From: Pseudomonadales bacterium | GTDB taxonomy: Bacteria > Pseudomonadota > Gammaproteobacteria > Pseudomonadales > JAUIET01 | Reading direction: 5' to 3' | Assembly: GCA_045106985.1 (NCBI GenBank) | Contig: JBGCFQ010000024.1 | Span: forward strand, 128,502-192,501 | DNA: 64,000 bases | In this document: one piece after another, positions 1 to 64,000 of the stretch | How the letters are laid out: the number at the start of each line of letters is the position of its first letter | Numbering within the stretch: position 1 is the first letter of the stretch | Program-made: the position numbers and the translations under genes | Notes under the pieces: model-generated | What the model saw: the letters and a program-made list of their open reading frames with translations, nothing else | Told to the model about the DNA's origin: nothing | The model's database searches: none

Positions 1-1
1 T

Positions 2-850
2 GTCGATTTGTTTGAGCCCGTTATTGTTGTCAGCTTATTCGCAGAACGTGACGACGAATTCTTGCTGGCGTTAGCAACCCGCATTACTGAAACTGTTTCT
101 CAATCGGCCAATGCTCAACGGTTTCCCAACGTGCTTTTCCATCATCGCTCACGAAAGCCTTGTGTGATAGAAGCCGTCAGAGGAAGTGTACCTTCATCAC
201 TGAATGCCAGCGAGAATGGTAAGAATTTCGAATTAAACATGAGCGGTAACCAGAATCTGGGATTCTTTCTGGATGCGAGGCCTGCGCGCGATTGGCTACT
301 TGGGCATTGCGAGGGCGCCAAGGTGCTGAATTTGTTCGCATACACCTGCGCTTTTTCTGTTGCGGCCGTAGCGGGTGGCGCGGCCCGCGTCGTTAACAAT
401 GACATGAGTCGTAACGCGCTTCGAGTAGGAGAAAGAAATCACCGCGCCAATTTTAGTGAGCAAGAACTAGCGGATAACCGAGTGAAATTCATGCCGTACG
501 AGATGTTTCGCTCGGTGTCCCGGCTTGCGAAAAATGGTCCTTTCGATATTATTATTGTCGACCCGCCCAGTTTTCAGCCGGGCAGCTTTGTAGCGAAGTC
601 CGACTACGCCAAACTGGTGCGTAAATTACCTCGTTTGTTACGTCGTGGTGGAAAGGTACTTACGATGCTTAACGCACCAAATTTGCCACCTGAGTTTCTT
701 CAGGAAACGTACACCGCCAACTTCCCTGAACTGAAATTTATTCAGAGTTTGGATAATTCGACAGATTTCCCGGACGCGGACACAGAGCGAAGCTTGAAGA
801 TGATGGTGTATGAATGTCAGCGTCTGTTAGCAGTCTCGTCGACTGACTGA
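2..850 (+). CDS. class I SAM-dependent RNA methyltransferase (RlmI/YccW-like), 5'-truncated by window edge
   Basis: The frame is open from base 2 with no upstream stop. It has a Rossmann/SAM-binding stretch 'VLNLFAYTCAFSVAAVAGGA', 'NDMS' and the 'IIIVDPPSF' motif typical of RlmI-type methyltransferases. The N-terminal PUA-like part is missing. Confidence 0.6.
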   Translation, partial: VDLFEPVIVVSLFAERDDEFLLALATRITETVSQSANAQRFPNVLFHHRSRKPCVIEAVRGSVPSSLNASENGKNFELNMSGNQNLGFFLDARPARDWLLGHCEGAKVLNLFAYTCAFSVAAVAGGAARVVNNDMSRNALRVGERNHRANFSEQELADNRVKFMPYEMFRSVSRLAKNGPFDIIIVDPPSFQPGSFVAKSDYAKLVRKLPRLLRRGGKVLTMLNAPNLPPEFLQETYTANFPELKFIQSLDNSTDFPDADTERSLKMMVYECQRLLAVSSTD

Positions 851-2292
851 TTGCGTTTTGACCATGCCTGCCATAGGTAAGCCAGTAGAGGTAAACTGCT
901 TAAACCAAATGCAAACATCTTGGCCAAAGCTTCTACAAGTACCGGCATCATCGTAGCTTCAATCGACAGCTTATGATCTATTAAGAGACAACAAGCAACG
1001 CCGTAAGTGATTGGCCAGCTTATGTCCCAGAGCGTTTTAGCGTTGGCGCTGCTTGCCCTATCCAGTAACCGAAATGTGTAGCTCAGTATTGCAATAGCGG
1101 ATACAACTCCCATGCCAGATGCGACCCAGCTTACGGCTTCAACGCTGCCACCATTACTGATCGTCAGATAGACGGCTGCAATGTTAAGCAACAGTAGGGC
1201 AAGGCCAATCTGCATCTGCTGTCTTTGCTTTTCGAAGGCCAACAGCAAAGGATGAGATAAGGACCAAATAGATTGAAAGAAGATGCCTAGCAAGGCTATG
1301 CGAATTACATCGAGTGCGGGGAGGTAGTTGGGCAACACATACACTAGCATTGGTTCTAGCGCGAAATAGGTCAACCCAAGCAAGATAGGAACGCCAACAC
1401 AAATAAGTTTGAGCGGCTCAAAAAATAAATGTTCTATCTCCTGGCGGCTGGCTCCACCACTATGACGCTCCATCATTCTGGGGAACAAGGCTGATGCCAG
1501 CGCAACCGGAATCTGGGTGACCGTCATGGCGACGAAATTAGAAATCGCATAGTAGCCCGACGCAGTGGCGCCAATAAAGGCATACACCAGAAACTGATCT
1601 GCGGCCCGAAGAAAGAAAAATAGAGCTGCGCCCACCATAACGGGCAGCCCACTGCTTACCAGTTTTGCTGCCAAAGGCCTGTTAAAGTGTGTGCTAAAAC
1701 TTATGCGGCCATTTTTTAATACAAAGAGTACGGCCAAAATATGAGTTAGCACTAAGCCCCACAACATTTCTGTGAGCCCCCAAAAATAGACCGCTACGAG
1801 ACTGAACAGACTGTTCAATAGGGCGTAGATGAGCAAGTATCGAGCGAGGAAATAGAAATCCTTATGCGCCAGGAGTTGCCTAGGGATGTGATAGGTCACA
1901 ACAGAGAGCATCATCACTATTAAGCTAATACGTAGTTCCGCGCCAATGTTAGAAAGCGCAGGCGTAAAGCTTAAGATAAGCAGTACGGTAGAGCTTGCGA
2001 AGGTAACCAAGAGCGCAAGGTTTAATGAGGTGCTTTGTAGAGAGTGCTGCTCGCGACTGCCCTTATTCATCGCTATTTCGCGCAATAGGGCGTGAGATGC
2101 TCCCAGGTTGGCGAAAGCGGTGCTATCTTGCAAACTCTTCAGCACGCTCCAGATACCGTAAATTTCTGGTTGCAGAAGTGCGGCAACACCTAACCCGCGC
2201 ACAAGAAAAATCACCCGGCACAAATAATTGCTGCCAGAAAGAGTCAGGGCCTCTTTCGCTATTTCAGTGGATTCGTTTTCTTGGCCGCTCAT
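817..2292 (-). CDS. polytopic membrane protein, MOP/Wzx-like polysaccharide flippase family
   Basis: 491 aa and almost entirely hydrophobic helices (about 12-14), with the overall look of 'polysaccharide biosynthesis protein'/oligosaccharide flippases. Its 3' end overlaps the convergent methyltransferase by 34 nt. Confidence 0.55.
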   Translation of the reverse strand: MSGQENESTEIAKEALTLSGSNYLCRVIFLVRGLGVAALLQPEIYGIWSVLKSLQDSTAFANLGASHALLREIAMNKGSREQHSLQSTSLNLALLVTFASSTVLLILSFTPALSNIGAELRISLIVMMLSVVTYHIPRQLLAHKDFYFLARYLLIYALLNSLFSLVAVYFWGLTEMLWGLVLTHILAVLFVLKNGRISFSTHFNRPLAAKLVSSGLPVMVGAALFFFLRAADQFLVYAFIGATASGYYAISNFVAMTVTQIPVALASALFPRMMERHSGGASRQEIEHLFFEPLKLICVGVPILLGLTYFALEPMLVYVLPNYLPALDVIRIALLGIFFQSIWSLSHPLLLAFEKQRQQMQIGLALLLLNIAAVYLTISNGGSVEAVSWVASGMGVVSAIAILSYTFRLLDRASSANAKTLWDISWPITYGVACCLLIDHKLSIEATMMPVLVEALAKMFAFGLSSLPLLAYLWQAWSKRNQSVDETANRR

Positions 2293-2468
2293 GCCTGTGT
2301 TTCGACTGTGGTTCAGGACTTAGGCCTGAAGATCTATCTAGTCACTAAGCATAGCTCATGCATTCGACATTAAATTCATCAATGTGCTGCAGTGGCGTGG
2401 AGAGTTTAGATCGTGGTTTATTGAAGTTACTTCGACGAAGTACCTTAGTTAAAGCTCCGTTGCCAGTC

Positions 2469-2858
2469 CTACTTTACCAGGCCAAAGGGAGTTTTAGCAG
2501 TGCTCGTGCTCTTATGCTCTGATGCACTTAAGTACTCAAAACTGGTGGTAGTCAACTTTGATTGTAGAAAATGATACAGCTCAGGTGTGTACTTTTTTTC
2601 GTAGTTCAAATTAAGTACTCGATTACCATAGTTTTCATCCAACGTGAGGCTGATGTGGCCTGGGGTCACAACGGCCTGACGAATACTGCTTTTCTGAATG
2701 CTGAACTGTCTCGCCATGGCGCTGCGCTGAAACTTTAGAACATTGCCATTAATCTTTAAGCTCTTAAAGGGGTTGCCAGGCATCATGCCTAGAAAGTACT
2801 CCACGACGAACAATAATATTAACAGGGCAATCGCAATTTGGATTTGGTCGGGCATCAC
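2469..2858 (-). CDS. hypothetical small membrane-anchored protein
   Basis: 129-aa ORF with a single N-terminal hydrophobic helix (IAIALLILLFVVEYFLGMM). I recognise no motif, and it has no competing ORF. Confidence 0.35.
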   Translation of the reverse strand: MMPDQIQIAIALLILLFVVEYFLGMMPGNPFKSLKINGNVLKFQRSAMARQFSIQKSSIRQAVVTPGHISLTLDENYGNRVLNLNYEKKYTPELYHFLQSKLTTTSFEYLSASEHKSTSTAKTPFGLVK

Positions 2859-3261
2859 ACCGGTCTCTGCAGTTGTGTTTATTGCACAGAATTATGTCAT
2901 CGCCTTCACGAAAATGCAGCTATAAACATTGTATAAATAACGCTCTATCTGTTTGATTAGTATGCAGAAAATGTTTTTTTGCTGGCTTTGTGATCGAGTT
3001 GGCGTTTTTGTGCCCAGTCGCATGTGTGGCGGCCAAACCACAAGCGTAGCGCTAGCCCGCCTGGAACAGCTTAAGTCCCTTTGCTTCGCTACGCGACAGC
3101 TCCGCTGTTCCCTCTCTCCCAAAAATGCCCTTCTTTGAACGTCATTTTTTCTCGATCGGTCGCATCGTTTAATCTACGCAAACGGAATTATGCCATTTCA
3201 GGCTCATTCTGCCGCAAGACCGCAGCGAAATGCATGGCGGCTTGTGGGCCGTATTGAACCA

Positions 3262-4041
3262 CTAAGTTGCGTTTTGCGCGCCATAGATGGCCGGTATTTC
3301 GCCACCGCCATGAACTTCTATGCTGGTACCTGTTACAAAGCTGGACAGAGGTGAGGCAAGGTATAGGCAAGCCTTTCCTATGTCGGCCGGAACGGCCATT
3401 CGCTGCAGTGGAATAGTGCGTCCAACCGCATCAATTCCTTCCTGGTCGCCGTAATGCAGATGGCTTTGCTCAGTTTCTATCAAGCCCGCAGTTATCGCGT
3501 TAATACGTACCTTAGGCCCCCATTCAACGGCAAGTGACGTACAAAGGTTGATTAGTCCAGCTTTTGCAGCTCCATAGGCTGCTGTACCAGGCGACGGTCG
3601 AATAGCGCTTACGCTCGCTATGTTGATAATTGAGCCGCCTTCTGGCTGAGCTTGCATAACGGCATTGGCCGCTTGAGCAAAAGTAAATGGGGCAATCAGG
3701 TTTAACTTAACGATGGACTCGTTAAAGCGAGGTGATACGGTAGCTGAGTCGGCATGCGGTGTACCGCCGGCGTTGTTCACCAGTGCATCCAGCCGACCAA
3801 ACTTTTTCATCGTAAAGTCCACGCACGCTTGAATCGAATCAGGGTCTTTAACATCACATTCCTTAAACAGGGCGCTTTTACCATCGTAGGACGGCAGTGA
3901 GTCAGGCGCGCTGCGACTACAAACCACGACGTTTGCCCCAGCTTCGAGAAAAATTTCTGCTATCCCTTTGCCTACGCCCCTAGTACCTCCAGTGACAATT
4001 ACGACCTTATCAGTCATATCAATGCTGTTTAGAATGTTCAT
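3262..4041 (-). CDS. short-chain dehydrogenase/reductase (SDR) family oxidoreductase
   Basis: Contains 'VVIVTGGTRGVGKGIA' (TGxxxGxG), 'NNAG', and the catalytic 'YGAAKAG' (YxxxK). Length is 259 aa. Confidence 0.85.
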   Translation of the reverse strand: MNILNSIDMTDKVVIVTGGTRGVGKGIAEIFLEAGANVVVCSRSAPDSLPSYDGKSALFKECDVKDPDSIQACVDFTMKKFGRLDALVNNAGGTPHADSATVSPRFNESIVKLNLIAPFTFAQAANAVMQAQPEGGSIINIASVSAIRPSPGTAAYGAAKAGLINLCTSLAVEWGPKVRINAITAGLIETEQSHLHYGDQEGIDAVGRTIPLQRMAVPADIGKACLYLASPLSSFVTGTSIEVHGGGEIPAIYGAQNAT

Positions 4042-4259
4042 ATGGTGTGTTTACCGTTATCCATCAAATCGCCTGCAAAGGGTATTGAGGCTTGAAATTT
4101 TGTAGTCTGACCCCATTATAGATGTCTATTCGGTCATTAGACCAACCCCTGTGGGCTTGAAACAATTGATGCTCACCGATTACACTGCCCGCCGCTTTGG
4201 CGCTCTACTTTTTATTGAGTGTTTATCCGCACCTTGCGGCAATCACATGAGGTTCTTAC

Positions 4260-4934
4260 ATGACAGATTCATTACCAACTATCGCAATTCTCGGTGGCAC
4301 TGGCGCTCTCGGCACTGGTTTGGCCAGACGCTGGACCCAAGCCGGCTACAAGGTGATTATAGGTTCGCGTACAGAAGAGAAAGCTCAGGCCGCATTAGCA
4401 GATTTGGAAGAAGTAATGCTAGAGCGCGGCGCTTCAGCGAGTGCTGTGCAGGCGATGGAAAACCTTGCAGCAAGCGAAAAGGCTGACATAGTGGTGCTAA
4501 CCGTACCTTTCAGTCATCAACTTAGCACTTTGGATTACGTGAAGCCTGCGTTGCAAGGCAAAATTTTGATTGATGTAACCGTTCCTCTCGTTCCACCAAA
4601 AGTCGCAAGGGTGCAGTTGCCAGAATCAGGTTCGGCCGGTGCTGGTGCGCAAGCCGCTTTAGGAGAGGGTGTTCGTGTTGTGTCTGCGTTTCAGAATGTA
4701 GCAGCCCACCATTTGCAAGAAGGTCAGGGCATGGATTGTGACGTTCTGGTAACCGGCGACAACGTAGACGCGCGAAGCGAAGTAATCGCGCTCGTGGAAG
4801 CGGCGGGTATGCGAGGCTTTCACGCGGGGCCAATTGATAACGCAGCTGCCGCAGAGGCACTCACTAGCATTCTGATAAGCATAAACAAGCGCTACAAGTG
4901 CCACGCTGGTATACGTATTACGGGGTTGGAATAG
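4260..4934 (+). CDS. npdG: NADPH-dependent F420 reductase
   Basis: N-terminal 'IAILGGTGALGTGLARRWTQAGYKVIIGSR' dinucleotide fold. The 224-aa size, the family look and the position at the head of the cof/fbi genes all fit. Confidence 0.75.
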   Translation: MTDSLPTIAILGGTGALGTGLARRWTQAGYKVIIGSRTEEKAQAALADLEEVMLERGASASAVQAMENLAASEKADIVVLTVPFSHQLSTLDYVKPALQGKILIDVTVPLVPPKVARVQLPESGSAGAGAQAALGEGVRVVSAFQNVAAHHLQEGQGMDCDVLVTGDNVDARSEVIALVEAAGMRGFHAGPIDNAAAAEALTSILISINKRYKCHAGIRITGLE

Positions 4935-4985
4935 GCGCTTAGAAATAGCGCGCTCAGTCGTTCCACTAAATAGTTAGTTATCATT

Positions 4986-5765
4986 ATGGGCAAAAGCAGT
5001 CGGCGTTTGGAGTTAATTGCTCTCGATGGTTATCCCTTGGTAGAGCCGGGCGACAATGTCGCGGCGCAAATTATTCAAGCGTTGACCAGCAATGATCTGT
5101 CACTTGAAGCTGGTGATGTAGTTGCCATTGCGCAGAAAATTATCTCAAAGGCGGAAGACCGTTATTGCACGCTTAGCGACGTAGAACCCAATGAGGATGC
5201 AAAGACTCTAGCTAAGCAGGTTGATAAAGACCCGCGGCTTGTGCAATTAATTCTGGATGAGTCGAATGAAGTTGTACGAACTCGACCAGGTGTTCTGATC
5301 GTTGAGCACAGGCTGGGCTTGGTTCATGCGAATGCGGGAATCGATCAATCCAATATTCAAACGTCAGACGAACAGCCTCGTGCGTTGTTGCTGCCGCTTA
5401 ATCCTGACGCAAGTGCAAGAGAGCTGCAAAATCAACTTTTTACGGCGACAGGAAAAGACGTTTATGTACTCATCAACGACAGTGCAGGCCGTGCCTGGCG
5501 CAATGGCACCAGCGGAATCGCTATTGGCTCGGCGGGTTTCGAGACACTCGAGGACTTGATTGGCGGCTTTGACATGTTTGGCAATGAACTTCGAGTAACC
5601 ACGGTTGGTGTTGCCGACGAGTTAGCGGCAGCTGCGTCTTTTATGATGGGGCAAGCGGCTGAAGCGACGCCAGTAGTGTTGATTCGTGGAGCTCAGTTAA
5701 CAAGTAGCCAAACATCGGGAGCCCGCGACTTAGTGCGCGACAAGCAGCTTGATTTGTTTCGCTGA
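4986..5765 (+). CDS. cofE: coenzyme F420-0:L-glutamate ligase (stand-alone CofE, no FbiB C-terminal domain)
   Basis: 'LIALDGYPLVEPGDNVA...VAIAQKIISKAEDR...HANAGIDQSN...DSAGRAWRNG' matches the CofE/F420 ligase family pattern. It is only 259 aa. Confidence 0.85.
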   Translation: MGKSSRRLELIALDGYPLVEPGDNVAAQIIQALTSNDLSLEAGDVVAIAQKIISKAEDRYCTLSDVEPNEDAKTLAKQVDKDPRLVQLILDESNEVVRTRPGVLIVEHRLGLVHANAGIDQSNIQTSDEQPRALLLPLNPDASARELQNQLFTATGKDVYVLINDSAGRAWRNGTSGIAIGSAGFETLEDLIGGFDMFGNELRVTTVGVADELAAAASFMMGQAAEATPVVLIRGAQLTSSQTSGARDLVRDKQLDLFR

Positions 5766-5827
5766 GCAAATGGCCGTTCAATGGCTGAGGATATAAGTGA
5801 GTAAGTGTCGTGTTAAGTAGTAGCGGT

Positions 5828-6772
5828 ATGCAGGGTGTTTTAGCGCTCAGCGGAGGCGTGGGCGGAGCCAAGCTTGCAGCTGGTTTGGCCGCTGCTTTGC
5901 CCGCCGAATTACTTACAATTGTGGCCAATACCGGCGACGATTTTCAGCATTTTGGTTTTCATATCGCTCCCGATCTCGATAGTGTTATGTATGCGTTGGC
6001 AGGTGAAAATGACCGAAAGCGTGGCTGGGGGCTCGCCGACGAAAGTTGGCAATTTATGGAGGCTCTCGCAGCCGTTGGCGGTGAAACCTGGTTTCGCTTG
6101 GGTGACCGGGATTTGGCAACGCATGTGCAGCGTACGGCATTGCTGAACAGTGGCCTCGGTCTGGAGGCAGCCACACAGGGTTTATGTGAGCAGCTGGGCA
6201 TTCAGCACAGGCTTATTCCAATGACAGACCAGGCTGTAAGAACCATTGTTCAAACCAAAGAAGGCGATCTCGAATTTCAACAGTATTTTGTAGCCCACCA
6301 GTGTGAGCCCAAGGTAAAGGGCTTTTACTTCGACGGCATCGGCAAAGCGCTTCCCAACAAGGCTATTGGTGCTGATTTGCAAGCCGAACGCTACCGGGCT
6401 GTGATCATTTGTCCGTCAAACCCCTTTGTTAGCGTTGATCCTATTCTGCGCTTAGAAGGCGTGCAGCAGGCGCTAAGATCTTTCAGTGGTCCTCGCGTTG
6501 CTGTCTCACCGATTGTGGGTGGCAAAGCACTAAAGGGCCCCGCGGCAAAGATGATGAAAGAGCTATCTATGCCCAGCGACGCCTTGGGTGTGGCTCACTA
6601 TTACAAGGGGCTACTAAGTCATTTTGTAATTGATCATGTGGACGCGCATTTAACGCCGGCTATTGAAGAGCTGGGTTTAAAAGTGATCTGTACGAATAGT
6701 GTGATGCGCTCAATTGAAGATCAGCAGCAGCTGGCCATTGAAATATTGGAAGAGATAAACGGTGCTGGGTAA
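5828..6772 (+). CDS. cofD: 2-phospho-L-lactate (LPPG:FO) transferase
   Basis: 'VLALSGGVGGAKLAAGL...IVANTGDDFQHFGFHIAPDLDSVMYALAG' is the characteristic CofD N-terminus. I prefer the ATG at 5828; an alternative GTG lies at 5810. Confidence 0.9.
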   Translation: MQGVLALSGGVGGAKLAAGLAAALPAELLTIVANTGDDFQHFGFHIAPDLDSVMYALAGENDRKRGWGLADESWQFMEALAAVGGETWFRLGDRDLATHVQRTALLNSGLGLEAATQGLCEQLGIQHRLIPMTDQAVRTIVQTKEGDLEFQQYFVAHQCEPKVKGFYFDGIGKALPNKAIGADLQAERYRAVIICPSNPFVSVDPILRLEGVQQALRSFSGPRVAVSPIVGGKALKGPAAKMMKELSMPSDALGVAHYYKGLLSHFVIDHVDAHLTPAIEELGLKVICTNSVMRSIEDQQQLAIEILEEINGAG

Positions 6773-7412
6773 GGTGTGCGCAGTGGTGCCTTTTCGCTCC
6801 TTTTCCAGCGGTAAACAGCGTTTAAGTGCTGCTATGACCAACGAAAGCCGCAGCTTGTTTGTTGAAGCCATGCTAGAAGATACGCTGCGCGCCTTACTGG
6901 GCAGCACACAGCTCGATCGTGTACTTGTACTGAGCAACGACAAAGCAGCAGCAGCCCTGGCGCGTGAGCTTGGCGCAGTCTGCGTGGCCGAGCCAGCGGG
7001 GACGGCTGGCCTGAATGCTGTAGTGCAGGCGACGGCAAATGAATTGAGCCCCTTTTACGACAGCTTGTTAGTGGTACACGGTGATTTGCCACTTTTGCAG
7101 ACAGCAGAAGTAGATCAGCTGATAACCGCACATAAAGAGCTTAAGCAAGCCCCAGGACTTAGCATAGTGCCTGATCGTCATGGCCAGGGCAGCAATTGCG
7201 TTCTAGTGTCACCCCCGAATGCGCTACGCTTTCATTACGGTGCGGGAAGTTTGCCAAAACATCTGGCTTTCGCCAAACAGCACGGCATACTGTCACAGAC
7301 TGTAGAACTGACCGGTGCTGGATTGGATATCGATGTGCCGGATGATCTTGCTGCTCTGCGCGCGCATGAATATTTATCTCTTGCGGTTCGCGTTTCAGCC
7401 GTATTGGAGTAG
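6762..7412 (+). CDS. cofC: 2-phospho-L-lactate/PEP guanylyltransferase
   Basis: 'AVVPFRSFSSGKQRL' and 'VVHGDLPLL' are typical of CofC/FbiD. The GTG start overlaps the cofD stop (alternative GTG at 6774). Confidence 0.75.
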   Translation: MLGKVCAVVPFRSFSSGKQRLSAAMTNESRSLFVEAMLEDTLRALLGSTQLDRVLVLSNDKAAAALARELGAVCVAEPAGTAGLNAVVQATANELSPFYDSLLVVHGDLPLLQTAEVDQLITAHKELKQAPGLSIVPDRHGQGSNCVLVSPPNALRFHYGAGSLPKHLAFAKQHGILSQTVELTGAGLDIDVPDDLAALRAHEYLSLAVRVSAVLE

Positions 7413-7423
7413 TTGGAGTTTTT

Positions 7424-9964
7424 TTGGACGTTAAAAACGGTAGCAAACAACTGGCTCGGTTTTCGAGCCTTACGGATACAGATTGCATCGATGGTCTGAG
7501 CAATGATGTCGCGTTGCAGTTGGTGCAGGCCACGGATTACGACGCTTTGCTTGCGCGTGCTGCGTCATTACGTGACATGCAGTTTGGCAGCCTTGTTACC
7601 TACTCGCGCAAAGTGTTTATCCCTCTAACGTATCTATGTAGAGACGTTTGTCATTACTGCACCTTTGCCCAAACACCGAAAAAAATAGAACACGCCTACA
7701 TGCCGGTTGATGAGGTCATCGAACAGGTAAAGCGTGCCGAAAAACAGGGTTGCAAAGAAGCGCTGTTTACTCTGGGTGAAAAACCCGAGCTGCGTTACAA
7801 GGCGGCTAGAGACGCATTGCAGGAATTAGGTTATAGCAGCACGATAGAGTATCTCGCGGCAGTAGCTCAGCGAGTTAGAGATGAGACGACTGTTTTGCCG
7901 CACCTTAATCCTGGTTGTATGAGCACTGAGGAGCTGCAACTGCTGCGTCCCGTTGCCGCGTCAATGGGCATAATGCTGGAAAGCTCGGCCGATCGCTTAA
8001 GCGAAAAAGGCATGCCTCATTACGGGTCGCCCGATAAATTACCCGAAACACGTTTAGCAGCTATCGCCAGAGCGGGCGAAGCCCAAATTCCTTTTACAAC
8101 AGGCATATTGATTGGTATTGGTGAGAACCGAATTGAGCGAATTCAATCATTGTTAGATATTCGTCAATTGCACGGCCGATTCGGGCATATTCAAGAAGTT
8201 ATTATTCAGAACTTTCGCGCTAAGCCCGGTACTTTAATGCATGAGGCCCCGGAGCCAGATCTTGATGAGCTGCTGTGGACGATAGCAATGGCCCGATTGA
8301 TTTTTGGCCCAGAGATGAGCATTCAGGCTCCTCCAAATCTCAGCCCAGGTGTTTTGCCTCAGCTAGTGGCCGCCGGTATTAATGACTGGGGTGGCGTGTC
8401 GCCGGTTACGCCCGATTTTGTGAACCCGGAAGCGCCGTGGCCGCATCTCGACAAGCTGCGGAGTGAGACCGCTCAGGCTGGCAAGTTACTGCATGAGCGG
8501 CTTACGATCTACCCCGCATATGCTAAAGATGCCGAGCGCTGGTTGGACGCCGCCATGCGCGCGCCTGTGCTTCAACTCCTCGATGCCCAAGGATTACCGC
8601 GCACGGACGAATGGATGACCGGCGCTGCGAATGCCGAGCTTCCTGCTAACGATGTTGCCCTGTTGCAGAAATCAGACAGAGCGCATAGGTCACGGCAAGA
8701 TTCCACTGCACAGCTAGAAAACCTGGATATCGATACGCCTCAACTTCAGGTCAGTCAACAGCTAAGAGACATAGTAGCGACTGCCCGTGCAGGCAAGGTC
8801 TTGACCGAGCAGCAAATAGTGAGGTTGTTCGAAGCTCGAGGTGCTGAGTTTCAGTTTGTTACAGCTGAGGCCGATAAACTGCGTGCCGAGGTCGTTGGCG
8901 ATACCGTTAGTTATGTGGTTACCCGTAACATTAACTACACCAATATCTGTTATTTCAAATGCCAGTTTTGTGCCTTTTCGAAAGGTAAGCTCAGTGAGAA
9001 CCTAAGGGGGCGGCCTTATGACTTGAGCGAAGAAGAAATAGCGCGAAGGGTTAGCGAAGCCTGGGAGCGTGGCGCAACGGAAGTCTGCATGCAGGGTGGG
9101 ATACATCCGGAGTATACGGGTGCCAAATACCTTGATATCTGCCGAATAGTAAAGCAAGCCGCACCAGACATGCACATCCATGCCTTTTCGCCGCTTGAAG
9201 TTTGGCAAGGTGCTGCAACCCTGGGAATAAGTTCCAAGGAGTTCCTTGCTCAGCTCAAAGACGCTGGTTTGTCTACTTTGCCAGGTACGGCCGCTGAAAT
9301 ACTTGATGATGAAGTGCGCGCCATTATTTGCCCGGACAAAATCAATACTGCGCAGTGGTTGCAGCTAATTGAAGAAGCGCATGAGCTGGGTATGCGAACC
9401 ACTGCGACGATTATGTTCGGTCATGTAGATGGCTATCAACATTGGGCTAGGCATATGCTCCGTGTTCGGGAAGTACAAGAGCGCACTGGCGGGTTCACCG
9501 AGTTTGTTCCTCTCCCGTTCGTTGCGAGCGAAGCCCCGATGTATTTAAAGGGTAAGGCTCGCCGTGGGCCAACATTTAGAGAGTGCATTTTGATGCATGC
9601 CGTTGCACGTCTGGTTTTCAATGGCCAGATCGACAATATTCAGGCCTCTTGGGTCAAGCTGGGACATGACGGCGTGCAGCATTGCTTGAACGCGGGCGTC
9701 AATGATCTTGGCGGCACTTTGATGAACGAAACGATTACGCGTTCAGCTGGAGCCGATCACGGCCAAGAGACTGGCCCAGAGATGATGGAGTCTTTGATAA
9801 GATCGGCTGGTCGCGAACCGAGGTTGCGCAATACCTTGTACGACGATGCTGATTTGGAACGCCGAGCTGCGGCTTTCGTGGCTCCTGAACTTATTGCTGT
9901 CAGCAACACCACACCTGGCAAATCGGCTCGACTTCAAAAGCCTGAGCTGTTCCGCAATATTTAG
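7424..9964 (+). CDS. fbiC: bifunctional FO synthase (CofG+CofH fusion)
   Basis: Two radical-SAM cysteine triads, 'CRDVCHYCTF' and 'CYFKCQFCAF', sit in one 846-aa protein. The start codon is uncertain: a TTG at 7424, with no in-frame ATG nearby. Confidence 0.9.
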   Translation: MDVKNGSKQLARFSSLTDTDCIDGLSNDVALQLVQATDYDALLARAASLRDMQFGSLVTYSRKVFIPLTYLCRDVCHYCTFAQTPKKIEHAYMPVDEVIEQVKRAEKQGCKEALFTLGEKPELRYKAARDALQELGYSSTIEYLAAVAQRVRDETTVLPHLNPGCMSTEELQLLRPVAASMGIMLESSADRLSEKGMPHYGSPDKLPETRLAAIARAGEAQIPFTTGILIGIGENRIERIQSLLDIRQLHGRFGHIQEVIIQNFRAKPGTLMHEAPEPDLDELLWTIAMARLIFGPEMSIQAPPNLSPGVLPQLVAAGINDWGGVSPVTPDFVNPEAPWPHLDKLRSETAQAGKLLHERLTIYPAYAKDAERWLDAAMRAPVLQLLDAQGLPRTDEWMTGAANAELPANDVALLQKSDRAHRSRQDSTAQLENLDIDTPQLQVSQQLRDIVATARAGKVLTEQQIVRLFEARGAEFQFVTAEADKLRAEVVGDTVSYVVTRNINYTNICYFKCQFCAFSKGKLSENLRGRPYDLSEEEIARRVSEAWERGATEVCMQGGIHPEYTGAKYLDICRIVKQAAPDMHIHAFSPLEVWQGAATLGISSKEFLAQLKDAGLSTLPGTAAEILDDEVRAIICPDKINTAQWLQLIEEAHELGMRTTATIMFGHVDGYQHWARHMLRVREVQERTGGFTEFVPLPFVASEAPMYLKGKARRGPTFRECILMHAVARLVFNGQIDNIQASWVKLGHDGVQHCLNAGVNDLGGTLMNETITRSAGADHGQETGPEMMESLIRSAGREPRLRNTLYDDADLERRAAAFVAPELIAVSNTTPGKSARLQKPELFRNI

Positions 9965-10188
9965 AAATGTTCGCGTTCATCCGGTCAATTCTTTAGCTGA
10001 CTCTCAGACTCTGCACCATGCCCTTGTAAAAGCGCCCTCACGGCTTTGTCGGGCTAATAGTGCTCAATGTAGCTGATTACTCTCAATTCAGATTACCGGC
10101 AACACGATCAATAGAAACTCAGCGCCTGATCACGTAAGATTAACGGATAGTTAAGTTACACCGATTTGACCAAAGCGGAGATTTTCAA

Positions 10189-12360
10189 TTGATTGACAAG
10201 AATGGGCTGCAAGTTGCTGAAATACTTGCAAATTTCATTGAGCAAGAAGCGTTGCCAGACACAGCTGTGAGTGCGATCGATTTTTGGCAGGGCTTCGCAT
10301 CTATCGTTGAGAGTTTCGCTCCGGAGAATCGTGCACTACTGGCCAAGCGCGAAGACCTTCAACTTCAAATCGATTCCTGGCACCAGGCTAATGCTGCTTT
10401 GGAGTTTGATGCTGTCGAATACGACGCTTTTTTGCGTGATATTGGCTATTTATTGCCAGAGCCAGGTGACTTTACGATTGAAAAGACCAACGCCGATGCT
10501 GAGATTGCGACAATTGCTGGGCCGCAGCTTGTGGTTCCAATTTCGAATGCAAGGTTCTCACTAAACGCGGCCAATGCGCGCTGGGGAAGTTTGTACGATG
10601 CACTGTATGGGACTGATGTCATCGCTGAGGCAAATGGTGCTGACAAAACTGCGGGCTATAACCCAGTGCGTGGCGCGGAAGTAGTTGCCTACGGCCGTCA
10701 ATTTTTAGATGACAACTTCCCTTTGCAAACAGGTAGCCATACCGATGCTACGTCTTACCGCGTTGAAGCCGGTGCATTGGTAGTAGAGCAGGGCAAGTTT
10801 CAGTCGGGTTTGCAGCATGCCGCGGCTTTCGAGGGAACTCGTCACGATGAGGCGGGTGTGCTCGTTGCCGTACTGTTAAAGAAACACGGTTTGCACGTTG
10901 AAATTCAGATTGATCCGTCTTCTCCTATCGGTAAAACGGATTTGGCGGGCGTAAAAGATCTGCTGATGGAATCCGCTATTTCGAACATTCAGGATTGTGA
11001 AGATTCGGTGGCAGCGGTGGATGCAGCCGACAAAGTCGTTGTGTATCGAAACTGGCTAGGCTTAATGCGCGGAGACTTGCAAGAGAGTTTCAGTAAAGGC
11101 GGTAAAACGATGACTCGTTCGTTAAATGCCGACCGCGAGTACAAAGGCCCTGACGGCTCACCTTTTTCGATTCCTGGTCGTTGTTTATTGCTGATCCGAA
11201 ATGTCGGTCACCTGATGACAAATCCTGCGATCGTCGATGCGCAAGGTCATGAAATACCTGAAGGCATAATGGACGCTGTGGTGACGAGCATGATCGCCAA
11301 GCATGACCTTCTTGGAACTGGGCCGTTGCGCAATTCGCGCACGGGCAGTGTCTATATTGTAAAGCCAAAAATGCACGGGCCAGAAGAAGTAGCGTTTACC
11401 TGCCGACTTTTCTCCGCAGTAGAAGATTTACTTGATTTGCCACGCAATACTTTGAAAGTTGGCATTATGGATGAGGAGCGTCGTACCACGGTTAATCTCA
11501 AAGCCTGCATTTATGCTGCTCGAGAAAGAGTTATTTTTATCAACACAGGGTTTCTTGACCGAACGGGCGATGAGATTCACACATCAATGCACGCGGGGCC
11601 TATGGTTTGCAAGGGGCCAATGAAAGATCAGGCCTGGATAAAGGCCTACGAAGACTGGAATGTTGACGTCGGTCTGCGCTGTGGTTTGAGTGGGCAGGCG
11701 CAAATCGGTAAGGGTATGTGGGCCAAACCGGACGAAATGGCTGAAATGATGGAGGCCAAAATTGGTCATCCATTAGCAGGCGCTAACTGCGCCTGGGTGC
11801 CTTCGCCCACGGCGGCTACTTTGCACGTTATGCATTATCACGCCGTAAATGTTGCCGAGGTTCAATCCCAGCTGAAGACACGGACGCCAGCGAGCCTTAC
11901 TGATATTTTAACGATCCCTGTCTCAAGTCAAGTTGCCGATCTGGCTGAAGACGAGATTCTCCGAGAGCTGGATAACAATTCGCAGGGAATTTTAGGCTAC
12001 GTTGTACGTTGGGTTAATCATGGGGTGGGTTGCTCTAAGGTACCTGATATCAATAATGTTGGTTTGATGGAAGATCGCGCGACGCTTCGAATATCGAGCC
12101 AGCACATGGCTAATTGGTTATTGCATGGAATATGTTCTGCCGAACAAATTACGGCGTCTTTAGAACGCATGGCGGTTATCGTTGATGCGCAAAATGCCTC
12201 GGATCCGGAATATCAGCCAATGGCTCCAGACTTCACGAGCAGCATAGCGTTCCAGGCCGCCTCGGACCTTGTGTTTAAAGGTGGCGTGCAGCCCAGCGGT
12301 TATACAGAGCCTTTGCTGCATAATCGTCGGCTGCAGCTAAAGAGGGCCGAAGCGAGCTAG
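10189..12360 (+). CDS. glcB: malate synthase G
   Basis: 723 aa. The N-terminus '[18 protein letters not shown]' and the motif '[16 protein letters not shown]' are typical of GlcB. TTG start with a GGAG about 8 nt upstream. Confidence 0.95.
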
Positions 12361-12586
12361 TTGAGGCTGTCACGGCGGCTGCGAGGCTCAGAAGTTGCCT
12401 GGAGCATCTTTGAGTAACGTGGGATTCAAGATTCAGGTTTTGTTCATGATTTAGCGAGCACACTGTGGCATGCTAAACACTTCGGCCGGTTTAATGCCTA
12501 GTGCACTAATCCAGTCGATCGCCCGGTGCGTAGGAACAAATAATTAGAGTGGTTGTCTGATAGAAGACTACCGACACACAATCCTG

Positions 12587-14104
12587 ATGAATACGGTAAA
12601 AAATAAACGCTTCACGGTGCCAGCCACCGACATCGAATCGCAACAAAGAAGGCCGCGCCTGCGCGTCCATCCTACGTTGCTCGCCCCACTTTTAAGTCTG
12701 TTTCTGTTCGGTCAATTCAGCCAGGCCGAAACATCTGCTCAGCAGCCCTCTGACTCGGAATCCTCATCTACTTACGTAACCGCCCCGCAACCGGAGGTGA
12801 GTGACAGCGTCAGCGATGCCAATGACCCAAGGTTTGTAAGAGACCAGTACGTGCGAGAAGTAGAGTTGTTGCAGGCACAGTACGGAGCGTACAACAGCGA
12901 GCTGGCTGAGGCCCTACAAGGGCTGGGCGAAGCTCAACAACGGCTTGGCAAACATACTGACGCTATTGAGACACTCAAACAGAGTGCTCACATCACTCGA
13001 ATTAATGAGGGCCTCTTTGCTCCAGCGATCATGCCGATGCTCAACGCCATGGTTGAAAGCTATGCGCATTTGGGCGATTGGGAAGCTGTCGATGACCAGC
13101 ATCACTTCATGATGGAAATTAACGGAGCTAACTACGGCTGGAATGACGAGCGCATGTTGCCAATATTGGACAAGCTTACTCGCTGGCATATGTTCGCGTT
13201 TTTTGAGGCGGTCTCACCAGAGCCTTCGCATCATTTGCATATGGCGAGGTCGTTGTTTTCAGCAGCTTCAAGGGTAATAGAACTCAACTTTGGTCAATAC
13301 GATTTACGCCTGGCGAAGCAGCTACGCGGGCGCCGTATTGCTGATTATTACCTGGCGAGCATTATGGCCGACGAAGCCGAAAGCCAGTTGCGCCTTGAGC
13401 GCATGCAGAGTATCGGCAGAGACGAGAACTTCCGATTCGCTCAAGGAACAAGGACAATTTCACAAGGTTATTTGTCCGGGCTGCGTAGTTCGCGCCATGT
13501 AGTCGATATTTATGAGAACAATGATTCGGCCAGACCTGAAGAAGTGGCGGAAGCGATGGCTGAGCTAGGTGATTGGTATCTCCGCTTTAATAAACGTCAA
13601 TCGGCTATACGCACCTACCTTGACGCCTATAGCTTGTTGAGTGAAAACGCAGAAACAATCGCAATTCGAGATCGGATGTTTGGCCGACCCAAGGTGCTGG
13701 ATTTCGCTACCGATTACTCAGATTACCTAACACCCGCCGGAAAAAAACTATCAACAGGTTATGTTTTACTAGAGCTGGACTTAACCAAAGCCGGGTTGGT
13801 TAGCCGGGCGCAGTTTATTGAAGAGAAGCCGGCGCAGCCTTCAATGCGTCGCCGCGCGTTGCGCGAGCTTCGTAGCCGCCGTTTCAGGCCAAGGTTTGAG
13901 GACGGGGCACCAGTGCCTACGGCGGCGCTTAAGTATCGTTATCGCTACGAATACGCAGGACCGCCGATCTCCGCTTCGAGCAGCGAGCCAAAGCAGGCTA
14001 CTCAAGTAGATAAAGCTGAAGGGACAAAGCTCGAGAATAAAGCCGCTAGCTCAAAACCTTTAAAAGATCATTCGCCCGAAGGGGATTCCGATGCCACATT
14101 GTAA
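12587..14104 (+). CDS. signal-peptide TPR-like helical protein with TonB C-terminal-like domain
   Basis: N-terminal hydrophobic segment ending 'FSQA/ET', then TPR-like helices (for example 'ELAEALQGLGEAQQRLGKHTDAIETLKQS'). The C-terminal 'GYVLLELDLTKAGLVSRAQFIEE...RFRPRFEDGAPVP..LKYRYRYEY' resembles the TonB_C beta-alpha-beta pattern. Confidence 0.45.
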   Translation: MNTVKNKRFTVPATDIESQQRRPRLRVHPTLLAPLLSLFLFGQFSQAETSAQQPSDSESSSTYVTAPQPEVSDSVSDANDPRFVRDQYVREVELLQAQYGAYNSELAEALQGLGEAQQRLGKHTDAIETLKQSAHITRINEGLFAPAIMPMLNAMVESYAHLGDWEAVDDQHHFMMEINGANYGWNDERMLPILDKLTRWHMFAFFEAVSPEPSHHLHMARSLFSAASRVIELNFGQYDLRLAKQLRGRRIADYYLASIMADEAESQLRLERMQSIGRDENFRFAQGTRTISQGYLSGLRSSRHVVDIYENNDSARPEEVAEAMAELGDWYLRFNKRQSAIRTYLDAYSLLSENAETIAIRDRMFGRPKVLDFATDYSDYLTPAGKKLSTGYVLLELDLTKAGLVSRAQFIEEKPAQPSMRRRALRELRSRRFRPRFEDGAPVPTAALKYRYRYEYAGPPISASSSEPKQATQVDKAEGTKLENKAASSKPLKDHSPEGDSDATL

Positions 14105-15101
14105 AATTAAGGTTGTAGCAATATGTGCCTTGCTGGCTGTCTCGGCCTGTAAAGAAAAAGATGAGGAACAGGGCGGTGGTTCGGCAGTGGATCAGGGCAG
14201 TGTTCAAGAGAGTCATTCAAAGCCAGAAGCAAGCGCGTCAACAGCTGAACCTGGGTGGGAAGACGAGAGAGGTGAAGGGCTACCAGGCTTAGGCCAGGGC
14301 GGCAAAAGCGATACGGGCGCGGCGCAACGAGCATCAGATGAAAGAGAGATAGGCCATCGCCTGCCGCCTGCGGCTCCGCAAGCATCAGCCGGCGCTGGAA
14401 CTGGTAACGGACCATTCGGTGGTGCTACTGAAAGTGCCTCTATACCGCTGCCGACAGTGTTCAATGACGGCGACTACGACGTTGATGCTGGCTTGGAAGA
14501 CAGTGACTTTGATGTTGGCATTTCTGTGCCAGGCATTGGCTTACCTAGTATAGGTTTGCCCGGAATGGGTTTACCGGGTGGTGGAAGTTCAGGTGGCATG
14601 GGCGCGCCTAGCGCCGGTCTGCCTGGCGGAAGTGGTGGTGTTGGCGGTTTGGATGATGCTCTTGATGCATCGTTAGAAGACTTTGATGGCGTGGTTTTGG
14701 CAGGTAAAGACGGGGCCCGTGGAATGGAGAATTCAGGTGCTGGAAGTTCATCAAGCGGAGCCGCGAGTAGTGGCAAAGGCGGTGGAAAGGGCGGCGCGTC
14801 TGGTGCCGGTGGTGGCCAGGGAGGAGGGCAATCTCGAATTCCCCCACCACCCTCTGAGTCAGAATCTTCGAGCGGCGGGTCAGGCGGCGGTGGGGAGTCA
14901 GCCAAAGGCGCGAAAGGCGGCCCTAGGGGCTCCAACTCTAAAGGAAAGCAGCCAAACCCGGCTCCAGCCGACTTACAAGATGGCGACGACGATGATCTGA
15001 TTGCGCGCCAAATTAGAGAGGCCGCTGAAAACGAAGAGGATCCTGAATTGCAGGAAAAACTTTGGGACGAATATCGTAAGTACAAGAATGGTCAACGTTA
15101 G
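14091..15101 (+). CDS. lipoprotein with long Gly/Ser/Asp-rich low-complexity region
   Basis: Lipobox 'LLAVSAC'. Repeats 'GIGLPSIGLPGMGLPGGG' and 'GGGKGGASGAGGGQGGGQ' are followed by a conserved-looking acidic C-terminal helix. The start overlaps the upstream gene by 14 nt. Confidence 0.6.
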   Translation: MPHCKIKVVAICALLAVSACKEKDEEQGGGSAVDQGSVQESHSKPEASASTAEPGWEDERGEGLPGLGQGGKSDTGAAQRASDEREIGHRLPPAAPQASAGAGTGNGPFGGATESASIPLPTVFNDGDYDVDAGLEDSDFDVGISVPGIGLPSIGLPGMGLPGGGSSGGMGAPSAGLPGGSGGVGGLDDALDASLEDFDGVVLAGKDGARGMENSGAGSSSSGAASSGKGGGKGGASGAGGGQGGGQSRIPPPPSESESSSGGSGGGGESAKGAKGGPRGSNSKGKQPNPAPADLQDGDDDDLIARQIREAAENEEDPELQEKLWDEYRKYKNGQR

Positions 15102-15191
15102 GCGCCTGCTGGGCTTAACATTATTAACAATGGAAAATCCGTATTTGCCAAGATTTCCAGTTAGTTTCGCTAAAGACTTTGAGAATTACCC

Positions 15192-16403
15192 ATGAGTATT
15201 TCAGTTAAACGCCTGTTAAGCATCGTCGCACTGCTGCTTATGCAAGCTTGCTCTACAACAAACGTAAAAACATCAGATGTACATTTGCTGGATATGGCCC
15301 AGGAGGTGATTCCAGAACATTTACTGTTGGATGTTGGTATCAATATTTTTGATCCGGGTTTGGATTCCGCGGGAGATGATTCGAGCTTGTTTCCAGAAGT
15401 TCGTGAGGGCGAAGCCCGCTATCTGCCATTCAATTTAATGGAGACAATGCAAACGTCTGGTCATTGGGGCGCGGTCCGTGTGGTGCCATCAGAAATTGCA
15501 GCGGTTGATGTGCACGTTAATGGCAAAATACTGGAATCAGACGGTGAACGGTTATTTTTGCAACTGACCGTGTCAGACAGCACTGGTAACTTATGGTTTG
15601 ACCGTGAGTATAAGGAAGTCATTTCTGATTTCGTCTATAAGAAGCGACGGGCTGGCGAAGAGCCCTTTCAATCAATGTATAACCGCATTGCCAATGACAT
15701 CGCTAGCCACCAGGCGTCCTTAAACGTAGCGAGCAAAAACAACATACGAACGGTTGCTGAATTGCGCTTTGCCCAAGATTTTGCCCCTGACGCCTTTGGT
15801 GGTCACCTGAGTATTGATGAAGAGGGTATTCTCTCCATTAAACGCCTTCCTAGTGAAGTAGACCCAATGATGCAGCGGATTCGAAAGATCAGAGATCGCG
15901 ACTACTTGTTTGTTGATACTTTGCAGGATTACTACGGCGTTTTTCATCGGCAAATGGACGTACCTTATCTAGAATGGCGTGAGCGCAGCTACGACCATGC
16001 CGTCGCGATTAGAGAGTTGCGAAAGTCTCGCTCTATGCGCGGTATTGCAGGCGCTGCAGCAATAATAGCGGGGATCATGGCGGTTGGCGGCGGCAATGAC
16101 TATGCTCGAGCTGGTGGCGGAGTCGGCATCTGGGCTGGCAGTAGTCTGATTGGCAGCGCTTTACAAAAAGGCCAGGAATTAGGCCAGCATCAAGCTGACT
16201 TCAATGAAATTAGTGAATCGGTGATTACGGCGATTACTCCGCAGGTTATTGAGCTTGAGGATCAAACTATAACGCTGAGTGGTACTGTTAGTGATCAATA
16301 CGGGCAATGGCGAGAACTGCTGCGTGAGATCTATCGGCGAGAGAATGGGATTACCGCCGGCGATGCCAGCCTAAAATCTCCTGCTGCGAGTGATGAAGGG
16401 TAG
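15192..16403 (+). CDS. lipoprotein with C-terminal glycine-zipper segment
   Basis: Lipobox 'LLLMQAC'. A glycine-zipper-like stretch 'GIAGAAAIIAGIMAVGGGNDYARAGGGVGIWAGSSLIGSAL' lies at about nt 16041-16163. Confidence 0.55.
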   Translation: MSISVKRLLSIVALLLMQACSTTNVKTSDVHLLDMAQEVIPEHLLLDVGINIFDPGLDSAGDDSSLFPEVREGEARYLPFNLMETMQTSGHWGAVRVVPSEIAAVDVHVNGKILESDGERLFLQLTVSDSTGNLWFDREYKEVISDFVYKKRRAGEEPFQSMYNRIANDIASHQASLNVASKNNIRTVAELRFAQDFAPDAFGGHLSIDEEGILSIKRLPSEVDPMMQRIRKIRDRDYLFVDTLQDYYGVFHRQMDVPYLEWRERSYDHAVAIRELRKSRSMRGIAGAAAIIAGIMAVGGGNDYARAGGGVGIWAGSSLIGSALQKGQELGQHQADFNEISESVITAITPQVIELEDQTITLSGTVSDQYGQWRELLREIYRRENGITAGDASLKSPAASDEG

Positions 16404-16411
16404 TATCGTCG

Positions 16412-18007
16412 ATGAGCGAACCCGGAAAGCACACAGATGCAGGAAGAACTGCGGGTACCGCAACTATCGACAGAGGCATTGGTTCGAATATTGAAAACCA
16501 CACTGAGATAGCGCCCCTCAATCTGGATTTTTCTGAACTTGACGCAGTTGACGACATAGTTGCTGGCGCCACTTTAGAGGCGGGTTCACAGAGAGCGCCG
16601 AGGTGGTTACTTGCCACAATCATTGGCTTAGTCATTGCCGCCGTAACAGTCATATTTGTGTTGCCAACCGCTTTATCTCCAGCTGACCAACTCGCTGAAC
16701 AGGATGTGGAAGCTGAAGCCATCACGGCTGACGTAGAAAAGATTGATGAGGGCTCACCTTTTCAAGAAGCCAAACTCGCGCAGCAACGTAAAAACGCGCA
16801 AGACTCGCTGGAGCAATTACTTGAGAAGCAACTCTGGCTGGAAAAACGCAACGTTCAATTGTGGGCGGATAAAGAGTACCAACGCAGTTTCGAGTTGGCT
16901 GCCGAGGGCGATGAATATTATCGTAATCGACAGTTTGAAAAGGCCAATAATCTCTATTCAGAAGGTCTGGCAATTGTTACGAATCTTTTGGAAGGTGTGC
17001 CCGATCGCATCGATCGAAATCTTAAAGCCGGATTAGAAGCATTGCTAGTCAATGATGCTGAGAACGCAGAACAGGCTTTTGTTTTAATTCAGGCGATTCA
17101 ACCAGAGCATGACGGGGCTGCAGAAGGGTTGCAACGTCTTGCGGTATTGCCGTCAGTTAGCAAAGCATTGCAATTAGCTGACCGCTATCAAACCGAGCAG
17201 CAATTGCCTAAGGCCTTGGGCGAATTGCGCACAGTCGTTGAGCTCGACCCAGTGCGCGAAAGCCTGCTGACTGAACGCATAGCTCAGTTGGAACAGGCAA
17301 TTTTGGATCGAAACTTTGAAGAACAAATGTCTCAGGGCTATCAAAGCCTGGATCAGGGGAATCGATCGGCAGCAGCCCAATTTTTTACCCAAGCGAGCAA
17401 ACTAAAGTCTGAATCTACTGAGCCAAAAAAGGCTCTAAGAATGGTGCGCAATCAGCAAGCTCTTAGTCGTATGAGCGTGCATATAGATGAAGCCCGAGTT
17501 CTGGAACGAGAAGAACAATGGGCTGATGCGGTGAAGTCTTACGATGCTGCATTATCAATTGATGCGAACTTGAGTGATGCGGCGAACCGTCGTGCCAGAG
17601 CTGTTACTCGCATGAAGATGGATCAAGCTTTGGTAACACTTAATGATGATCCGTTGCGCCTTGCCGACAACACGATATATGCAAAAGCCGCGAAAATTCA
17701 TGCGGCGGGAACTCGAGTATCTGCTGCGGGACCGAGATTGACGCAACAACTAGAATTGCTGAATAAACAGTTGCAAGCATCTCGAATTTCACTTCCAGTG
17801 CTTATTGAATCTGACGGCTTTACTCAGGTGGCGCTTAGCCGCATTGCGCGTTTGGGTGTTCTTCAGCAGAAGAATTTATCATTGATACCTGGTCGATACG
17901 TAGTAACTGGGAGCCGAGACGGCTATCGCGATGTGCGTCGCGAATTTGAGGTGCCGCAGGGCGCTAGAAATGTACGAGTGGACATTCGTTGTGTCGAGCA
18001 AATCTGA
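16412..18007 (+). CDS. bitopic inner-membrane TPR-repeat protein with C-terminal PEGA-like beta domain
   Basis: A cytoplasmic N-tail is followed by a TM helix 'WLLATIIGLVIAAVTVIFVL' and a long TPR-like helical region. The C-terminus is 'LIPGRYVVTGSRDGYRDVRREFEVPQG' (PEGA-like). Confidence 0.5.
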   Translation: MSEPGKHTDAGRTAGTATIDRGIGSNIENHTEIAPLNLDFSELDAVDDIVAGATLEAGSQRAPRWLLATIIGLVIAAVTVIFVLPTALSPADQLAEQDVEAEAITADVEKIDEGSPFQEAKLAQQRKNAQDSLEQLLEKQLWLEKRNVQLWADKEYQRSFELAAEGDEYYRNRQFEKANNLYSEGLAIVTNLLEGVPDRIDRNLKAGLEALLVNDAENAEQAFVLIQAIQPEHDGAAEGLQRLAVLPSVSKALQLADRYQTEQQLPKALGELRTVVELDPVRESLLTERIAQLEQAILDRNFEEQMSQGYQSLDQGNRSAAAQFFTQASKLKSESTEPKKALRMVRNQQALSRMSVHIDEARVLEREEQWADAVKSYDAALSIDANLSDAANRRARAVTRMKMDQALVTLNDDPLRLADNTIYAKAAKIHAAGTRVSAAGPRLTQQLELLNKQLQASRISLPVLIESDGFTQVALSRIARLGVLQQKNLSLIPGRYVVTGSRDGYRDVRREFEVPQGARNVRVDIRCVEQI

Positions 18008-20093
18008 ACAAACCGAAACAGGCCTTAGCGCTGCGCCGAATGCAACGATTATTGAACCCGTTGCATTCGAGCCAATGGGTGAGCAGGAATTCGCCGCAGG
18101 GCCCGCAGCGTTATGGCCCAAGGCACTAATAGGACTATTTTTTCTGCTTACGGCCTTGGTGTTGTTTTTTCTGTTTACGGCCCGATCCGTATTGATTGAG
18201 CCACAATACAACGGTACTGCTGTCAACAATGCGAAATTTGAGTTAAGTGGCGGAATACATCTTTGGTTTGGCGGCCGTTTCTTGGTTCGCCCTGGCGCGT
18301 TTAGCGCATCAGTAAGTCACCCAGAATACAAAACCGCCAGTCTCGGTTTTCACGTTACTCAGGAGCAACAACAAAGCGTTGTTATCGAGCTGCAGCGAAA
18401 ACCCGATGTGTTTGATGTGAGTACTACACCGCCTGAGGCCGAGGTACTTGTTGATGGAGAGCTAGTAGGCACCACACCATTGATGGGCCTGTCGATAGAA
18501 GCCGGTTCCCGCTCTCTGAGCTTGCGCCACCCTCGCTATCTGCTGGTCGAAGAAGAGCTTCAGGTTGAAGGAGGAGGTAATACTGTCGCTCGAAGTTTTA
18601 ACCTTGAGCCCGCTTGGGCCGAGGTAACTGTTGATACCTTGCCGCAAGGGGCGACAGTGTTTTCTGATGAACGCGAGATTGGTAAAACGCCGCTCACGGC
18701 AGAAGTTTTTCAAGGGCTTCGGCAACTAAGCTTCCACCTTAGTAAATTCAAAACCTCAAGCCAGGAACTGAATGTGATGGCCGGCGACGCTCTTCAGCTG
18801 GAAACAGTCGTGTTAGATCCTGCTGATGCAATGCTGGCATTGGAAAGTACGCCGCTCGACGCCGGCGTATTGGTTAATGGCGTTTACAGTGGCCAAACAC
18901 CCGTAACCGTCGCGCTGAAAGCCGATGAGAATTCTGTAGTGGAGCTGTTTAAACAAGGATATAAAAAGCAAAGTAGAGCGCTAAGCTACTCCGCCGGAGA
19001 GCAGCAGGCTTTGAACATTGCTTTATCCCCGGCTCTGGGTCTAGTGACACTGAACGTCACGCCGGTAGATTCGAGTGTTAGCATAAATGGCCGTTCGCTA
19101 AGCACAAAGCAAACCCTGTCTAAGCGACTCAGTTTACCTTCTGTACCGCAAACTTTCAGGGTAACGCGCAAAGGTTACCTACCTTTTGAAAAAACTATCA
19201 CGCCGAGGCCTGGATTTAAACAAACCTTAAACGTCACTTTGTTAACACCTGCAGCGGCTAAGGCAGCGAAGATCAAATCAGTTTTCCGAAGTGCGGGCGG
19301 CCAGCAAATGCGCTTAATTAAACCCGGCCGAATAACTATGGGTGCTTCTCGTCGCGAAGCCGGCCGTAGAGCGAATGAAAATCTCAGACCGGTTGTATTG
19401 CAAAGACCATTTTATATTTCCGCCACTGAAGTGACCAATGGCGAATACCGAAAGTTTGATTTCAAACATTCCTCCAAGCGTGTGGAAGACAAAAGCCTAA
19501 ATGCTGACGCTCAGCCAGTGGTAAGAGTAGCTTGGGTAGATGCCGCGCAGTATTGCAATTGGTTGAGTGAGCAAGAAGGCTTGGCTCTGGTGTATGAGTT
19601 TAAGGAAGGAAAACTGACAAATGTAGACCAACAGGCATCGGGTTATCGTTTACCAACTGAGGCCGAGTGGTCGTACAGTGCTAGAAAACTGGGCAAAGAA
19701 ATGCTGAAATTTCCCTGGGGCCAGGAGTGGCCAGTGCCGCCTGGTAGCGGAAACTTCGCTGACATCAAAGCGAGCTACATTTTGGGGCGAACACTTCCTC
19801 ATTATGAAGATGGATATACAGCAAGTGCTCCCGTTGGAAAATTTACGCCTAATCAGTATGAGCTTTATGACATGGGAGGAAATGTCGCTGAGTGGGTACA
19901 CGACTTTTATGCTCCAGGTCAGCCTCCAGGTTCGAAAGTGGATCCTTTCGGCCCCAAGGAGAGTAATTACCACGTCGTTCGCGGATCCTCATGGCGGCAC
20001 GGTTCACTGGTAGAGCTAAGGCTTTCTTATAGGGATTATGCAGATCGAGGACGAGATGATCTTGGTTTCAGAGTCGCTCGTTATCTGGATTAA
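17970..20093 (+). CDS. membrane-anchored protein with about 5 PEGA repeats and a C-terminal FGE-sulfatase (SUMF1-fold) domain
   Basis: TM helix 'ALIGLFFLLTALVLFFLF'. Repeats include 'VSTTPPEAEVLVDGELVGTTPL', 'VDTLPQGATVFSDEREIGKTPL', 'LESTPLDAGVLVNGVYSGQTPV' and 'LNVTPVDSSVSINGRSL'. FGE-fold motifs are 'YRLPTEAEW', 'GNVAEWV', 'VVRGSSW' and 'LGFRVAR'. The start is uncertain (ATG 17970 overlaps the upstream gene). Confidence 0.75.
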   Translation: MYEWTFVVSSKSEQTETGLSAAPNATIIEPVAFEPMGEQEFAAGPAALWPKALIGLFFLLTALVLFFLFTARSVLIEPQYNGTAVNNAKFELSGGIHLWFGGRFLVRPGAFSASVSHPEYKTASLGFHVTQEQQQSVVIELQRKPDVFDVSTTPPEAEVLVDGELVGTTPLMGLSIEAGSRSLSLRHPRYLLVEEELQVEGGGNTVARSFNLEPAWAEVTVDTLPQGATVFSDEREIGKTPLTAEVFQGLRQLSFHLSKFKTSSQELNVMAGDALQLETVVLDPADAMLALESTPLDAGVLVNGVYSGQTPVTVALKADENSVVELFKQGYKKQSRALSYSAGEQQALNIALSPALGLVTLNVTPVDSSVSINGRSLSTKQTLSKRLSLPSVPQTFRVTRKGYLPFEKTITPRPGFKQTLNVTLLTPAAAKAAKIKSVFRSAGGQQMRLIKPGRITMGASRREAGRRANENLRPVVLQRPFYISATEVTNGEYRKFDFKHSSKRVEDKSLNADAQPVVRVAWVDAAQYCNWLSEQEGLALVYEFKEGKLTNVDQQASGYRLPTEAEWSYSARKLGKEMLKFPWGQEWPVPPGSGNFADIKASYILGRTLPHYEDGYTASAPVGKFTPNQYELYDMGGNVAEWVHDFYAPGQPPGSKVDPFGPKESNYHVVRGSSWRHGSLVELRLSYRDYADRGRDDLGFRVARYLD

Positions 20094-20108
20094 AAGGCTG
20101 AAAAAATT

Positions 20109-20459
20109 ATGAAAAAAAATGAGCCATTGCATTCGAAAAAATCACCAACAGGAATAATTTTGTTGCTCTGCGTCGCCGTTTGCTTGCCTTTTTCCCCAAG
20201 CTACGCACAGGACGATGAGGATTTTATTATTCTTGATGACCGTGGCGAGGGTTTTGAAGCTGAAGAAGGTGATGTGCCTTTGAGTGGGCGTAAACCACGA
20301 CCGAGTAATACCTTGCCGAACCGCTCCACTGAGAGTACGGCCGGAGCGGAGAAGAGGGACCGTGAGAACGACGTGCCAGCGCCACCACCACCGGTCCGCT
20401 TCGAGCCAACAGAGCGGGTCTCAGAAGATTTATCAGTGTCGTTTCCGGCTGATATTTAA
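20109..20459 (+). CDS. small secreted acidic/Pro-rich protein
   Basis: Signal peptide 'GIILLLCVAVCLPFSPSYA/QDDED'. 116 aa, lying between operon neighbours on the same strand. Confidence 0.45.
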   Translation: MKKNEPLHSKKSPTGIILLLCVAVCLPFSPSYAQDDEDFIILDDRGEGFEAEEGDVPLSGRKPRPSNTLPNRSTESTAGAEKRDRENDVPAPPPPVRFEPTERVSEDLSVSFPADI

Positions 20460-20510
20460 AATCGGAACACAGCTTAAAAGTATCAATCACGTGAGCATTT
20501 GGAAGAGAAC

Positions 20511-21308
20511 ATGAAAAGTAACTTGAGTCGCGAATTCATGTACCAGCTAATTGCGTTATTACTAGCAATTATCGTTGTACATACCGTGTACGTAGGGCTG
20601 ATAAGGCCTAATGCCGCAGAGCTTCTCGCTCACCAAGCGCAGCTACAAGCAGACGGAGGAGCGTATGTTCCTTCAAGATCGATCTATGTGGTACTGAAAG
20701 ACTTTGAACAGGAAACCTGCTTTATATTGGCTATCTGGGCGATTGCTATCATGGGCTTTAAAGCACGCAGTATCACCGGGCAGCGCCTTATGCTGGACCG
20801 AAGTTTGCTAAATATTAGCCCTGGCACAAGCATGCTTCCGGAAGACGCCCGTGATCATTCGCGTGCCTTGCAGGCACTTCCGCAGGAAGAAAAACAGAGC
20901 CTTTTACCCAGAGCACTGCTGATAGGTCTGCAGCGCTTCGGCTCTACGCGAAGCATTCAGGACGTAGCGACGGCTATCAAAGAGGTGTGTGAGAGTGAAG
21001 CCGACAGATTGGACTCCGAACTTGCGATGGTGCGCTACATAGCGTGGGCGATCCCTTCCATAGGTTTTATTGGTACTGTGCGTGGTATTGGCGCCGCGCT
21101 GGGTCAAGCGCACCAAGCGGTGGAAGGGGATATCTCGGGAGTAACCGCTAGTTTGGGCGTGGCATTCAACTCTACGTTTATCGCTCTAGTCGTTAGTATC
21201 CTAATAATGTTCTTAATGCATCAGCTGCAATTGCTGCAAGAACGCTTGGTGTTAGACAGTCAGCAGTATTGCGATACAAACCTAATGCCGCATTTACAAG
21301 TGCACTAG
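20511..21308 (+). CDS. MotA/TolQ/ExbB proton-channel family protein
   Basis: 'WAIPSIGFIGTVRGIGAALG' and 'LGVAFNSTFIALVVSILIMFLMH' match the conserved TM2/TM3 signature of MotA_ExbB channels. The ATG at 20511 is preceded by GGAAGAG. Confidence 0.8.
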   Translation: MKSNLSREFMYQLIALLLAIIVVHTVYVGLIRPNAAELLAHQAQLQADGGAYVPSRSIYVVLKDFEQETCFILAIWAIAIMGFKARSITGQRLMLDRSLLNISPGTSMLPEDARDHSRALQALPQEEKQSLLPRALLIGLQRFGSTRSIQDVATAIKEVCESEADRLDSELAMVRYIAWAIPSIGFIGTVRGIGAALGQAHQAVEGDISGVTASLGVAFNSTFIALVVSILIMFLMHQLQLLQERLVLDSQQYCDTNLMPHLQVH

Positions 21309-21328
21309 CACTGAGTTGGAAAAAAGCT

Positions 21329-22690
21329 ATGTATGACGCTGTAGTTGAACTGAACGATATAGATCTACCCATATGGCAAAGCGGTGACTCTTCTACATGC
21401 CCGGCGTTTGCCCTGCGTGGCGAAACAGGTCTTGTTTTTGGCCATGAGGCTCGTGACCAGGCACGGTTGCATCCTCTCAGGATTAATAGCCGGTTTATGC
21501 AGCAGCTTAGTTTGGTTGAAACGCCGGAGCTTAAACCTCATGCGCGTCATCATGCCGACTTAGCGTACCGATTTTTGCAGTTCGCTCATAGGGGCGCATC
21601 GGCGCCAGAACGTTGCGTTTTTGTTGTGCCGCCTAGCTACACTCAAGATCATATGTCTGTACTGCTTGGCGTTGTTAAACAATGCTCTTTTGACGCGGTT
21701 GGCTTGTTAGATCAAACAGTAGCAGTCGCCAGCCAAGAAGCTGCGCAGAGCAACGGTGTTTTCTGTGATCTACAGCTTCATCAGTTGGTGCTGGGCGCTT
21801 ACCACGTGGAAAATAATGACGTTGTTCGCGGTGCAACACAGAGCGTAGATCAGTTCGGTCTGCAGCCGCTCTATGAGCGATGGGTTCGATTGATAGCTCA
21901 AGCCTTTGTTAAGCAGTGTCGCTTTGATCCACTGCACGACGCAGCGATTGAGCAACAGCTGTGGTTACAACTGCCTGCTATTTTGCAAGAGCAAGCAAAT
22001 GATGAGATGTTCAAGTTTTCCTTGTTGAATAAATATTTGATCGAAATACCGCGTTCCGTAATGCTTGGGCCAGTGACGGAGTTGTTTGCACAATTGCAAC
22101 AAAGGTTGGTTTCATTCGATGGCGATAACGCAGAGTTACTATGCAGTGCTCGCTTAGCCAGCTTGCCTGGATTTCTGACGCTCGACAGTCGACTAAAAAG
22201 CGTTGCTCCAGATAGTGTTGCTAAAGCAGTAAGTAACTTTCAAAGCAAAATTTGCTCGAATACGGCTAATCTTCCGTTCGTTTGTAGATTGCCGATGGGT
22301 ACGCCGAATAACGCTGCTAATATTGCCCCAACTGCAGCCGTCAATCCGGACCCAAGTTCTAGTTCTAACGTAGTGAGGTCGGAAACTTTCGCGATTGACT
22401 ATTCAATAACGCACTTTGTATTGGACGGTGTCGCGCACCCGCTAAAGGAAAATCCATTGTTGCTGAATGGTTTGGGTGCAGCAATTGTTTGGTCGCATCG
22501 CGAAGGTAGCGTAGCGACAGCAATGGTTTCTCTTGAGGAGGGTCGTTGGAGTGTTAAGCGTCTAGATAACGCAGAGCTTTGGCTCAATGGCGAAATACTA
22601 TTGACAGAGTGCGAGGCTGTTCAAAAAGGAGACCGACTAAGTCTTGCAGAAGATGGAGCGGAGTTGAGCTTTATTAGACTCTTAGCGTGA
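21329..22690 (+). CDS. cytoplasmic Hsp70/actin-fold-like protein with degenerate nucleotide-binding loops and FHA-like C-terminus
   Basis: By-eye alignment to DnaK: 'DIDLPIWQS' vs GIDLGTTNS, 'GETGLVFGHEARDQARLHP' vs [17 protein letters not shown], 'VFVVPPSYTQDH' vs [12 protein letters not shown], and 'FCDLQLHQ' vs VYDLGGGT. The C-terminus 'WSVKRLDNAELWLNGEIL...GDRLSL...LSFIRL' is FHA-like. No TM helix or signal peptide. Confidence 0.45.
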   Translation: MYDAVVELNDIDLPIWQSGDSSTCPAFALRGETGLVFGHEARDQARLHPLRINSRFMQQLSLVETPELKPHARHHADLAYRFLQFAHRGASAPERCVFVVPPSYTQDHMSVLLGVVKQCSFDAVGLLDQTVAVASQEAAQSNGVFCDLQLHQLVLGAYHVENNDVVRGATQSVDQFGLQPLYERWVRLIAQAFVKQCRFDPLHDAAIEQQLWLQLPAILQEQANDEMFKFSLLNKYLIEIPRSVMLGPVTELFAQLQQRLVSFDGDNAELLCSARLASLPGFLTLDSRLKSVAPDSVAKAVSNFQSKICSNTANLPFVCRLPMGTPNNAANIAPTAAVNPDPSSSSNVVRSETFAIDYSITHFVLDGVAHPLKENPLLLNGLGAAIVWSHREGSVATAMVSLEEGRWSVKRLDNAELWLNGEILLTECEAVQKGDRLSLAEDGAELSFIRLLA

Positions 22691-22715
22691 TTTTTTCGCA
22701 TAGAGGTTCTCTGTG

Positions 22716-22740
22716 CATCCTAAATTTGCTTTTTAGGATG
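22716..22740 (+). repeat. perfect 9-bp inverted repeat (stem-loop) in the largest internal gap of the operon
   Basis: CATCCTAAA-tttgctt-TTTAGGATG. No T-tract follows it. Confidence 0.6.
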
Positions 22741-22801
22741 AGCAGTAAGTTGAGTTGCAAGAGCAAAGAAATAGAATCGAGACAGTGTTTATGAGTATCG
22801 A

Positions 22802-23887
22802 ATGAGACGAAAAAGAAACGCGACTACCTTTAACCTTTCCTTTCTCGATGTAATGTCGTGCGGGTTTGGTGCGGTCGTGTTGATTTTTTTGATTGTGGAG
22901 CACTCTAGCAGCACTCAGTCCAACGCTGCCAACACTATGGAGCTTGCTGAAGTAAATATGTTGGAGCGCGATATAGAACTGGAAGAACGGCTATCGGCTG
23001 AAGCCCGCAATGCGCTCCGCTTGGTTGATCTCGATATTGTTGAGGTCAGTGGCGCTTCGAAGCGTTTGGTTGACGAGCTGGAAAATCTTAAGGAAGAGCT
23101 AGCGGAGGAAGATTCTGACAGCCTTGCTCGTTTGGAGCATGTCAATCAGCTCAAGACTGAAATAAAAAACCTTGAGAAAGAAATAGAACGCTTACGCTCT
23201 TCGGATGAGGTAGGACAGGGGCGCCGCTCTCGGTTTGTTCGTGGAGAAGGTGAACGCCAGTATTTAACGGGATTGAGGGTTGGAGGACGCCGGATAATGG
23301 TCTTGCTTGATACTTCGTCCAGCATGTTAGACCGTACCGTTGTAAATATATTGAGACTCAGAAATCTGTCAGACGCTAGAAAACGGCAGGCTAAAAAGTG
23401 GCAGTCTGTTGTAGGCACGATGGATTGGTTGACCGCGCAATTCCCGCAGAGCAGTCAGTTTCAAATCTATTCTTTTAATACTGAAGCCAAACCAGTGATC
23501 GCAGACACGGATGGAGAATGGCTATCAGTGAGCGACACCGACATGCTTGAAGAAGCGATGGCGGAAGTCCGTCGCTTAGTGCCCGACGGCGGCACAAGCC
23601 TCGCCAACGCCTTTGAAGCGGTAGAGGGATTCGTGAGTCTGCCCGATAATATTATTTTAATCACTGATGGTCTTCCAACACAAGACAGCAGCCCCGGCAG
23701 CGGGAAGGTAAACAGTGAGAAAAGAATGCGTTTTTTCAGTAAAGCATTGAAACACCTGCCTGGCGGAATTCCCATTAACGTTATTCTCTCACCGATGGAA
23801 GGTGATCCAGCGGCTGCGGCTGCATTTTGGAATCTTGCCGTTGTTACCGGTGGCTCGTTCCTGAGTCCCTCTAAGGATTGGCCATGA
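22802..23887 (+). CDS. ExbD/TolR-like TM anchor - coiled coil - periplasmic vWA domain protein (paralog 1)
   Basis: N-terminus 'MRRKRNATTFNLSFLDVMSCGFGAVVLIFLIV' resembles the ExbD/TolR helix with its essential Asp (nt 22847-22849). A heptad-rich E/L/K segment follows. vWA MIDAS elements are 'VLLDTSSSM', 'GGTSL' and 'ILITDG'. Confidence 0.7.
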   Translation: MRRKRNATTFNLSFLDVMSCGFGAVVLIFLIVEHSSSTQSNAANTMELAEVNMLERDIELEERLSAEARNALRLVDLDIVEVSGASKRLVDELENLKEELAEEDSDSLARLEHVNQLKTEIKNLEKEIERLRSSDEVGQGRRSRFVRGEGERQYLTGLRVGGRRIMVLLDTSSSMLDRTVVNILRLRNLSDARKRQAKKWQSVVGTMDWLTAQFPQSSQFQIYSFNTEAKPVIADTDGEWLSVSDTDMLEEAMAEVRRLVPDGGTSLANAFEAVEGFVSLPDNIILITDGLPTQDSSPGSGKVNSEKRMRFFSKALKHLPGGIPINVILSPMEGDPAAAAAFWNLAVVTGGSFLSPSKDWP

Positions 23888-24876
23888 GATTCAGAAAGCG
23901 CGGCACCGAAGACATGAACGTCGCCTTTCTTGATGTGATTTGTTGTGGCTTCGGCGCCATCATACTATTGCTGTTGATCACCAAGATCATGGATCCAGCT
24001 GCGTTGGAAGAATCCCCACAGGACCAAGAAGCCGCCATCGCGAATTTACAAGAACAACTCTTTGAAATTCGGGGTGATGCCCGCGTATTGAATCGAGATT
24101 TAAACGCCAAGCGCGAGCAGCTCTCAGAGATTAAAGATTATGTCGCACGACTTCAGGGCGAACTCAGAGTATTGAAGGGCGAATTTGATGCAACCGATGA
24201 TGACTCGGCCACCAATACTTTGTTAGCGGGCGAATTAGCAGGGGCGCGCCAGACCTTAACCGAGGAAATGCAACGTTTGCTGGGTGAATCGTCACAGCGC
24301 TCTAATGATTTGATTGGTGGTATACCTGTTGATAGCGAATATCTTATTTTTATTATTGATACTTCAGGATCTATGGTGCAATCAGCGTGGTCGCGTTTGC
24401 AGCGCGAAATTATTGCAACCTTAGATGTTTATCCAGAAGTGAAAGGCATTCAGATAATGAATGATATGGGGAATTATATGTTTACCCGGCATCGCGAAAA
24501 GTGGATGACTGATGAGCCTCACCGACGTCGCGCCATCGTTCGTTCGCTGCAGAACTGGACGCCCTTTAGTAATAGTAGCCCGGTAGAAGGGGTGGAAGCC
24601 GCCATACGGACTTTTTACGAACCCGGTAAAAAGATCAGCTTGTTTGTATACGGCGATGATTTTTCCAGTGGCTCTATTCAAAGAGTATTGCTAACCATTG
24701 ACCGAATAAACCTGGAGGTCAAAGACGGGCAGCGATTAGTTCGAATTCACGCAGTTGGTTTTCCTCATTTGATCTCCGGGCGGGGGATGAAAAGCTCTGC
24801 TTCGCGTTTTGCTGCGTTGATGCGTGAAATGAGCTACCGTAATGGCGGTAGTTTTGTTGGACTGACACCGGAATAA
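23884..24876 (+). CDS. ExbD/TolR-like TM anchor - coiled coil - periplasmic vWA domain protein (paralog 2)
   Basis: N-terminus 'MRFRKRGTEDMNVAFLDVICCGFGAIILLLLI' (Asp at nt 23932-23934), then a coiled coil and the vWA motif 'FIIDTSGSM'. ATGA start/stop overlap with paralog 1. Confidence 0.7.
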   Translation: MRFRKRGTEDMNVAFLDVICCGFGAIILLLLITKIMDPAALEESPQDQEAAIANLQEQLFEIRGDARVLNRDLNAKREQLSEIKDYVARLQGELRVLKGEFDATDDDSATNTLLAGELAGARQTLTEEMQRLLGESSQRSNDLIGGIPVDSEYLIFIIDTSGSMVQSAWSRLQREIIATLDVYPEVKGIQIMNDMGNYMFTRHREKWMTDEPHRRRAIVRSLQNWTPFSNSSPVEGVEAAIRTFYEPGKKISLFVYGDDFSSGSIQRVLLTIDRINLEVKDGQRLVRIHAVGFPHLISGRGMKSSASRFAALMREMSYRNGGSFVGLTPE

Positions 24877-24880
24877 AAAC

Positions 24881-25936
24881 ATGAATGGAGTGTCTAAGTT
24901 GTTAATGAATAGAGTACGGGGGTTTCAAGTGCGGCTTGGCTTGCTGGTTGTGGCGACATTGGCTCTGGCGGCTTGCGCCACGAGCACTGAAGTCGACGTG
25001 AAAGGCACACAGGAGTTTCCAGTGCCATTGGTTGTTAGAGCCGATTTGCACATGGGCATCTATGTTCCAGAAGAGTTCGAATCTTATGTGTACGAAGACT
25101 ACGAAAAGGTAAAGAAAAAGAAGTCCAGAAGTGAAATAAGAGCGGCTAAGAAAATAGCCAAGAAAAAGGCGGAAGATCAAAAAAAGGCTGAGCAAAAGAA
25201 AGCCGAAGAAAAGAACGCCGAGCAAAAAGAGACAGAGCAGGACAAGGTAAATAAGAAGGCAGAACCCTCTAACGACGATGACTCTGATGCAGAGCAGGAA
25301 AAAGCAGCACCGGTATTATCCCTGGCTTCCGCTGATTCCGACGCCCAATTGCAAACTGACGCCGAGGAACAAGCAGCAACAGGAAAAAACACAGCTAATG
25401 CCAACGAAAGCACTGGCTCCGGCGCTGGCAGCTCGGTTGCGTCATCCGCCTCTGCAGCGGCGAAGGATGAATTGCGCTTAAAGTTTCGTATCAGCCTGGG
25501 TGAAGCTCAGGCGAAAATGGTACGCACAGTCTTTCCTGGCGTGTTTCGCCAAACGACGATGCTAGAGTCGCTGGCGCCGGAAAATTTGCCCGACGACATC
25601 GACTTTTACCTAGTGCCGAGTATTACCAAGGTTCAGTACACTACGCCGAAAACCACAAGGTTAAACGTCTATGAGATTTGGTTGCAGTACACGTTTACGA
25701 TTTATGATCGTCGTGGTGATGTGATTACGCGCTGGCGTGTGCCGAGTTATGGGAAAACACCAACGGCCTTCATGAAGTCTAAAGAAAATGCGTTGCAGAC
25801 GGCAACACAGATGGCACTTCGCGATTGCGGGGCGGCGTTTTCTACAGGGTTTAGAACGCAACCGGCGATAGCTCGCTGGCTGCAAGCGCGAGAAAAAAAG
25901 CTCGAGATTCAAACAACTCCTAAGGTAGCAATATGA
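24881..25936 (+). CDS. lipoprotein with Lys/Glu/Ala-rich disordered linker
   Basis: Lipobox 'LALAAC'. The region 'KKKKSRSEIRAAKKIAKKKAEDQKKAEQKKAEEKNAEQKETEQDK' is followed by a folded-looking C-terminal domain. Confidence 0.55.
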   Translation: MNGVSKLLMNRVRGFQVRLGLLVVATLALAACATSTEVDVKGTQEFPVPLVVRADLHMGIYVPEEFESYVYEDYEKVKKKKSRSEIRAAKKIAKKKAEDQKKAEQKKAEEKNAEQKETEQDKVNKKAEPSNDDDSDAEQEKAAPVLSLASADSDAQLQTDAEEQAATGKNTANANESTGSGAGSSVASSASAAAKDELRLKFRISLGEAQAKMVRTVFPGVFRQTTMLESLAPENLPDDIDFYLVPSITKVQYTTPKTTRLNVYEIWLQYTFTIYDRRGDVITRWRVPSYGKTPTAFMKSKENALQTATQMALRDCGAAFSTGFRTQPAIARWLQAREKKLEIQTTPKVAI

Positions 25937-26595
25937 AGCCTACTTACTTAGTAAAGAAACTCATGCTGGTAGTGCTATTGGTGCTCTCAACGGCCTGTAC
26001 CACCACAACGATTGACGAGTACCGACAAGAAGGCGTTGACCTGGTGGCTGGACGCTCTGTTGTCGTGTTGGGTCGCCGGCATACCAGTGGCGCTGTTACC
26101 GAGCCTTTTGTTACTTCCTGCATCTCATCGCAATTAGGCCGTGGAAAGAATCCCATCAGTGTGATTGGCGAGCAAGATTTTCAAGACAGATTGTACCCCT
26201 GGTTTGAGCCTAGAACCGCGCCTTTGCAACTCTCGCGATTGAAAACAGTATTAGCTAAGCCAATCATTGCCAATGAGATTAAGAATATGGGCCTGCAGTA
26301 CATTGTTTGGGTTGACGGCAGCACGCAACGAGGAGCAAGCGCCGGTGGAATGTCTTGTTCTATAGGCGTTGGTGGTGCAGGGTGTCTTGGCTTTGGCACT
26401 TGGGAAGATGATGGTGAGTATGAGCTTTCCGTTTGGGATATTTCGCAAGACAAACCGGTTGCTGAAATGAGCGCCAGCGCGGCGGGCGTTTCTTATATGC
26501 CGGCGGTTGTAGTACCGTTGCCACTAATCGCTCGAGTGAAAACCTCGGTCTGTAACGGCTTGGCACAACAGATCAAGCAGTTGTTTCCTGAATAG
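25933..26595 (+). CDS. lipoprotein, unknown function
   Basis: Lipobox 'LVLSTAC'. ATGA overlap with the upstream gene. 220 aa. Confidence 0.55.
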   Translation: MKPTYLVKKLMLVVLLVLSTACTTTTIDEYRQEGVDLVAGRSVVVLGRRHTSGAVTEPFVTSCISSQLGRGKNPISVIGEQDFQDRLYPWFEPRTAPLQLSRLKTVLAKPIIANEIKNMGLQYIVWVDGSTQRGASAGGMSCSIGVGGAGCLGFGTWEDDGEYELSVWDISQDKPVAEMSASAAGVSYMPAVVVPLPLIARVKTSVCNGLAQQIKQLFPE

Positions 26596-26604
26596 GAGCG
26601 TAGT

Positions 26605-28077
26605 ATGACTTCCCCAACGTCTTTGATTCATTTCTTACTTATAGCCCTCTTGGCTTGCGGAACCCTTTGGTCCGATGACGCTCTGGCGATGTCGGAGAAA
26701 AAAGCGATAAAAATTGGTAAGAAAGCGTATGAGCAAATCATCAACAAAAACCCGCCATACCCCGACGAAGAATTGCAAGCTTATGTTCGAGACATCGGAA
26801 ACAGACTGGCCTCTCACAGTGATTTAGCCGACAAACCCTGGCGCTTCACGGTGCTTGATGACCCCGCCATAAACGCGTTCGTTACACCTGGTTATTTCGT
26901 TTACGTGAATACCGGACTATTGACCTACATCCAATCCGAAGCGCAGCTAGCGGGCGTTATAGGTCATGAAATTGGTCACCTTGTGCGTAAGCACCCTGAC
27001 AGGCAGTCGACAGCCAATGGTTGGACCAAAGCGCTATCAACGATTGCTACGGTTTTGGTCGGTGTAACAACCGGCAGTGGTCAAGCTGCGAGCGGCGCGA
27101 ATCAGTTGGGCTCCTTAGCTGGCACCGCACTCGTTCGAGGTTACGGTCGAGATATGGAGTTGGAGGCTGACGAAGAAGGAGCGAAATACTTATTGGCCGC
27201 GGGTTATCCTCCGGAGGCCATGGTGGATGTGATCGCGGTGCTTAAGGATCAGGAGCGCTTTGCGCGGTTAAAGGCAAAAGAGAAGGGCGCTAGACCCATC
27301 GCCTACCATGGCGTGTTTTCCACTCATCCTCGCAACGACAAGCGATTACAAAATGCCGTTCGAGCTGTGGGCAGTCTGGACGAAGGCGTAGTTGAGCGCG
27401 GCCTGGACGGTGATTTTGAAGAGCATATGGAGGGTTTTAAATTCCTCAACACGCCACTGATATTCCGAACGACTGGCAGTCGCTATCTCAATCGGCCAAT
27501 GGATTTCACCCTGGCGTTTCCAAGCGGTTGGTCGATTAAGTCTAAGGGCTCTGTAATCCAGGCGAAAGGTGAAGGTGGCAAGGCGGTTATCCAAATGCGG
27601 ATCAAAAAGCTGGAGGAAGAAATAACGCCAGAAAAGTATCTTCGCGAAGTTCGGAATTTTAAAACGCTTGAAAATGGCGAGTCTCTGGATAATGAACATA
27701 TTAAGGGTTATTCGGCTATTGTTCCTGCAAACTCAAAATATCCGGCCCGAAGAATCGCTGTCATATTCCACAAGAAAAGGGCCTTCTTGTTCGTTGCTCA
27801 GCTCACCGACCCCAGTATCCCCGAAGCCTTGGCCAGCTTTTATGACACACTTTTTATGGCGAGTTTCTGGAGTTTCAGACCTCTAAACGAATACGATCGG
27901 TCAATTGCCTTATCGCGGCACATTAGTTGGTATCAAGCAGAGCAGGGCGTAAGCTTTGAAGCGCTCGCTGCAGCAAGCCCGATTAAGGAGTTTGCTGAAG
28001 AAGAGCTTCGCTTGATGAATGGCTATTACCCTTATGGCGAGCCTAAAGCAGGAGAATGGCTAAAAATTGTTCGCTAA
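26605..28077 (+). CDS. M48 family zinc metallopeptidase (probable lipoprotein)
   Basis: 'GHEIGHLVRKH' HExxH at nt 26965-26979, a downstream 'ELEADEEGAKYLLAAGYPPEAM', and a possible lipobox 'ALLAC'. AGGAG lies upstream of the ATG. Confidence 0.8.
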   Translation: MTSPTSLIHFLLIALLACGTLWSDDALAMSEKKAIKIGKKAYEQIINKNPPYPDEELQAYVRDIGNRLASHSDLADKPWRFTVLDDPAINAFVTPGYFVYVNTGLLTYIQSEAQLAGVIGHEIGHLVRKHPDRQSTANGWTKALSTIATVLVGVTTGSGQAASGANQLGSLAGTALVRGYGRDMELEADEEGAKYLLAAGYPPEAMVDVIAVLKDQERFARLKAKEKGARPIAYHGVFSTHPRNDKRLQNAVRAVGSLDEGVVERGLDGDFEEHMEGFKFLNTPLIFRTTGSRYLNRPMDFTLAFPSGWSIKSKGSVIQAKGEGGKAVIQMRIKKLEEEITPEKYLREVRNFKTLENGESLDNEHIKGYSAIVPANSKYPARRIAVIFHKKRAFLFVAQLTDPSIPEALASFYDTLFMASFWSFRPLNEYDRSIALSRHISWYQAEQGVSFEALAAASPIKEFAEEELRLMNGYYPYGEPKAGEWLKIVR

Positions 28078-28086
28078 GCATGTTGT

Positions 28087-29058
28087 TCACTCTTCTGTTG
28101 CGCTCTCGAAGCTGTAGGGAAGGGATAGTATTTCCAAAGCACTATCCGCTATCGTAGGTATTTGATCGCCCTGTTCTTTTAGCCCCAAAACAAGCAGTAG
28201 CTCCAAACCACCGTCTTCGTTTATTGCCGAACTAACGACCTTGCCGAGTGATTTCCCAGTGAGTTGATCGGCAACTTCTGTTCCCGCTATCGGGGATTCG
28301 CTCAGAGCCGGTGTCTCATTGACTGTTTCAAGTTTAGCCCTATACATACGCCGCTTGATTTTGCCTCGATATTGCGAGCGGGCGACAATCTCCTGTCCTG
28401 TGTAGCAGCCTTTGGTGAAGCTTATGCCATTGTTTAATTGCATATTCAGCATTTGAGGAACAAATTCATCACTAGTAGCGCTGTTAACCAAGCCAATTCC
28501 GGCACGAATAAAGGCGAGTGTGCTGTCATTTGCTGACAGCGCTATGTGTTCGGCGGTTGGCGAATTCTGGCAAGTGAAAACTAGGGCTAATTCGCTTTCT
28601 TTGCTCACTCGCAGTAATGCCGCGCTGCTTTCGTTTTGGCTGGCGGCCATCGCCTCCGCTGAGGGTGTTTCAAGCTCAAGGGTGTCGTAGGGAAAACTAT
28701 CCGTCAGCTTAACCAGTCCAATCTGCCAATTTTCGGAGCGACTTAACTCCGCTTTGGAGAAGACGATGTACTTTGCCAGAGTGTCGAGCACAATCTGGGA
28801 ACTTGACTGCGGGCATGCTATCAATAGTTCATGTTCCGCACCGCCAGGCTGTTGAATAATAAAAAAGTTTGCCAGAGTTCGTCCCTTGGGCGTACAAAGC
28901 GCGAAAAACCCACCTTTTTCTGGACCTATCAAATCTGTGTCGTTGCTTAGTTGCCCTTGCAGAAATTTCCGACTATCGCTACCCACAATGCTTAGGCATG
29001 CCCAATCATCTGCGGTGTCATGTTCTGTACTCAACTTTATCTCCAATACTTGCCGCAT
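28087..29058 (-). CDS. ygfZ: folate-binding tRNA-modification/Fe-S cluster repair protein YgfZ
   Basis: Signature 'KGCYTGQEIVARSQYRGKIKRRMY'. It is divergent from sdhE, as in E. coli. Confidence 0.85.
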   Translation of the reverse strand: MRQVLEIKLSTEHDTADDWACLSIVGSDSRKFLQGQLSNDTDLIGPEKGGFFALCTPKGRTLANFFIIQQPGGAEHELLIACPQSSSQIVLDTLAKYIVFSKAELSRSENWQIGLVKLTDSFPYDTLELETPSAEAMAASQNESSAALLRVSKESELALVFTCQNSPTAEHIALSANDSTLAFIRAGIGLVNSATSDEFVPQMLNMQLNNGISFTKGCYTGQEIVARSQYRGKIKRRMYRAKLETVNETPALSESPIAGTEVADQLTGKSLGKVVSSAINEDGGLELLLVLGLKEQGDQIPTIADSALEILSLPYSFESATEE

Positions 29059-29227
29059 ACGCCAACCAGACAGCAGGCTTGCTACTGTTTACAGGGCATA
29101 CCTTCTGTTTTTTGCGGTATCCTCGCTGCTAGAACAGCAGCGGTTAGAGTATACTAGCAGCTTCGGTCATTCAATTGCCTGAGCAGACTGTGAAAAGAGC
29201 CATAGAGCAAAAAGAGTATCTTGCCCC

Positions 29228-29521
29228 TTGATAGAAGAACCGAAATTAAGTGCCGAAGTTGACGCGAAAAGAGTGTATTGGCACAGTCGACGGGGAATGC
29301 TGGAACTCGATTTAATTCTGGTTCCCTTTGTTGAACAGCTTTATACAACGTTGACTGAAGAGCTGCAGAATGACTATAAGGCTTTGCTGGAATGTGAAGA
29401 CACAGACATATATGCGTGGCTGATGCTCAGAGGCGAACCGACAGAACCAAAACTACAAGCAATGGTGCAAAGGATTGTACAACATGCTAGACAACATAGA
29501 AGCAAACCTCAAACCCTCTAA
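29228..29521 (+). CDS. sdhE: FAD assembly factor SdhE
   Basis: 'RVYWHSRRGMLELDLILVPF' carries the RGxxE motif. About 97 aa, with a TTG start. Confidence 0.8.
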   Translation: MIEEPKLSAEVDAKRVYWHSRRGMLELDLILVPFVEQLYTTLTEELQNDYKALLECEDTDIYAWLMLRGEPTEPKLQAMVQRIVQHARQHRSKPQTL

Positions 29522-30071
29522 GTTATGCCGTAAATATTTTGCTGGCCTCATGACAGCAGCAACGTTGTTAGCTGTTGCTGGTCCAGACAACAATATTTTG
29601 CGCCTGGCTGCTGTGGCGTATCTCGTTATTTTCGGATATCACAGCTATGTAAAAGTTGTCATGCTCAGGGCCGATCATTCTATCGTTGCTATCCACCATA
29701 GCGCCGATGACTGGTTCTTGCAGCTGGCCAATGGCGATCGATTCGCTGCTCAGCTCGTTGAACATAGCAGTGTGGTAACGGCTCGATTTATGGCGTTGCG
29801 CTTTAAAGCTGAAACTGAAGCTGCGATAACAGACAGTAAAGCTGATGAGCAGCTCCTACCTTGTGGATCTAAAGCCTCTTCTTATTCTACTTCTTATAAT
29901 GCGATGACCTCATTCGTGATCAAGAGCTGTTCTCGCGGAAAATCCTATTCTATTCTATTGTTCGCTGACTCTGCAGCTGGCAATGACCTTCGCTTACTGC
30001 GTCTGGTTCTCTTGCACGGTGATCGTTTCACTAATAAAAGCAAAGATGATGACCTGATCGTTAATCAGTAA
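29484..30071 (+). CDS. ygfX: YgfX (CptA)-like inner-membrane protein
   Basis: It sits directly after and overlapping sdhE, as in E. coli. It has two hydrophobic helices near the N-terminus and a 'LLFADSAAGNDLRLLRLVLL' tail similar to the YgfX C-terminus. It is longer than typical because of an internal Ser-rich insert. Confidence 0.45.
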   Translation: MLDNIEANLKPSKLCRKYFAGLMTAATLLAVAGPDNNILRLAAVAYLVIFGYHSYVKVVMLRADHSIVAIHHSADDWFLQLANGDRFAAQLVEHSSVVTARFMALRFKAETEAAITDSKADEQLLPCGSKASSYSTSYNAMTSFVIKSCSRGKSYSILLFADSAAGNDLRLLRLVLLHGDRFTNKSKDDDLIVNQ

Positions 30072-30102
30072 AAACGCGTCGACTATCTGTAGGCGGCGCG
30101 GG

Positions 30103-31674
30103 CTAAATACTGTTGGGAGTCAGAACCGTATTCAGCGCCTCGGGTAATGTGTCAGGATAATCCAATGTGTAGTGCAGCCCTCTACTTTCCTTTCTCAACT
30201 GTGCCGAACGAATAATAAGTTCAGCTACTTGAGCGAGATTTCGTAGTTCTATCAGATCATTGCTTACCTTATAGTTACTGTAGTATTCAGAAATTTCAGT
30301 TTGTAGCAGCTCAGCTCTGCTTAATGCTCGCTGTAAACGCTTGTCGGTTCGCACTATGCCAACGTAGTCCCACATGAACCGTCTTAATTCATCCCAATTG
30401 TGGGAAATAACAACATCTTCGTCCGAGTCGGTTACCTGAGATTCGTCCCAGTAGGCTGGGGTGCTGCTTTCGTCGACTTCATTCCACAATGCTTCAATGT
30501 GCTTGCAAGCAGACTTTGCGTAGACGATGCATTCCAGTAGTGAATTACTGGCCATACGATTGGCGCCGTGCAAACCGGTAAAGGTGGTTTCTCCTATGGC
30601 ATAAAGATTGCCGAGGTCGGTACAACCATTGCGATCAATCATTATTCCACCGCAGCTGTAATGCGCTGCCGGTACCACAGGTATGGGTTCGCTGGTAATG
30701 TCCAATCCATATTTGGCACAACCTTCAAGTACGGTTGGGAAGTTGCTAGCAACGAAATCCTTCGGCTTGTGACTTATGTCCAGATACACGCAGTCGTTAC
30801 CTAAACGTTTCATTTCATGGTCTATGGCTCGTGCAACAATATCTCTTGGGGCGAGCTCTTCACGTTCGTCAAAGCGACTCATGAAGCGCTCGCCGCTCGC
30901 CAGGCGCAGCACAGCTCCTTCGCCACGCAGTGCTTCGGTGAGAAGAAACGATTTCGCCTGCGGGTGGTAAAGACAGGTTGGGTGAAACTGATTGAATTCC
31001 ATATTCGCTACTCGGCAGCCTGCACGCCAAGCCATAGCAATGCCATCACCACTAGCGCCATCGGGGTTGCTGGTGTAAAGATAAACCTTACTAGCACCTC
31101 CCGTCGCAAGTACCACAAACCTCGCCTTGAAGGTATCAACATGGCCGCTTACGTTGTTCAGCACGTACGCGCCAATACACCTTTTTTCATCTACTATCAG
31201 ATCCACAGCAACGTGGTTCTCGAAAATATCGATTTGTTCGTTGCTCAACACATTGCTAATCAGCGTTTCTACAACGACCTTTCCGGTAGCGTCAGCAGCG
31301 TGCAATATGCGCCGTTTGCTGTGCCCGCCTTCTTTGGTCAGGTGGTAGTCGTCGTCGTCATCACGTGAGAACTCAACCCCCTGATCAATTAGCCAATCAA
31401 CGCTGGCTTTGCTGTTCTCAACCGTGAAGCGCACGGCTTCTTCATCACATAAGCCGCCACCAGCGTTTAAAGTGTCTGTGACATGTGAGTCAACGCTGTC
31501 TTCGGGATCTACCACGGCGGCAATGCCACCTTGTGCGTAGAACGAAGAGCCTTGGGTCATGCTGGCCTTGGAAAGAACCGCAATCCGCCCACGAGCAGAT
31601 AGGCTCAAAGCCAAAGACAAACCGGCTATGCCGCTGCCAATGATGAGAACGTCGTGTGAGTAGTTATCGCTCAT
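30103..31674 (-). CDS. nadB: L-aspartate oxidase
   Basis: '[13 protein letters not shown]' FAD fold plus 'HPTCLYHP' and 'RGEGA'. 523 aa and divergent from rpoE. Confidence 0.95.
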
Positions 31675-31868
31675 ATTTAATGCTTATAGTGAATTTACTG
31701 TCGCCGGAAGGCCGTGAGGCGCCTAGGCTTGCCCCGCCAGCTGCATACCGATACCATGCCCAACGCCACCGCTATCGGGTGCGCATGAGATATTGTAATC
31801 GCAAGTCGCTCGCAATGCTCGAACACCTGATGCGCTACTTTACAGACATAGAAATTTTCTGAAAAGGG

Positions 31869-31895
31869 AACTTGACGACCGCAATCGACTCTTAT
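31869..31895 (+). promoter_or_regulatory. candidate sigma-E (AlgU/RpoE)-dependent autoregulated promoter
   Basis: GAACTT-N16-TCTTA, about 80 nt upstream of the rpoE start. It resembles the GAACTT-N16/17-TCtgA consensus. Confidence 0.5.
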
Positions 31896-31976
31896 TCTTC
31901 AGTATCATCGATCTGGGCGGTAAAAACTTGGGGTATTTGATGGGGAACGAAGTACAGATCCTACAGAGGGGGTTCT

Positions 31977-32555
31977 GTGGAATCTGCTAGCCAAACTGAC
32001 CAGCAGCTGGTGCAGCGCGTCAAGAAAGGCGATAAGCGGGCGTTTGATTTGCTGGTACTCAAGTATCAACACAAGATATTAAGCGTTGTATCTCGCTATG
32101 TGCGTGATGTTGGAGAGGTGCAGGACGTCACTCAGGAAGCTTTCATAAAAGCGTACCGCGCCTTGCCAAAGTTCAGAGGCGAAAGCCAGTTCTACACATG
32201 GCTGTACCGAATTGCGATTAATACCGCGAAAAACCACCTCATGGCCAGAGCCAGGCGTCCGCCAGGCAGTGATATCGATGTTCAGGATGCAGAGTATTTT
32301 GATACCGCGACGCAGCTAAGAGACAACGAGAGCCCTGAGAGCCATCTATTTGGCGAAGAATTGCGTGAAATTGTGAACAAGGCCCTCAGTCAGTTGCCAG
32401 AAGACCTGCGGACCGCTGTAACTTTGCGTGAATTCGATGGTCTCAGCTACGAAGATATTGCCGATGTGATGGATTGTCCTGTTGGCACAGTTCGATCACG
32501 AATATTCAGGGCTAGAGAAGCAATTGATAAGCAACTTGAACCTTTGCTGAATTAA
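31977..32555 (+). CDS. rpoE: ECF sigma factor RpoE/AlgU
   Basis: 'DQQLVQRVKKGDKRAFDLLVLKYQHKI' and 'LREFDGLSYEDIADVMDCPVGTVRSRIFRAREAI'. GTG start with AGAGGGGG upstream. Confidence 0.95.
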   Translation: MESASQTDQQLVQRVKKGDKRAFDLLVLKYQHKILSVVSRYVRDVGEVQDVTQEAFIKAYRALPKFRGESQFYTWLYRIAINTAKNHLMARARRPPGSDIDVQDAEYFDTATQLRDNESPESHLFGEELREIVNKALSQLPEDLRTAVTLREFDGLSYEDIADVMDCPVGTVRSRIFRAREAIDKQLEPLLN

Positions 32556-32670
32556 GGCGACTAATGTATCAGTATTAGAATCTATGGAAAGATTCTCACC
32601 ACTACCCTGAAGGGCCTACTGATGGCGCACTAAAGGGTCAACAGATGGAAAGTTTGGAGAGTAACTAGCA

Positions 32671-33258
32671 ATGTCAGAGCAAGTAAATGAGTCCATTTCG
32701 GCCTTAATGGACGATGAAGCGAATGAGCTGGACCTGAGACGCGTACTTAAGAGTGCGGATGACAGTGTCCATGCACAGCAGCAGATGCGACGCTTTCAGC
32801 TGGCACGTTCAGCAATGCGGGATTCGAGCAGTGTCATGCTCGACATTGATTTGTCAGCTAGCATCGCTGCAGCCATAGAGGCAGAGCCAGGATCAGACAG
32901 ACTGACGCCAGCGTGGATGAAGCAGCTAGGCGGTTTTGCTGTGGCGGCAAGCGTGGCAGCAATCGTTGTTGTAGGATCTCAAAGTTTGCAGCTAGGTCAG
33001 CCAGACAGCACGGCGCCACAATTTGCGCAACAAACTCCTTCAATAAGTCAGCCAGCGATCCAAACTCCACGGCAAGAAGCTCAAACAGTGACCTTGGGAG
33101 CAAGCGTGCCGGTCAATACTCGTGAACAACAGTTGCTGCTCGCTCAGCAGCAACGTCGTGTTAACGCCTATATGCAAATTCACGCTCGCCACGCATCGAT
33201 GAATGGCAATCTTGGCGCAGTGCCTTTGGCGCGTTCAGCGGATTATCGAGTTCGTTAA
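32671..33258 (+). CDS. rseA: anti-sigma-E factor RseA/MucA
   Basis: 'ISALMDDEANELDLRRVL' N-terminus, a central TM helix, and position after rpoE. Confidence 0.8.
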   Translation: MSEQVNESISALMDDEANELDLRRVLKSADDSVHAQQQMRRFQLARSAMRDSSSVMLDIDLSASIAAAIEAEPGSDRLTPAWMKQLGGFAVAASVAAIVVVGSQSLQLGQPDSTAPQFAQQTPSISQPAIQTPRQEAQTVTLGASVPVNTREQQLLLAQQQRRVNAYMQIHARHASMNGNLGAVPLARSADYRVR

Positions 33259-33259
33259 T

Positions 33260-34294
33260 ATGGGCGTAATTAGACAACGGTTCCACACAGCTATTTTCGG
33301 CATTTGCGCCTTTATAGCGTCGACTTTGGCGGGAGCAGAGCCTGTGGATCCGGCCACTATTTTCAGTAAGATGGCTGAGAGCCTCCGCAGCCAAACTTAT
33401 GACGGTGTGATGGTATCGAACCGCAACGGTGAAATGCGTTCTATGCGTATCGTTCATATGGTTCGCAATGGCGAGGAGCTAGAGCGAATACAGTATTTGG
33501 ATGGCAAGGCCCGTGAGATTATCCGCGCTGAACATCCTCTTGATTGCGTGCACACTGGCGGCAAGTTGGTGCTAGGTAACGACAGAAACGGCTTGTTCAG
33601 TGTTATCACCCCGGCCGGTGTAGAAAAGTTGAAAGGTCATTACCGTCTTGAGCGTCGTCCGGAAACCAGAGTTGCCGGCCGCGCAGTTACGGCCATTGCA
33701 GTATTGCCGAACGACGCATATCGCTATGGCCGGTTGTTGTATATCGATCAGGCTAGCTATTTGTTGCTCAAGGCTGAAGTGCTAGACAAGCAGGGGAAAG
33801 TTCTCGAAGGGTTTCAGTTTACCCAGCTGACGATAGGCGACAAAGTTGACCCCGCAGCAATCGATACAGTGGGCAGCAATATTGTTGAAGAAGGCTTCCA
33901 TATGTTGCCTCCGAATGGCAGCGACCCAATGGACAGTGCCTGGCAGTTAGGCTGGATGCCTGATGGATTTGTCCGGGCTAGTCATCAGAAACATGCGATT
34001 AAGGGTTCTGATAAGTCGGTACAATCAATGCACTACACCGACGGCATGTCTGTATTCTCGGTGTTTATTGAGTCGGCGAACTCATCGATAGAGGCTTTTC
34101 AAACAACCTCTGGTAGCACAACAGCCTATGTCGCGCCTATGAAGACCGTTGATGGCTGGCTATCTGTAACAGTAGTTGGCGAAGTACCTTTGATTGCCGC
34201 TATCAAAATTGCGCAGAGTATCAATGAGGCTCAACCGGTGACAGCTATGTTGGGCGTTAATGGCTTGGCTGCCAGTGAGCTTAGCGAGCCATGA
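33260..34294 (+). CDS. rseB: sigma-E regulatory protein RseB/MucB
   Basis: The ATG lies 1 nt after the rseA stop. It has a signal peptide, the size fits and the synteny is conserved. Confidence 0.8.
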   Translation: MGVIRQRFHTAIFGICAFIASTLAGAEPVDPATIFSKMAESLRSQTYDGVMVSNRNGEMRSMRIVHMVRNGEELERIQYLDGKAREIIRAEHPLDCVHTGGKLVLGNDRNGLFSVITPAGVEKLKGHYRLERRPETRVAGRAVTAIAVLPNDAYRYGRLLYIDQASYLLLKAEVLDKQGKVLEGFQFTQLTIGDKVDPAAIDTVGSNIVEEGFHMLPPNGSDPMDSAWQLGWMPDGFVRASHQKHAIKGSDKSVQSMHYTDGMSVFSVFIESANSSIEAFQTTSGSTTAYVAPMKTVDGWLSVTVVGEVPLIAAIKIAQSINEAQPVTAMLGVNGLAASELSEP

Positions 34295-34728
34295 TCGAAA
34301 CGGGTAGGGTAGTCGCTATTGCAGGCGACGCTGTCTATGTTGAAACCAATCAGAAATCGGCCTGTGGCGGCTGCTCAGCTCAAAAAGGCTGCGGTCAAAC
34401 GTTGTTGGCTAGCATTTTTCCAGAGCGTCGAGACCAATTGTTGGTAAGCACGGCACATTGCCTAACTCATAAGCCAGCGCTGCACGATACTATATCGTTC
34501 ACGGTGCCGGATAATGCTTTGCTATCAGGTGCCGCGCGGGTATATCTGTTGCCTCTGCTGGGAATGCTTTTGTTTGCCGTGCTAGCGCACCTTATCGCAT
34601 TGCCTGAGTGGGGCGTAATAAGCCTGTCGTTCTCAGGCTTGGCCGCAGGCGCTTATATCGCGTCAGTCTCGATGAGTAGCACGTCTCAGAACCGACTCTT
34701 GCCTACTTTCTATAAAATAGTTAAATAA
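34291..34728 (+). CDS. rseC: RseC/MucC family protein
   Basis: 'GRVVAIAGDAVYVETNQKSACGGCSAQKGCGQ' followed by two C-terminal TM helices. 4-nt overlap with rseB. Confidence 0.7.
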   Translation: MIETGRVVAIAGDAVYVETNQKSACGGCSAQKGCGQTLLASIFPERRDQLLVSTAHCLTHKPALHDTISFTVPDNALLSGAARVYLLPLLGMLLFAVLAHLIALPEWGVISLSFSGLAAGAYIASVSMSSTSQNRLLPTFYKIVK

Positions 34729-34906
34729 GCAATAAAATTGTGCAATAAATCAGTAGTTTGCAGTTTTTTTCATTGAAATTGCAACCCACAGACCTCATCT
34801 CTGTCTTAGTATTGTCTGGTGAAAGCTTATGAAGCTAAGGCGCCATGTACAATGGTCCTGTGCTTGGTTACGCAGGGCATTTTTTGTTGATTTGAAAGGA
34901 AAAAAC

Positions 34907-36325
34907 ATGTTTTCGACCATGAATCTAAAACGTCTTCATTTATTACGCAGCTCCATTTTTGCAGGATTGCTACTCCTCCTTGCTGGTGTTGTGCAGGCTA
35001 GCGAGCTTCCCGATTTTACTGAAATTGTCAGAAACAGCGCTGCCGCTGTGGTGAAGATAAGCACCTCCAGTAAGCCCGTTGCAAAAGTGCCGGACATACA
35101 GGGTAATCAAGAAATACCTGAAATGTTTAGGCGCTTTTTCGATCAAAGACCACAACAGCCGCGTGGTGGCCAGGGCTTGGGCTCTGGGTTTTTCATCTCT
35201 GCGGACGGTTACTTACTGACTAATAATCATGTTGTTGCAGGTGCAGACGAGATTATGGTCATACTTCAGGATCGGCGGGAATTTGTAGCAGAGGTGGTTG
35301 GTACTGACGAACGCTCTGACTTGGCTCTTCTTAAAGTAGAAGGTTCAAACTTACCCATCGTGCAGCTTGGCGATTCAAGCACTTTAGAAGTCGGTGAGTG
35401 GGTGCTGGCGATAGGATCGCCATTTGGCCTTGAGTATTCCGTTGCGGCTGGAATCGTTAGCGCTAAAGGACGCTCCTTGCCGACTGAAAAAGGTGAAAAC
35501 TATGTGCCATTCATTCAGACTGACGTAGCTATTAACCCAGGTAACTCGGGTGGCCCGCTGTTTAATATGGACGGCAAAGTAGTTGGCATCAACTCTCAAA
35601 TATACACCCGCTCTGGCGGCTCAATCGGTTTGTCTTTTGCCATACCGGTTAGCGTTGCCAAGAATGTGGTTGCTCAACTCAAAGATTCGGGTCAAGTTGT
35701 TCGTGGCTGGTTAGGGGTCGGTATCCAGGATATCAATCGCGACCTTGCCGAGTCGTTTGGTTTAAAGAAACCAGCAGGAGCATTGGTTTCCCAGGTAGTT
35801 GAAGACGGTCCTGCTGATGACGGCGGTATTGAGGTGGGTGATGTGATTTTAGAGTTTGACGGTCATGAAATTGGTGACTCTGAAGACCTTCCACACATAG
35901 TAGGTCGAACAGCTCCAGACAAGAAAGTGAATGTATTAGTCTTTCGTGACGGCAAGCGTAAAACATTGCGGATGAAGACCGGCAGCCTTGATGATGGTGC
36001 TACCAATGTTGCTAGCACGCGAAAAGACGATCCGCGTGCAAGCGGTGGGCGCCTTGGTATGGTCGTTCTTGATTTAACAGATGCCCAGAAATCTCGCCTA
36101 AAATTGGAAGCAGGAGTGGTTGTGCGCTCAGTAATACCCTCCAAGCCTGCCAGCGAGGGTGGTTTGCGCGGCGGTGATGTCATCACCTCTATAGATAACA
36201 AGCCGGTAGACACTCTTAAAAAGTACGAGCAGATTGTCGAGTCGCTGCCATCCAATAAGCACGTTGCCATTCGCATTGTTCGTGGCGGGCAGCCTGGTTT
36301 TGTTGCTGTAAAAGTTGCGGACTAG
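34907..36325 (+). CDS. mucD: periplasmic HtrA-family serine endoprotease (DegP/MucD) with two PDZ domains
   Basis: 'GSGFFISADGYLLTNNHVV', 'DLALLKV' and 'GNSGGPLFN' form the catalytic triad context. The ATG at 34907 is preceded by AAGGA; the longer ORF from 34829 is unlikely. Confidence 0.9.
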   Translation: MFSTMNLKRLHLLRSSIFAGLLLLLAGVVQASELPDFTEIVRNSAAAVVKISTSSKPVAKVPDIQGNQEIPEMFRRFFDQRPQQPRGGQGLGSGFFISADGYLLTNNHVVAGADEIMVILQDRREFVAEVVGTDERSDLALLKVEGSNLPIVQLGDSSTLEVGEWVLAIGSPFGLEYSVAAGIVSAKGRSLPTEKGENYVPFIQTDVAINPGNSGGPLFNMDGKVVGINSQIYTRSGGSIGLSFAIPVSVAKNVVAQLKDSGQVVRGWLGVGIQDINRDLAESFGLKKPAGALVSQVVEDGPADDGGIEVGDVILEFDGHEIGDSEDLPHIVGRTAPDKKVNVLVFRDGKRKTLRMKTGSLDDGATNVASTRKDDPRASGGRLGMVVLDLTDAQKSRLKLEAGVVVRSVIPSKPASEGGLRGGDVITSIDNKPVDTLKKYEQIVESLPSNKHVAIRIVRGGQPGFVAVKVAD

Positions 36326-36390
36326 TCGCATGAAAACCATGCTGTTGTGGGGTGCTGACAGAAAATAGGGTAGAATCCCGCCTCTAATCG

Positions 36391-36420
36391 CGGCCCGCAC
36401 ACAGCGGGCCGTGTGCTTTC
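36391..36420 (+). terminator. stem-loop, likely terminator after mucD
   Basis: CGGCCCGC-acaca-GCGGGCCG is a perfect 8-bp GC stem, followed by tgtgcTTTc (a weak U-tract). Confidence 0.45.
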
Positions 36421-36434
36421 GTGAGAGTCCCTAA

Positions 36435-38234
36435 GTGACAGAACTGAGTAACATTCGTAATTTCTCCATTATTGCCCATATCGACCACGGTAAGTCGACA
36501 CTTGCGGATCGTTTTATTCAGCACTGTGGCGGCTTAGCCGCTAGAGAAATGGCTGAGCAAGTGCTTGATTCGATGGACATCGAGCGTGAGCGGGGCATTA
36601 CGATTAAGGCTCAGTCAGTTACGCTGGCGTATGAAGCGCTAGACGGACAAATTTATCAGTTCAACCTCATTGATACTCCAGGCCATGTCGATTTTAGCTA
36701 CGAGGTGTCTCGTTCTTTAGCGGCCTGCGAAGGCGCATTGCTGGTGGTTGATGCGGCCCAGGGCGTTGAGGCTCAGTCAGTTGCTAATTGCTACACGGCT
36801 ATAGAGCAAGGCTTGGAAGTGCTGCCTGTTCTTAACAAAATGGATCTTCCCCAGGCCGACCCAGACCAGGTTGCGCAAGAGATAGAAGATATTATTGGGC
36901 TTGATGCCAGCGATGCTGTGCACGTTAGTGCGAAAACTGGTCTGGGAATTGTCGACGTGCTAGAGCAGCTGGTAGCAACCGTTCCCGCCCCGCGAGGCGA
37001 CCGCGATGCTCCTCTGCAAGCTCTGATTATTGATTCCTGGTTCGACAATTATCTCGGTGTTGTCTCGCTTGTGCGGGTAAAGAATGGTGTTCTCAACACC
37101 AAAGACAAGGTACTGATCAAGTCGACTGGCCGCACGCACCAGATAGATCAAGTAGGTGTATTTACTCCAAAGAGACACCCGACGGGGCGCTTGGAGGCTG
37201 GCGAAGTGGGATACGTAGTTGCCGGCATTAAGGAAATTCACGGCGCTCCGGTAGGGGATACAATTGCTGGACTTCATTCCGGTGAAGTTGACGCATTACC
37301 AGGTTTCCAGAAAGTAAAACCGCAGGTTTACGCAGGATTGTTTACGGTAAGCACTGACGATTATGAAGCCTTCCGTGACGCCTTAGCGAAGTTAACCCTT
37401 AACGATGCCTCCTTGTTCTACGAGCCGGAAACCTCCGATGCCTTGGGCTTTGGATTTCGCTGTGGCTTTTTGGGTATGCTCCACATGGAGATTATTCAAG
37501 AGCGATTAGAGCGTGAGTACAATCTCGATTTGATTACTACGGCACCCACTGTTGTGTTTCAGGTTCTGACCAATGGCGGCGATGTGCTGGCGGTCGACAA
37601 TCCCTCTAAGTTGCCTGACTCTGGCACGGTTGCGGAAATGCGAGAGCCCATTGTAAGAGCAAACATCTTGGTGCCCCAAGAACATTTGGGCAGCGTAATC
37701 ACTCTATGCGTAGAGAAGCGCGGTGTGCAAAAAGAAATGAATTTTCTTGCCAAGCAAGTAGCGGTTACTTACGAATTGCCCATGAATGAAGTGGTTTTGG
37801 ATTTTTTCGATCGCTTAAAGTCAGTAAGTCGCGGCTATGCTTCATTGGACTACAGTTTTGAGCGTTTTCAAGCGGCGCCGTTAGTGCGTGTCGATGTTCT
37901 AATAAATGGAGAAAAAGTCGATGCACTTGCTACAATTGTGCATCGGGACCAAGCCCAGGGGCGTGGCCGGGCATTAACCGATAAAATGAAAGAGCTGATA
38001 CCGCGGCAAATGTTCGATGTGGCTATACAGGCGGCTATTGGTGGCCAGGTTATTTCGAGAACCACCGTAAAGGCTTTGCGAAAAAATGTTACCGCCAAGT
38101 GTTATGGCGGTGATGTGTCGCGCAAACGAAAGCTGTTAGAAAAACAAAAAGCGGGGAAGAAACGCATGAAGCAAGTAGGACGAGTTGAAATTCCACAAGA
38201 GGCCTTCCTGGCTGTTCTGAGGGTGGACGATTAG
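36435..38234 (+). CDS. lepA: elongation factor 4
   Basis: '[20 protein letters not shown]' and 'DTPGHVDF'. 599 aa, with a GTG start. Confidence 0.97.
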
Positions 38235-38237
38235 TTT

Positions 38238-39080
38238 ATGGAATACTTAAATTTCCCGCTTATTCTTGTTTTACTGGTCTTCGGCAGCGGCATTGTATGG
38301 CTGGTTGATTCCTTGTTTTTTCGCCGAACGCGACTGAACACCATAGAGAAACTACAATCTGATTGGCCCAATTGGAGCGAAGAAGGAAGCGTCGATCAAC
38401 AACGTTTTCTGGCGTCAGCACAGCAGTCAGCAACTGAGCCAGTAGTGGTCGAGTATGCGCGTTCGCTGTTTCCGGTTTTAGCGGTTGTGTTAGTGCTGCG
38501 CTCTTTCGTGGTCGAACCATTTCAGATCCCTTCGGGTTCTATGATTCCAACGCTTGAAATTGGCGACTTTATTCTGGTCAATAAATACACTTACGGCATT
38601 CGACTTCCTGTTATCCGCAATAAGGTGATTAACGTTAATGATCCCAAACGCGGTGATGTGATGGTGTTTTTTCCGCCGCATACCAAGCAGTATTTTATTA
38701 AGCGAGTGATCGGTATCCCAGGGGATCTAGTGGAGTACAAAGATAAAGTGCTAACCATTAATGGCGAAGTACAGCCACAGAAACTGCTTGCCGAATTGCC
38801 CCCAGCTAGCCCTAGGGAGCGTCTTCTTGAAGAGACTATCAATGGCGTGGAACACCAAATCCGGCAAGAGACGCGCAACTACCGTATGGATGATATGTCG
38901 ATTAAAGTTCGACCAGGACATTATTTCTTGATGGGGGACAATCGAGACAACAGCAGCGATTCACGGGTTTGGGGGCAAGTGCCAGAAGAGAACATTGTTG
39001 GGCGCGCATTCGCAATTTGGATGCATTGGGAAGAGTTCCTAAGCGTGCCAAGCTTTTCACGAGTGGGGCGTGTGCATTAA
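38238..39080 (+). CDS. lepB: signal peptidase I
   Basis: 'PSGSMIPTL', 'KRVIGIPGD' and 'GDNRDNSSDSR' boxes. Confidence 0.95.
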   Translation: MEYLNFPLILVLLVFGSGIVWLVDSLFFRRTRLNTIEKLQSDWPNWSEEGSVDQQRFLASAQQSATEPVVVEYARSLFPVLAVVLVLRSFVVEPFQIPSGSMIPTLEIGDFILVNKYTYGIRLPVIRNKVINVNDPKRGDVMVFFPPHTKQYFIKRVIGIPGDLVEYKDKVLTINGEVQPQKLLAELPPASPRERLLEETINGVEHQIRQETRNYRMDDMSIKVRPGHYFLMGDNRDNSSDSRVWGQVPEENIVGRAFAIWMHWEEFLSVPSFSRVGRVH

Positions 39081-39262
39081 TTTTTCTCCTAATTTAACCA
39101 TTGAGCTGTGTTGTTACGTCGTCATTGGCGTAGCGCTATCGAGACTTGGCGGTGTGCCGCTAAGGGGGTGAACTTGTTCAGAGCCTACCTTGCTTCTATA
39201 CTGATCAAAGTGTTTCCAAAAAATTATCTGACCAAAAAGATATCTAGCCCCTAGGTAAAACA

Positions 39263-39670
39263 ATGAATTCTACTAAACCGACATCTGTGATCATGCGCCG
39301 CCAAACAGGGGCGATTGATATGATCGTTATTTTTGCGATCATGTTTGGCGTTGTTGCAATTGTTGCCGGCATCAAAATTATGCCGGTGTACATAGATCAT
39401 TGGAGCATTGAAGAGGCTTTGACCGATGTTGTTAATGAGGCCGCCAGCGAAGGTAAACCCACTAAGAAAAGTCTTCAACGCAAGATGGGCAGACGCATGC
39501 AGGTTAATCGTCTTGAGTTCATAACAACTGATGACCTGAAGTTTGAGCGTACCAAGACGACGCTTACAGGATCTATTGATTACGAACGTCGCGTGCCTCT
39601 AATTTTTAACATGGACATTGTGGTGAAGTTTCCAGAGACAGTGGCTGAGGCAGCACTTTCAAGTGAATGA
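39263..39670 (+). CDS. small membrane-anchored protein (DUF4845-like) between lepB and rnc
   Basis: It has a single N-terminal TM helix. It occupies the same lepB-rnc position as the small DUF4845-type proteins I recall in Pseudomonas-like genomes. Confidence 0.5.
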   Translation: MNSTKPTSVIMRRQTGAIDMIVIFAIMFGVVAIVAGIKIMPVYIDHWSIEEALTDVVNEAASEGKPTKKSLQRKMGRRMQVNRLEFITTDDLKFERTKTTLTGSIDYERRVPLIFNMDIVVKFPETVAEAALSSE

Positions 39671-40355
39671 CGCTGCGGCGAAACCTGACTATGCAGAACT
39701 GGAGCAGCGACTAGCTTACAGCTTTACCGACTCGCAGCGCTTAATACAGGCACTTACGCATCGCAGCTTTTCTTCAACTCATAATGAACGCCTTGAATTC
39801 CTGGGCGACTCCATTCTTAGCCTTGTGATTGCCGATGCGCTCTATCACCAATTTCCAACTGCGAGTGAAGGTGACTTAAGTCGTTTAAGGTCAGGCCTGG
39901 TGAAAGGTACAACACTTACAGAGCTGGCTACCGATCTCGGTTTGGGCGACTTTCTGCGCCTCGGTGCAGGAGAGGCGAAAAGCGGAGGGCGCCGAAGAGC
40001 GTCAATTCTGGCTGACACAGTTGAAGCGCTGATAGGCGCCGTATACCTTGATGCAGATATGTCTGCTGCCTCATCGCTTATTACCTTATTGTTTCGGGAC
40101 AGACTGGCCGCACTTGATCTCGAGGTTAGTAGTAAAGACCCTAAAACACGTTTACAGGAATTGGTTCAAGGTAAGAAGCAGCCGTTGCCTGTATACTCGC
40201 TGAAACAAAGTTTTGGCAAAGCGCATGAGCGGCGTTTCATCGTCGAATGTAGAGTTGTTGATTTAGAACAGCCAACTGAGGGTGAAGGCAGCAGTCGCCG
40301 CGACGCAGAACAAATTGCTGCCCAAATTGCACTCAATCAGTTGTTACCATCATGA
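39663..40355 (+). CDS. rnc: ribonuclease III
   Basis: 'ALTHRSF...NERLEFLGDSIL' signature plus a C-terminal dsRBD. GTG start. Confidence 0.95.
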   Translation: MNDAAAKPDYAELEQRLAYSFTDSQRLIQALTHRSFSSTHNERLEFLGDSILSLVIADALYHQFPTASEGDLSRLRSGLVKGTTLTELATDLGLGDFLRLGAGEAKSGGRRRASILADTVEALIGAVYLDADMSAASSLITLLFRDRLAALDLEVSSKDPKTRLQELVQGKKQPLPVYSLKQSFGKAHERRFIVECRVVDLEQPTEGEGSSRRDAEQIAAQIALNQLLPS

Positions 40356-41278
40356 ATGACATACCCCAGAAAGAACCGGCGCAGAAAGAGCCTTCGCGTT
40401 GTGGATACGTTGCCATCGTAGGCCGCCCTAACGTAGGCAAGTCTACGTTGTTAAACCATATGCTCGGCCAAAAGCTAAGTATCACTTCACGAAAACCGCA
40501 AACTACGCAGCATAGCTTGCTCGGCATCAAAACGTTCGATAACACTCAGTGCATTTTTGTGGATACTCCCGGGTTGCATAGGGATCACAAAAGCAGTGCG
40601 GTGAACCGCCATATGAACCGTTCAGCTCGCTCTGTTATTGATGATGTTGATTTGGTTCTTTTTATGGTTGACCGTACGCAATGGGGAGAAGAAGAGGAGT
40701 GGATTGCGAGTTTGGTAGATAAAAGCAAAGCTCCGGTTTTTCTGGTTATAAACAAAACCGACCTGTTAGCTGATCGTGCTGCATTGCTGCCATTCTTGGA
40801 AAAAATAGGCGAAAAATTCAAGTTTCAAGAGTACGTGCCAATAGCGGCGCTAAACGGGGAGTATCTGGATCAGCTGCAAACTGCTATCAGCGAACACTTG
40901 CCTGAGGGTGAATTCCACTTTCCTGACGACCAGATTACCGATAAAAGCGAACGTTTTATGGTTGCTGAAATTATTCGGGAGAAACTGATTCGCCAGCTAG
41001 GTCGCGAATTGCCCTATGCAACAGCGGTAGAAATCGAGCATTTCAAGGTAGAAAAGGGCCTGCACGATATTGCTGCCACGATTTTGGTTGAAAGGTCGGG
41101 GCAGAAAGCAATTATCATTGGCAAAGGTGGTTCGCGTCTGCAGAAAATTGGTAGTCAGGCTAGAGTCGACCTGGAAAATATGTTCGAGCAGAAGGTTATG
41201 TTGCGTTTATGGGTCAAGGTGAAGCAGGGCTGGTCCAATGACGAACGTGCTTTGAAAAGCCTCGGCTTTGACGACTAA
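40352..41278 (+). CDS. era: GTPase Era
   Basis: 'GRPNVGKSTLLN', 'DTPG', 'NKTD' and a C-terminal KH domain. ATGA overlap with rnc. Confidence 0.95.
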   Translation: MNDIPQKEPAQKEPSRCGYVAIVGRPNVGKSTLLNHMLGQKLSITSRKPQTTQHSLLGIKTFDNTQCIFVDTPGLHRDHKSSAVNRHMNRSARSVIDDVDLVLFMVDRTQWGEEEEWIASLVDKSKAPVFLVINKTDLLADRAALLPFLEKIGEKFKFQEYVPIAALNGEYLDQLQTAISEHLPEGEFHFPDDQITDKSERFMVAEIIREKLIRQLGRELPYATAVEIEHFKVEKGLHDIAATILVERSGQKAIIIGKGGSRLQKIGSQARVDLENMFEQKVMLRLWVKVKQGWSNDERALKSLGFDD

Positions 41279-41290
41279 GCGAATTATTCA

Positions 41291-42028
41291 ATGGCCCGCT
41301 CAGCCACGACCACTCATGCGGCTTATATACTCCATACTCGGCCTTATAGGGAAACCAGCATAACGCTTGAGCTTCTGACCAGTGATCTTGGCAGAGTGGG
41401 AGCAATATATAAAGGTGGGCGAAAAGGTGGAAAGAACAAGGCTCGCCCTGAGTCGTTTATCCACTATCATGCCTGCCTGTTCGGGTCTGGTGAGCTTAAA
41501 TCTGTGGCCTCATTAGAGGTGGATCAGCCTTTTGATATGCAACGATTACAAGGCGTGCAGCTATTCAGTGCGATGTATGTCAATGAGCTGCTGTACAAAG
41601 CTCTACCGCGCAGTGTTGTACACGAAGATATTTTTGTTGCCTATCAGGATGTTCTGCTGGCGTTAAGAAGCACGGCGAACTTTGAAGCGCACTTACGGCA
41701 TTTCGAGTTACGTTGTCTGACAAGCCTGGGCTACGGTTTATCCTTCGATTATGAAGCCGACGGGCAGACTGCCATTCAAGCCGATAGGCATTATACCTTT
41801 GAGGCAACACGCGGTTTTTGCGTTGCTTCTGTAGATGAGATTAACAAGGCACAAGTGACTAAACGCTTGCTTGTAAAAGGAGAGGTGCTAATGGCAATAG
41901 CCAATGGCCAATGGCAAGACAGCGTCGTTTTGCAATCCCTAAAGCGCATCAATCAATATGCGATAAATGACTTGTTGAAAGGTAGACCTATTAAAAGCCG
42001 AGAGTTTCTGCGCAAGAGTAGCCGCTAG
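41291..42028 (+). CDS. recO: DNA repair protein RecO
   Basis: 'AYILHTRPYRETS' N-terminus, a size of 245 aa, and position after era. Confidence 0.85.
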   Translation: MARSATTTHAAYILHTRPYRETSITLELLTSDLGRVGAIYKGGRKGGKNKARPESFIHYHACLFGSGELKSVASLEVDQPFDMQRLQGVQLFSAMYVNELLYKALPRSVVHEDIFVAYQDVLLALRSTANFEAHLRHFELRCLTSLGYGLSFDYEADGQTAIQADRHYTFEATRGFCVASVDEINKAQVTKRLLVKGEVLMAIANGQWQDSVVLQSLKRINQYAINDLLKGRPIKSREFLRKSSR

Positions 42029-42082
42029 TACTTTTCAATTAAAGCGAGCGTTTTTACAAGTAGAGATCTACGACTTGGCCCG

Positions 42083-44857
42083 TCAAATCTCGAATAAAAC
42101 CTCTAAGTCGTGTTCTTCATGCCAGTTCAATAAACGCGCTACCTCGCTATCCAATTCGGCCAGCAAACTGAATGCAGCGGACGTCTCATTACTTTTCAAT
42201 TTCGTTTCTATGTTGTGACAAATTTGCCGCAACGCGGGTACTCCCGTATAGCAGGCATGGCCGTGAAGATAGTGCACGGCATCTCTCAGCTCGCTTAACG
42301 TGTTTTGTTGTGCCAATCGTTGAATTTCAATATGCTGCTCGGCCAACGATTCCAGCAATCCGGACAACATTTCGTGTGCAATAGCAGGCTTATTTGATGC
42401 AAGTTTCAGGCAGTCAGAAACATCAACTGGGCCGACTCGTTCGCTCTCTTCGCCCGGATAAGTGTCTTCTACTAGTACGGTCTGTTCATCTATTAGTGCA
42501 GCGCCAGCGCCACCGTCGTCCTGACTCCACCTGTTCAGAACGCTGCGTAGTTGATCTTCCATGATAGGCTTGCCAAGGTAATCGTTCATACCTGCGCGAA
42601 GAAAGGAATTGCGATCTTCGATGTGAGCGTGCGCGGTTACGGCAATAACAGGAGTTGCTTTGTTTAAGATACTCTCGGTTCGTATCAATTGTGCAGCCTC
42701 GATGCCTGAAATTTCCGGCATCTGAATATCCATGAAAATCATCTCGAAGGATTCCTGATCAGCCAAGGCAATGGCTTCGGCGCCGCTGCTTACAGGTAAG
42801 CAATCAAAGTTCTCCTGTTCTAGCATCAATCTTAGTAGCTTCAAATTCGCAGAATTATCGTCAACAATCAGGATTCGTTGGGAGGCTGACGATGCACGTG
42901 TTTTCTGAGTGACATTAAGCAACTTTTTTTGCTGCTCTTGTTCCTGAGGTAGTCGAGCGTTCAGTGCGTCATAAAGTTCGAAGCGACGCAGTGGAATAAC
43001 AAGGATGTTCTCTGCAGAAAAATTCAGTTTTGATTGAACTCGATTTTGCATTTCGCGAGCGCACAGCACTAAGACATTGTTTTTCTCTGCCATTGTCTGC
43101 AGAAGCTGAACCTCGCTTGGAGACGACAAGTTCGCTTCATTCACGCCAATGACCGCAACGACCGGATCATCAATTGAGTAGTTAGAAAGCTGTTCGGTGC
43201 ACGCCTCAAAAGATAAAACGCGTTCAGCGTCAACATTCCAGCGCCGGAATATATGCTGCATTGCTGTCGCTAGTCCAGTGTCATTGTGGTTGTAGAGAAC
43301 ATGTAAGGGCTGCAGTTCAATAGGTTTGTTTTGTTGGGAAACGATTTTAGTATGCAGAGTGAAACGAAAGGTCGATCCTTCGCCCTCCTGGCTGTGCAAG
43401 ACAATGCTGCTACCCATTTGTTCAACAAGTCTTTGCGCAATAACAAGGCCCAGCCCAGTGCCCCCATAGTTCCTGCTAACTGATCGATCGCCTTGACTAA
43501 ATGCACTGAACAGGTTCCGTTGCTGCTCATCACTCATTCCTATACCAGTGTCGCTAACGCTTAATTCTATTTCTTCATTATTGCTACTAGCGACTTCGAT
43601 CTTAACGTAACCTGCGTCGGTAAACTTAATTGCATTATGTACCAGGTTTGTCATTACTTGCTGAAGGCGTTGAGGGTCTCCAGTGATGAACTCAGGTACA
43701 TTAGGCTGATAGATGATACTAAGCACAATGTCTTTGTCATTGCTCATGGGCGCCATCAGTGTCATGGTTTCTTCGAGTAGGTCAAATAAATTGATGGTGA
43801 TGTAATCTAAAACCAGTTTGCCGGCCTCAATCTTTGAAAAATCAAGAATGTCATTGATGATCCGAAGTAGGCCATTGGCTGATTGTCGAATTGTGCTGAC
43901 ATAGTCGATTTGCTTGTCGGCAAGCGGAGTCTTCATAATCAGATTGGTGAAGCCGATTATGCCGTTCAAAGGCGTTCTTATTTCGTGGCTAGTGTTGGCG
44001 AGAAATTCTGACTTCACGTGCGAGGCGTTAACGGCTTCCTTTCGCGCTAAATCGAGCTCTATATTTTGTACTTCCAGCGTTTCCAGCGTCTCGCGTAGGT
44101 CGCGGGTGGTTTGTGCGGCACTGCGTTCACTTTCTTTTTGGGCGTCATAGAATTGTGCCCACATTTCGTTGAGTTTAGACGCTATAAGATCTAATTCGTC
44201 TTGTGTGCTATCTACTTCTATGGTGGCGGCCATTGATGTGCTGGAAGTTTGGCTGATACCTGCAAGAATTTTCTCCACCTTGCGGTTGTAGCTATTACTA
44301 AAGTAGAGGGCTAACGCGATCAGGCTGATGAGTAGACCAAGAGTGACACCGCCAGACGTCAATAGCACCTGGAACATGCTAATGATCAAAGGATGATTTG
44401 CATATTCAAGCTCAACCCAGCCTAGGGCCGCGTCGGGTTGTTCGGTGAACAATTGCTTTGGGTCTATTGGGCGTACAAAACGATAGGAACCCTCAGATTC
44501 TCCGATGACGACATCATTGTTGATGGCAGGCCGTTCTCGCAAAATAGGCAGCATGCTCGGCCCTGAGTGAACAGGTCTTTTCAATAGTTCCGAATAAATA
44601 GTGACCGATCGCACAGCATGCTCTTCGAGCACGGCATCGGCCAGGCGCTGCAAAGTGTCTTCACTGATCGATTCTTCAGCCACGGCGCCTGTCAGAAGCG
44701 CTAATTGGGTGCTTGCTGAAACGCCGCGTTCGAGTAAAAAACGTTCTAAAACAACTTGTTGCGCACTAACAAAGAAGAAGCCGAGCAAAATAACGGCAAT
44801 ACTCAGGAAGCCAACGTTGAGCAACAGCATACGACGTTTCAATGACCATACAGGCAT
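42083..44857 (-). CDS. gacS: unorthodox hybrid sensor kinase (TM-periplasmic-TM-HAMP-HisKA-HATPase-pseudoreceiver-REC-HPt), BarA/GacS type
   Basis: H-box 'SHEIRTPLNGI', 'GTGLGLVIAQ', REC 'ILIVDDN...IFMDIQMP' and HPt 'YLHGHACYTG'. It is divergent from cysM, as gacS is in Pseudomonas. Confidence 0.65.
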   Translation of the reverse strand: MPVWSLKRRMLLLNVGFLSIAVILLGFFFVSAQQVVLERFLLERGVSASTQLALLTGAVAEESISEDTLQRLADAVLEEHAVRSVTIYSELLKRPVHSGPSMLPILRERPAINNDVVIGESEGSYRFVRPIDPKQLFTEQPDAALGWVELEYANHPLIISMFQVLLTSGGVTLGLLISLIALALYFSNSYNRKVEKILAGISQTSSTSMAATIEVDSTQDELDLIASKLNEMWAQFYDAQKESERSAAQTTRDLRETLETLEVQNIELDLARKEAVNASHVKSEFLANTSHEIRTPLNGIIGFTNLIMKTPLADKQIDYVSTIRQSANGLLRIINDILDFSKIEAGKLVLDYITINLFDLLEETMTLMAPMSNDKDIVLSIIYQPNVPEFITGDPQRLQQVMTNLVHNAIKFTDAGYVKIEVASSNNEEIELSVSDTGIGMSDEQQRNLFSAFSQGDRSVSRNYGGTGLGLVIAQRLVEQMGSSIVLHSQEGEGSTFRFTLHTKIVSQQNKPIELQPLHVLYNHNDTGLATAMQHIFRRWNVDAERVLSFEACTEQLSNYSIDDPVVAVIGVNEANLSSPSEVQLLQTMAEKNNVLVLCAREMQNRVQSKLNFSAENILVIPLRRFELYDALNARLPQEQEQQKKLLNVTQKTRASSASQRILIVDDNSANLKLLRLMLEQENFDCLPVSSGAEAIALADQESFEMIFMDIQMPEISGIEAAQLIRTESILNKATPVIAVTAHAHIEDRNSFLRAGMNDYLGKPIMEDQLRSVLNRWSQDDGGAGAALIDEQTVLVEDTYPGEESERVGPVDVSDCLKLASNKPAIAHEMLSGLLESLAEQHIEIQRLAQQNTLSELRDAVHYLHGHACYTGVPALRQICHNIETKLKSNETSAAFSLLAELDSEVARLLNWHEEHDLEVLFEI

Positions 44858-44949
44858 ACGTTTATTGTTCTCTTGGTGTTAAAATAGTGCCCTCTGATCG
44901 CCTGCTAATCTAAACAACTGGCGTCGCTGTAGAGTAGATAGTATACGCT

Positions 44950-45861
44950 ATGCAAGACCTTGATTTTCCAACCATTGAATCGTGCATTGGCAATACGCCA
45001 CTGGTGCGTTTACAGCGTTTGCCAGGCAATACAAGCAATACCATACTGGCGAAGCTTGAGGGTAACAACCCTGCGGGCTCAGTAAAAGACCGAGCGGCTT
45101 TGAGTATGATCCAGCGTGCCGAACAGCGTGGCCAAATTAAACCAGGCGATACTCTGATTGAAGCGACTAGTGGCAATACAGGCATTGCCCTGGCTATGGC
45201 GGCAGCGATCAAGGGCTATAAGATAATACTCATAATGCCCGACCATATGAGTGAAGAGCGCAAGCTCGCAATGTCAGCCTATGGCGCAAAGTTGTTGGGA
45301 GTATCCCAAACAGGGGGTATGGAGGAGGCTCGTGACCTTGCGCTGGCTATGCAGGCGAGAGGTGAGGGTAAGGTTTTGGATCAATTCTCCAACCCCGATA
45401 ACCCGCTCGCACACTACGACACGACAGGGCCAGAAATTTGGTCACAAACCGCTGGGCGAATTACTCATTTTGTCAGCTCTATGGGCACAACGGGCACAAT
45501 AATGGGCGTTTCTCGTTACCTTAAAGAACAGAACCCTGATATCCAGATAGTTGGTTTGCAGCCTGAAGATGGTTCAGCCATTCCGGGAATTCGCCGTTGG
45601 CCAACTGAGTATCTGCCCAAAATATTTGAATCAACAAGGGTCGATAGAACCATCGATATAAGCCAGCATCAATCGGAAACAACCATGCGCGAATTGGCTC
45701 GTACCGAGGGCATCTTTTGCGGGGTGTCGTCGGGAGGCGCTATCTCTGCAGCATTACAGTTGTCAGCTGAAGTGGAAAACGCGGTGATCGTTGCAATTGT
45801 GTGCGACAGAGGCGATCGATACATGTCTACAGGTGTGTTTGCTGATGGTTCAAGCGCGTAA
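44950..45861 (+). CDS. cysM: cysteine synthase B
   Basis: 'NPAGSVKDRAA' PLP-lysine motif and 'SGNTGIALA'. 303 aa. Confidence 0.9.
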   Translation: MQDLDFPTIESCIGNTPLVRLQRLPGNTSNTILAKLEGNNPAGSVKDRAALSMIQRAEQRGQIKPGDTLIEATSGNTGIALAMAAAIKGYKIILIMPDHMSEERKLAMSAYGAKLLGVSQTGGMEEARDLALAMQARGEGKVLDQFSNPDNPLAHYDTTGPEIWSQTAGRITHFVSSMGTTGTIMGVSRYLKEQNPDIQIVGLQPEDGSAIPGIRRWPTEYLPKIFESTRVDRTIDISQHQSETTMRELARTEGIFCGVSSGGAISAALQLSAEVENAVIVAIVCDRGDRYMSTGVFADGSSA

Positions 45862-48076
45862 ATCGTCGCTTGCTCTGCTAGCGACAAAGTTCGAGTTCGA
45901 CGACTGGTATTCGCAGCTACAGCTGCCAGATGACACCTATCAGGCTGAGGTGCTGGCGCAGGCTTTGGACATGAGTGCTGCCGCGGAGCTAGAGGCCGGC
46001 GTTAGCAGCCATATAGGAACAGACAAGAGTGCATTCCACTTTGGATTGCAGATGGCTGAAATATTGCTGGCCTACAAGGTTGATCAAAATGCCTTTGTTG
46101 CCGCCTTGCTGTATAGACAAGTGCGCAAAATGCGAGTTTCGCTAGATGAAATAGAGCAGCAGTTTGGACCGCAGGTCAGCACCTTAATTGCCGGTGTTCA
46201 ACGCATGGCAATGATTAGCCAAACAAGCGATGACCCTACTCGATCAGTGCTGGGTCAAGGTGCAAATCAAGCACAAGCTATTCGTAAAATGCTGATTTCC
46301 ATCGTTGACGACGTGCGCATAGCCCTGCTCAAGTTGGCCGAACGAACGGTAGCAATACGTGTGGCAAAGGATGAGCCACAAAGGCGTATCAAAATAGCCC
46401 GGGAAGTATTTAATGTGTATGTGCCACTGGCGCATAGGCTTGGTATTGGGCAGCTTAAGTGGGAGCTGGAAGATCTGTCATTTCGCTATCTTGAGCCCGA
46501 CGTTTATCAACAGATAGCGGGTTTGCTGGCTGAAAAAAGAGTTGATAGGGAATCATTTATTGATCAGGTTGCTCAGCAACTAACAGAATCGTTGAATGAT
46601 GCGGGGGTTAACTCTGACATAAGCGGCAGAGTGAAGCATATTTTCAGCATTTGGCGAAAGATGCGTTCTAAAGCCATAAGTTTTTCAGAAGTTTATGACA
46701 TTCGTGCTGTGCGTATTTTGGTGGACAGACCTCACGATTGCTACGCGGCATTAGGGATTGTGCATTTGCTCTGGCGCAGTGTTCCAAACGAATTTGACGA
46801 TTACATAGCCAATCCAAAGGAGAATGGTTATCGGTCCTTGCATACGGCGGTGATTGGGCCTGGAGGAAGAACGCTTGAGGTTCAGATCCGTACGCATTCC
46901 ATGCATCAGGAAGCCGAATACGGTGTGTGCGCGCACTGGGTGTACAAGGGGTCTGACAGCGAAAGATCTACGGATACCTCCTACGAGGAAAAAATCGCAT
47001 GGCTTCGCGAGGTGCTGCAATGGAATGAAGATATGCAGCAAAGTGACGGCTTGGGTCGTCAGATACGTAGCCAAATCGTTAGTGATCGAGTGTATGTGTT
47101 TACGCCAGAAGGCCATGTTGTTGATTTGCCTCGGGGTGCGACGCCAATCGACTTCGCCTATCATGTTCATACCGACGTTGGTCACCGCTGCAAAGGGGCA
47201 AAGATTGGCGGGCGTATAGTGCCGCTGTCCTATCAGTTGAAAACAGGCGAGCAGATCGAAATCATTACTGGCAGCCAATTTTCGCCCAGTCGAGATTGGA
47301 TGCGCGATGGTTTAGCGTACACGCGTACTGCGCGGGCTAAATCGAAGATACGGCAGTGGTTCAAGCGACAAGACAGCGAAGATAATGAAGCTGCAGGCCA
47401 ACAGTTGGTTGAACGTGAATTTAAACGCCTTGCCCTGACCAGCCTTGATTACAGTTATGTTGCGCGTAAAGTTAATTGTCAGAGCGTAGAGTCAATGTAT
47501 GCGGCGATCGGTGCCGGAGATATTGGTTTGAACCAAGTGTTGAATGCGGCGCAGAGCATACTGGGAGCGGATAGCCCTGACTTTAAACCACGTATCCACG
47601 ACATTGAGCGGGCTGAAAAAGCGATTGGCGTGCAAATTGGAGGCGTTGGTAACTTGCTCAGCCACTTGGCAAGGTGTTGCAAAGCTGTGCCGGGCGACCC
47701 CATTCTGGGTTACGTAACGCAGGGAAGGGGGGTGTCGATACACCGTCAAGACTGCGGGCGAATGTTGTCTCTGGTGGACAAAGACCCAGATCGCGTAATA
47801 GAGGTTAGCTGGGACGGATACGACGAATATACCTACCCGGTAGAAATCAGAGTGGAAGCCTATGATCGCAGAGGGCTATTGAGCGATGTGACAGGCCTAT
47901 TAGCAGCCGAAAAGTGCAATCTGACACAGGTGCAAACTCACACTAACAAACAAACCAACACTGTTCGAATAGTGATCACTATCGAGGTAGATGGCCTTCA
48001 CTCTTTGGCTAGTTTGCTGGCCAAAATCAGCATGCTCAAAAATGTCTCATCAGCTGAGCGAATTGTCAGCGGTTGA
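45845..48076 (+). CDS. relA: GTP pyrophosphokinase (RelA/SpoT homolog, long form)
   Basis: Synthetase core 'YRSLHTAV...LEVQIRTHSMH', followed by TGS and ACT regions. The ATG at 45845 gives 'MVQARK...' and overlaps the cysM end by 17 nt. Confidence 0.9.
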   Translation: MVQARKSSLALLATKFEFDDWYSQLQLPDDTYQAEVLAQALDMSAAAELEAGVSSHIGTDKSAFHFGLQMAEILLAYKVDQNAFVAALLYRQVRKMRVSLDEIEQQFGPQVSTLIAGVQRMAMISQTSDDPTRSVLGQGANQAQAIRKMLISIVDDVRIALLKLAERTVAIRVAKDEPQRRIKIAREVFNVYVPLAHRLGIGQLKWELEDLSFRYLEPDVYQQIAGLLAEKRVDRESFIDQVAQQLTESLNDAGVNSDISGRVKHIFSIWRKMRSKAISFSEVYDIRAVRILVDRPHDCYAALGIVHLLWRSVPNEFDDYIANPKENGYRSLHTAVIGPGGRTLEVQIRTHSMHQEAEYGVCAHWVYKGSDSERSTDTSYEEKIAWLREVLQWNEDMQQSDGLGRQIRSQIVSDRVYVFTPEGHVVDLPRGATPIDFAYHVHTDVGHRCKGAKIGGRIVPLSYQLKTGEQIEIITGSQFSPSRDWMRDGLAYTRTARAKSKIRQWFKRQDSEDNEAAGQQLVEREFKRLALTSLDYSYVARKVNCQSVESMYAAIGAGDIGLNQVLNAAQSILGADSPDFKPRIHDIERAEKAIGVQIGGVGNLLSHLARCCKAVPGDPILGYVTQGRGVSIHRQDCGRMLSLVDKDPDRVIEVSWDGYDEYTYPVEIRVEAYDRRGLLSDVTGLLAAEKCNLTQVQTHTNKQTNTVRIVITIEVDGLHSLASLLAKISMLKNVSSAERIVSG

Positions 48077-48186
48077 AGCACCTCTTCACTGATCACTTGG
48101 TCTACACTTAGTAAAGCGCGCGAGCACGTCCTGCAATCAACTTGGGCTCGGCGCACCAGGGTTCGTCAGCTATAAAAAAGAGACCA

Positions 48187-49431
48187 ATGAGCAAACAAGA
48201 AGTTGTCCTACCTAATACCGGTTTTGCTCGCAATATGGGGCGAGGCCATGCTCAGCAAGGCAATCTGCGCTATTTGGAAAAGTCGATTCATGAGCGCTGG
48301 GCATTAGGGCAGAATATAGTTTTGTGCTGGACCCCGTCGCGATCTGGAATCGATTTATTGATCGTGCCTCACTATTTTCTCGGTGCTTTCTCTGCAAGCC
48401 TTAATGAGGTGCAGAAGCCTGGCTCGCGCGTTGAAGAAAATGGCGAGTTTATTCGTGAACTTATCTCCACCGACAGGCGCATGAAAAACACCGATTTTGC
48501 GCGCGCAGAAAAACGCTTGGACCTGCAACGGCTGTCACTTAAGTTGCCTATACCACTCTCTGAAGAACCGCACATCCTCGAGCAGATAGAAGATATCGTA
48601 AAGCGCCATAGCATTAGCTTTGTGCCCAAGCGAGCGGTTTTGCTGTTCGACATCGTAGACTTCACTTTGTTTACACCCTTCGAGCAAACTAGCCAGCTAA
48701 CCAGCTTGTCTTATTCGCTAAATTCCGCGTATAACAAAATGCAGCAGATGGGTATCGACATAGACTTCCGCCGTACTACCACCGGCGACGGGTTTTACGT
48801 TTGGGTTCGCGCGAACGAACCAATAATGACGATTCACCTTTTTCAATTCATGCTATTGGCCATTGCTGATAATGCGATTGCCAAACGCAAGTCGGTTGGC
48901 AATACCGTTCCGGTTATACGCACCGGTTTTCATGTTGGCAGCCACTACGAGTTTTATCAGGCCGAAGCACTCAACCCAACCATGAACAGCTACATTGTCG
49001 GCGAAGTAACCATAGAGCTGGCCAGAATGCTTGATCTTGCGCAGGCGGGGCAGATTTTCATAGGTGACTTCATTGCAGAAATTCCAACCTCGAATCGTGA
49101 TGGCGCGTATTTAATAGAGGTGGATGCGCAAAAGTTCTTGGAAAGAGTTGCGCGTAACCTCGAGGGTTTTAAAGGTCTGGTTTTGTCTGATGAGGAAGTG
49201 GTGGCGATCCATGCTTACCTAACAGGTGAAACAGGTCTCTCTGCGGGTCAAATTGTTAGAAAGTTTAAGATAACCGACAAGCATGGCCGCTCGCGCTATG
49301 CGCACAACCTTCGTTGCAACATTCATATCAAGAATGGTAAAACTATTATCCTTGGTTTGCAGGACTACTACTTGCCAAAGTCGGGCAATGTTCTCGGCGA
49401 GAGCCGTTCAAAGCCTATGATTACTGGCTAG
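48187..49431 (+). CDS. divergent class III nucleotidyl cyclase homology domain protein
   Basis: 'AVLLFDIVDFT' (cf. FxDIxGFT), 'TTGDGFYVW' (cf. GDxxM), 'IRTGFHVGSHYEF' (cf. RiGiHtG) and 'YIVGEVTIELARM' (cf. GdtVNlAaR). It also has unknown about 150-aa N-terminal and about 100-aa C-terminal regions. Confidence 0.55.
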   Translation: MSKQEVVLPNTGFARNMGRGHAQQGNLRYLEKSIHERWALGQNIVLCWTPSRSGIDLLIVPHYFLGAFSASLNEVQKPGSRVEENGEFIRELISTDRRMKNTDFARAEKRLDLQRLSLKLPIPLSEEPHILEQIEDIVKRHSISFVPKRAVLLFDIVDFTLFTPFEQTSQLTSLSYSLNSAYNKMQQMGIDIDFRRTTTGDGFYVWVRANEPIMTIHLFQFMLLAIADNAIAKRKSVGNTVPVIRTGFHVGSHYEFYQAEALNPTMNSYIVGEVTIELARMLDLAQAGQIFIGDFIAEIPTSNRDGAYLIEVDAQKFLERVARNLEGFKGLVLSDEEVVAIHAYLTGETGLSAGQIVRKFKITDKHGRSRYAHNLRCNIHIKNGKTIILGLQDYYLPKSGNVLGESRSKPMITG

Positions 49432-49692
49432 CATTACTCCTTAAGTCTCTATTTTTCTTCTGCTGAAGAACGGTCGGATGATCGCCAGCTAATCTAGTTC
49501 ACGGCCTCTCTAAGCCAGTGTTCGCAATGGTATCTCTTCGTAATACGCCTTTTCTGAGTGTTAATGTCTGTCAATTTGAATATTTTTGTCCTATCGACTT
49601 AGTCTCTGTTCTATCAATATGCCGCCGACATTCAGTGTCGTCGTCATTGGTACCATAATTCAAATCCAGCAATTCATGTCAGGAGAACCTTC

Positions 49693-52068
49693 ATGAGAAC
49701 ACCACGTTTAACAGTTATCGCCATTGCTATAGCATCCGCCAATGTTTCAGGTGTAGCAATTGCTCAGGAGAACAGTCTTGTTTTAGAGGAGATTGTAGTT
49801 ACGGCCCGAAAACGCTCTGAAAGCATGCAAGACGTGCCGATGGCGATATCCGCGTTCACGGGCGATCAATTACAAAACTTCGGAATTGACAGCATCACCG
49901 AGGTTGCTCGGATGACACCGAACCTCATCATGAACGAGACCAGCGGGTTAGTTGGCGGAGCGATTTCTGTCTTCATGCGGGGAATCGGCAACGACCCAGG
50001 GTTGGCTCAGGGTGTTGGTATTTATGTGGATGATGTCTATCTCAACCGCACAAGCGGCGCACTCCTGGAAGTATTCGATGTAGATCGTATTGAAGTCCTG
50101 AAAGGACCCCAGGGCCACCTTTATGGACGCAACACCATCGGTGGCGCCGTTAAGTACATTACCAGAGAACCGGGTGAAGAGTTCGAGGGCAACGCAGAGG
50201 TTAAAGTCGGTTCAGATGGTTACCTCAGGGTGAAAGGTGGTGCATCTGGGCCGCTGGTCGACAACACGCTATTCGGTGGTGTGTCTGTTTCCTGGAAGGA
50301 GCGCGATGGCTTCCAGAACAATAGCTTTGCTGGCAGTGACGACCCCTGGGGCGTTGACACTATGGCTATCCGTGGCACGTTAGTGTGGGCACCTAGCGAC
50401 ACTGTAAAAGTGAAATTAGCTGGCGATTACTCCAAGGACGAATCTCTGCCGCCAGTACCGAACCGTATTGCACTAGACGAAGCCAATATTGGTACCATTA
50501 ATTTGATTACCACCACAGCCAATGCACTATTCGGACCGGGAACGGCGCTGTTTGATACACCCCATGATCTCAGCTTTCCTGCTGACGTTGACGACGTGTC
50601 TACAGGTTTCATTGATGGTTTCAACCAATTCGAAATTGAACAGACCAATGTGGCCCTCACCGTCGAGTGGGATTTAAGCGATCAGTGGGTGTTGAAGTCG
50701 GTTACCGCTGGACGCTTTTTGGAGTCTGTACAGCCATTTGACTTTGATGGCAGTGAGCAATTGTGGATCAATACTATCCGCGAGGGCATTGAAAGCGAGG
50801 ACCTCAGCCAGGAGTTCCAGCTCAACTTCACCGGAGATACCGTCAATGCCGTTATGGGTTTGTATTACCTCGAGTCTGAGCAAACCCAGGGTGCTAACCG
50901 AACTTTTCAGTCCGCCCGTTTACGCGCGGTTCAGTTCCACGATAAAAATACCACGGTAGATGATCGCGATCTGGACTCAGTATCCGCCTATGCGAATGTA
51001 GACTGGAATATCAGCGATGACTTGCAGTTGTCAGTTGGCGGTCGCTATACCAAAGACTCCAAAAAGGAGATTCAGCGCTCCACGGTAACTCAGGGTTTTT
51101 ATGCACTGGCGATTTCATCTGCCACTGGTCCTCTACCGCTGGCGATAATGCCTGGCCAGGAGGCGTTAGTGGAGGCGAGTCCGCTGTTTGTTACCTGGGC
51201 TGCTAACACCCGGTTTTTCGAATTCAGCGCGCCAGAAAACACGGACGCCGAAGACGATTGGACGGAGTTTACTCCCAGCGCCAGACTGTCCTATCACTTG
51301 AGCGATGACACTATGGTGTACGGAGGTGTTTCTACCGGCTTCAAATCTGGCGGTTTTAACCGTACCGGTGGCAACTCTTCTTCCTTCGCACCGGAGACAG
51401 TAACCACGTATTCGCTGGGATTGAAGTCAACCCTGATGGATGGCAGTCTGCGCTTGAACTCAGAGTTGTTCTACAACGATTATCAGGACAAGCAGCTTCA
51501 ATCTATCCAGATTTTGGCAGATGGTTCTCTGGATGCACAGACTTTGAACGTTGGTGAAGTCACCAACAGCGGTATCGAGTTCGAAGTAACTTGGTTGCCA
51601 CCGGTTGACGGTCTGATGGTTAACTTCAATATTGGTTATCTTGACACCACGATAGACTCCTATGAGTCTCGTGATGACGCAGGCAATGTGATCGATCTGG
51701 CCGACACGACTGAATTGGGTTACGCACCGGAAATTACGGGCCAACTCCGTGCCACCTACGATATTCCAATGGGCGATACCGGCTACCTGACCTTGGGTGG
51801 CGATGTATCCTACCAGGACGACATGTTTACCACGTCGCCGATCGATTTGAATGATCCGCTGCAAGTTGCACAGATGGCGGAAAACCACTTTATCACTAAT
51901 GCCTCAATTGCCTACCGTAGCAATGACGAGCGCTGGAGAGTTGCACTAGAAGGCAAGAACCTGGGTGATGAGCGCCAGGTAGTAAATACTTTTGATATTG
52001 GTATAGTCGCCACCGCTGGTTACAACGCACCGCGCACTTGGGCCTTGTCAGTGGGCTACGAGTTTTAA
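49693..52068 (+). CDS. TonB-dependent outer-membrane receptor
   Basis: Signal peptide, a plug region 'LEEIVVTARKRSESMQDVPMAISAF' and 'IEVLKGPQG', and a terminal aromatic 'VGYEF'. Confidence 0.9.
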   Translation: MRTPRLTVIAIAIASANVSGVAIAQENSLVLEEIVVTARKRSESMQDVPMAISAFTGDQLQNFGIDSITEVARMTPNLIMNETSGLVGGAISVFMRGIGNDPGLAQGVGIYVDDVYLNRTSGALLEVFDVDRIEVLKGPQGHLYGRNTIGGAVKYITREPGEEFEGNAEVKVGSDGYLRVKGGASGPLVDNTLFGGVSVSWKERDGFQNNSFAGSDDPWGVDTMAIRGTLVWAPSDTVKVKLAGDYSKDESLPPVPNRIALDEANIGTINLITTTANALFGPGTALFDTPHDLSFPADVDDVSTGFIDGFNQFEIEQTNVALTVEWDLSDQWVLKSVTAGRFLESVQPFDFDGSEQLWINTIREGIESEDLSQEFQLNFTGDTVNAVMGLYYLESEQTQGANRTFQSARLRAVQFHDKNTTVDDRDLDSVSAYANVDWNISDDLQLSVGGRYTKDSKKEIQRSTVTQGFYALAISSATGPLPLAIMPGQEALVEASPLFVTWAANTRFFEFSAPENTDAEDDWTEFTPSARLSYHLSDDTMVYGGVSTGFKSGGFNRTGGNSSSFAPETVTTYSLGLKSTLMDGSLRLNSELFYNDYQDKQLQSIQILADGSLDAQTLNVGEVTNSGIEFEVTWLPPVDGLMVNFNIGYLDTTIDSYESRDDAGNVIDLADTTELGYAPEITGQLRATYDIPMGDTGYLTLGGDVSYQDDMFTTSPIDLNDPLQVAQMAENHFITNASIAYRSNDERWRVALEGKNLGDERQVVNTFDIGIVATAGYNAPRTWALSVGYEF

Positions 52069-52237
52069 GCCATAGCTGAGCTTTCTTTGTTGATTGCGCA
52101 CGCGGCTATGCTGGTGTCCTAGTAACTGAGGCAAGATATTTCACCGCAAAACTGTTGGGATTACTGCTAGCTTCTACTTCTACCTTTACAGCTAGATTGC
52201 CCAGGCCGGTGTTGGCGTAGCTAACATCCGGTCTCAT

Positions 52238-52272
52238 TAAAAGGCCCAGGCATTCGTGCATGGGCTTTTTTA
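52238..52272. terminator. bidirectional intrinsic terminator between convergent TBDR and uxuA
   Basis: AAAA-GGCCCAGGCA-ttcg-TGCATGGGC-TTTTTT. The stem is 5 bp, one mismatch, then 3 bp, with a TTCG tetraloop. A-run and T-run flanks allow function on both strands. Confidence 0.7.
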
Positions 52273-52309
52273 TTTATCGGCGGCGGTATTAATCAATCGG
52301 TCACTACGT

Positions 52310-53506
52310 TCATTCGGCTGACAGTGCTCGAATCACTCCGCGCACTTCTGCAAGTCCTTTGAGGCGCCCGATGCCGGAATACCCTGGGTTTACATTTTTG
52401 CCGATGTCGTCCATCATCTGATGCCCGTGATCTGGTCGAGCAAAAATTTCTTCTTGCTCAGGCTCTTCGCGTTTGCGTCGGGACTCTTCATTCAACAACT
52501 CTTTGATGACCTTCACCATGTCTATGTCACTGTCCAGGTGGCTGGCTTCGTAGAACGAGCGTTGTTCTTCGGGATCTCGAGTAACACCACGCAGATGGGA
52601 AAAGTTGATGCGTGGTCCAAATTGCCGAGCCATTGCCGGAAGATCATTATCCGGTCGACTGCTGTATGTTCCAACACACAGGGTAATTCCATTTGATGGG
52701 CTTGGCAGTGCTTCGAAGAGAAGTTCAAGGTCGTCTGCGGTGCAGATGATTCGTGGTAGCCCCAACATATCTCGAGGCGGATCGTCCGGATGAATGGCCA
52801 GCTTTACCCCCATTGCTTCGGCGGCCGGCAACACTTGTTCAAGAAAAGCGAACAGATTGCTGCGCAGAACATCGCTGCTCACATCTTTGTAATTTGTGAG
52901 CATGATACGGAAATCATCCAACCCATAGCTGTCTGTCATTCTGCCGGGCAGGCCGGCAATTATATTGTTAGTGAGTAGGGTACGCTCCGCATCGGACATG
53001 GCGTCAAAGGTGCGTCGCGCTTCGTCTACTTCCGTTTCACTGTACTCGGCTTCTGCGCTTTCGCGCTTGAGAATGAAGAGATCAAAAGCGGCGAACTTTT
53101 TTTGGTCAAAACGTAATGCAAAAGCCCCGTTTGGAAGCTCGTACTGTAAATCTGTGCGGGTCCAATCGATCACCGGCATGAAGTTATAACAAATAGTTTT
53201 AACGCCGCATTTAGCCAGGTTTTGCATGGATTCAATCCAGTTGGCTACGTACTTCTCGTGCCCAGGCCGACCTAACTTAATATCTTCATGAACTGGAATG
53301 CTCTCTACTACTAACCATTGCAACGGTGTTAGCCCGGGTGTGCAGTCCTCAATCAAAGTCTTATATTGACGAACAGCCTCGATGGACCATACCTCACCGG
53401 TAGGTATGGTATGCAAAGCGCTCACGATGGTGGTTGCGCCAGTTTGTCGAATGTCGTCCAGTGTTACTGGATCTTTTGGTCCAAACCATCTCCACGACTC
53501 ATGCAT
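52310..53506 (-). CDS. uxuA: mannonate dehydratase
   Basis: 'MHESWRWFGPKDPVTLDDIRQTGATTIVSALH' is closely similar to the UxuA N-terminus. 398 aa. Confidence 0.9.
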   Translation of the reverse strand: MHESWRWFGPKDPVTLDDIRQTGATTIVSALHTIPTGEVWSIEAVRQYKTLIEDCTPGLTPLQWLVVESIPVHEDIKLGRPGHEKYVANWIESMQNLAKCGVKTICYNFMPVIDWTRTDLQYELPNGAFALRFDQKKFAAFDLFILKRESAEAEYSETEVDEARRTFDAMSDAERTLLTNNIIAGLPGRMTDSYGLDDFRIMLTNYKDVSSDVLRSNLFAFLEQVLPAAEAMGVKLAIHPDDPPRDMLGLPRIICTADDLELLFEALPSPSNGITLCVGTYSSRPDNDLPAMARQFGPRINFSHLRGVTRDPEEQRSFYEASHLDSDIDMVKVIKELLNEESRRKREEPEQEEIFARPDHGHQMMDDIGKNVNPGYSGIGRLKGLAEVRGVIRALSAE

Positions 53507-54224
53507 GCTTGCTTACCCCAGTTAGTGCTGCATCTAAATTAAAGTGCGCTATTCAAGGCGCTTCATCGAATAAACTGTTTAGCGCTGCTCTAACCCCTAT
53601 GCTCTCGAGGGCTCTGTGAAGCTTTTTAACTCTTGCCATGCAGGCTTGCTTAATAAAAAGTCGAATTGTTCAGCGCCCTTTAAACAGCTGGAAGCCAGAA
53701 GCATCGCAACCAGATCCGCAGTTGGAAAACTCACAGTGTAATAGATCAATCAGATTTATGCTAAGCAGTGCCCTGTGGAGCCATTTGCTCTAGCTCGTTA
53801 GAATGTATAACCCGCTCCTCGTTTCACGGCCTTAATAGAGAATTTCTTCAATCGGGGCAATGCCGCGGCGCACAGCGCCCTTGGAATGTTTGCGACAGGT
53901 GACGTCAGTGACCGCCGCAGATATCGTTAAACGGCCACGCCTGCCGCGTTTTTGGCTCTGATGTGGCACTGGATGAGGAGAAAGTCCTGAATGATCTGGT
54001 CAGCTATTATTGATGACATATTGTTAAGGCCTTTTAGTAGCTTACCTTGAGCCCTCAGCGCTACCCTGTCTATCGTTGTTCGTCTTCTGAAAGGCGATTT
54101 TTCGGGTGAACTGAGCTGAGAGCTACCACCGCTTTAATGGTAAAGTTCTCAGATTGAATTGCCGGTAGAAATTACTTGGGCGTAGGAGTTTGACATTAAA
54201 TTACTAATAGATGAGGGCTTAGCT

Positions 54225-55967
54225 TTGACTGAAAATAATTCTACCAGGGCAGGAGTTGCACTTCTTGTTCTTTGCGCTGCACTTTTTGGTTGTGACCGTG
54301 AAGGCAACGCCCCTTCAGCAACAACAAATGAAGCGGTTGAAACGAAGGACGTGGCCGATCAAATTTTTAGCGGTGGCCCCATTGTTACGATGGATGCTTC
54401 GCAACCAAATGCTGAGGCCGTCGCCACTCGCAAGGGAAAGATTATTGGTGTCGGTTCACGGGCGCAAATAAACAGTTTAAAGGGCTCCCAAACCGAGATG
54501 ATCGATCTGGCGGGCCACACTCTGGTACCTGGTTTTGTCGACGGCCACAGCCATTTCTCTATGGCCACTACATCAGCCAACTGGGCCAACCTGTCCGGCG
54601 CGCCTGTAGGGGATGCAATTGATATCGCCGGTGTGGTCGCTGAGCTACAGACACAGGCTGCTCTTAACAGCACTAAACCGGGTGACTGGCTTGTGGGTTT
54701 TGGTTACGACGCTGACACGCTCTCCGATGGTCGCCATATGACACGTGACGATCTGGATGTAGCCTTTCCCGACAATCCCGTTATTGCCATACACGTATCG
54801 TTCCATGGTGCGGTGCTCAATAGTCGGGCTTTTGCCGCGATTGGCTACGATGAGACAACCCCGACTCCCGAGGGCGGTGTAATTGTTCGTCGCGAGGGCA
54901 ATAATGAACCGCTTGGTTTGGTGATGGAAACTGCCTGGTTTCCGGCCGCGAGCAAGCTTCCCCAACCTGAGGGAGAGGCGCGCTTCGAGAACATCAAATT
55001 AGCGCAGGCGTTCTACGCTAAAAATGGCGTAACAACCGCTCAGGATGGCCTAACCAGCCTGGCGAGTTTCGCGCTACTTAAAGAAGCGTCGCAACGTGGC
55101 GACCTGTTCATTGACCTTGTTGCCTTGGGTAGTTCCGCTGATCTGGATGCTTTCGCCGAGGAGAAAGCGCAATATGCGAATTACAATGGCCGTCTAAAGC
55201 TGGGTGGTATTAAGATCGTCACCGACGGCTCACCTCAGGGCAAGACTGCCTTCTTCACCAAACCGTATCTCACAGGTGGTCCTGGCGGGGAGCAAGACTG
55301 GCGAGGCGAACCGATTGCACCGCCAGAGAAAATCGATCAGCTATTAGGATCGGTTTACGGTGCGGGCTTGCGCGCCTTCGTGCACGCCAATGCAGATGCT
55401 GCTGTAGATATTTTATTGAATGCCCACAAGAAGCATGCAGACATTGCAGGAGAAGATTCGCGCACAGTGATTATTCACTCCCAGTTTATTCGGCGCGATC
55501 AGTTGGAAGATTATGCTCACTTTGGGATGGTGCCGGCCTTCTTCAGCAACCACGCCTTTTTCTGGGGCGACGTTCATGTTAAAAATTTAGGCGTTGAGAG
55601 AGCCCACTTTCTGAGCCCTATGAAGTCGGCTTCGGAACTTGGCATTCATTTCACAAATCACAATGATTACATCGTAACGCCAATGGACCAATTGCTTACC
55701 ATCTGGTCAGCGGTTAATAGGGTTTCCCGCTCTGGCCAGGTCATTGGCGCGCAAGAGCGTATCACTCCGGAACAAGCCTTGCGGGCAGTTACGCTTGATG
55801 GCGCGTGGCAGAATAAAGAGGAAGGCAGCAAAGGGTCGATCACAGTGGGCAAGCTGGCCGACCTAGTGGTGCTTGACGGCAACCCTCTCACTGTCGATCC
55901 TATGGCCATTCGGGATATAGAGGTTCTAGAGACGTATAAGGAAGGTCAGAAAATTTATCCGAAATAG
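54225..55967 (+). CDS. exported (lipobox) metal-dependent amidohydrolase, YtcJ-like
   Basis: 'LVLCAALFGC' lipobox and a 'LVPGFVDGHSHF' metal-binding HxH region. 580 aa, with a TTG start. Confidence 0.75.
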   Translation: MTENNSTRAGVALLVLCAALFGCDREGNAPSATTNEAVETKDVADQIFSGGPIVTMDASQPNAEAVATRKGKIIGVGSRAQINSLKGSQTEMIDLAGHTLVPGFVDGHSHFSMATTSANWANLSGAPVGDAIDIAGVVAELQTQAALNSTKPGDWLVGFGYDADTLSDGRHMTRDDLDVAFPDNPVIAIHVSFHGAVLNSRAFAAIGYDETTPTPEGGVIVRREGNNEPLGLVMETAWFPAASKLPQPEGEARFENIKLAQAFYAKNGVTTAQDGLTSLASFALLKEASQRGDLFIDLVALGSSADLDAFAEEKAQYANYNGRLKLGGIKIVTDGSPQGKTAFFTKPYLTGGPGGEQDWRGEPIAPPEKIDQLLGSVYGAGLRAFVHANADAAVDILLNAHKKHADIAGEDSRTVIIHSQFIRRDQLEDYAHFGMVPAFFSNHAFFWGDVHVKNLGVERAHFLSPMKSASELGIHFTNHNDYIVTPMDQLLTIWSAVNRVSRSGQVIGAQERITPEQALRAVTLDGAWQNKEEGSKGSITVGKLADLVVLDGNPLTVDPMAIRDIEVLETYKEGQKIYPK

Positions 55968-56052
55968 GCACACGCGCGGCGCCGGTTTTGCGGGCATGCG
56001 AAGATGTGATGCCTTTTGGATTTCTCAAAATGTGTAAGGTGGTGGAAAAGAA

Positions 56053-56823
56053 ATGAATAAATACGATGGACTGAATCAAGCAATGGTCGAACAGTACGCC
56101 CCTCGCGTCGGCCGCCGACCTCTACTGCCACCAATGAGCGATAAAGCCCAGGTTGCCTTGATGTGCCGAATGTTATTCAAAGAAGGCTGGAATGAACATA
56201 TTGCCGGTCATATTACCTACCGTCTGCCGAATGGCACAATCTTAACTAACCCTTGGGAATTGGCCTGGGATGAGCTGACCGCCAGCGACATAATGACGCT
56301 TGATGAAGAAGGAAACATTATCGATGGCGAGTGGAATATAACGCCGGCTATTGGGCTGCATATTCAAATTCACGCGCTGCGCCCCGAGCTCAACGTTGTA
56401 ATTCACAATCATACGCAGTGGAGTGGAATTTGGGCGAACCTGCAACGTGTGCCACCGGTTTACGATCAAACGGGCGCGCACTGCGGTTTGGAGCTGCCTA
56501 TATACAATGAGTATACCGGTACGTTTGAAGATGAGATCAGTAGTCTTTCTGCGGCAGAAGCTTTGGGAAGTTCTAAGTGGGCGCTGCTGGCTAACCATGG
56601 CGCTTTGGTGGTTGGTAAGGACCTGCGTCAGGCCCACCTTCGAGCAATTACTCTTGAATGGCGTTGCAAGCGCGCTTATGAAGTTGAGTTAGCAGGAGGA
56701 GGAACACCACTTAGCAACGAAGAAGTTAAAAAAGTGAGTATTACAGACGCTAATGGTTTTCCCTTCTGCTGGGAAGCGATGGCTCGCAGGGAGTTACGCC
56801 GCGACCCAGGCCTATTAGAATAA
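56053..56823 (+). CDS. class II aldolase/adducin family protein
   Basis: 'HIAGHITYR', 'VVIHNHTQW' and 'ANHGALVVG' motifs. Confidence 0.8.
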   Translation: MNKYDGLNQAMVEQYAPRVGRRPLLPPMSDKAQVALMCRMLFKEGWNEHIAGHITYRLPNGTILTNPWELAWDELTASDIMTLDEEGNIIDGEWNITPAIGLHIQIHALRPELNVVIHNHTQWSGIWANLQRVPPVYDQTGAHCGLELPIYNEYTGTFEDEISSLSAAEALGSSKWALLANHGALVVGKDLRQAHLRAITLEWRCKRAYEVELAGGGTPLSNEEVKKVSITDANGFPFCWEAMARRELRRDPGLLE

Positions 56824-56895
56824 ACACGGATTAAGCGCATAGTAAAGTGGAACAAACCCGCCAACTTACATCTGCATAAAGATTAGGAATTAACA

Positions 56896-57822
56896 ATGTC
56901 ACTTACTGTAACCCCGCTCGATAACGTCGGCGTAGAAGTCTCTGGCTTCGATATCAATGCGCTTCTCACCGAAGAAATTAAGGCCGAGTTAACCGCACTA
57001 TGGTACGAGCATGCGATCTTGGTATTTCGCGATCAAGCCATCAGTCCTGAAAAACAAATCGAGTTTAGCCGAATTTTTGGCCCTCTGGAAATTCACCCAC
57101 TTAAAGTCAACACCAGTGAAGAATACCCAGAATTATTTGTATTGGAAAACGGCGGCGATAAAGATAAATTTTCCACTGCCTACTACAACGGTGAAGAAGT
57201 TGTTGGCCGCCTGGACTGGCATATGGACCTTCACTACACAGCGCGTCCAAATCATGGCGCACTATTACTTGCAAAAGTGGTTGCAGAAAAAGATGGCCTC
57301 ACCGGTTTTGGTGACCTTGCTAAAGCGTACGACGCGCTGGACAGTGACACTAAAGCGTTGATTGAAAAACTCGAAGTTGCCTATACCTTCAGTATGCAGC
57401 GTCGCAATATGCGCTATGTGAATCTGGAAGGGTATGAACCAGGCCCGTTTAGCCCGAAGAAGCCAAGCGATGTGGATTTCCCAGATTTTTCTGACGCCGT
57501 TTATCCTGCCGTTGTCACTCACCCGGTTAGTGGTCGTAAAGTTCTAGAGATCGTAGAACAGTTTCTGGACCGAGTTATTACTCCTCAGCAGTTTGGCCTG
57601 TCGAATGACGAGTCCATTGAGCTGCTTCAACGATTAGTGGCTCATACTCAGAAGCCGGAGTTCACTTATTTTCATAAATGGCGTGAAGGCGATATGGTGC
57701 TTTGGGATAATTGGCGCGCTATGCATTGCACTACAGGCACAAAGCCAGGTATTAGAAGGGTTATCAACCGCACCACCATCGAGGGTGATGTAACCTTAGG
57801 TCGTGTTCTAAGGTCGGAATAA
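56896..57822 (+). CDS. TauD/TfdA family Fe(II)/2-oxoglutarate dioxygenase
   Basis: 'WHMDLHY' HxD facial-triad element, 'WDNWRAMH' and a C-terminal 'R' region. 308 aa. Confidence 0.8.
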   Translation: MSLTVTPLDNVGVEVSGFDINALLTEEIKAELTALWYEHAILVFRDQAISPEKQIEFSRIFGPLEIHPLKVNTSEEYPELFVLENGGDKDKFSTAYYNGEEVVGRLDWHMDLHYTARPNHGALLLAKVVAEKDGLTGFGDLAKAYDALDSDTKALIEKLEVAYTFSMQRRNMRYVNLEGYEPGPFSPKKPSDVDFPDFSDAVYPAVVTHPVSGRKVLEIVEQFLDRVITPQQFGLSNDESIELLQRLVAHTQKPEFTYFHKWREGDMVLWDNWRAMHCTTGTKPGIRRVINRTTIEGDVTLGRVLRSE

Positions 57823-57887
57823 AGTGGCGATTAGTCGCGGGCTTTTAGTAAATCAACGTCAACTAATAAAGTAACCCGGGGCAATTA

Positions 57888-59504
57888 GTGAATAAACTCG
57901 ATCTCTCGAACACAGCCGACAGAACATTTCCTCATATCCTAAGACAGCAAGCCGAGCAAAACGGGGATGCAGAGTTTCTGGTAACTGATGCAAGCAGTTA
58001 TACCTTTGCGCAAGCCGATTCGGTAAGTGATTGTTTGGCTGCCGGCCTTCAAAGCCTAGGCATAGGGGAGGGTGATATTGTTTCTCTGTTCCTGGGAAAC
58101 CGAGCAGAGATGGTATTACTAACTCTGGCCATTAATAAGCTCGGGGCAATTTGGACACCAATCAATGGAGACTACAAAGGCCAGTGGTTGCTCGACAACC
58201 TGCAGATGGCGCGTTCCAAAGTACTGATTACTGATGATCAGTACCAAAATCGAATTGCGGAAATCGAAGGGCAGCTCGAAATAGAAGCTATCGTATTGAT
58301 CGGCGATGTGACGGCAAGCGGATTAAAAACCCCGGTTGACTATCAACGGCTGCTAGATCACCAGCCCGCTAAGCTGGATTATTCTGGCCTGCATTATGGC
58401 GACAACTGCTCCATCCTCTGGACTTCAGGCACGACGGGTAAATCCAAAGGTGTATTACAAAGCTATAACTGCTGGGTTCGCCCTATTGTCGGCGGTTGCA
58501 GTCCTCAGTATAACTCGCAACCTGGTGACATTATTTATTGTGTGTTACCGCTGTTCCATACAGCGGCCTGGACCACATCGATTTATCGAGCGCTTATAGA
58601 AGGCATTCCCTGCGTTATTGAGCCGCGTTTTTCAGTTACTACTTTCTGGGACCGGATCAAACACTTTGGCGCCACACAAACATTCCTGTTAGGCGCAATG
58701 GGAGCATTTGTTCTCAATGCTCCGGAGCGCGACGATGACAGCGACACGCCCCTAAGGCTTGCCCAAATAGTGCCATTGGCACCTGATCAGTGGCCGGTGT
58801 TCGAAAAACGCTTCGGCCTAAAGTTGATTCGCACTGGCCTAGGGCAAAGTGAATGCCAGCTAGTTCTAACGCAATTGGAGAATCGCGAAGACGTGCCCGT
58901 TTATGCGCTTGGCTTTCCCGCTGATGATACTACCGTTCATTTGCTAGATGATGATGGCAAAGAGGTCGCTCTCGGCGATGTTGGTGAAATCTGCATTAAA
59001 CCACTGCAGCCCTACATACTATTCAATGGTTATTTCGACAACCCCGAAGCCACTGCAGATGCCTACTTCGGCGACTACTACCGCACTGGTGATCTCGCTA
59101 AGCAAGACCCGAAGAGCGGTGCCTATTTTTATGCCGACCGTAAAAAAGATGCACTGCGTTTTGCCGGCCGCAATATATCCACCTTAGAAGTGGAAAGCGT
59201 GGTGCGTCGCTATCCGTCCGTTCAGGATGTCGCGGCCTTCGGTATTCCCTCTAAAGAGGTTGAAAGCGAGCAGGAGCTAAAGCTGAACATTGTATTAAAG
59301 GAGGGCAGCAGCGACTCCGCCGAAGAGATCTGCGCCTTCATTAACGAGAACGCGCCGCATTACTTTGTGCCTCGGTATCTTGAGTTTGTCCATTCGCTGC
59401 CTTACACGCCAACCAACAAAGTTCAAAAATTCAAATTGCGTGACCAGGGTGTTAACGAACACACTTGGGATTTGAAAAATTCGGATTTTGTCGTCAATAA
59501 GTAA
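57888..59504 (+). CDS. AMP-dependent synthetase/ligase (acyl-CoA ligase family)
   Basis: 'LWTSGTTGKSKG' P-loop-like AMP motif, 'YRTGDL' and 'PYTPTNKVQK'. Confidence 0.85.
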   Translation: MNKLDLSNTADRTFPHILRQQAEQNGDAEFLVTDASSYTFAQADSVSDCLAAGLQSLGIGEGDIVSLFLGNRAEMVLLTLAINKLGAIWTPINGDYKGQWLLDNLQMARSKVLITDDQYQNRIAEIEGQLEIEAIVLIGDVTASGLKTPVDYQRLLDHQPAKLDYSGLHYGDNCSILWTSGTTGKSKGVLQSYNCWVRPIVGGCSPQYNSQPGDIIYCVLPLFHTAAWTTSIYRALIEGIPCVIEPRFSVTTFWDRIKHFGATQTFLLGAMGAFVLNAPERDDDSDTPLRLAQIVPLAPDQWPVFEKRFGLKLIRTGLGQSECQLVLTQLENREDVPVYALGFPADDTTVHLLDDDGKEVALGDVGEICIKPLQPYILFNGYFDNPEATADAYFGDYYRTGDLAKQDPKSGAYFYADRKKDALRFAGRNISTLEVESVVRRYPSVQDVAAFGIPSKEVESEQELKLNIVLKEGSSDSAEEICAFINENAPHYFVPRYLEFVHSLPYTPTNKVQKFKLRDQGVNEHTWDLKNSDFVVNK

Positions 59505-59540
59505 GCGCTTCGCTGAGCGCGCCTTTGAAGGCTACTATTC

Positions 59541-60725
59541 TTACAACTGATCAAACTTCATCAATGTAAGGTTGGGCTTTACGCTATTATCGGACAACTG
59601 ATACCGAATAGATAACAATCCTTCGCGCTTGCCTGCCGTGTCAATCCAATTGCCCGAAGACGGCTGACGGTGAGACACCACAATGCGATATCGACCATTT
59701 TCAGTCACAATACTATGGTCATTCAGTTCGGTTTGGTAGCGGGTGGAATCAAATGATTGCATCCAGCGATTTTGCAATGACACACCCCAATAGGGCGCTT
59801 TAGGCACTGGACCTTCAATCACCAATGCCTCGTCGTCTTCTAAGTAAAACCAACCACCGAAATATTCGTTGTCGAAGGTAGGGTAAAAAATTCCGCCAAA
59901 GTCAGCACTGTAACTGCTGGGTGGTTCAATGCTGTTAGGGGCTGTAGCGAGCATGTTGCTCAAGGCTATAGCACCGTTCAGTGTCTCGTTTAAAAAAACA
60001 GTAGCGTCGCGTAAGCCTGTACTTACTTGTGTTTCGTTGCTGTCTACCTCGCTGGGCTGGTCCAGGTTCCGGATGGAAAAGCTGGCTTCGGTTTTACCCG
60101 CACGACCGTGGTAGTACTGGCGCACCATGAGCATGTGAATATCGTCTTCCAATTTCAGCCAGCTTGTCTTGGTGTCGTTGGGGTCGGTTTTGCTGAGCAC
60201 AATCCTGAAGTTGCCAGACGAATCGAATTGTAAAGATTCGCCAGAGAGATTAGCGGCCGCGCGGTTCCAGCCATTGAGTTGGCGACCGTAGAGCATGAAT
60301 CCAAGATATTCAGCCGCACCCCTGTTGCCTTTGATTTCGTAACGGTAAGCGGGGGATAGCTCTGCAGTGTGATAAATAGCATCAGGGCTATCGCCAAGAA
60401 ATTTGCGATGGTCAGCCATCCAATCTGTAAGTTGTGGCTGAGCAGTGCTGCCTTTCGCCAGCTTCATCTCCAACGAAGCTGATGCAATTTGAGTTAAAAA
60501 CTGAAGCCCTTCCAAACGCTCGTCGGCATCATCGGTAGCAGCGAAAATTCGTGCTCCTGCGGCCTCAAGACTGGTAGTAAATTCTCGCCAAGATTGCGCT
60601 GCCTGATTACCCTCAGCCCATTCAACGGGAGGAGTAGAAATGACCGTGCTTGCATTTATAGTACCGTACGCATAGGCGCCTAGCACCAGAACCAGAACAA
60701 CTAAACCAGCGCCTATTTTTTTCAT
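59541..60725 (-). CDS. secreted protein, DUF1214-like
   Basis: Signal peptide 'GLVVLVLVLGAYA'. The overall look matches the DUF1214/DUF1254 proteins that often accompany transporters. This assignment is from memory only. Confidence 0.4.
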   Translation of the reverse strand: MKKIGAGLVVLVLVLGAYAYGTINASTVISTPPVEWAEGNQAAQSWREFTTSLEAAGARIFAATDDADERLEGLQFLTQIASASLEMKLAKGSTAQPQLTDWMADHRKFLGDSPDAIYHTAELSPAYRYEIKGNRGAAEYLGFMLYGRQLNGWNRAAANLSGESLQFDSSGNFRIVLSKTDPNDTKTSWLKLEDDIHMLMVRQYYHGRAGKTEASFSIRNLDQPSEVDSNETQVSTGLRDATVFLNETLNGAIALSNMLATAPNSIEPPSSYSADFGGIFYPTFDNEYFGGWFYLEDDEALVIEGPVPKAPYWGVSLQNRWMQSFDSTRYQTELNDHSIVTENGRYRIVVSHRQPSSGNWIDTAGKREGLLSIRYQLSDNSVKPNLTLMKFDQL

Positions 60726-60793
60726 AGTAACTCTCTGTAAATTCGTTTGGCCCGTAACATCTAAGGTGCAAAACTCCGCCGTACGTCTACGCT

Positions 60794-62005
60794 CTACTGG
60801 TCTTTATCCAACTTCAGCGGCGCAAGTACAATTGCCGCCACCACTAACACCACACAAAATACATTCAGCAAAAGCACGTAATTGCCGGTCATATCAACCA
60901 ACTTTCCAGCTACGATAAATCCAGGCATGACAATCAAACTGATCATTGGTGACATTAAACCCATTGCGCGGCCATAACTGACCAAACCAAAGGCGCGCGC
61001 CATCATTGCACCCCAAACGGGTAGTTGGCCTCCGGTCGCCAAGCCAAGTAGGGTTGCTGCGACTAACATTAATGAATAGCTTGGTTCGGTTGCTAAAATT
61101 AAGAAGCCAATAATTACCAGCCCAATGGCAAGCCAAAGCCCAATTTTTAGGTTTATTTTATCAGCTGCAAACCCAAAGCTAACCTTCCCGACGATGCCGC
61201 CGATAGCAATAACGGTTATCAGCTGCCCAGCTTGCTCAGTACTGTGTCCTAAGCCTGTTACGTAAGGCGTGATGTTTGAAAGAACTGACAGGTAAACACA
61301 GAATAATAAGCTAAGAGGAAGACCAATTAACCAATAGGATGAATTGCTGATAATGTCTCTTGTTGTTAACGCGCCTATCGCTGTGCTTGCAGTCGCGCTA
61401 GCTTGTAACTGAGCATCTTCAACCTCTAGCCCGGCCTCTGCGGGTGTGCCGCGAATGCTAAGCGCCACAGTTGGCAGCACTACTAGCGCGACTGCGTAGG
61501 AGAAATACTCCAGTGCTAAGCGCCAGCCATATTGTTCTATCCAATAGGCCAATAGCAAAGGTACTACAATGCCGCCTACTGAGGTGCCCAGTGCAGAGAT
61601 GCCGAGAGCCCTGCCACGGCTGGTAGTGAACCAGCGCGAAATGGTGGTGCTCGAAGGCTGCGAACCTGCCAATGCGTTACCCACCGCCATCGTAAGTCCA
61701 AACAACACAACGTATTGCGTAATACTGCTGGCGATCGATAAAAGATAAAGACCTGCGGCAAACAGTATTGCCCCCACAGACATAACCCACCGCGTAGAGT
61801 AGCGATCTATAAGAATGCCACCAGCCGGCATGGCGACTAGGCCAAATAAAGTGCCAAAGCTAAGGCTGTACATTACCTCTTCTAAGCCAACGCCAAATTC
61901 CGCTTGCACAGGGGCAACGAAGAGGCTGACTGAATAACTGAAAAACCCGATAAGGAATAATTGGGCTATGAAGGTGCCCCCAACAATGTACCAGCCAAAA
62001 AACAT
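60794..62005 (-). CDS. MFS transporter
   Basis: 12 predicted TM helices and a loop motif 'DRYSTRW' between TM2 and TM3. Confidence 0.8.
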   Translation of the reverse strand: MFFGWYIVGGTFIAQLFLIGFFSYSVSLFVAPVQAEFGVGLEEVMYSLSFGTLFGLVAMPAGGILIDRYSTRWVMSVGAILFAAGLYLLSIASSITQYVVLFGLTMAVGNALAGSQPSSTTISRWFTTSRGRALGISALGTSVGGIVVPLLLAYWIEQYGWRLALEYFSYAVALVVLPTVALSIRGTPAEAGLEVEDAQLQASATASTAIGALTTRDIISNSSYWLIGLPLSLLFCVYLSVLSNITPYVTGLGHSTEQAGQLITVIAIGGIVGKVSFGFAADKINLKIGLWLAIGLVIIGFLILATEPSYSLMLVAATLLGLATGGQLPVWGAMMARAFGLVSYGRAMGLMSPMISLIVMPGFIVAGKLVDMTGNYVLLLNVFCVVLVVAAIVLAPLKLDKDQ

Positions 62006-62298
62006 ACTTAATCTCCAAGGAGGGTGCCAGGCATCTTAATGGGCGGCGGAGCATGCCCACTTATTCAGCGCCAAGTTCGAATTAGTATCTCTATAATGCA
62101 GCGATGCTGGCTAGTTTGCTAGGACCTAAGATGTCGTATTGGTAGTCATATGAACTCAGGAAGCCATAGGGAGCGCATCCTGAGTGCTGGCTTAGACGAA
62201 TCAGAAGTAGCACTCTTTTGAAGTTGATATATGCCTGGGCGCAGAGAGTTTCTCTAGGCCTCCTCTGTCTGCCCCTTAGCTGGCTGTGGCTTCGGCGT

Positions 62299-63159
62299 TC
62301 ATGAATGAAGCATAAACACCGGGATACTCGCTTTATGCAGCATATGATCGGTCACTCCACCGAAGATTTGCTGCCTAAGGCGACTGCGGCTGTATGCGCC
62401 CATAACAAGAAGGTCTGATTTAGTGTCTTTGCAAGACGCGATAAGCGCTTTCGCTGGGTCGCTAGCCTCTGCGCGAATGCTTCTACTCTTGACGCCCCAG
62501 AAACGCAGGTAAGTGGCCAGCTGCGAGGCCTTTGGGCCTAAGCCATTTTCGGGCCCGCAGCTAACGATGTTAACTTGATCCGCGAGCTGCAGGAGAGGCA
62601 TAGCGGCGGCAACCGCATTCGCAGCCTCGGTACTTTGGTTCCAGGCAATGCTGATGCGTCGGCCAACAGACTTCCTGCTAGATTGCGGCAGGACGAGAAC
62701 GGGGCGGCCAGAGTTCATTAGCGCAGCAAGCATGAACATATGAGCAAGCTTGCCACTCTTGGCGGACGGGCGAGACACAATAATCAGATCAGCAATCGGA
62801 CCCATGATAGAGAGAACTCTGTCGGGAGAGCCGACTTTCTCAAGCCAGACAGCGCCACGAGTTGCTCCTGGGCGCTTTATTAACGCGTAATCGTTGTTCT
62901 CGGCAACGTTTGCAAACAAGGCTTTGGCGGCTTCGCCGCCGTCTTTATTTGACTTCTTACCCTGCGATATAGCGCTCCAAACGGCATCTAGGTCGCTAAG
63001 TGGCCCAAGGTCTTCGGGCAAAGAAATATCAGAATGACTGTGCGGACGAATGTGACAACCGCTGACATTGGCGTCGAGTTTATTGCCGATGTCAAAAGCG
63101 GTGTGCAGCGCCACGGCACATTCGGGTTGGTCTGCAACGGGTACAAATATAACGCGCAT
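62299..63159 (-). CDS. tandem universal stress protein (UspA) domain protein
   Basis: Two Usp halves, with a C-terminal 'GAYSRSRLRQQIFGGVTDHMLHKASIPVFMLHS'. I prefer the start at 'MRVIFVP' because GGAGGAAG lies 5-12 nt upstream. Confidence 0.8.
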   Translation of the reverse strand: MRVIFVPVADQPECAVALHTAFDIGNKLDANVSGCHIRPHSHSDISLPEDLGPLSDLDAVWSAISQGKKSNKDGGEAAKALFANVAENNDYALIKRPGATRGAVWLEKVGSPDRVLSIMGPIADLIIVSRPSAKSGKLAHMFMLAALMNSGRPVLVLPQSSRKSVGRRISIAWNQSTEAANAVAAAMPLLQLADQVNIVSCGPENGLGPKASQLATYLRFWGVKSRSIRAEASDPAKALIASCKDTKSDLLVMGAYSRSRLRQQIFGGVTDHMLHKASIPVFMLHS

Positions 63160-63457
63160 AGTTACTTCCTCCATGGATTATCTAGCTGATCTGCATAATA
63201 CAATACAGCATTTCGATTTGTATTGAATTGTTAGGAACGAAATTCATTCTAAGCAAACTATGTCGCTTGGTGTAAGACAATTGATCTGCATCAAGGGGTC
63301 AGGGCCACAGCAGTGTATAGTGCGAGTAAGACAGGATTTTCAGGGCGTACTATGGCAGAGCTATTTTCGAACCACCTGTGCGTGGGTGGGCAAGATTTGT
63401 CGGTTTCCTTTGAGCCTGCTGCTTGCATCTATCGGCTGACTGCAGATGTTGTTCGAT

Positions 63458-64000
63458 ATGGATTTTGAGTGGCTCGCTATTAGCTTTGACGATGTCACCT
63501 GGATTTTCCTTGCCTTTGTGTTTGGTTTTCTATCTCGCATAGCAGGGCTTCCTCCCCTGGTAGGATTTCTCGCCGCTGGATTTCTACTTAATGCCTATGG
63601 CGTAACCGACGGCGCTTTGTTCCAAAAATTGGCAGACATTGGCATCACTTTATTGCTGTTCACTGTTGGACTGAAAATTAACATGCGAACGTTGGCGCGA
63701 CCTCAGGTGTGGGCTGTGACTGGCCTCCATATGTCCATATTGGTAGCGTTTTTTGGTCTGGCAATTTACGCTTTGGCTCTGGCTAACATTTCATTTTTCG
63801 CAGGCTTAAACCTGCAGGCATCCTTGCTCATCGCCTTTGCATTGAGTTTTTCCAGTACAGTATTTGTTGTAAAGGTGCTTGAAGAGCGAGGCGAAATGAC
63901 GTCTCTGCACGGTCGAATAGCCGTCGGCATACTGATTATGCAGGACGTTGCTGCCGTTGTATTTTTAGTGCTTTCCACGGGTAAGGTACCTTCGATATGG
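63458..64000 (+). CDS. CPA2-family cation/proton antiporter (KefB/YbaL-like), 3'-truncated by window edge
   Basis: The frame is open from the ATG at 63458 to the window end and is not in the ORF track. The translation 'MDFEWLAISFDDVTWIFLAFVFGFLSRIAGLPPLVGFLAAGFLL...FALSFSSTVFVVKVLEERGE...GILIMQDVAAVVFL' is typical of Na_H_Exchanger-family N-termini. Confidence 0.75.
   Translation, partial: MDFEWLAISFDDVTWIFLAFVFGFLSRIAGLPPLVGFLAAGFLLNAYGVTDGALFQKLADIGITLLLFTVGLKINMRTLARPQVWAVTGLHMSILVAFFGLAIYALALANISFFAGLNLQASLLIAFALSFSSTVFVVKVLEERGEMTSLHGRIAVGILIMQDVAAVVFLVLSTGKVPSIW

Follow-up and report, generated by a model that had tools for sequence, protein, structure and literature searches.

A deeply diverged TolQ-like channel encoded with a conserved pair of vWA proteins, its proposed motor partners

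Ion-driven motors of the MotA/ExbB/TolQ type drive flagella and gliding, TonB-dependent uptake and type IX secretion, and also underlie envelope maintenance by Tol-Pal and defence by Zorya. To our knowledge, the B subunit in motors of this class is always built on the ExbD/TolR/MotB plan or on that of GldM. A different partnership was recently predicted by Williams-Jones et al. (Mol Biol Evol 2025;42:msaf138; PMC12204202), who proposed a TolQ-like pentamer with a TPH-vWA heterodimer (their Fig. 4c-d) on the basis of synteny and AF3 models. In the models of relatives, an Asp pair lies within the Thr ring of the channel (PMC12204202).

The locus described here lies in a 64,000-nucleotide stretch of a Pseudomonadales genome, which we call the window, and it clearly resembles the TPH-vWA system (PMC12204202). 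Both have a tolQ-like gene without a nearby tolR, exbD or motB, and both have two different vWA genes whose products carry a transpore-type helix with a conserved Asp, together with a Thr ring in the channel. The window differs from the published example in that a further gene, the 21329 ORF, separates the channel gene from the vWA pair, a feature also of its Pseudomonadales-type relatives. A search with one family member (locus L100), 38% identical to the channel protein of the window, finds Idiomarina proteins that are 72% identical to it. The Idiomarina locus is ordered PEGA/FGE, MotA_ExbB, VWA_2, VWA_2, and Idiomarina is the genus of the published example (PMC12204202). The window's family and the published Idiomarina example are the same protein family. 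The partner idea is thus not new, having been proposed in 2025 (PMC12204202), and the window adds no principle beyond that prediction. What we add are co-occurrence counts, the exclusion of a trans-encoded ExbD, a probable four-TM topology for the channel, an invariant PEGA/FGE neighbour and a lineage-specific cytoplasmic insert. The main text of the 2025 paper mentions neither the PEGA/FGE-sulfatase-fold neighbour nor GldL (PMC12204202).

The gene for the TolQ-like channel, the proposed A subunit of a pentameric ring, occupies 20511..21308 on the + strand and translates without a stop into 265 aa. Its start is ATG 20511 rather than TTG 20499, in agreement with the N-termini of orthologues. 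Residues 132-249 match Pfam MotA_ExbB (PF01618; E 2.3e-15, 56.9 bits against a cut-off of 22.9), and the gene scores 58.6 bits when the whole genome is scanned with that model. The AF2 model of the protein (pLDDT 89.3) agrees best with TolQ chains in the PDB (TM 0.59-0.68), ahead of ExbB, ZorA and MotA/PomA, and the top 50 fold matches are exclusively TolQ, ExbB, MotA, PomA or ZorA chains. By family model, fold and pore threonines, the protein is a member of the MotA/TolQ/ExbB superfamily, as a sequence-only reading of the window had already recognised from a product of about 265 aa. The same reading gave it a single N-terminal TM helix, which does not hold. Two N-terminal hydrophobic helices are present (residues ~9-31 and ~68-84), and the AF2 model places helices at residues 2-47 and 65-95. 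The profile alignment to TolQ starts at the second of these and no earlier, which indicates that an extra TM helix precedes the TolQ-like three. The channel protein thus probably has four TM helices, one more at the N-terminus than TolQ.

Conservation within the family is highest in two helices that the sequence-only reading had correctly singled out as the channel helices. These are the TM2 motif SIGFIGTVRGIGAALG (residues 183-198; 21057..21104, + strand) and the TM3 motif AFNSTFIALVVSILIMF (residues 218-234; 21162..21212, + strand), both defined by conservation and by profile alignment to E. coli TolQ (8odt_A for TM2). The pore-lining Thr pair of the last two TM helices is one that we take to be T145/T178 in TolQ and T148/T181 in ExbB. 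T189 of the channel (codon 21075-21077), with R191 alongside, aligns with TolQ T145, and T222 (codon 21174-21176) aligns with TolQ T178. Across 45 diverse family members T222, P182, G185, G188 and N220 are invariant, among others, and T189 (conserved in at least 90%) and R191 are nearly so; in 28 members derived from the loci T189 and R191 are invariant as well. The TM2 motif P-x-x-G-x-x-G-T-V-x-G-I and both pore threonines are common to the channel protein and TolQ. The TM3 Glu of TolQ (E173; E176 in ExbB), in contrast, aligns with a non-conserved Val, and ion handling may therefore differ.

TolQ of the E. coli Tol-Pal motor TolQ-TolR (PDB 8odt, 9ddm) is the closest structural and sequence match of the channel, and the only sequence match of the family profile in the PDB (E 0.0014), yet the relationship is distant, with ~24% identity across just 93 residues. 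A placement among the MotA, ExbB, TolQ, AglR, ZorA and GldL clades had been suggested. We carried it out against TolQ, ExbB and MotA references. In this tree the family forms a deep monophyletic clade of its own (support 99/97), outside all three, on a stem of 5.98 changes per column that lies outside the TolQ clade; the MotA clade is separate, with support of 97/92. The channel clusters with neither genuine TolQ nor genuine ExbB, and it is a deeply diverged member of the superfamily that resembles TolQ.

Named families fit poorly. Assignment to TolQ proper (TIGR02796) was rejected at 29.2 bits against a cut-off of 221, together with the position in the tree and a cluster without tolR-tolA-tolB-pal context; ExbB (TIGR02805 and relatives) was rejected at 21.6 bits against a cut-off of 135, with no ExbD match on the contig of the window (C17). 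A MotA/PomA stator was likewise rejected, given no OmpA/MotB match in the cluster, the split in the tree and the lowest fold scores (0.35-0.46), the probable four-TM count being the sole resemblance. The anti-phage motor Zorya ZorAB resembles the system here in having a MotA/ExbB-superfamily channel whose output is neither flagellar nor Ton, and ZorA gives a fold match of TM 0.57. The PADLOC match to ZorA, however, is marginal (E 0.004) and covers residues 163-253, or 91 residues of a 505-position model, and the long C-terminal tail is absent. It is the only match to Zorya and other defence models, and the PADLOC Zorya models match nothing else among the scanned cluster proteins.

The genes around the channel offer no conventional partner. 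Pfam models for ExbD and OmpA match no ORF in 12587-28077, which agrees with the claim of the sequence-only reading that no ExbD/TolR or OmpA-like MotB ORF is found in this interval. Extending the ExbD scan to the whole genome gave seven matches, none of them on the contig of the window, which likewise has no MotB gene of the OmpA type. The genome has its own tolQRAB-pal-cpoB locus (contig C48), three exbB-exbD loci elsewhere and a separate motAB locus. Two ExbD genes have no adjacent channel gene (C44:35253-35687 and C48:74107-74568), and both share an identical TM helix with the TonB2-type ExbD on contig C5, which points to that system for these orphans. Seven other genomes that carry the channel family have no orphan ExbD; every ExbD in them adjoins a canonical MotA_ExbB gene, and none adjoins a member of the channel family. 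One of these carriers, a 2.0-Mb genome that is 99% complete, has just two ExbD genes, each next to its own ExbB/TolQ. This rules out a trans-encoded partner as a general explanation, and the two orphans of the present genome, missing from the seven others, very probably do not supply the cognate ExbD/TolR.

The better candidates are two vWA genes downstream. vWA1 (22802..23887, + strand; 361 aa) is identified by VWA_2 and VWA_3 matches (E 1e-7), by its AF2 model and by vWA folds in the PDB. Its basic N-terminal tail is followed by a TM helix of the transpore type, which carries D16 (codon 22847-22849), a helical stalk of ~125 residues and a confidently modelled vWA domain in which D170, S172 and S174 of the DxSxS motif are invariant. 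vWA2 (23884..24876, + strand; 330 aa) is a paralogue with the same plan and a weak VWA_2 match; the two find each other reciprocally by tblastn and by profile, and vWA2 starts within the end of vWA1 at an ATGA overlap. Its TM Asp is D17 (codon 23932-23934). The Asp is kept in 83/83 vWA1 and 87/87 vWA2 orthologues, where it sits in the conserved motif F-[SN]-[LI]-[SA]-F-L-D-[VI], and among the cluster proteins only these two have an acidic residue well within the predicted membrane anchor.

Both vWA proteins resemble TolR in being N-in bitopic, with a basic cytoplasmic tail and an Asp near the cytoplasmic end of the TM helix, but where TolR has its periplasmic domain, they carry a coiled-coil stalk topped by a vWA head. 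The Pfam ExbD model (PF02472) does not match them even at E 10, and a PDB search with their profile yields no chain of ExbD, TolR or MotB. Nor does the TM helix show statistically supported homology to ExbD/TolR: hhalign against the seven ExbD/TolR proteins of the genome sets Asp on Asp with a probability of only 0.3% (E 0.2). The resemblance of the vWA N-termini to ExbD/TolR is one of motif and topology only. A loose TPH-like regular expression, run over all 6139 ORFs of the genome, gave 15 matches, among which were four ExbD and one MotB beside the two vWA proteins, and was discarded as too unspecific.

The pairing of channel and vWA genes is well conserved. The order channel, 21329 ORF, vWA1, vWA2 is kept in 75/75 close loci, and the vWA pair stands directly downstream of the channel gene in 10/10 distant ones; two distant representatives (P0150, P0123), on contigs of ~1 kb without neighbours, are excluded from this gene context. 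In 15 of the 18 sampled genomes that have both on one contig, the matched stretches of channel and vWA1 lie 13-24 nt apart. Against the pairing, the two are separated at the window locus by a 1.4-kb gene and a 111-nt gap at 22691-22801. That gene, the 21329 ORF (21329..22690, + strand), encodes a cytoplasmic protein without a Pfam match and is a lineage-specific insertion, present in 80/80 close loci and missing from 8/10 distant loci and from Idiomarina, in all of which vWA1 follows immediately after the channel gene. In one locus (L101) channel and vWA1 seemed to be naturally fused, but a TAG stop lies between them. Among 401 sampled genomes, 19 have channel and vWA, one has the channel alone and none has vWA alone; the exception is a partial 169-aa match in a fragmented assembly of 410 contigs. 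The association (19/20 positive against 0/381 negative genomes) gives a Fisher p of 1e-31 with kinship ignored, and these counts are not phylogenetically independent, as 16 of the 20 positive genomes, from 8 genera in all, belong to one family.

Further genes accompany this core on the same strand. The PEGA-repeat and FGE-sulfatase-fold protein (17970..20093, + strand; Pfam PEGA and FGE-sulfatase) is membrane-anchored and always encoded directly upstream of the channel, a small ORF apart, in 80/80 close loci, in 10/10 distant loci and in Idiomarina. Among named proteins, PorK/GldK comes closest to it (TIGR03525 GldK, E 9e-38, below the cut-off). A bitopic TPR protein (16412..18007, +; TPR_2 match) is found in 68/80 close loci, several of the others being cut by contig ends, and in most distant loci, and a lipoprotein-like protein without a Pfam match (15192..16403, +) in 65/80 close and 10/10 distant loci. 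Conservation of a low-complexity lipoprotein (14091..15101, +) is confined to its C-terminal ~45 residues. More peripheral are a TPR protein with a weak TonB_C-like end (12587..14104, +; TPR_12 E 4e-8, TonB_C E 0.0012, below the cut-off), accessory in Pseudomonadales-type clusters (48/80 close loci), and two accessory lipoprotein genes (24881..26595, +; 24881-25936 and 25933-26595), found in 71/80 close loci and absent from the compact clusters L100-L107 and L111, the last being that of Idiomarina.

We favour, with a probability of roughly 0.8 on genomic and structural grounds, the reading in which the channel serves as A subunit in an ion-driven motor of a non-canonical 5:2 type, with vWA1 and vWA2 as its B subunits. 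The sequence-only reading had assigned the role of the Asp-bearing partner to the vWA fusion proteins beyond the 21329 ORF, and the conserved Asp, synteny and co-occurrence support this without proving it. In such a motor, single copies of vWA1 and vWA2 would insert their TM helices into the pore of an A pentamer, bringing the two Asp residues to the level of the conserved threonine ring (T189, T222). Proton flow would then rotate the ring relative to the vWA heterodimer, and the stalks could pass torque or pull to the periplasmic vWA heads, whose DxSxS motif is that of a metal site. The heads may in turn grip a periplasmic or outer-membrane partner, for which the co-conserved PEGA/FGE-fold protein, the TPR protein and the lipoproteins are the likely candidates. 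The 5:2 stoichiometry, the Asp-Thr contact, the rotation and the transfer of force to the outer envelope are thus all predicted features. Compared with Tol-Pal, the proposed partner is a heterodimer and the channel locus lacks the tolA-tolB-pal context. If the reading is correct, a heterodimeric B subunit with an adhesion-type vWA end would give this class of motors one more output module.

It is tempting to speculate, though only tentatively, that channel and vWA pair are only the motor of a larger, undescribed trans-envelope machine on a PorKLMN-like plan that arose independently in marine Proteobacteria. The invariant core of this machine would comprise the lipoprotein-like protein, the bitopic TPR protein, the PEGA/FGE-fold protein, the TolQ-like channel and the two TPH-vWA proteins, and it would drive some process at the outer envelope, for instance secretion, adhesion or motility on surfaces, or the remodelling of the envelope. 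The analogy is to PorLM/GldLM and PorK/GldK of Bacteroidota type IX secretion and gliding, which likewise have a 5:2-type motor, a long bitopic periplasmic B subunit and an FGE-fold neighbour. PorK, however, is a lipoprotein, whereas the PEGA/FGE protein is TM-anchored with PEGA repeats; in this gammaproteobacterial host the proposed B subunits terminate in vWA domains, and further T9SS genes did not appear. Family models for GldL and GldM match no cluster protein at E <= 0.01, and we reject the T9SS motor GldL/PorL-GldM/PorM itself as an identity for this system, the below-cut-off GldK match of the FGE-fold protein being the only one.

Other arrangements of the same genes deserve consideration. 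The channel might pair with an ExbD or TolR encoded elsewhere, whether an orphan ExbD or one shared by cross-talk, leaving the vWA proteins as mere neighbours. TolQR-ExbBD cross-talk is established for E. coli, and the genome does contain the two orphan ExbD genes on C44 and C48. Their identity in the TM helix to the C5 protein, the lack of any orphan in the seven other carriers and the constant company of the vWA pair (19/20 genomes) nevertheless make this very improbable, and the low identity of channel and TolQ makes a common partner seem unlikely. Little more credible, in our view, is an arrangement in which the vWA proteins bind the exterior of the pentamer as TolA/TonB-like transducers, with the pore empty or holding an unrecognised small protein. 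Another, separate vWA family is said to bind the side of TolQR-like motors (PMC12204202), and a small ORF (20109..20459, + strand; a 35-aa gene holds the position in the Idiomarina locus) always lies just upstream of the channel. Its poorly conserved product, secreted or lipoprotein-like with a signal- or lipoprotein-like N-terminus, nevertheless has no acidic residue in its hydrophobic segment and finds a tblastn match in only 6/80 loci. The vWA TM helices, read directly, have an invariant Asp instead of the SHLS/His motif of TolA/TonB and no His within the TM helix, and the occurrence of vWA genes in pairs suits a 5:2 motor with its two places for B subunits.

The weak matches to named families, such as the 29 bits of the TolQ model against a cut-off of 221, and the missing TM3 Glu might also be taken to mean that the channel is a relic of TolQ/ExbB, degenerate or without motor function and perhaps a scaffold, with no ion-driven rotation. 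The pore-lining motifs, however, are the best-conserved part of the channel among members down to 30% identity, and both ring threonines are retained along with the Asp of both vWA proteins. Such selection on channel residues would be unexpected in a relic and counts against this explanation, to which we give very little weight.

A scan of the predicted operon for promoters and terminators returned counts at chance level. The sequencing runs that contain the window sequence are DNA metagenomes only. Marine Gammaproteobacteria commonly carry the channel family, among them Alteromonas, Pseudoalteromonas, Idiomarina, Rheinheimera and Porticoccaceae, and it occurs also in a second proteobacterial class.

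The open frame at 20511-21308 (+) translates cleanly into 265 residues, and residues 132-249 match Pfam MotA_ExbB (PF01618; E 2.3e-15, 56.9 bits against a cut-off of 22.9), which bears out the sequence-only reading of a single MotA/TolQ/ExbB-family gene of about 265 residues. The two peptides which that reading quoted as channel helices correspond to residues 183-198 and 218-234, the most strongly conserved stretches family-wide. The protein is neither TolQ nor ExbB nor MotA. It scores far below the cut-offs of the NCBIfam equivalog models, with 29 bits for TolQ (cut-off 221) and 22 bits for ExbB (cut-off 135); BLASTP aligns it with the TolQ of its own genome at 24% identity over 93 residues (E 6e-4). 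A search of 1.84 billion cluster representatives returned 161 matches at E <= 1e-30 and 1258 at E <= 1e-10, and among the matches listed full-length relatives reach down to about 34% identity. Phylogenetic placement, which the earlier reading had proposed, was by a maximum-likelihood tree of 26 family members, the genome's seven paralogues and E. coli TolQ, ExbB and MotA. In it the family stands as a separate clade outside all three (support 99/97; stem 5.98 changes per column); with MotA as root, the clade branches on the side of ExbB/TolQ and within neither group, although only its monophyly and separateness are firm because branches are long and references few. The TolQ-like fold is established by a confident AF2 model (pLDDT 89.3, pTM 0.82), which in a PDB comparison with TM-scores normalised to the target matched TolQ at 0.59-0.68, ZorA at 0.57, ExbB at 0.41-0.58 and MotA/PomA at 0.35-0.46. 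The sole PDB sequence matches of the family profile were two E. coli TolQ sequences (E 0.0014), and the profile alignment sets T189 and T222 on the pore-ring threonines T145 and T178 of TolQ.

The N-terminus has to be corrected. Where one TM helix had been described, there are two hydrophobic helices, at about residues 9-31 and 68-84, and both appear in the AF2 model (2-47 and 65-95). Since the TolQ profile alignment begins only at the second, we infer a four-TM, N-in/C-in protein in which one extra helix precedes a TolQ-like three-helix core. Residues 1-70 (window 20511-20720) hold this helix and a loop of ~35 residues, and P33, E66 and Q67 are nearly invariant; the extension implies a MotA-like count of four TM helices in an otherwise TolQ-like protein. 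T222, P182, G185, G188 and N220 are invariant in 45 diverse family members, where T189 and R191 are at least 90% conserved; the latter two are invariant across 28 locus-derived members. R191 (21081-21083) follows the TM2 ring Thr in GTVRGIG, where TolQ has Trp, and N220 (21168-21170) lies ahead of the TM3 Thr. The family does not conserve the TM3 Glu of TolQ/ExbB, which aligns with a variable Val, and judging from these residues the ion pathway of the family may depart from the canonical one.

Between 12587 and 28077 the + strand has thirteen ORFs, and none matched Pfam ExbD or OmpA, the loosely scanned ones to E 10; of seven matches in a whole-genome ExbD scan, none lies on the window's contig, C17. 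The lone-channel observation of the sequence-only reading is therefore confirmed. Of eight MotA_ExbB genes in the genome, the window's alone has no adjacent canonical partner. The separate tol and exb loci that the reading suggested looking for are present: tolQ-tolR-tolA-tolB-pal-cpoB on contig C48, exbB-exbD adjoining a TonB-dependent receptor on C3, a TonB2-type cluster on C5 and exbB-exbD-exbD-tonB at C12:134020-135837, together with motA-motB pairs on C13 and C23. In the C12 cluster the first ExbD has Asn for the TM Asp (NITAFMNLMIVLV), and this exbD pair gives the genome a further B-subunit arrangement of heterodimeric type.

Downstream of the channel gene lie two TM-anchored vWA genes, vWA1 (22802-23887), which matches VWA_2 and VWA_3 at about E 1e-7, and vWA2 (23884-24876), its paralogue by reciprocal tblastn and profile matches. 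Their products alone among the operon proteins carry an acidic residue well inside the predicted membrane anchor. A basic tail is followed by FNLSFLDVMSCGFGAVVLIFLI in vWA1 and by MNVAFLDVICCGFGAIILLLLI in vWA2; the TM-helix Asp is kept in 83/83 vWA1 and 87/87 vWA2 orthologues, within the nearly fixed motif F-[SN]-[LI]-[SA]-F-L-D-[VI]-[MI]-x-C-G-F-G-A. These helices resemble ExbD/TolR in their basic tail, N-[LV]-x-x-hydrophobic-[LI]-D-V pattern and N-in topology. With hhalign, Asp falls on Asp at E 0.2 and a probability of 0.3%, a profile search of the PDB yielded nothing relevant, and Pfam ExbD did not match; as judged from sequence, the likeness is real at the motif level and statistically not demonstrable. 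The AF2 model of vWA1 has helices at 12-102 and 107-138 and, past a disordered linker, a vWA domain modelled with confidence; this domain matched 51 PDB vWA structures at E <= 0.001, and its DxSxS motif (D170, S172, S174) is invariant. The modelled stalk of ~125 residues, if extended, could span roughly 18 nm by our own estimate, much of the periplasm.

The channel gene, an Hsp70-like gene, vWA1 and vWA2 follow one another within 6 kb in all 75 close loci with enough downstream sequence, from a set of 80 (63-88% identity) in Pseudomonadales, Cellvibrionales and Porticoccaceae-type genomes. In a phylum sample of 401 genomes, the channel family occurs in 20 and vWA1 in 19, all among the 20, and no genome has the vWA family without the channel family (Fisher p = 1e-31; the counts are not independent because 16 of the 20 positives fall in one taxonomic family and the positives span 8 of 212 genera). 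The channel-only genome is a 410-contig assembly whose match is a partial open frame of 169 aa. Where a single contig carries both genes (18 genomes), the matched stretches are separated by 13-24 nt in 15 genomes and by 1.3-1.5 kb in 3, the window included, the longer gap being due to the Hsp70-like gene. This ORF (21329-22690, +) is found in 80/80 close relatives and two more distant genomes and is absent from 8 of 10 distant loci and from Idiomarina, where 13-24 nt separate the channel gene from vWA1. The ORF that had been seen to intervene is thus a lineage-specific insert, interrupting a channel-vWA1-vWA2 unit that is otherwise contiguous. The interval behind it, 22691-22801, is the operon's only gap above 100 nt; it holds a promoter-like match at 22750-22777 (9/12 positions), of a kind found at chance frequency in the region.

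The channel protein might instead be served by an ExbD encoded in trans, as two ExbD genes of the same genome (C44:35253-35687 and C48:74107-74568) have no neighbouring channel gene. In the TM helix both products match the C5 TonB2-type ExbD exactly, and they are probably spare subunits of that system. Because an orphan ExbD is a formal rival, we tested the idea in seven other carriers of the family. No ExbD match there is more than about 700 bp from a canonical MotA_ExbB match, and none adjoins the family member; a 2.0 Mb, 99% complete carrier has, besides the family member, just two ExbD genes, each adjacent to a channel gene of its own. On this evidence the family's general partner is not an ExbD encoded in trans. 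The finding that the earlier reading named as fatal to its proposal, clustering with TolQ or ExbB and a cognate ExbD elsewhere, was not obtained: the clade is separate, and the seven other carriers have no orphan ExbD.

The vWA pair is the partner of the channel protein with a probability of about 0.8. The invariant Asp, the invariant synteny, the co-occurrence and the lack of an alternative ExbD support this proposal of the sequence-only reading. Five channel subunits would enclose two TM helices, one each from vWA1 and vWA2, and protonation and deprotonation of the two Asp at the Thr ring would produce relative rotation. The stalks would hand force to the vWA heads, which may bind a partner through their metal sites, the co-conserved periplasmic proteins being likely candidates.

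The principle is already published. The main text of Williams-Jones et al. (Mol Biol Evol 2025; PMC12204202) reports that TM-tethered vWA genes, mostly heterologous pairs, tightly co-occur with tolQ homologues without tolR/exbD; in this computational prediction, with Idiomarina loihiensis as the example, a conserved Asp in the vWA 'transpore helix' is placed by AF3 inside the Thr ring of a TolQ-like pentamer. A distant family member from the sample (locus L100), which shares 98% identity with a Pseudoalteromonas xiamenensis protein, recovered proteins from Idiomarina, Alteromonas, Rheinheimera and Aliidiomarina, and the Idiomarina order is PEGA/FGE-sulfatase, a 35-aa ORF, MotA_ExbB, VWA_2, VWA_2. 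By these matches and this gene order, the window's system belongs to the same protein family as the Idiomarina example, and the vWA-partner proposal therefore rediscovers the published prediction. Our data support a further member of this recently predicted 5:2 motor kind, a widespread system now defined well enough to test. The FGE-fold neighbour, GldL and the Hsp70-like gene are not mentioned in that main text, and a full-text literature search found no papers joining ExbB, vWA and FGE/PEGA/GldK terms.

The wider core comprises genes at 15192 and 16412 (the latter a bitopic TPR gene) and the PEGA/FGE-sulfatase-fold gene (17970-20093, +), which lies directly upstream without exception across the examined loci. 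Among named proteins its product comes closest to GldK/PorK (E 9e-38, below cut-off), which makes PorLM-PorK of type IX secretion the nearest working analogy beyond Tol; no operon protein matched the GldL or GldM models, so the likeness is one of analogy and not of membership. A TPR/TonB_C-like gene at 12587, two lipoprotein genes (24881-26595) and an M48 peptidase gene (26605-28077) are accessory; the last, which closes the gene row, follows downstream in just 14 of the 80 close loci and so probably lies outside the system. Among sequencing runs matching window 20000-25000 we found no RNA runs. Three 'plant metagenome' runs, all from one study, are the only ones with near-identical DNA, and weaker matches come from marine, biofilm, macroalgae and coral-reef metagenomes.

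Follow-up and report, generated by a model that had tools for sequence, protein, structure and literature searches.

How each of the proton-driven 5:2 motors (MotAB, ExbBD, TolQR, PorLM, AglRQS, and ZorAB) couples to its cargo is a current question, and the locus described here raises it with an unusual candidate component. The 64,000-nucleotide stretch of Pseudomonadales contig that we analyzed (JBGCFQ010000024.1; hereafter the window) carries an envelope gene cluster in which a gene for a MotA/ExbB/TolQ-like protein is followed by g08. A preliminary description of the sequence took the g08 product to be a cytoplasmic Hsp70/actin-fold protein with an FHA-like tail. What would such a protein do beside a motor?

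The open reading frame of g08 is real, and every peptide string quoted for it is present in its translation. It begins at ATG 21329, ends with a TGA stop at 22688–22690, and encodes 453 residues. Because all homologues begin about five residues ahead of the ELND motif, we place the start at this ATG and not at the upstream TTG at 21269. The product has no signal peptide or transmembrane segment (maximum 19-residue hydropathy 1.46) and is thus cytoplasmic, as had been claimed.

A conserved envelope cluster around g08

The cluster comprises the following genes.

12587–16403, + strand: g01–g03, an exported TPR/TonB_C-like protein, a Gly-rich lipoprotein, and a 403-residue lipoprotein (synteny; Pfam)
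16412–18007, + strand: g04, an N-in bitopic TPR protein (TPR_2 match; 69 of 82 loci)
17931–20093, + strand: g05, bitopic and N-in, carrying four PEGA domains plus an FGE-sulfatase (PorK/GldK-like) domain (Pfam; 76 of 82 loci)
20499–21308, + strand: g07, a MotA/ExbB/TolQ-like proton-channel protein (PF01618, E 2.3e-15; 82 of 82 loci)
21329–22690, + strand: g08, the 453-residue soluble protein (ORF and translation; 63 homologues; AF2 pLDDT 91)
22802–23887, + strand: g09, with a transpore helix (LSFLDVMSCGFGA, conserved Asp), coiled coil, and vWA domain (VWA_2 and VWA_3 matches; N-terminal alignment)
23878–24876, + strand: g10, a paralogous transpore-helix/coiled-coil/vWA-like protein (VAFLDVICCGFGA; 80 of 82 loci; N-termini aligned)
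24881–28077, + strand: g11–g13, two lipoproteins and an M48 peptidase (synteny; Peptidase_M48)

Synteny bears out the earlier placement of g08 inside an envelope operon, here a conserved envelope/motor cluster that is intact down to 27% identity of g08. Its upstream part (g01–g03) is found in 54–64 of 82 loci, counts that are limited by contig ends, and in its downstream part g11 is kept in 70, g12 in 66, and g13 in 43. The g07 stop lies 20 nt before the g08 start, and g07 is directly upstream of g08 in all 82 loci except three rearranged ones, where g08 still directly follows g05.

g08 is among the fastest-evolving cluster proteins, with 27–53% identity versus 54–89% for the MotA-like protein, a rate that fits a peripheral adaptor and equally a dispensable accessory. 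Its place among the least conserved cluster proteins could also be read to mean that g08 belongs to another cytoplasmic pathway and merely travels with the operon. We regard this as extremely unlikely, as g08 accompanies the cluster in 82 of 82 loci from Pseudomonadales, Cellvibrionales, Alteromonadaceae, Lysobacterales, and other groups, with 10–25-nt gaps to its neighbors, and stays inside it even when the gene order is shuffled.

The neighbors of g08 identify the type of motor. A TolQ-like pentamer working with paired transpore-helix vWA proteins ('TPH-vWA' force transducers) was proposed in Mol Biol Evol in 2025, its 5:2 stoichiometry and proton-driven rotation being predicted there with AF3 models only (PMC12204202). 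The cluster fits that proposal exactly in having a MotA/TolQ-like gene without tolR, exbD, or motB; no match to ExbD, TolR, MotB, or OmpA-like proteins was found among the cluster proteins with Pfam and NCBIfam. It likewise encodes two heterologous vWA proteins, each with an N-terminal helix bearing an Asp that is conserved in all loci aligned. g09 (vWA1), which matches the published TPH-vWA class, is kept in 81 of 82 loci, and RefSeq labels the homologues of g10 'VWA domain-containing protein'. The text and supplements of PMC12204202 name no Hsp70-like or FHA component, whereas the clusters that we examined carry g08 between the tolQ-like gene and the vWA pair.

A 5:2-type motor is likewise encoded with an FGE-sulfatase-fold envelope protein in the T9SS/gliding machinery (PorL-PorM and the PorK/GldK ring). 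Unlike PorK/GldK, g05 is no lipoprotein but is bitopic, N-in, and equipped with PEGA domains, and its match to TIGR03525 (9e-38, 130.6 bits) falls far under the family cutoff of 350 bits. PorM, PorN, and secretion-substrate genes are absent from the g08 cluster, and we know of no Hsp70/FHA component in the T9SS.

Two other assignments were rejected. For a Zorya-like defense system, PADLOC gave a marginal ZorA match to g07 (E 0.004) and nothing for g08; among four other cluster proteins it returned only marginal coiled-coil-type matches (E > 0.002), to g09. Conflict systems of the Aravind type, in which vWA, Hsp70, and FGE-sulfatase domains occur together, are built on MoxR or GTPase cores, with no MotA link described (PMC7159879), and these cores are absent here.

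The Hsp70-type domain and its cleft

In the AF2 model (pLDDT 91), g08 consists of an Hsp70 nucleotide-binding-domain (NBD) fold, a disordered linker, and an FHA-fold domain, along which we place these features.

21329–22303, + strand: residues 1–325, Hsp70 NBD fold with reduced subdomain IB (Foldseek; global hhalign)
21347–21364, + strand: ELNDID, equivalent of the phosphate-1 loop (DnaK D8-L-G-T-T-N; hhalign register; model strand 4–7)
21542–21568, + strand: ARHHADLAY, family signature that opens the helix before the 'VFVVP' strand (alignment)
21767–21784, + strand: DLQLHQ (from D147), equivalent of the phosphate-2 loop (DnaK D194-L-G-G-G-T; hhalign)
21920–21955, + strand: RFDPLHDAAIEQ, second family signature (R198, P201, A205, E208, and Q209 invariant)
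22271–22294, + strand: LPFVCRLP (consensus LxFITRLP), conserved hydrophobic segment (F317, L321, and P322 at least 90% conserved)
22304–22402, + strand: variable, disordered inter-domain linker, about residues 326–358 (pLDDT below 50 at 330–356; alignment)
22403–22687, + strand: residues 359–453, FHA-fold beta-sandwich without the pThr-binding residues (model; Foldseek; profile; motif comparison)

All of the best 50 listed Foldseek PDB matches of the model belong to the Hsp70 family, with E from 6e-16 to 4e-14 and a target TM-score of up to 0.72. A global hhalign comparison pairs residues 1–311 of the family collinearly with Hsp70 NBD residues 1–384 (DnaK) at a probability of 89.6% and E 2e-7; it needed global mode and a profile of four Hsp70 NBD sequences, with that of DnaK verified against the PDB. 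Both the fold and the collinearity with DnaK thus stand as described earlier. Local alignment of the family profile to DnaK gives E 0.02–0.04, and hhalign against DnaK alone covers residues 19–52 at a probability of 1–3%, which is too weak. Searches of the PDB with phmmer returned chance matches alone (actin-capping protein and TerC; E ~0.4). Of the two Pfam models that the preliminary description named, HSP70 (PF00012) and FHA (PF00498), neither matched g08 at E ≤ 10; whole or as residues 1–325, it matched nothing in Pfam or NCBIfam even at that threshold. The HSP70 model is touched by one of 57 aligned family members (E 0.17). The likeness of g08 to Hsp70 is weak at the level of sequence and, judged on the predicted model, decisive at the level of structure.

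g08 shares with DnaK the four-subdomain actin-like fold, collinear over the whole NBD, and local echoes of the form G-x-x-A-[RK]-x-Q-A-x-x-x-P and [VI]P-x-x-[FY]. Both also have a linker-like hydrophobic stretch after the last helix: LPFVCRLP, which includes a short strand at residues 320–322 of the model, probably sits where the Hsp70 interdomain linker (DnaK VLLLDVTP) lies. g08 differs in its shortened subdomain IB and in lacking the substrate-binding domain and lid, in whose place it has the linker, variable in length and sequence across the family alignment, and a 95-residue FHA-fold domain. By eye alone, RFDPLHDAAIEQ also recalls DnaK 253-RNDPLAMQRL of subdomain IIB, in a register that hhalign did not reproduce.

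The phosphate-1 GTT, the phosphate-2 GGG-T, and the adenosine GG of DnaK are all replaced. ELNDID retains the acidic residue of phosphate-1 and has lost G-T-T; across 204 family representatives, [ED]x[N..][DE] occupies this site in 179 and DxG[TS][TS] in none. Likewise, DLQLHQ keeps the Asp of phosphate-2 while its Gly-rich turn is swapped out, DxGG[GS] being found in 0 of 204, and DnaK G341/G342 align to S/A. At about 12% identity, where the register is uncertain, DnaK E171 aligns to the variable Q129, one residue after the conserved D128, and the K70 position has no conserved basic residue, with R55 nearby. The preliminary description had called the ATP-binding loops eroded. It was right that the canonical residues are absent (0 of 204) and that DLQLHQ is the phosphate-2 loop, but its phosphate-1 loop, D12-L-P-I-W, is five residues off from E7-L-N-D-I, and the loops are replaced, not eroded. 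L150 and H151 do not vary in the family, and E7, N9, D10, and D147 are conserved to at least 90%; this conservation of the replacement motifs ELND and DLQLHQ indicates a cleft remodeled under selection.

The sequence of g08 argues against canonical ATP binding, and we infer that it probably binds no nucleotide. The label of pseudo-ATPase scaffold given to it earlier fits the absence of canonical ATP-binding loops. In atypical Hsp70s such as the non-hydrolyzing Ssz1 and in Hsp110, these loops are retained and ATP is bound; the g08 family does not keep them.

The conserved E7, D10, D147, and H151 could equally signal a retained small ligand or metal. The remodeled cleft (E7, N9, D10, D147, H151, and R73/H74/D77) might bind a nucleotide, metal, or other phospho-ligand that controls motor assembly or activity, as ATP controls the conformations of PilM, FtsA, and Hsp70. 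The loops of the former active site rank with the best-conserved positions in the family, acidic residues persist at the positions of DnaK D8 and D194, and the NBD architecture with its cleft is preserved. We nonetheless consider such a ligand unlikely, because the Gly/Thr residues whose backbone amides bind phosphate and the adenosine GG are replaced in 204 of 204 representatives, the DnaK E171 position is variable and K70 has no clear equivalent, and the cluster contains no exchange factor or J-domain gene.

The family comprises 2259 clusters at 50% identity and matched no Pfam, NCBIfam, or PADLOC model of its own. Its signature ARHHADLAY (A76, D77, and L78 invariant; R73, H74, and A79 at least 90% conserved), used as a scan pattern, was found in at least 459 species genomes. 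Hosts include Pseudomonadales, Cellvibrionales, Alteromonadaceae, and Lysobacterales, among others, with Microbulbifer, Porticoccus, and Parahaliea among the culturable ones; WP_206559068.1 of Parahaliea mediterranea is a homologue from a cultured organism.

An FHA-fold tail without the phosphothreonine-binding residues

Modeled separately, residues 355–453 reach a pLDDT of 94, and the best 50 Foldseek PDB matches are all FHA domains (E 3e-3 to 2e-2; TM ~0.6; probability ~1.0), in agreement with the FHA-like tail proposed for the last ~100 residues. The C-terminal profile of the family finds the FHA domain of EssC as its best PDB match (E 1.8e-5), together with those of KIF13B, Rad53, Ki-67, and YukB (range 1.8e-5 to 1e-2). 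Two homologues, P0060 and P0153, reach 39.9 and 45.9 bits with the Pfam FHA model, whose gathering cutoff is 20.7, and these scores and the family profile matches support FHA homology of g08 transitively. In all, 3 of 57 aligned family members match the model at E ≤ 1, and one member gives a weak match to Yop-YscD_cpl; phmmer with the FHA tail of P0060 found nothing in the PDB at E ≤ 0.01.

The preliminary description had further suggested that this tail reads phosphothreonine, which would require a Ser/Thr kinase encoded elsewhere and a phosphorylated motor component. The domain does descend from true FHA domains, and a few family members pass the Pfam FHA model and keep the motif GISRxHC...DHSxHG[TS]. 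In the window protein, however, a family alignment bridged by P0060, a member that has the canonical motifs, shows neither the GR Arg, the SxxH His, nor the NG Asn; the pocket positions read N-G, S..T, and A, and that Ser is not conserved in the family. The canonical signature is kept in 4 of 204 representatives and missing in the other 200. Pfam finds no kinase or phosphatase among the operon genes, as had been noted from the sequence, and a crude motif scan agrees, detecting neither a Hanks kinase nor a PP2C motif anywhere in the window or in 83 related loci (±10 kb). A conserved motif in the cytoplasmic tail of g04, described below, mostly ends in Ser or Thr and might offer a target, but in the clade of the window it ends in Ser, which FHA domains do not favor. 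With the pThr-binding residues absent and no linked kinase or phosphatase, a phosphothreonine reader is very unlikely here.

FHA domains on the cytoplasmic side of trans-envelope machines are also found in EssC/YukB (type VII secretion), YscD/EscD (type III secretion), and GltG (Myxococcus Agl-Glt gliding). These are phospho-independent FHA domains fused to membrane-anchored proteins, whereas g08, a soluble protein of Hsp70 fold, carries its FHA domain as a tail. The GltG domain is predicted to dock onto the TolQ-like AglR pentamer at its cytoplasmic face (PMC11761067).

Candidate partners and a proposed role for g08

Two bitopic proteins of the cluster carry conserved motifs in their cytoplasmic N-tails that we consider candidate ligands of g08.

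16505–16534, + strand: EIAPLNLDFS in the N-tail of g04, ~25 residues before the TM helix
18048–18074, + strand: IIEPVAFEP in the N-tail of g05, ~19 residues before the TM helix

The g05 motif, [IVLM]x[PA]xx[FYL]xP, occurs in 61 of 62 unique tails, and the g04 motif, [IVL]xPxx[LIVF]x[LFIVM], in 49 of 59, each against 0.8 expected after shuffling, with both patterns defined post hoc. The last residue of the g04 tail motif is usually Ser or Thr. Mirror-tree partial correlations of g08 are 0.56 with g05, 0.37 with g04, and 0.33 with g07, and close to zero with the five remaining cluster proteins that were compared, both vWA proteins included; they come from 16 non-redundant loci whose pairs are non-independent. 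On this evidence, the g04 and g05 tails appear to be favored as partners at least as strongly as the MotA-like protein, whose cytoplasmic face g08 may also contact. We rejected the basic N-tails of the two vWA proteins, which resemble ordinary positive-inside signals and on which the mirror-tree is silent, and g01, which has a signal peptide and lacks a conserved tail.

Other actin-fold proteins take short, conserved cytoplasmic N-tails as ligands: PilM binds the PilN tail ('INLLP') and FtsA the FtsN tail, while the cytoplasmic domain of GspL has an actin-like fold without nucleotide binding. Like g08, these cytoplasmic ASKHA-fold proteins are encoded next to bitopic inner-membrane partners, and the g08 operon likewise encodes two bitopic proteins with conserved N-tail motifs. 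The fold of g08 is instead closest to Hsp70, judged by the best 50 listed Foldseek matches, rather than to PilM, FtsA, or MreB, whose Pfam models matched neither g08 nor its aligned family members. Compared with the PilM, FtsA, and GspL adaptors, the added FHA domain is found only in the g08 family.

We lean toward the view that g08 is a non-catalytic cytoplasmic adaptor or docking hub of the motor, all of whose physical contacts we infer. It would be the only soluble cytoplasmic component of an envelope machine of 12–13 conserved genes, at the core of which a proton-driven MotA/TolQ-like pentamer would surround an inner 'plug', a heterodimer of the transpore-helix vWA proteins. An Hsp70 nucleotide-binding domain would have been fused to an FHA domain, and neither retains its canonical ligand site, the first having lost its Gly/Thr phosphate loops and adenosine GG and the second its pThr-binding Arg, His, and Asn. 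The product would be a two-headed adaptor, its binding modules on a flexible tether of ~35 residues, that may hold together the cytoplasmic parts of membrane components. Its proposed ligands are the g05 tail (IxPxxFxP), the g04 tail (IxPxxhxh[S/T]), and/or the cytoplasmic loop of the MotA-like pentamer, and binding would position the bitopic proteins around the motor by the same logic as PilM with the PilN tail, FtsA with the FtsN tail, and the GltG FHA domain with the AglR pentamer.

The same tail motifs could instead be captured only transiently, g08 acting as an Hsp70-derived holdase during insertion or assembly of the bitopic proteins and then leaving. Its Hsp70 ancestry, the short, hydrophobic, beta-prone character of the candidate ligands, and its fast evolution relative to the motor core are compatible with such a role. 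What remains of Hsp70, however, is the NBD and not the substrate-binding domain, nothing indicates an ATP cycle for release, and a strict 1:1 position in the operon, as seen here, is what structural subunits typically show, so that we judge a holdase quite unlikely.

Beyond an adaptor role, g08 might serve as the element that couples, on the cytoplasmic side, a proton-driven 5:2 rotary motor of a new class, an idea that we offer tentatively and think unlikely to hold in full. A nucleotide-free Hsp70-derived hub would grip the tails of the PorK-like and TPR proteins and contact the MotA-like pentamer, and what the motor does, be it rotation or a conformational cycle, would be passed on to a ring of envelope proteins or gated for it. 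Its role would then be comparable to that of FliG for MotAB, built from chaperone ATPase and FHA folds.

To our knowledge, neither a phenotype nor a cytoplasmic partner has been described for the TolQ-like/TPH-vWA motor, which was proposed in 2025 on computational grounds only. In the lineage examined, with at least 459 species genomes, a motor of this type comes with a dedicated soluble protein, and two conserved cytoplasmic tail motifs are concrete candidate ligands. The family of that protein is large and absent from Pfam and NCBIfam, yet structurally interpretable, and g08 illustrates cleanly how the fold of a chaperone ATPase can be recruited as what is likely a non-catalytic scaffold.

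Gene and domain folds of g08

We identify g08 as an intact gene for a soluble cytoplasmic protein that joins an Hsp70-type domain to an FHA-fold tail.

21329-22690, + strand: g08 open reading frame, intact, 453 codons, stop codon TGA

The reading frame lies where the preliminary description had placed it, and every peptide string quoted there is found in the translation. A longer reading from an alternative TTG at 21269 overlaps the 3' end of the upstream gene; because all homologues start about 5 residues ahead of the conserved ELND motif, we take ATG 21329 as the true start. The protein lacks a signal peptide and any hydrophobic segment (its 19-residue Kyte-Doolittle mean peaks at 1.46) and is therefore soluble and cytoplasmic, the sole such protein within its cluster. 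An identical database entry, annotated 'hypothetical protein', comes from a marine Pseudomonadales MAG.

The resemblance to Hsp70 claimed in the preliminary description is borne out by structure prediction and global alignment, though ordinary sequence tools are blind to it. Pfam, NCBIfam and PADLOC give no match to g08, the isolated N-terminal part matches nothing even at E<=10, the Pfam HSP70 model included, and phmmer against PDB sequences returns chance matches only. A profile of 57 family sequences matches Ssb1 and HSPA6 faintly over residues 13-53 (E 0.3-0.8), and local hhalign of the family profile finds DnaK 32-65 (E 0.04) through the same G-x-x-A-[RK]-x-Q-A-x-x-x-P stretch that had been picked out at the outset. 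The AlphaFold2 model, built with the family alignment as input, has a mean pLDDT of 91, and the best 50 Foldseek matches listed from the PDB are all Hsp70-family proteins (E 6e-16 to 4e-14; target-normalised TM-score up to 0.72), including DnaK, Hsc70, Hsp72, BiP, mortalin, Ssb and Ssz1. Global profile-profile alignment of the family to four Hsp70 nucleotide-binding domains, one of them the DnaK sequence as checked against the PDB, pairs residues 1-311 collinearly with DnaK 1-384 (probability 89.6%, E 2e-7). Judged from the model, residues 1 to ~325 are a divergent Hsp70-type nucleotide-binding domain with a shortened subdomain IB.

The C-terminal end has the FHA fold that had been suspected. 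The full-length model shows disorder over residues 330-356, and a separate model of residues 355-453 reaches a pLDDT of 94. Its best 50 Foldseek matches are all FHA domains (probability ~1.0, TM ~0.6, E 3e-3 to 2e-2), among them Rv1747, OdhI/GarA, DgcB, KIF1A/C, APLF and Ki-67, and the best match of the family C-terminal profile is the EssC FHA domain (1.8e-5), followed by KIF13B, Rad53, YukB and Ki-67. The Pfam FHA model matches 3 of 57 aligned members at E<=1; the homologues P0060 and P0153 exceed its gathering score (39.9 and 45.9 bits), whereas g08 itself has no match, and its membership of the FHA superfamily is structural and transitive only.

Former nucleotide and phosphothreonine sites

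The global alignment sets E7-L-N-D-I-D of g08 opposite DnaK D8-L-G-T-T-N, in agreement with model strand 4-7, and D147-L-Q-L-H-Q opposite D194-L-G-G-G-T; DnaK G341-G342 becomes S-A, E171 falls on the variable Q129 with a conserved D128 one residue earlier, and K70 has no conserved basic counterpart in the family, equivalences that at ~12% identity may be shifted by one or two positions. Neither a canonical phosphate-1 nor a canonical phosphate-2 loop occurs in any of the 204 family representatives. Both loops had been called non-canonical from the start, correctly; the phosphate-1 loop had been read as DLPIW, five residues out of register, and 'eroded' was the wrong word, since E7, N9, D10 and D147 are conserved at >=90% in the family alignment and L150 and H151 are invariant. 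Other family-specific signatures are ARHHADLAY, RFDPLHxAxxEQ and LxFITRLP; LxFITRLP lies where Hsp70 has its interdomain linker. On this alignment, the cleft is remodelled and under selection. It is very unlikely that g08 binds ATP in the canonical way, and we infer from the sequence that it does not bind nucleotide; the cleft may hold another ligand, or a peptide. The conserved replacements are compatible with a switch controlled by a non-canonical ligand, a role we consider unlikely. Four defining Hsp70 features that we tested are absent from g08, which is thus not a functional Hsp70-family member. A transient assembly chaperone would accord with the Hsp70-type fold, and we rate it as quite improbable.

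The phosphothreonine pocket was placed in g08 by using P0060, which keeps GISRQHC...DHSRHGTWVN, as a bridge. At the corresponding positions g08 has N-G for G-R, T for the SxxH histidine and A for the NG asparagine, and the canonical signature is kept by 4 of 204 family members. These four (P0060, P0153, P0190 and P0194) form a subclade retaining GISRxHC...DHSxHG[TS], which may represent an ancestral, possibly phospho-dependent state. P0153 also weakly matches the model of the T3SS YscD cytoplasmic domain. As first reported, no kinase or phosphatase is present among the operon genes, and a crude Hanks/PP2C motif scan covering the window and +-10 kb around 83 related loci found none. Because the Arg, His and Asn of the signature are lost and no kinase or phosphatase is linked, the tail is most likely an FHA-fold domain that works without phosphothreonine, in the manner of the EssC and YscD FHA domains. 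These observations speak against the phosphothreonine reader first suggested; with its kinase encoded far away, a reader could still draw on the FHA fold, and we regard it as very improbable.

The putative motor cluster and its distribution

An exhaustive HMM search yields 2259 clusters of homologues (50% identity) at E<=1e-3 and 1204 at E<=1e-30, nearly all of them 420-480 residues long, and a motif-seeded scan places relatives in at least 459 species genomes. Most hosts belong to Pseudomonadales (in the GTDB sense), Cellvibrionales, Porticoccaceae and Alteromonadaceae; cultured ones include Microbulbifer okhotskensis (OS29), Porticoccus litoralis (DSM 25064) and Parahaliea mediterranea, whose homologue (WP_206559068.1) RefSeq labels 'hypothetical' and UniRef 'FHA domain-containing'. 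A MotA/ExbB/TolQ-like gene accompanies the family at 82/82 loci, the first von Willebrand factor A gene (vWA1) at 81/82 and the second (vWA2) at 80/82, and the remaining genes of the 12-13-gene cluster are found wherever the contig is long enough. Against this almost complete synteny, an unrelated, hitch-hiking g08 is extremely unlikely.

Cluster genes and other features of the window
Cluster, upstream part: exported TPR/TonB_C-like protein; two lipoproteins; bitopic TPR protein; bitopic PEGA/FGE-sulfatase protein; small exported protein
Cluster, rest: motor gene; g08; two vWA proteins; two lipoproteins downstream; often an M48 peptidase
12587-14104, + strand: first cluster gene, exported TPR protein
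14091-15101, + strand: lipoprotein with ~200 residues of Gly/Ser-rich low complexity
17931-20093, + strand: bitopic protein with four PEGA domains and an FGE-sulfatase domain
22716-22740: AT-rich perfect 9-bp hairpin (CATCCTAAA...TTTAGGATG)
26605-28077, + strand: M48 metallopeptidase
4260-9964, + strand, elsewhere in the window: full coenzyme F420 biosynthesis set (F420-dependent NADP oxidoreductase-like, cofE, cofD, cofC, 846-aa fused radical-SAM CofG/CofH), apparently in a marine gammaproteobacterial MAG

Both vWA proteins begin with a short basic tail followed by a very highly conserved helix, [LI]SFLD[VI][MI][SC]CGFGA, in which the Asp is invariant, and the cluster contains no ExbD, TolR or MotB gene. 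A motor made of a TolQ-like pentamer and paired transpore-helix vWA proteins has been proposed through genomics and AF3 models (Mol Biol Evol 2025, PMC12204202), with clusters in Idiomarina and Verrucomicrobia among its examples. The g08 cluster fits it exactly in its TolQ-like gene, its paired transpore-helix vWA proteins and its lack of ExbD, TolR and MotB; the text of that paper and its available supplements mention no Hsp70-like or FHA component.

Several neighbours are of interest in their own right. The first gene product matches a TonB C-terminal domain weakly (E 0.0012) and may be a TonB-like periplasmic link of the machine. In the Gly/Ser-rich lipoprotein, identity is 56-81% over the segment that aligns across loci (apparently the C-terminal end), which is unusually high for its type. 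The PEGA/FGE-sulfatase protein, here adjoining a MotA-like motor in Gammaproteobacteria, scores best in NCBIfam against the T9SS ring lipoprotein PorK/GldK (E 9e-38, below cutoff), a possible architectural parallel to PorLM-PorKN. The M48 metallopeptidase, which ends the cluster at roughly half of the related loci (43/82), may be BepA-like, judged by size and domain. The hairpin falls within the 111 nt that separate g08 from vWA1, has no T-run after it, and may act in mRNA processing or stability.

Candidate partners and a proposed adaptor role

Two bitopic cluster proteins have cytoplasmic N-termini of ~65 residues that are unconserved but for one short motif each, at a fixed distance from the transmembrane helix.

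18048-18074: IIEPVAFEP, tail of the PEGA/FGE-sulfatase protein, pattern [IVLM]x[PA]xx[FYL]xP
16505-16534: EIAPLNLDFS, tail of the TPR protein, pattern [IVL]xPxx[LIVF]x[LFIVM]

The first pattern occurs in 61 of 62 distinct PEGA/FGE-sulfatase tails, ~19 residues ahead of the helix, and the second, mostly followed by S or T, in 49 of 59 TPR-protein tails, ~25 residues ahead. Shuffled tails give ~0.8 expected matches per pattern, a generous control because the patterns were written after the data had been seen; even so, conservation of both motifs is unmistakable. A mirror-tree analysis of the 16 usable non-redundant loci, corrected for how far the other cluster proteins diverge on average, gives g08 its highest correlations with the PEGA/FGE (0.56), TPR (0.37) and MotA-like (0.33) proteins and none with the vWA pair. 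In three loci (L041, L066 and L080, at about 7900-16000) the order is PEGA/FGE, g08, two lipoproteins, MotA-like, vWA1, vWA2, so that g08 remains directly behind the PEGA/FGE gene and the motor gene has moved away. The mirror-tree and these shuffled loci are two independent, weak hints tying the tail-motif proteins to g08.

Actin-fold proteins of known envelope machines offer precedents. Two of them bind the tail of a partner protein, PilM the N-terminal tail of PilN and FtsA that of FtsN, and a third, GspL, has an actin-like cytoplasmic domain that does not bind nucleotide. For GltG, the FHA domain is predicted to dock on the TolQ-like AglR pentamer from the cytoplasmic side (PMC11761067). 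By analogy with these scaffolds (PilM, FtsA, GspL and GltG) we propose a similar action for g08; we found no description in the literature of a loop-less Hsp70 nucleotide-binding domain fused to a degenerate FHA domain and dedicated to a 5:2 motor cluster. On balance, we lean towards g08 as a non-catalytic, two-headed cytoplasmic adaptor, with an Hsp70-fold and an FHA-fold head on a flexible ~35-residue tether. Its heads would bind the two tail motifs, the MotA-like pentamer at its cytoplasmic loop, or both, contacts that we infer throughout, and this binding would arrange the membrane components around the motor.

Follow-up and report, generated by a model that had tools for sequence, protein, structure and literature searches.

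The window (the whole 64,000-nucleotide stretch of Pseudomonadales DNA that we analyzed) encodes two adjacent proteins, vWA1 and vWA2, whose main features are:

22802..23887, + strand: vWA1, 361 aa; basic tail, Asp-bearing transmembrane (TM) helix, heptad stalk, periplasmic vWA domain (from the ORF list)
22829..22897, + strand: vWA1 TM helix, FNLSFLDVMSCGFGAVVLIFLIV; residues 10-32, by hydropathy; codon for Asp16 at 22847-22849
22934..23221, + strand: vWA1 heptad (coiled-coil-like) periplasmic stalk; residues ~45-140; 44% charged, no proline
23309..23326, + strand: vWA1 MIDAS motif DxSxS (DTSSSM); conserved in orthologues
23884..24876, + strand: vWA2, 330 aa; paralogue of vWA1 that shares its TM motif and stalk but has a divergent vWA domain (from the ORF list)
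23914..23982, + strand: vWA2 TM helix, MNVAFLDVICCGFGAIILLLLIT; residues 11-33, by hydropathy; codon for Asp17 at 23932-23934
24358..24375, + strand: vWA2 MIDAS motif DxSxS (DTSGSM); conserved in orthologues

A preliminary description of this DNA gave the coordinates of both genes, their N-termini, and an ATGA overlap between the stop codon of vWA1 and the start codon of vWA2, and all of these are exact on the sequence. The two genes are translationally coupled through the overlap. BLASTP aligns the two proteins at 28% identity (E = 9e-10), with similarity detectable only across residues 3-176. We counted gene arrangements in related loci drawn from metagenomes, and vWA2 comes after vWA1 in all 59 of 59 loci.

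The vWA1 family includes 299 clusters at 50% identity (E ≤ 1e-30), and the vWA-headed architecture is widespread in marine bacteria. In the alignment of vWA1 orthologues, F14, D16, G23, S172, and D289 are invariant. Orthologues of vWA2 are 58-64% identical, with D17, D159, S161, S163, S229-P233, and D258 invariant.

Heads, transmembrane helices, and stalks

As proposed in the preliminary description, both proteins have a vWA fold and a DxSxS motif. The evidence for the fold is from Pfam for vWA1 (VWA_2 and VWA_3 at ~1e-7) and from structural comparison for vWA2, whose Pfam match is below significance (E = 0.12). The AF2 model of vWA2 resembles integrin I-domains and the VWA domains of CMG2 and CLCA1 (Foldseek E ~1e-6, TMt up to 0.76); in this monomer model, the TM helix and the stalk have low confidence. 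The later MIDAS elements (GGTSL and ITDG) had been reported for both proteins, and this is correct for vWA1, whose MIDAS is complete (DTSSSM, DGGTSL, and LITDG, all conserved). It is not correct for vWA2, where an invariant, serine-rich SNSSP and an invariant GDDF stand where the canonical Thr and Asp elements belong, so we only infer that vWA2 may bind metal.

Each protein has one hydrophobic helix, and a basic tail precedes it, so the predicted topology is N-in. The aspartate that the preliminary description singled out is the seventh residue of the helix, close to the cytoplasmic end, which is also where TolR and ExbD have theirs. When we checked its conservation, Asp16 of vWA1 was invariant in 44 of 44 aligned orthologues and Asp17 of vWA2 in 48 of 48, and essentially all full-length family members that we inspected keep it. 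Despite 28% overall identity, the TM motif SFLDxxxCGFGA does not vary in either paralogue. Among metagenomic matches to Dx[MI]xCGFGA[VI], 586 of 600 were relatives.

The N-termini had been described as following the ExbD/TolR pattern. The basic tail, the TM helix, and the invariant aspartate do; the register does not. ExbD has N-x-x-P-x-x-D-V, while the pattern before the aspartate in this family is N/S-x-x-F-L-D-V (the first position is S in 169 and N in 145 of 358 sequences), so the spacing from N to D is one residue shorter and the N is not conserved. Actual homology to ExbD/TolR was not demonstrated. Pfam gave no match to PF02472 (ExbD/TolR) for full-length vWA proteins (E ≤ 1) or for 40 N-terminal segments (E ≤ 10), and searching the PDB with the N-terminus, by phmmer or with a profile, found no ExbD, TolR, or MotB chain. 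hhalign places the aspartate onto TolR D23 and ExbD D25, but over 7-8 residues only and at a probability of 0.3-1.4%, which is not significant. Because all of these comparisons were non-significant, we do not assign the proteins to the ExbD/TolR family. The periplasmic alpha/beta domain of ExbD/TolR also has no counterpart in the vWA pair, which has a coiled coil and a vWA domain instead.

The lack of an HMM or profile link to ExbD/TolR would fit another account, in which these are ordinary anchored vWA proteins similar to BatA and BatB, the TM helix is an anchor, and the channel subunit encoded nearby acts alone or with a TolR or ExbD encoded elsewhere. TM-anchored vWA proteins are common in bacteria, which also counts for this account. 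We consider it improbable: a simple anchor would not keep a buried aspartate and the CGFGA face invariant between paralogues and in lineages with identities as low as 31%. Also, MoxR and DUF58, which are typical partners in Bat operons, were absent from the Pfam results for the surrounding gene cluster.

Between the TM helix and the vWA domain, both proteins have a stalk (residues ~45-140) in which 42-44% of residues are charged. Its hydrophobicity has a period of 3.50 residues, which was reached by 0 of 500 shuffled sequences for vWA1 and by 16 of 500 for vWA2; this Fourier test is weak because a globular control, the vWA domain, likewise peaks near 3.5 residues. With that reservation, the heptad stalk of ~100 aa that had been proposed is supported. 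The two stalks have diverged in paralogue-specific ways.

The channel subunit and its gene cluster

The vWA pair lies in a conserved envelope cluster of 12-13 genes, whose order is kept across many marine lineages. Besides the pair, the cluster in the window contains:

12587..14104, + strand: secreted TPR protein, C-terminus TonB_C-like; first cluster gene; TPR_12 4e-8, TonB_C 0.0012 (Pfam)
14091..15101, + strand: Gly/Ser/acidic-rich lipoprotein; lipobox LAVSAC; synteny
15192..16403, + strand: 403-aa lipoprotein with a C-terminal Gly-zipper-like segment; conserved
16412..18007, + strand: TM-anchored TPR protein; TM helix at 66-84; TPR_2 2e-7; synteny
17931..20093, + strand: TM-anchored protein; four PEGA repeats, GldK-like FGE-sulfatase domain; Pfam FGE-sulfatase 4.7e-42, PEGA 7.5e-37; synteny
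20109..20459, + strand: small secreted acidic protein; 116 aa here, ~75-80 aa in orthologues
20511..21308, + strand: MotA/ExbB/TolQ-like channel subunit, 265 aa; PF01618 at 2.3e-15; alternative TTG start at 20499
21329..22690, + strand: cytoplasmic protein H, 453 aa; Hsp70/actin-like nucleotide-binding domain (NBD) fold and C-terminal FHA-like beta-sandwich
24881..25936, + strand: lipoprotein with a K/E-rich linker; synteny
25933..26595, + strand: 220-aa lipoprotein with conserved cysteines; ORF list, conservation
26605..28077, + strand: secreted M48 (BepA-like) metalloprotease; PF01435 2.2e-36; last cluster gene in most loci

The channel protein scores 56.9 bits against PF01618 (the gathering cut-off is 22.9) and has four hydrophobic segments; a single-sequence phmmer search of the PDB gave no match. 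The window has no other homologue of TolQ, ExbB, TolR, or ExbD, so the preliminary description was right that the sole MotA/ExbB-like gene lies upstream of vWA1 with one ORF (21329-22690) between them. Two pore threonines, T189 (21075-21077) and T222 (21174-21176), align with T145 and T178 of E. coli TolQ and with T148 and T181 of E. coli ExbB, and both are 100% conserved (n = 50, the window sequence and 49 orthologues). The position of ExbB E176 and TolQ E173 is a valine.

A MotA/ExbB-like gene adjoins the vWA pair in 44 of 45 loci, and there is no conventional B subunit: neither the window nor any of 83 related loci has a homologue of tolR or exbD. This tight adjacency, and the lack of a B-type gene in any of the 83 loci, are further reasons to doubt that the TM helices are simple anchors. 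In a distant system that is only 31% identical, the core of MotA, H, vWA1, and vWA2 is kept.

The cluster belongs to marine Gammaproteobacteria and has relatives in a PVC-like lineage. One genome carries the cluster in duplicate, with IS and integrase genes flanking it. At one related locus (L003), the orthologue of the first protein also carries TonB_C. The start of the PEGA/FGE-sulfatase protein is uncertain (17970, 17991, and 18075 are candidates). It matches the NCBIfam model for GldK at 9e-38 and 130.6 bits (cut-off 350), with the FGE-sulfatase domain alone shared, and it has no cysteine at the FGE catalytic positions. The M48 protease matches NCBIfam BepA at 7.5e-31, below the cut-off. 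Profile searches found no relatives of the 220-aa and 403-aa lipoproteins in the PDB.

Protein H has no TM segment and no Pfam match. Its AF2 model (pLDDT 91.5) resembles the NBDs of DnaK/Hsp70 proteins (Foldseek E ~1e-14), with degenerate phosphate loops (ELND and DLQLHQ) and a disordered linker at 329-356, and the protein has weak matches to FHA profiles. It is present in 52 of 54 loci, as well as in the distant system, and is absent from two loci, L087 and L088.

A MotA-like protein might also be the sensor motor of an anti-phage defence system similar to Zorya. The channel protein has weak matches to ZorA (PADLOC E = 0.004, 14 bits; NCBIfam E = 0.15), and the duplicated copy between IS and integrase genes would fit such a role. 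But beyond that 14-bit match, no ZorB, ZorC, or ZorD and no other PADLOC model was matched, effectors of the nuclease or helicase type are lacking, the products other than protein H are predicted envelope proteins, and many marine lineages share the gene order. We consider this role extremely unlikely. We rejected a defence system as a candidate: the PADLOC matches (coiled-coil and ZorA) were at noise level.

A predicted motor with a vWA-headed axle

We propose that vWA1 and vWA2 are probably the inner, B-type subunits of a PMF-driven 5:2 motor whose pentamer would be formed by the 20511-21308 protein. This reading is supported because the TM aspartate is invariant, the linked channel gene has the pore threonines, tolR and exbD are absent, and the two genes are coupled. 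Counting against it are the lack of significant sequence similarity to ExbD, TolR, or MotB, the shifted spacing before the aspartate, and the valine in the channel at the place of ExbB E176. The preliminary description had suggested that the pair forms the "2" of such a motor, and that suggestion survives on this evidence, shorn of ExbD homology, of the ExbD register, and of the idea that the architecture was new.

In the model, each vWA protein would be oriented N-in, with its single TM helix (a "transpore helix") inserted in the pore of the pentamer. D16 and D17 would take the role of TolR D23, ExbD D25, and MotB D32, and would gain and lose protons against the ring of channel threonines (T189/T222), so that proton flow would rotate the pentamer relative to the dimer. 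The dimer is most likely a vWA1:vWA2 heterodimer, prolonged into a coiled-coil stalk of ~100 residues, which at ~15 nm, if fully extended, could reach towards the peptidoglycan and the outer membrane. At its tip would be two non-identical vWA heads, whose MIDAS may bind an acidic residue from a partner in the periplasm or the outer membrane. Energy would then pass from the inner membrane directly through the axle, instead of through a side-arm of the TonB/TolA type. The partner of the heads is probably encoded within the cluster (PEGA/GldK-like, TPR, and TonB_C proteins, lipoproteins, or M48), and protein H probably docks at the motor's cytoplasmic face or regulates it.

The pair could have the same motor role as two homodimers, with five channel subunits around two copies of vWA1 or around two copies of vWA2, giving two motor species with different heads. 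Because the TM motifs are nearly identical, either paralogue could pair with itself, and to our knowledge the structurally known B subunits (MotB, ExbD, TolR, and GldM) are all homodimers. We think this rather unlikely: vWA1 and vWA2 co-occur in every one of the 59 loci and are coupled by the ATGA overlap, and their stalks have diverged from each other. A published survey (PMC12204202) also reports predominantly heterologous pairs.

That survey (Mol Biol Evol 2025;42:msaf138) describes "TPH-vWA" pairs with TolQ-like pentamers (Fig. 4c,d), with Idiomarina loihiensis as the reference. These are pairs of TM-tethered vWA proteins, encoded beside tolQ homologues, with a conserved aspartate and no tolR, exbD, or motB. 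In its AF3 models, the pair of aspartates is located inside the threonine ring. The class is known from Proteobacteria and from a PVC-like lineage. The window pair has the features of the class: a TM aspartate without SHLS or histidine, a C-terminal vWA domain, a heterologous partner, and the linkage to a channel gene without tolR or exbD that we found above. We see no qualitative difference from TPH-vWA, as judged by the described features, and the ring of conserved channel threonines is likewise shared. So the preliminary description's view that this architecture was undescribed does not hold; it had already been predicted computationally in 2025. The core idea of a motor axle with vWA heads is not new, and the survey reached the same conclusion independently. 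Because it is already published, the value of our analysis is as confirmation in another lineage and as a parts list, not as discovery. The text of PMC12204202 does not discuss the surrounding genes (PEGA/GldK-like, TPR, TonB_C, lipoproteins, M48, and Hsp70-NBD/FHA). A paper on MotAB diversity does not mention vWA partners, and we found nothing relevant in the literature on combinations of PEGA, FGE-sulfatase, and MotA.

The first vWA family of PMC12204202 suggests another arrangement, in which vWA1 and vWA2 would be force transducers similar to TolA or TonB, with the TM helix on the exterior of the pentamer. In that family, too, a linker joins a TM helix to a vWA head, and the genes lie beside tolQ-like genes. 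However, its members have an SHLS motif with an essential histidine, a linker that is disordered and rich in proline, and separate tolR-like genes, whereas the TM helices of vWA1 and vWA2 have no histidine or SHLS motif and have an aspartate instead, the linker is a proline-free heptad helix, and there is no tolR-like gene. Force transduction from outside the pentamer is therefore very unlikely.

Known 5:2 motors deliver energy by a side-arm (TonB/TolA) or by an axle that is anchored to the wall (MotB). If the motor model is correct, the pair would represent a third route, in which the axle itself bears two different ligand-binding heads. The conserved neighbours would then supply candidates for the partners that the heads pull on and for the control of the motor.

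Comparison with known envelope motors

ExbB-ExbD and TolQ-TolR resemble the window system in having a MotA_ExbB channel with both pore threonines, a single-pass, N-in partner with an aspartate near the cytoplasmic end of the TM helix, and a force output that is presumably periplasmic. They differ in that the partner is a homodimer with an ExbD/TolR domain, whereas the window has two partners, each with a coiled coil of ~100 aa and a vWA domain. They also have a TonB/TolA side-arm with an SHLS helix, and none is evident in the window. At its N-terminus, the window channel has one hydrophobic segment more (four in total, as in MotA), and it lacks ExbB E176.

The four-segment topology of the channel and the TM aspartate of the B subunit are shared with MotA-MotB and PomA-PomB. 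Unlike MotB and PomB, the vWA pair has no recognizable plug helix and no OmpA-like peptidoglycan-binding domain (Pfam gave no match to an OmpA-like domain in either protein), and there are no flagellar genes nearby.

GldL-GldM, from the T9SS/gliding machinery, is also a motor of the 5:2 type whose inner dimer forms a long periplasmic shaft towards an outer-membrane assembly, as we propose here, and in both systems a gene for an FGE-sulfatase (GldK-like) protein precedes the motor genes. However, the window channel belongs to PF01618 and not to GldL, the shaft has a coiled coil and vWA instead of GldM domains, the PEGA-bearing protein is TM-anchored and far below the GldK cut-off, GldN is absent, and the host is a gammaproteobacterium.

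The Agl-Glt machinery of Myxococcus reportedly spans the envelope and combines a TolQ/R-type motor, proteins with TPR or TonB_C domains, lipoproteins, and CglB, which is a vWA protein. The window has a predicted motor and TPR, TonB_C, lipoprotein, and vWA components, a likeness in component types. In Agl-Glt, the motor has AglQ/S subunits of the ordinary TolR-like kind, and CglB is not part of it but a lipoprotein adhesin of the outer membrane.

It is possible, though we hold it only tentatively, that the vWA pair and the channel are the engine of an uncharacterized PMF-driven, envelope-spanning machine that is encoded by the 12-13 genes and has a logic similar to that of T9SS GldKLMN or Agl-Glt. 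The axle with its two MIDAS heads might engage the GldK-like PEGA/FGE-sulfatase assembly and the outer-membrane lipoproteins, M48 might process or clear the substrate, and protein H might gate the motor, perhaps by recognizing phospho-threonine. Such a machine would perform outer-membrane work of a novel type, for example moving or releasing a surface protein or remodelling the envelope, and not nutrient import or cell division. Because cultured Halieaceae (Parahaliea and Halioglobus) carry the vWA family, genetics is feasible.

Two adjacent vWA genes in a conserved cluster

The two vWA genes belong to a conserved co-directional gene cluster, and the flanks of this cluster vary among genomes. 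The cluster and the genes that precede it are as follows.

Features of the window (coordinates, strand, and product)
4260-9964 (+), F420 set: F420-dependent NADP oxidoreductase, CofE ligase, CofD, CofC, and a fused two-domain radical-SAM FbiC
10189-12360, malate synthase G (after the F420 set)
12587-14104 (+), secreted TPR protein with a TonB_C-like end
14091-15101 (+), Gly/Ser/Pro-rich lipoprotein
15192-16403 (+), lipoprotein
16412-18007 (+), TM-anchored TPR protein
17931-20093 (+), TM-anchored protein with four PEGA repeats and an FGE-sulfatase domain
20109-20459 (+), small acidic secreted protein
20511-21308 (+), channel protein, MotA_ExbB family (PF01618, 2.3e-15)
21329-22690 (+), H, a cytoplasmic protein encoded between the channel and the vWA pair
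22802-23887 (+), vWA1, ORF of 361 aa
23884-24876 (+), vWA2, ORF of 330 aa
24881-25936 (+), lipoprotein
25933-26595 (+), lipoprotein
26605-28077 (+), M48 BepA-like protease (in the cluster in most loci)

The two vWA ORFs lie on the same strand at the coordinates in the preliminary description, which also cited both N-termini exactly and correctly placed the stop of vWA1 and the start of vWA2 in a shared ATGA. Both proteins have a basic tail, a single hydrophobic helix (residues 10-32 in vWA1 and 11-33 in vWA2), a charged and proline-poor segment of about 100 residues, and an alpha/beta domain. Pfam's VWA_2 and VWA_3 match vWA1 at about 1e-7. vWA2 was below Pfam's pass level (VWA_2, E = 0.12); in an AlphaFold2 model built from 48 orthologues, its C-terminal domain was confident (pLDDT 80-90), and Foldseek matched this domain to integrin I-domains and to the VWA domains of ITIH1, CMG2, and CLCA1 (E from 7e-7 to 1e-5, TMt up to 0.76). 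vWA1 and vWA2 are paralogues (28% identity, E = 9e-10), but this is recognisable only over residues 3-176, a stretch that runs from the TM helix through the stalk to the first strand with DxSxS. GGTSL and ITDG, which had been reported for both proteins, are found only in vWA1; at the matching positions vWA2 carries SNSSP and GDDF, both invariant, which makes its MIDAS a variant. The hydrophobic period of the vWA1 stalk is exactly 3.50 residues (0/500 shuffles), and the vWA2 stalk has 3.5 and 2.33 harmonics (16/500 shuffles), but this test is weak because a globular control likewise peaks near 3.5.

At E ≤ 1e-30 the vWA1 family has 299 representative clusters (50% identity), and relaxing the cut-off to E ≤ 1e-10 brings this to 754. 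Among 44 diverse vWA1 orthologues, F14, D16, G23, L27, S172, and D289 never vary, and conservation of D170 and S174 is 90% or higher. In 48 vWA2 orthologues, the invariant positions are D17, D159, T160, S161, S163, S229-P233, and D258. The features of the pair are therefore conserved beyond chance, with the TM aspartate (D16 or D17) invariant in both sets. Both paralogues share the TM motif [S/A]-F-L-D-x-x-x-C-G-[F/L]-G-A; once back-translated, it hit at least 600 metagenome stretches, and among the matches listed, 586 of 600 encode relatives. Named carriers include Parahaliea, Parahalioglobus, and Halioglobus (Halieaceae), Cellvibrionaceae, and Steroidobacteraceae. The annotation of the window's own protein assigns it to a Pseudomonadales MAG.

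A putative motor

T189 and T222 of the channel align with the pore-lining threonines of E. coli TolQ (T145/T178) and ExbB (T148/T181), and both are 100% conserved across 50 aligned channel-family sequences (the window's and 49 orthologues). Unlike ExbB (E176) and TolQ (E173), the channel has Val at the acidic position. An extra N-terminal hydrophobic segment (residues ~9-35), before the segment that aligns with TM1 of TolQ, gives it a four-segment topology like that of MotA.

The gene order channel, H, vWA1, vWA2 was fixed across 80 loci from metagenomes and several from genomes. Where there was sufficient flank, the channel gene was present in 44 of 45 loci, H in 52 of 54, and vWA2 in 59 of 59. 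In a PVC-like context, a distant system (only 31% identity to vWA1) still has vWA1 and MotA_ExbB, together with a PEGA protein, an H homologue (hhalign, 99.5%), and a vWA2-like gene that carries SFMDCICCGFGA and VIDVTGSM. In another lineage, the fast-evolving H is absent and the channel gene abuts the pair directly. With E. coli TolR and ExbD as queries, phmmer matched no ORF in the window or in 83 loci, so this is a motor gene without a conventional partner nearby.

We think that the pair and the channel probably form a proton-driven motor, with an Asp-Thr relay, a coiled-coil stalk, and MIDAS heads on a partner. Five channel subunits would surround both vWA TM helices, and D16 and D17 would cycle protons against the T189/T222 ring. 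The stalk would carry the resulting relative rotation or displacement to two non-identical heads, which may bind an acidic residue of a periplasmic or outer-membrane protein encoded in the cluster. Because vWA1 and vWA2 co-occur obligately and are translationally coupled, we infer a heterodimer; two homodimeric motor species seem unlikely. That the pair are passive anchors is somewhat less likely still, given the invariant TM aspartate and the adjacent channel gene, and a peripheral role like that of TolA or TonB is very improbable. PADLOC found no defence signature, and we give a defence role hardly any credence.

Relation to ExbD/TolR and to a described class

The preliminary description read the N-termini as ExbD/TolR-like. 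In ExbD the spacing (N-x-x-P-x-x-D) is longer by one residue than the actual N/S-x-x-F-L-D here, whose Asn is not conserved. PF02472 matched neither full-length protein at E ≤ 1 and none of 40 N-terminal segments at E ≤ 10, and PDB searches with the N-terminal sequence or profile returned no ExbD, TolR, or MotB chain. With hhalign, the N-terminal profile aligned best to E. coli TolR and ExbD (sequences from NC_000913.3) as LSFLDVM on VPLLDVL and TPFIDVML, which puts the vWA Asp on TolR D23 and ExbD D25, but over just 7-8 columns at 0.3-1.4% probability. The pair thus cannot be assigned to the ExbD/TolR family on this evidence, and what remains is an apparent positional and functional analogy. 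The observation itself is real and conserved, and its interpretation is supported in part.

The idea that the pair are the motor's inner subunits was right in substance but not new, because a matching class was predicted in silico in 2025: TMH-tethered vWA proteins, lacking the SHLS motif, that are tightly associated with tolQ homologues in the absence of tolR/exbD and are found in Proteobacteria and Verrucomicrobia, mostly as heterologous pairs (Mol Biol Evol 2025;42(6):msaf138, PMC12204202). Its AlphaFold 3 models put both Asp inside the pentamer's Thr ring; the authors call the function unknown and report no experiments. Every descriptor of this class (reference proteins from Idiomarina loihiensis) fits our locus, so by description the pair is a member. 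We found no other paper with vWA-type inner subunits. The useful additions here are the extended gene set and a partner with Hsp70-NBD and FHA parts, and function is experimentally tractable in cultured Halieaceae.

H and other genes of the cluster

No Pfam family matches H, and the protein lacks a TM segment. Its AF2 model (pLDDT 91.5) has an NBD-like part, a disordered linker, and an FHA-like beta-sandwich. The first has an Hsp70/actin-like fold (Foldseek E ~1e-14 to DnaK/Hsp70 NBDs), with conserved ELND and DLQLHQ in place of the glycine-rich phosphate loops; the last has weak profile matches to the FHA domains of EssC, KIF13B, and Rad53.

The PEGA/FGE-sulfatase gene always lies close upstream of the motor genes, an arrangement reminiscent of gldK-gldL-gldM. 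The best NCBIfam match of its FGE-sulfatase domain is T9SS GldK/PorK (9e-38, 131 bits versus a 350-bit cut-off). There is no Cys at what we take to be the FGE catalytic positions.

One assembly has two near-identical copies of the cluster, L087 and L088, on contigs of 0.85 Mb and 3.96 Mb; both loci have the vWA1 homologue at 10001-11089. Recent duplication or mobility is suggested by the genes that flank these copies: IS (rve/DDE) transposases, an integrase, and a HigB toxin. Upstream in L087, a genuine HSP70/MreB-type gene lies on the other strand.

The F420 gene set is complete, in a gammaproteobacterial context, and unrelated to the vWA pair. An antisense ORF of 203 aa at 14474-15085 (-), inside the Gly/Ser/Pro-rich lipoprotein gene, is most likely a compositional artefact of low-complexity sequence.
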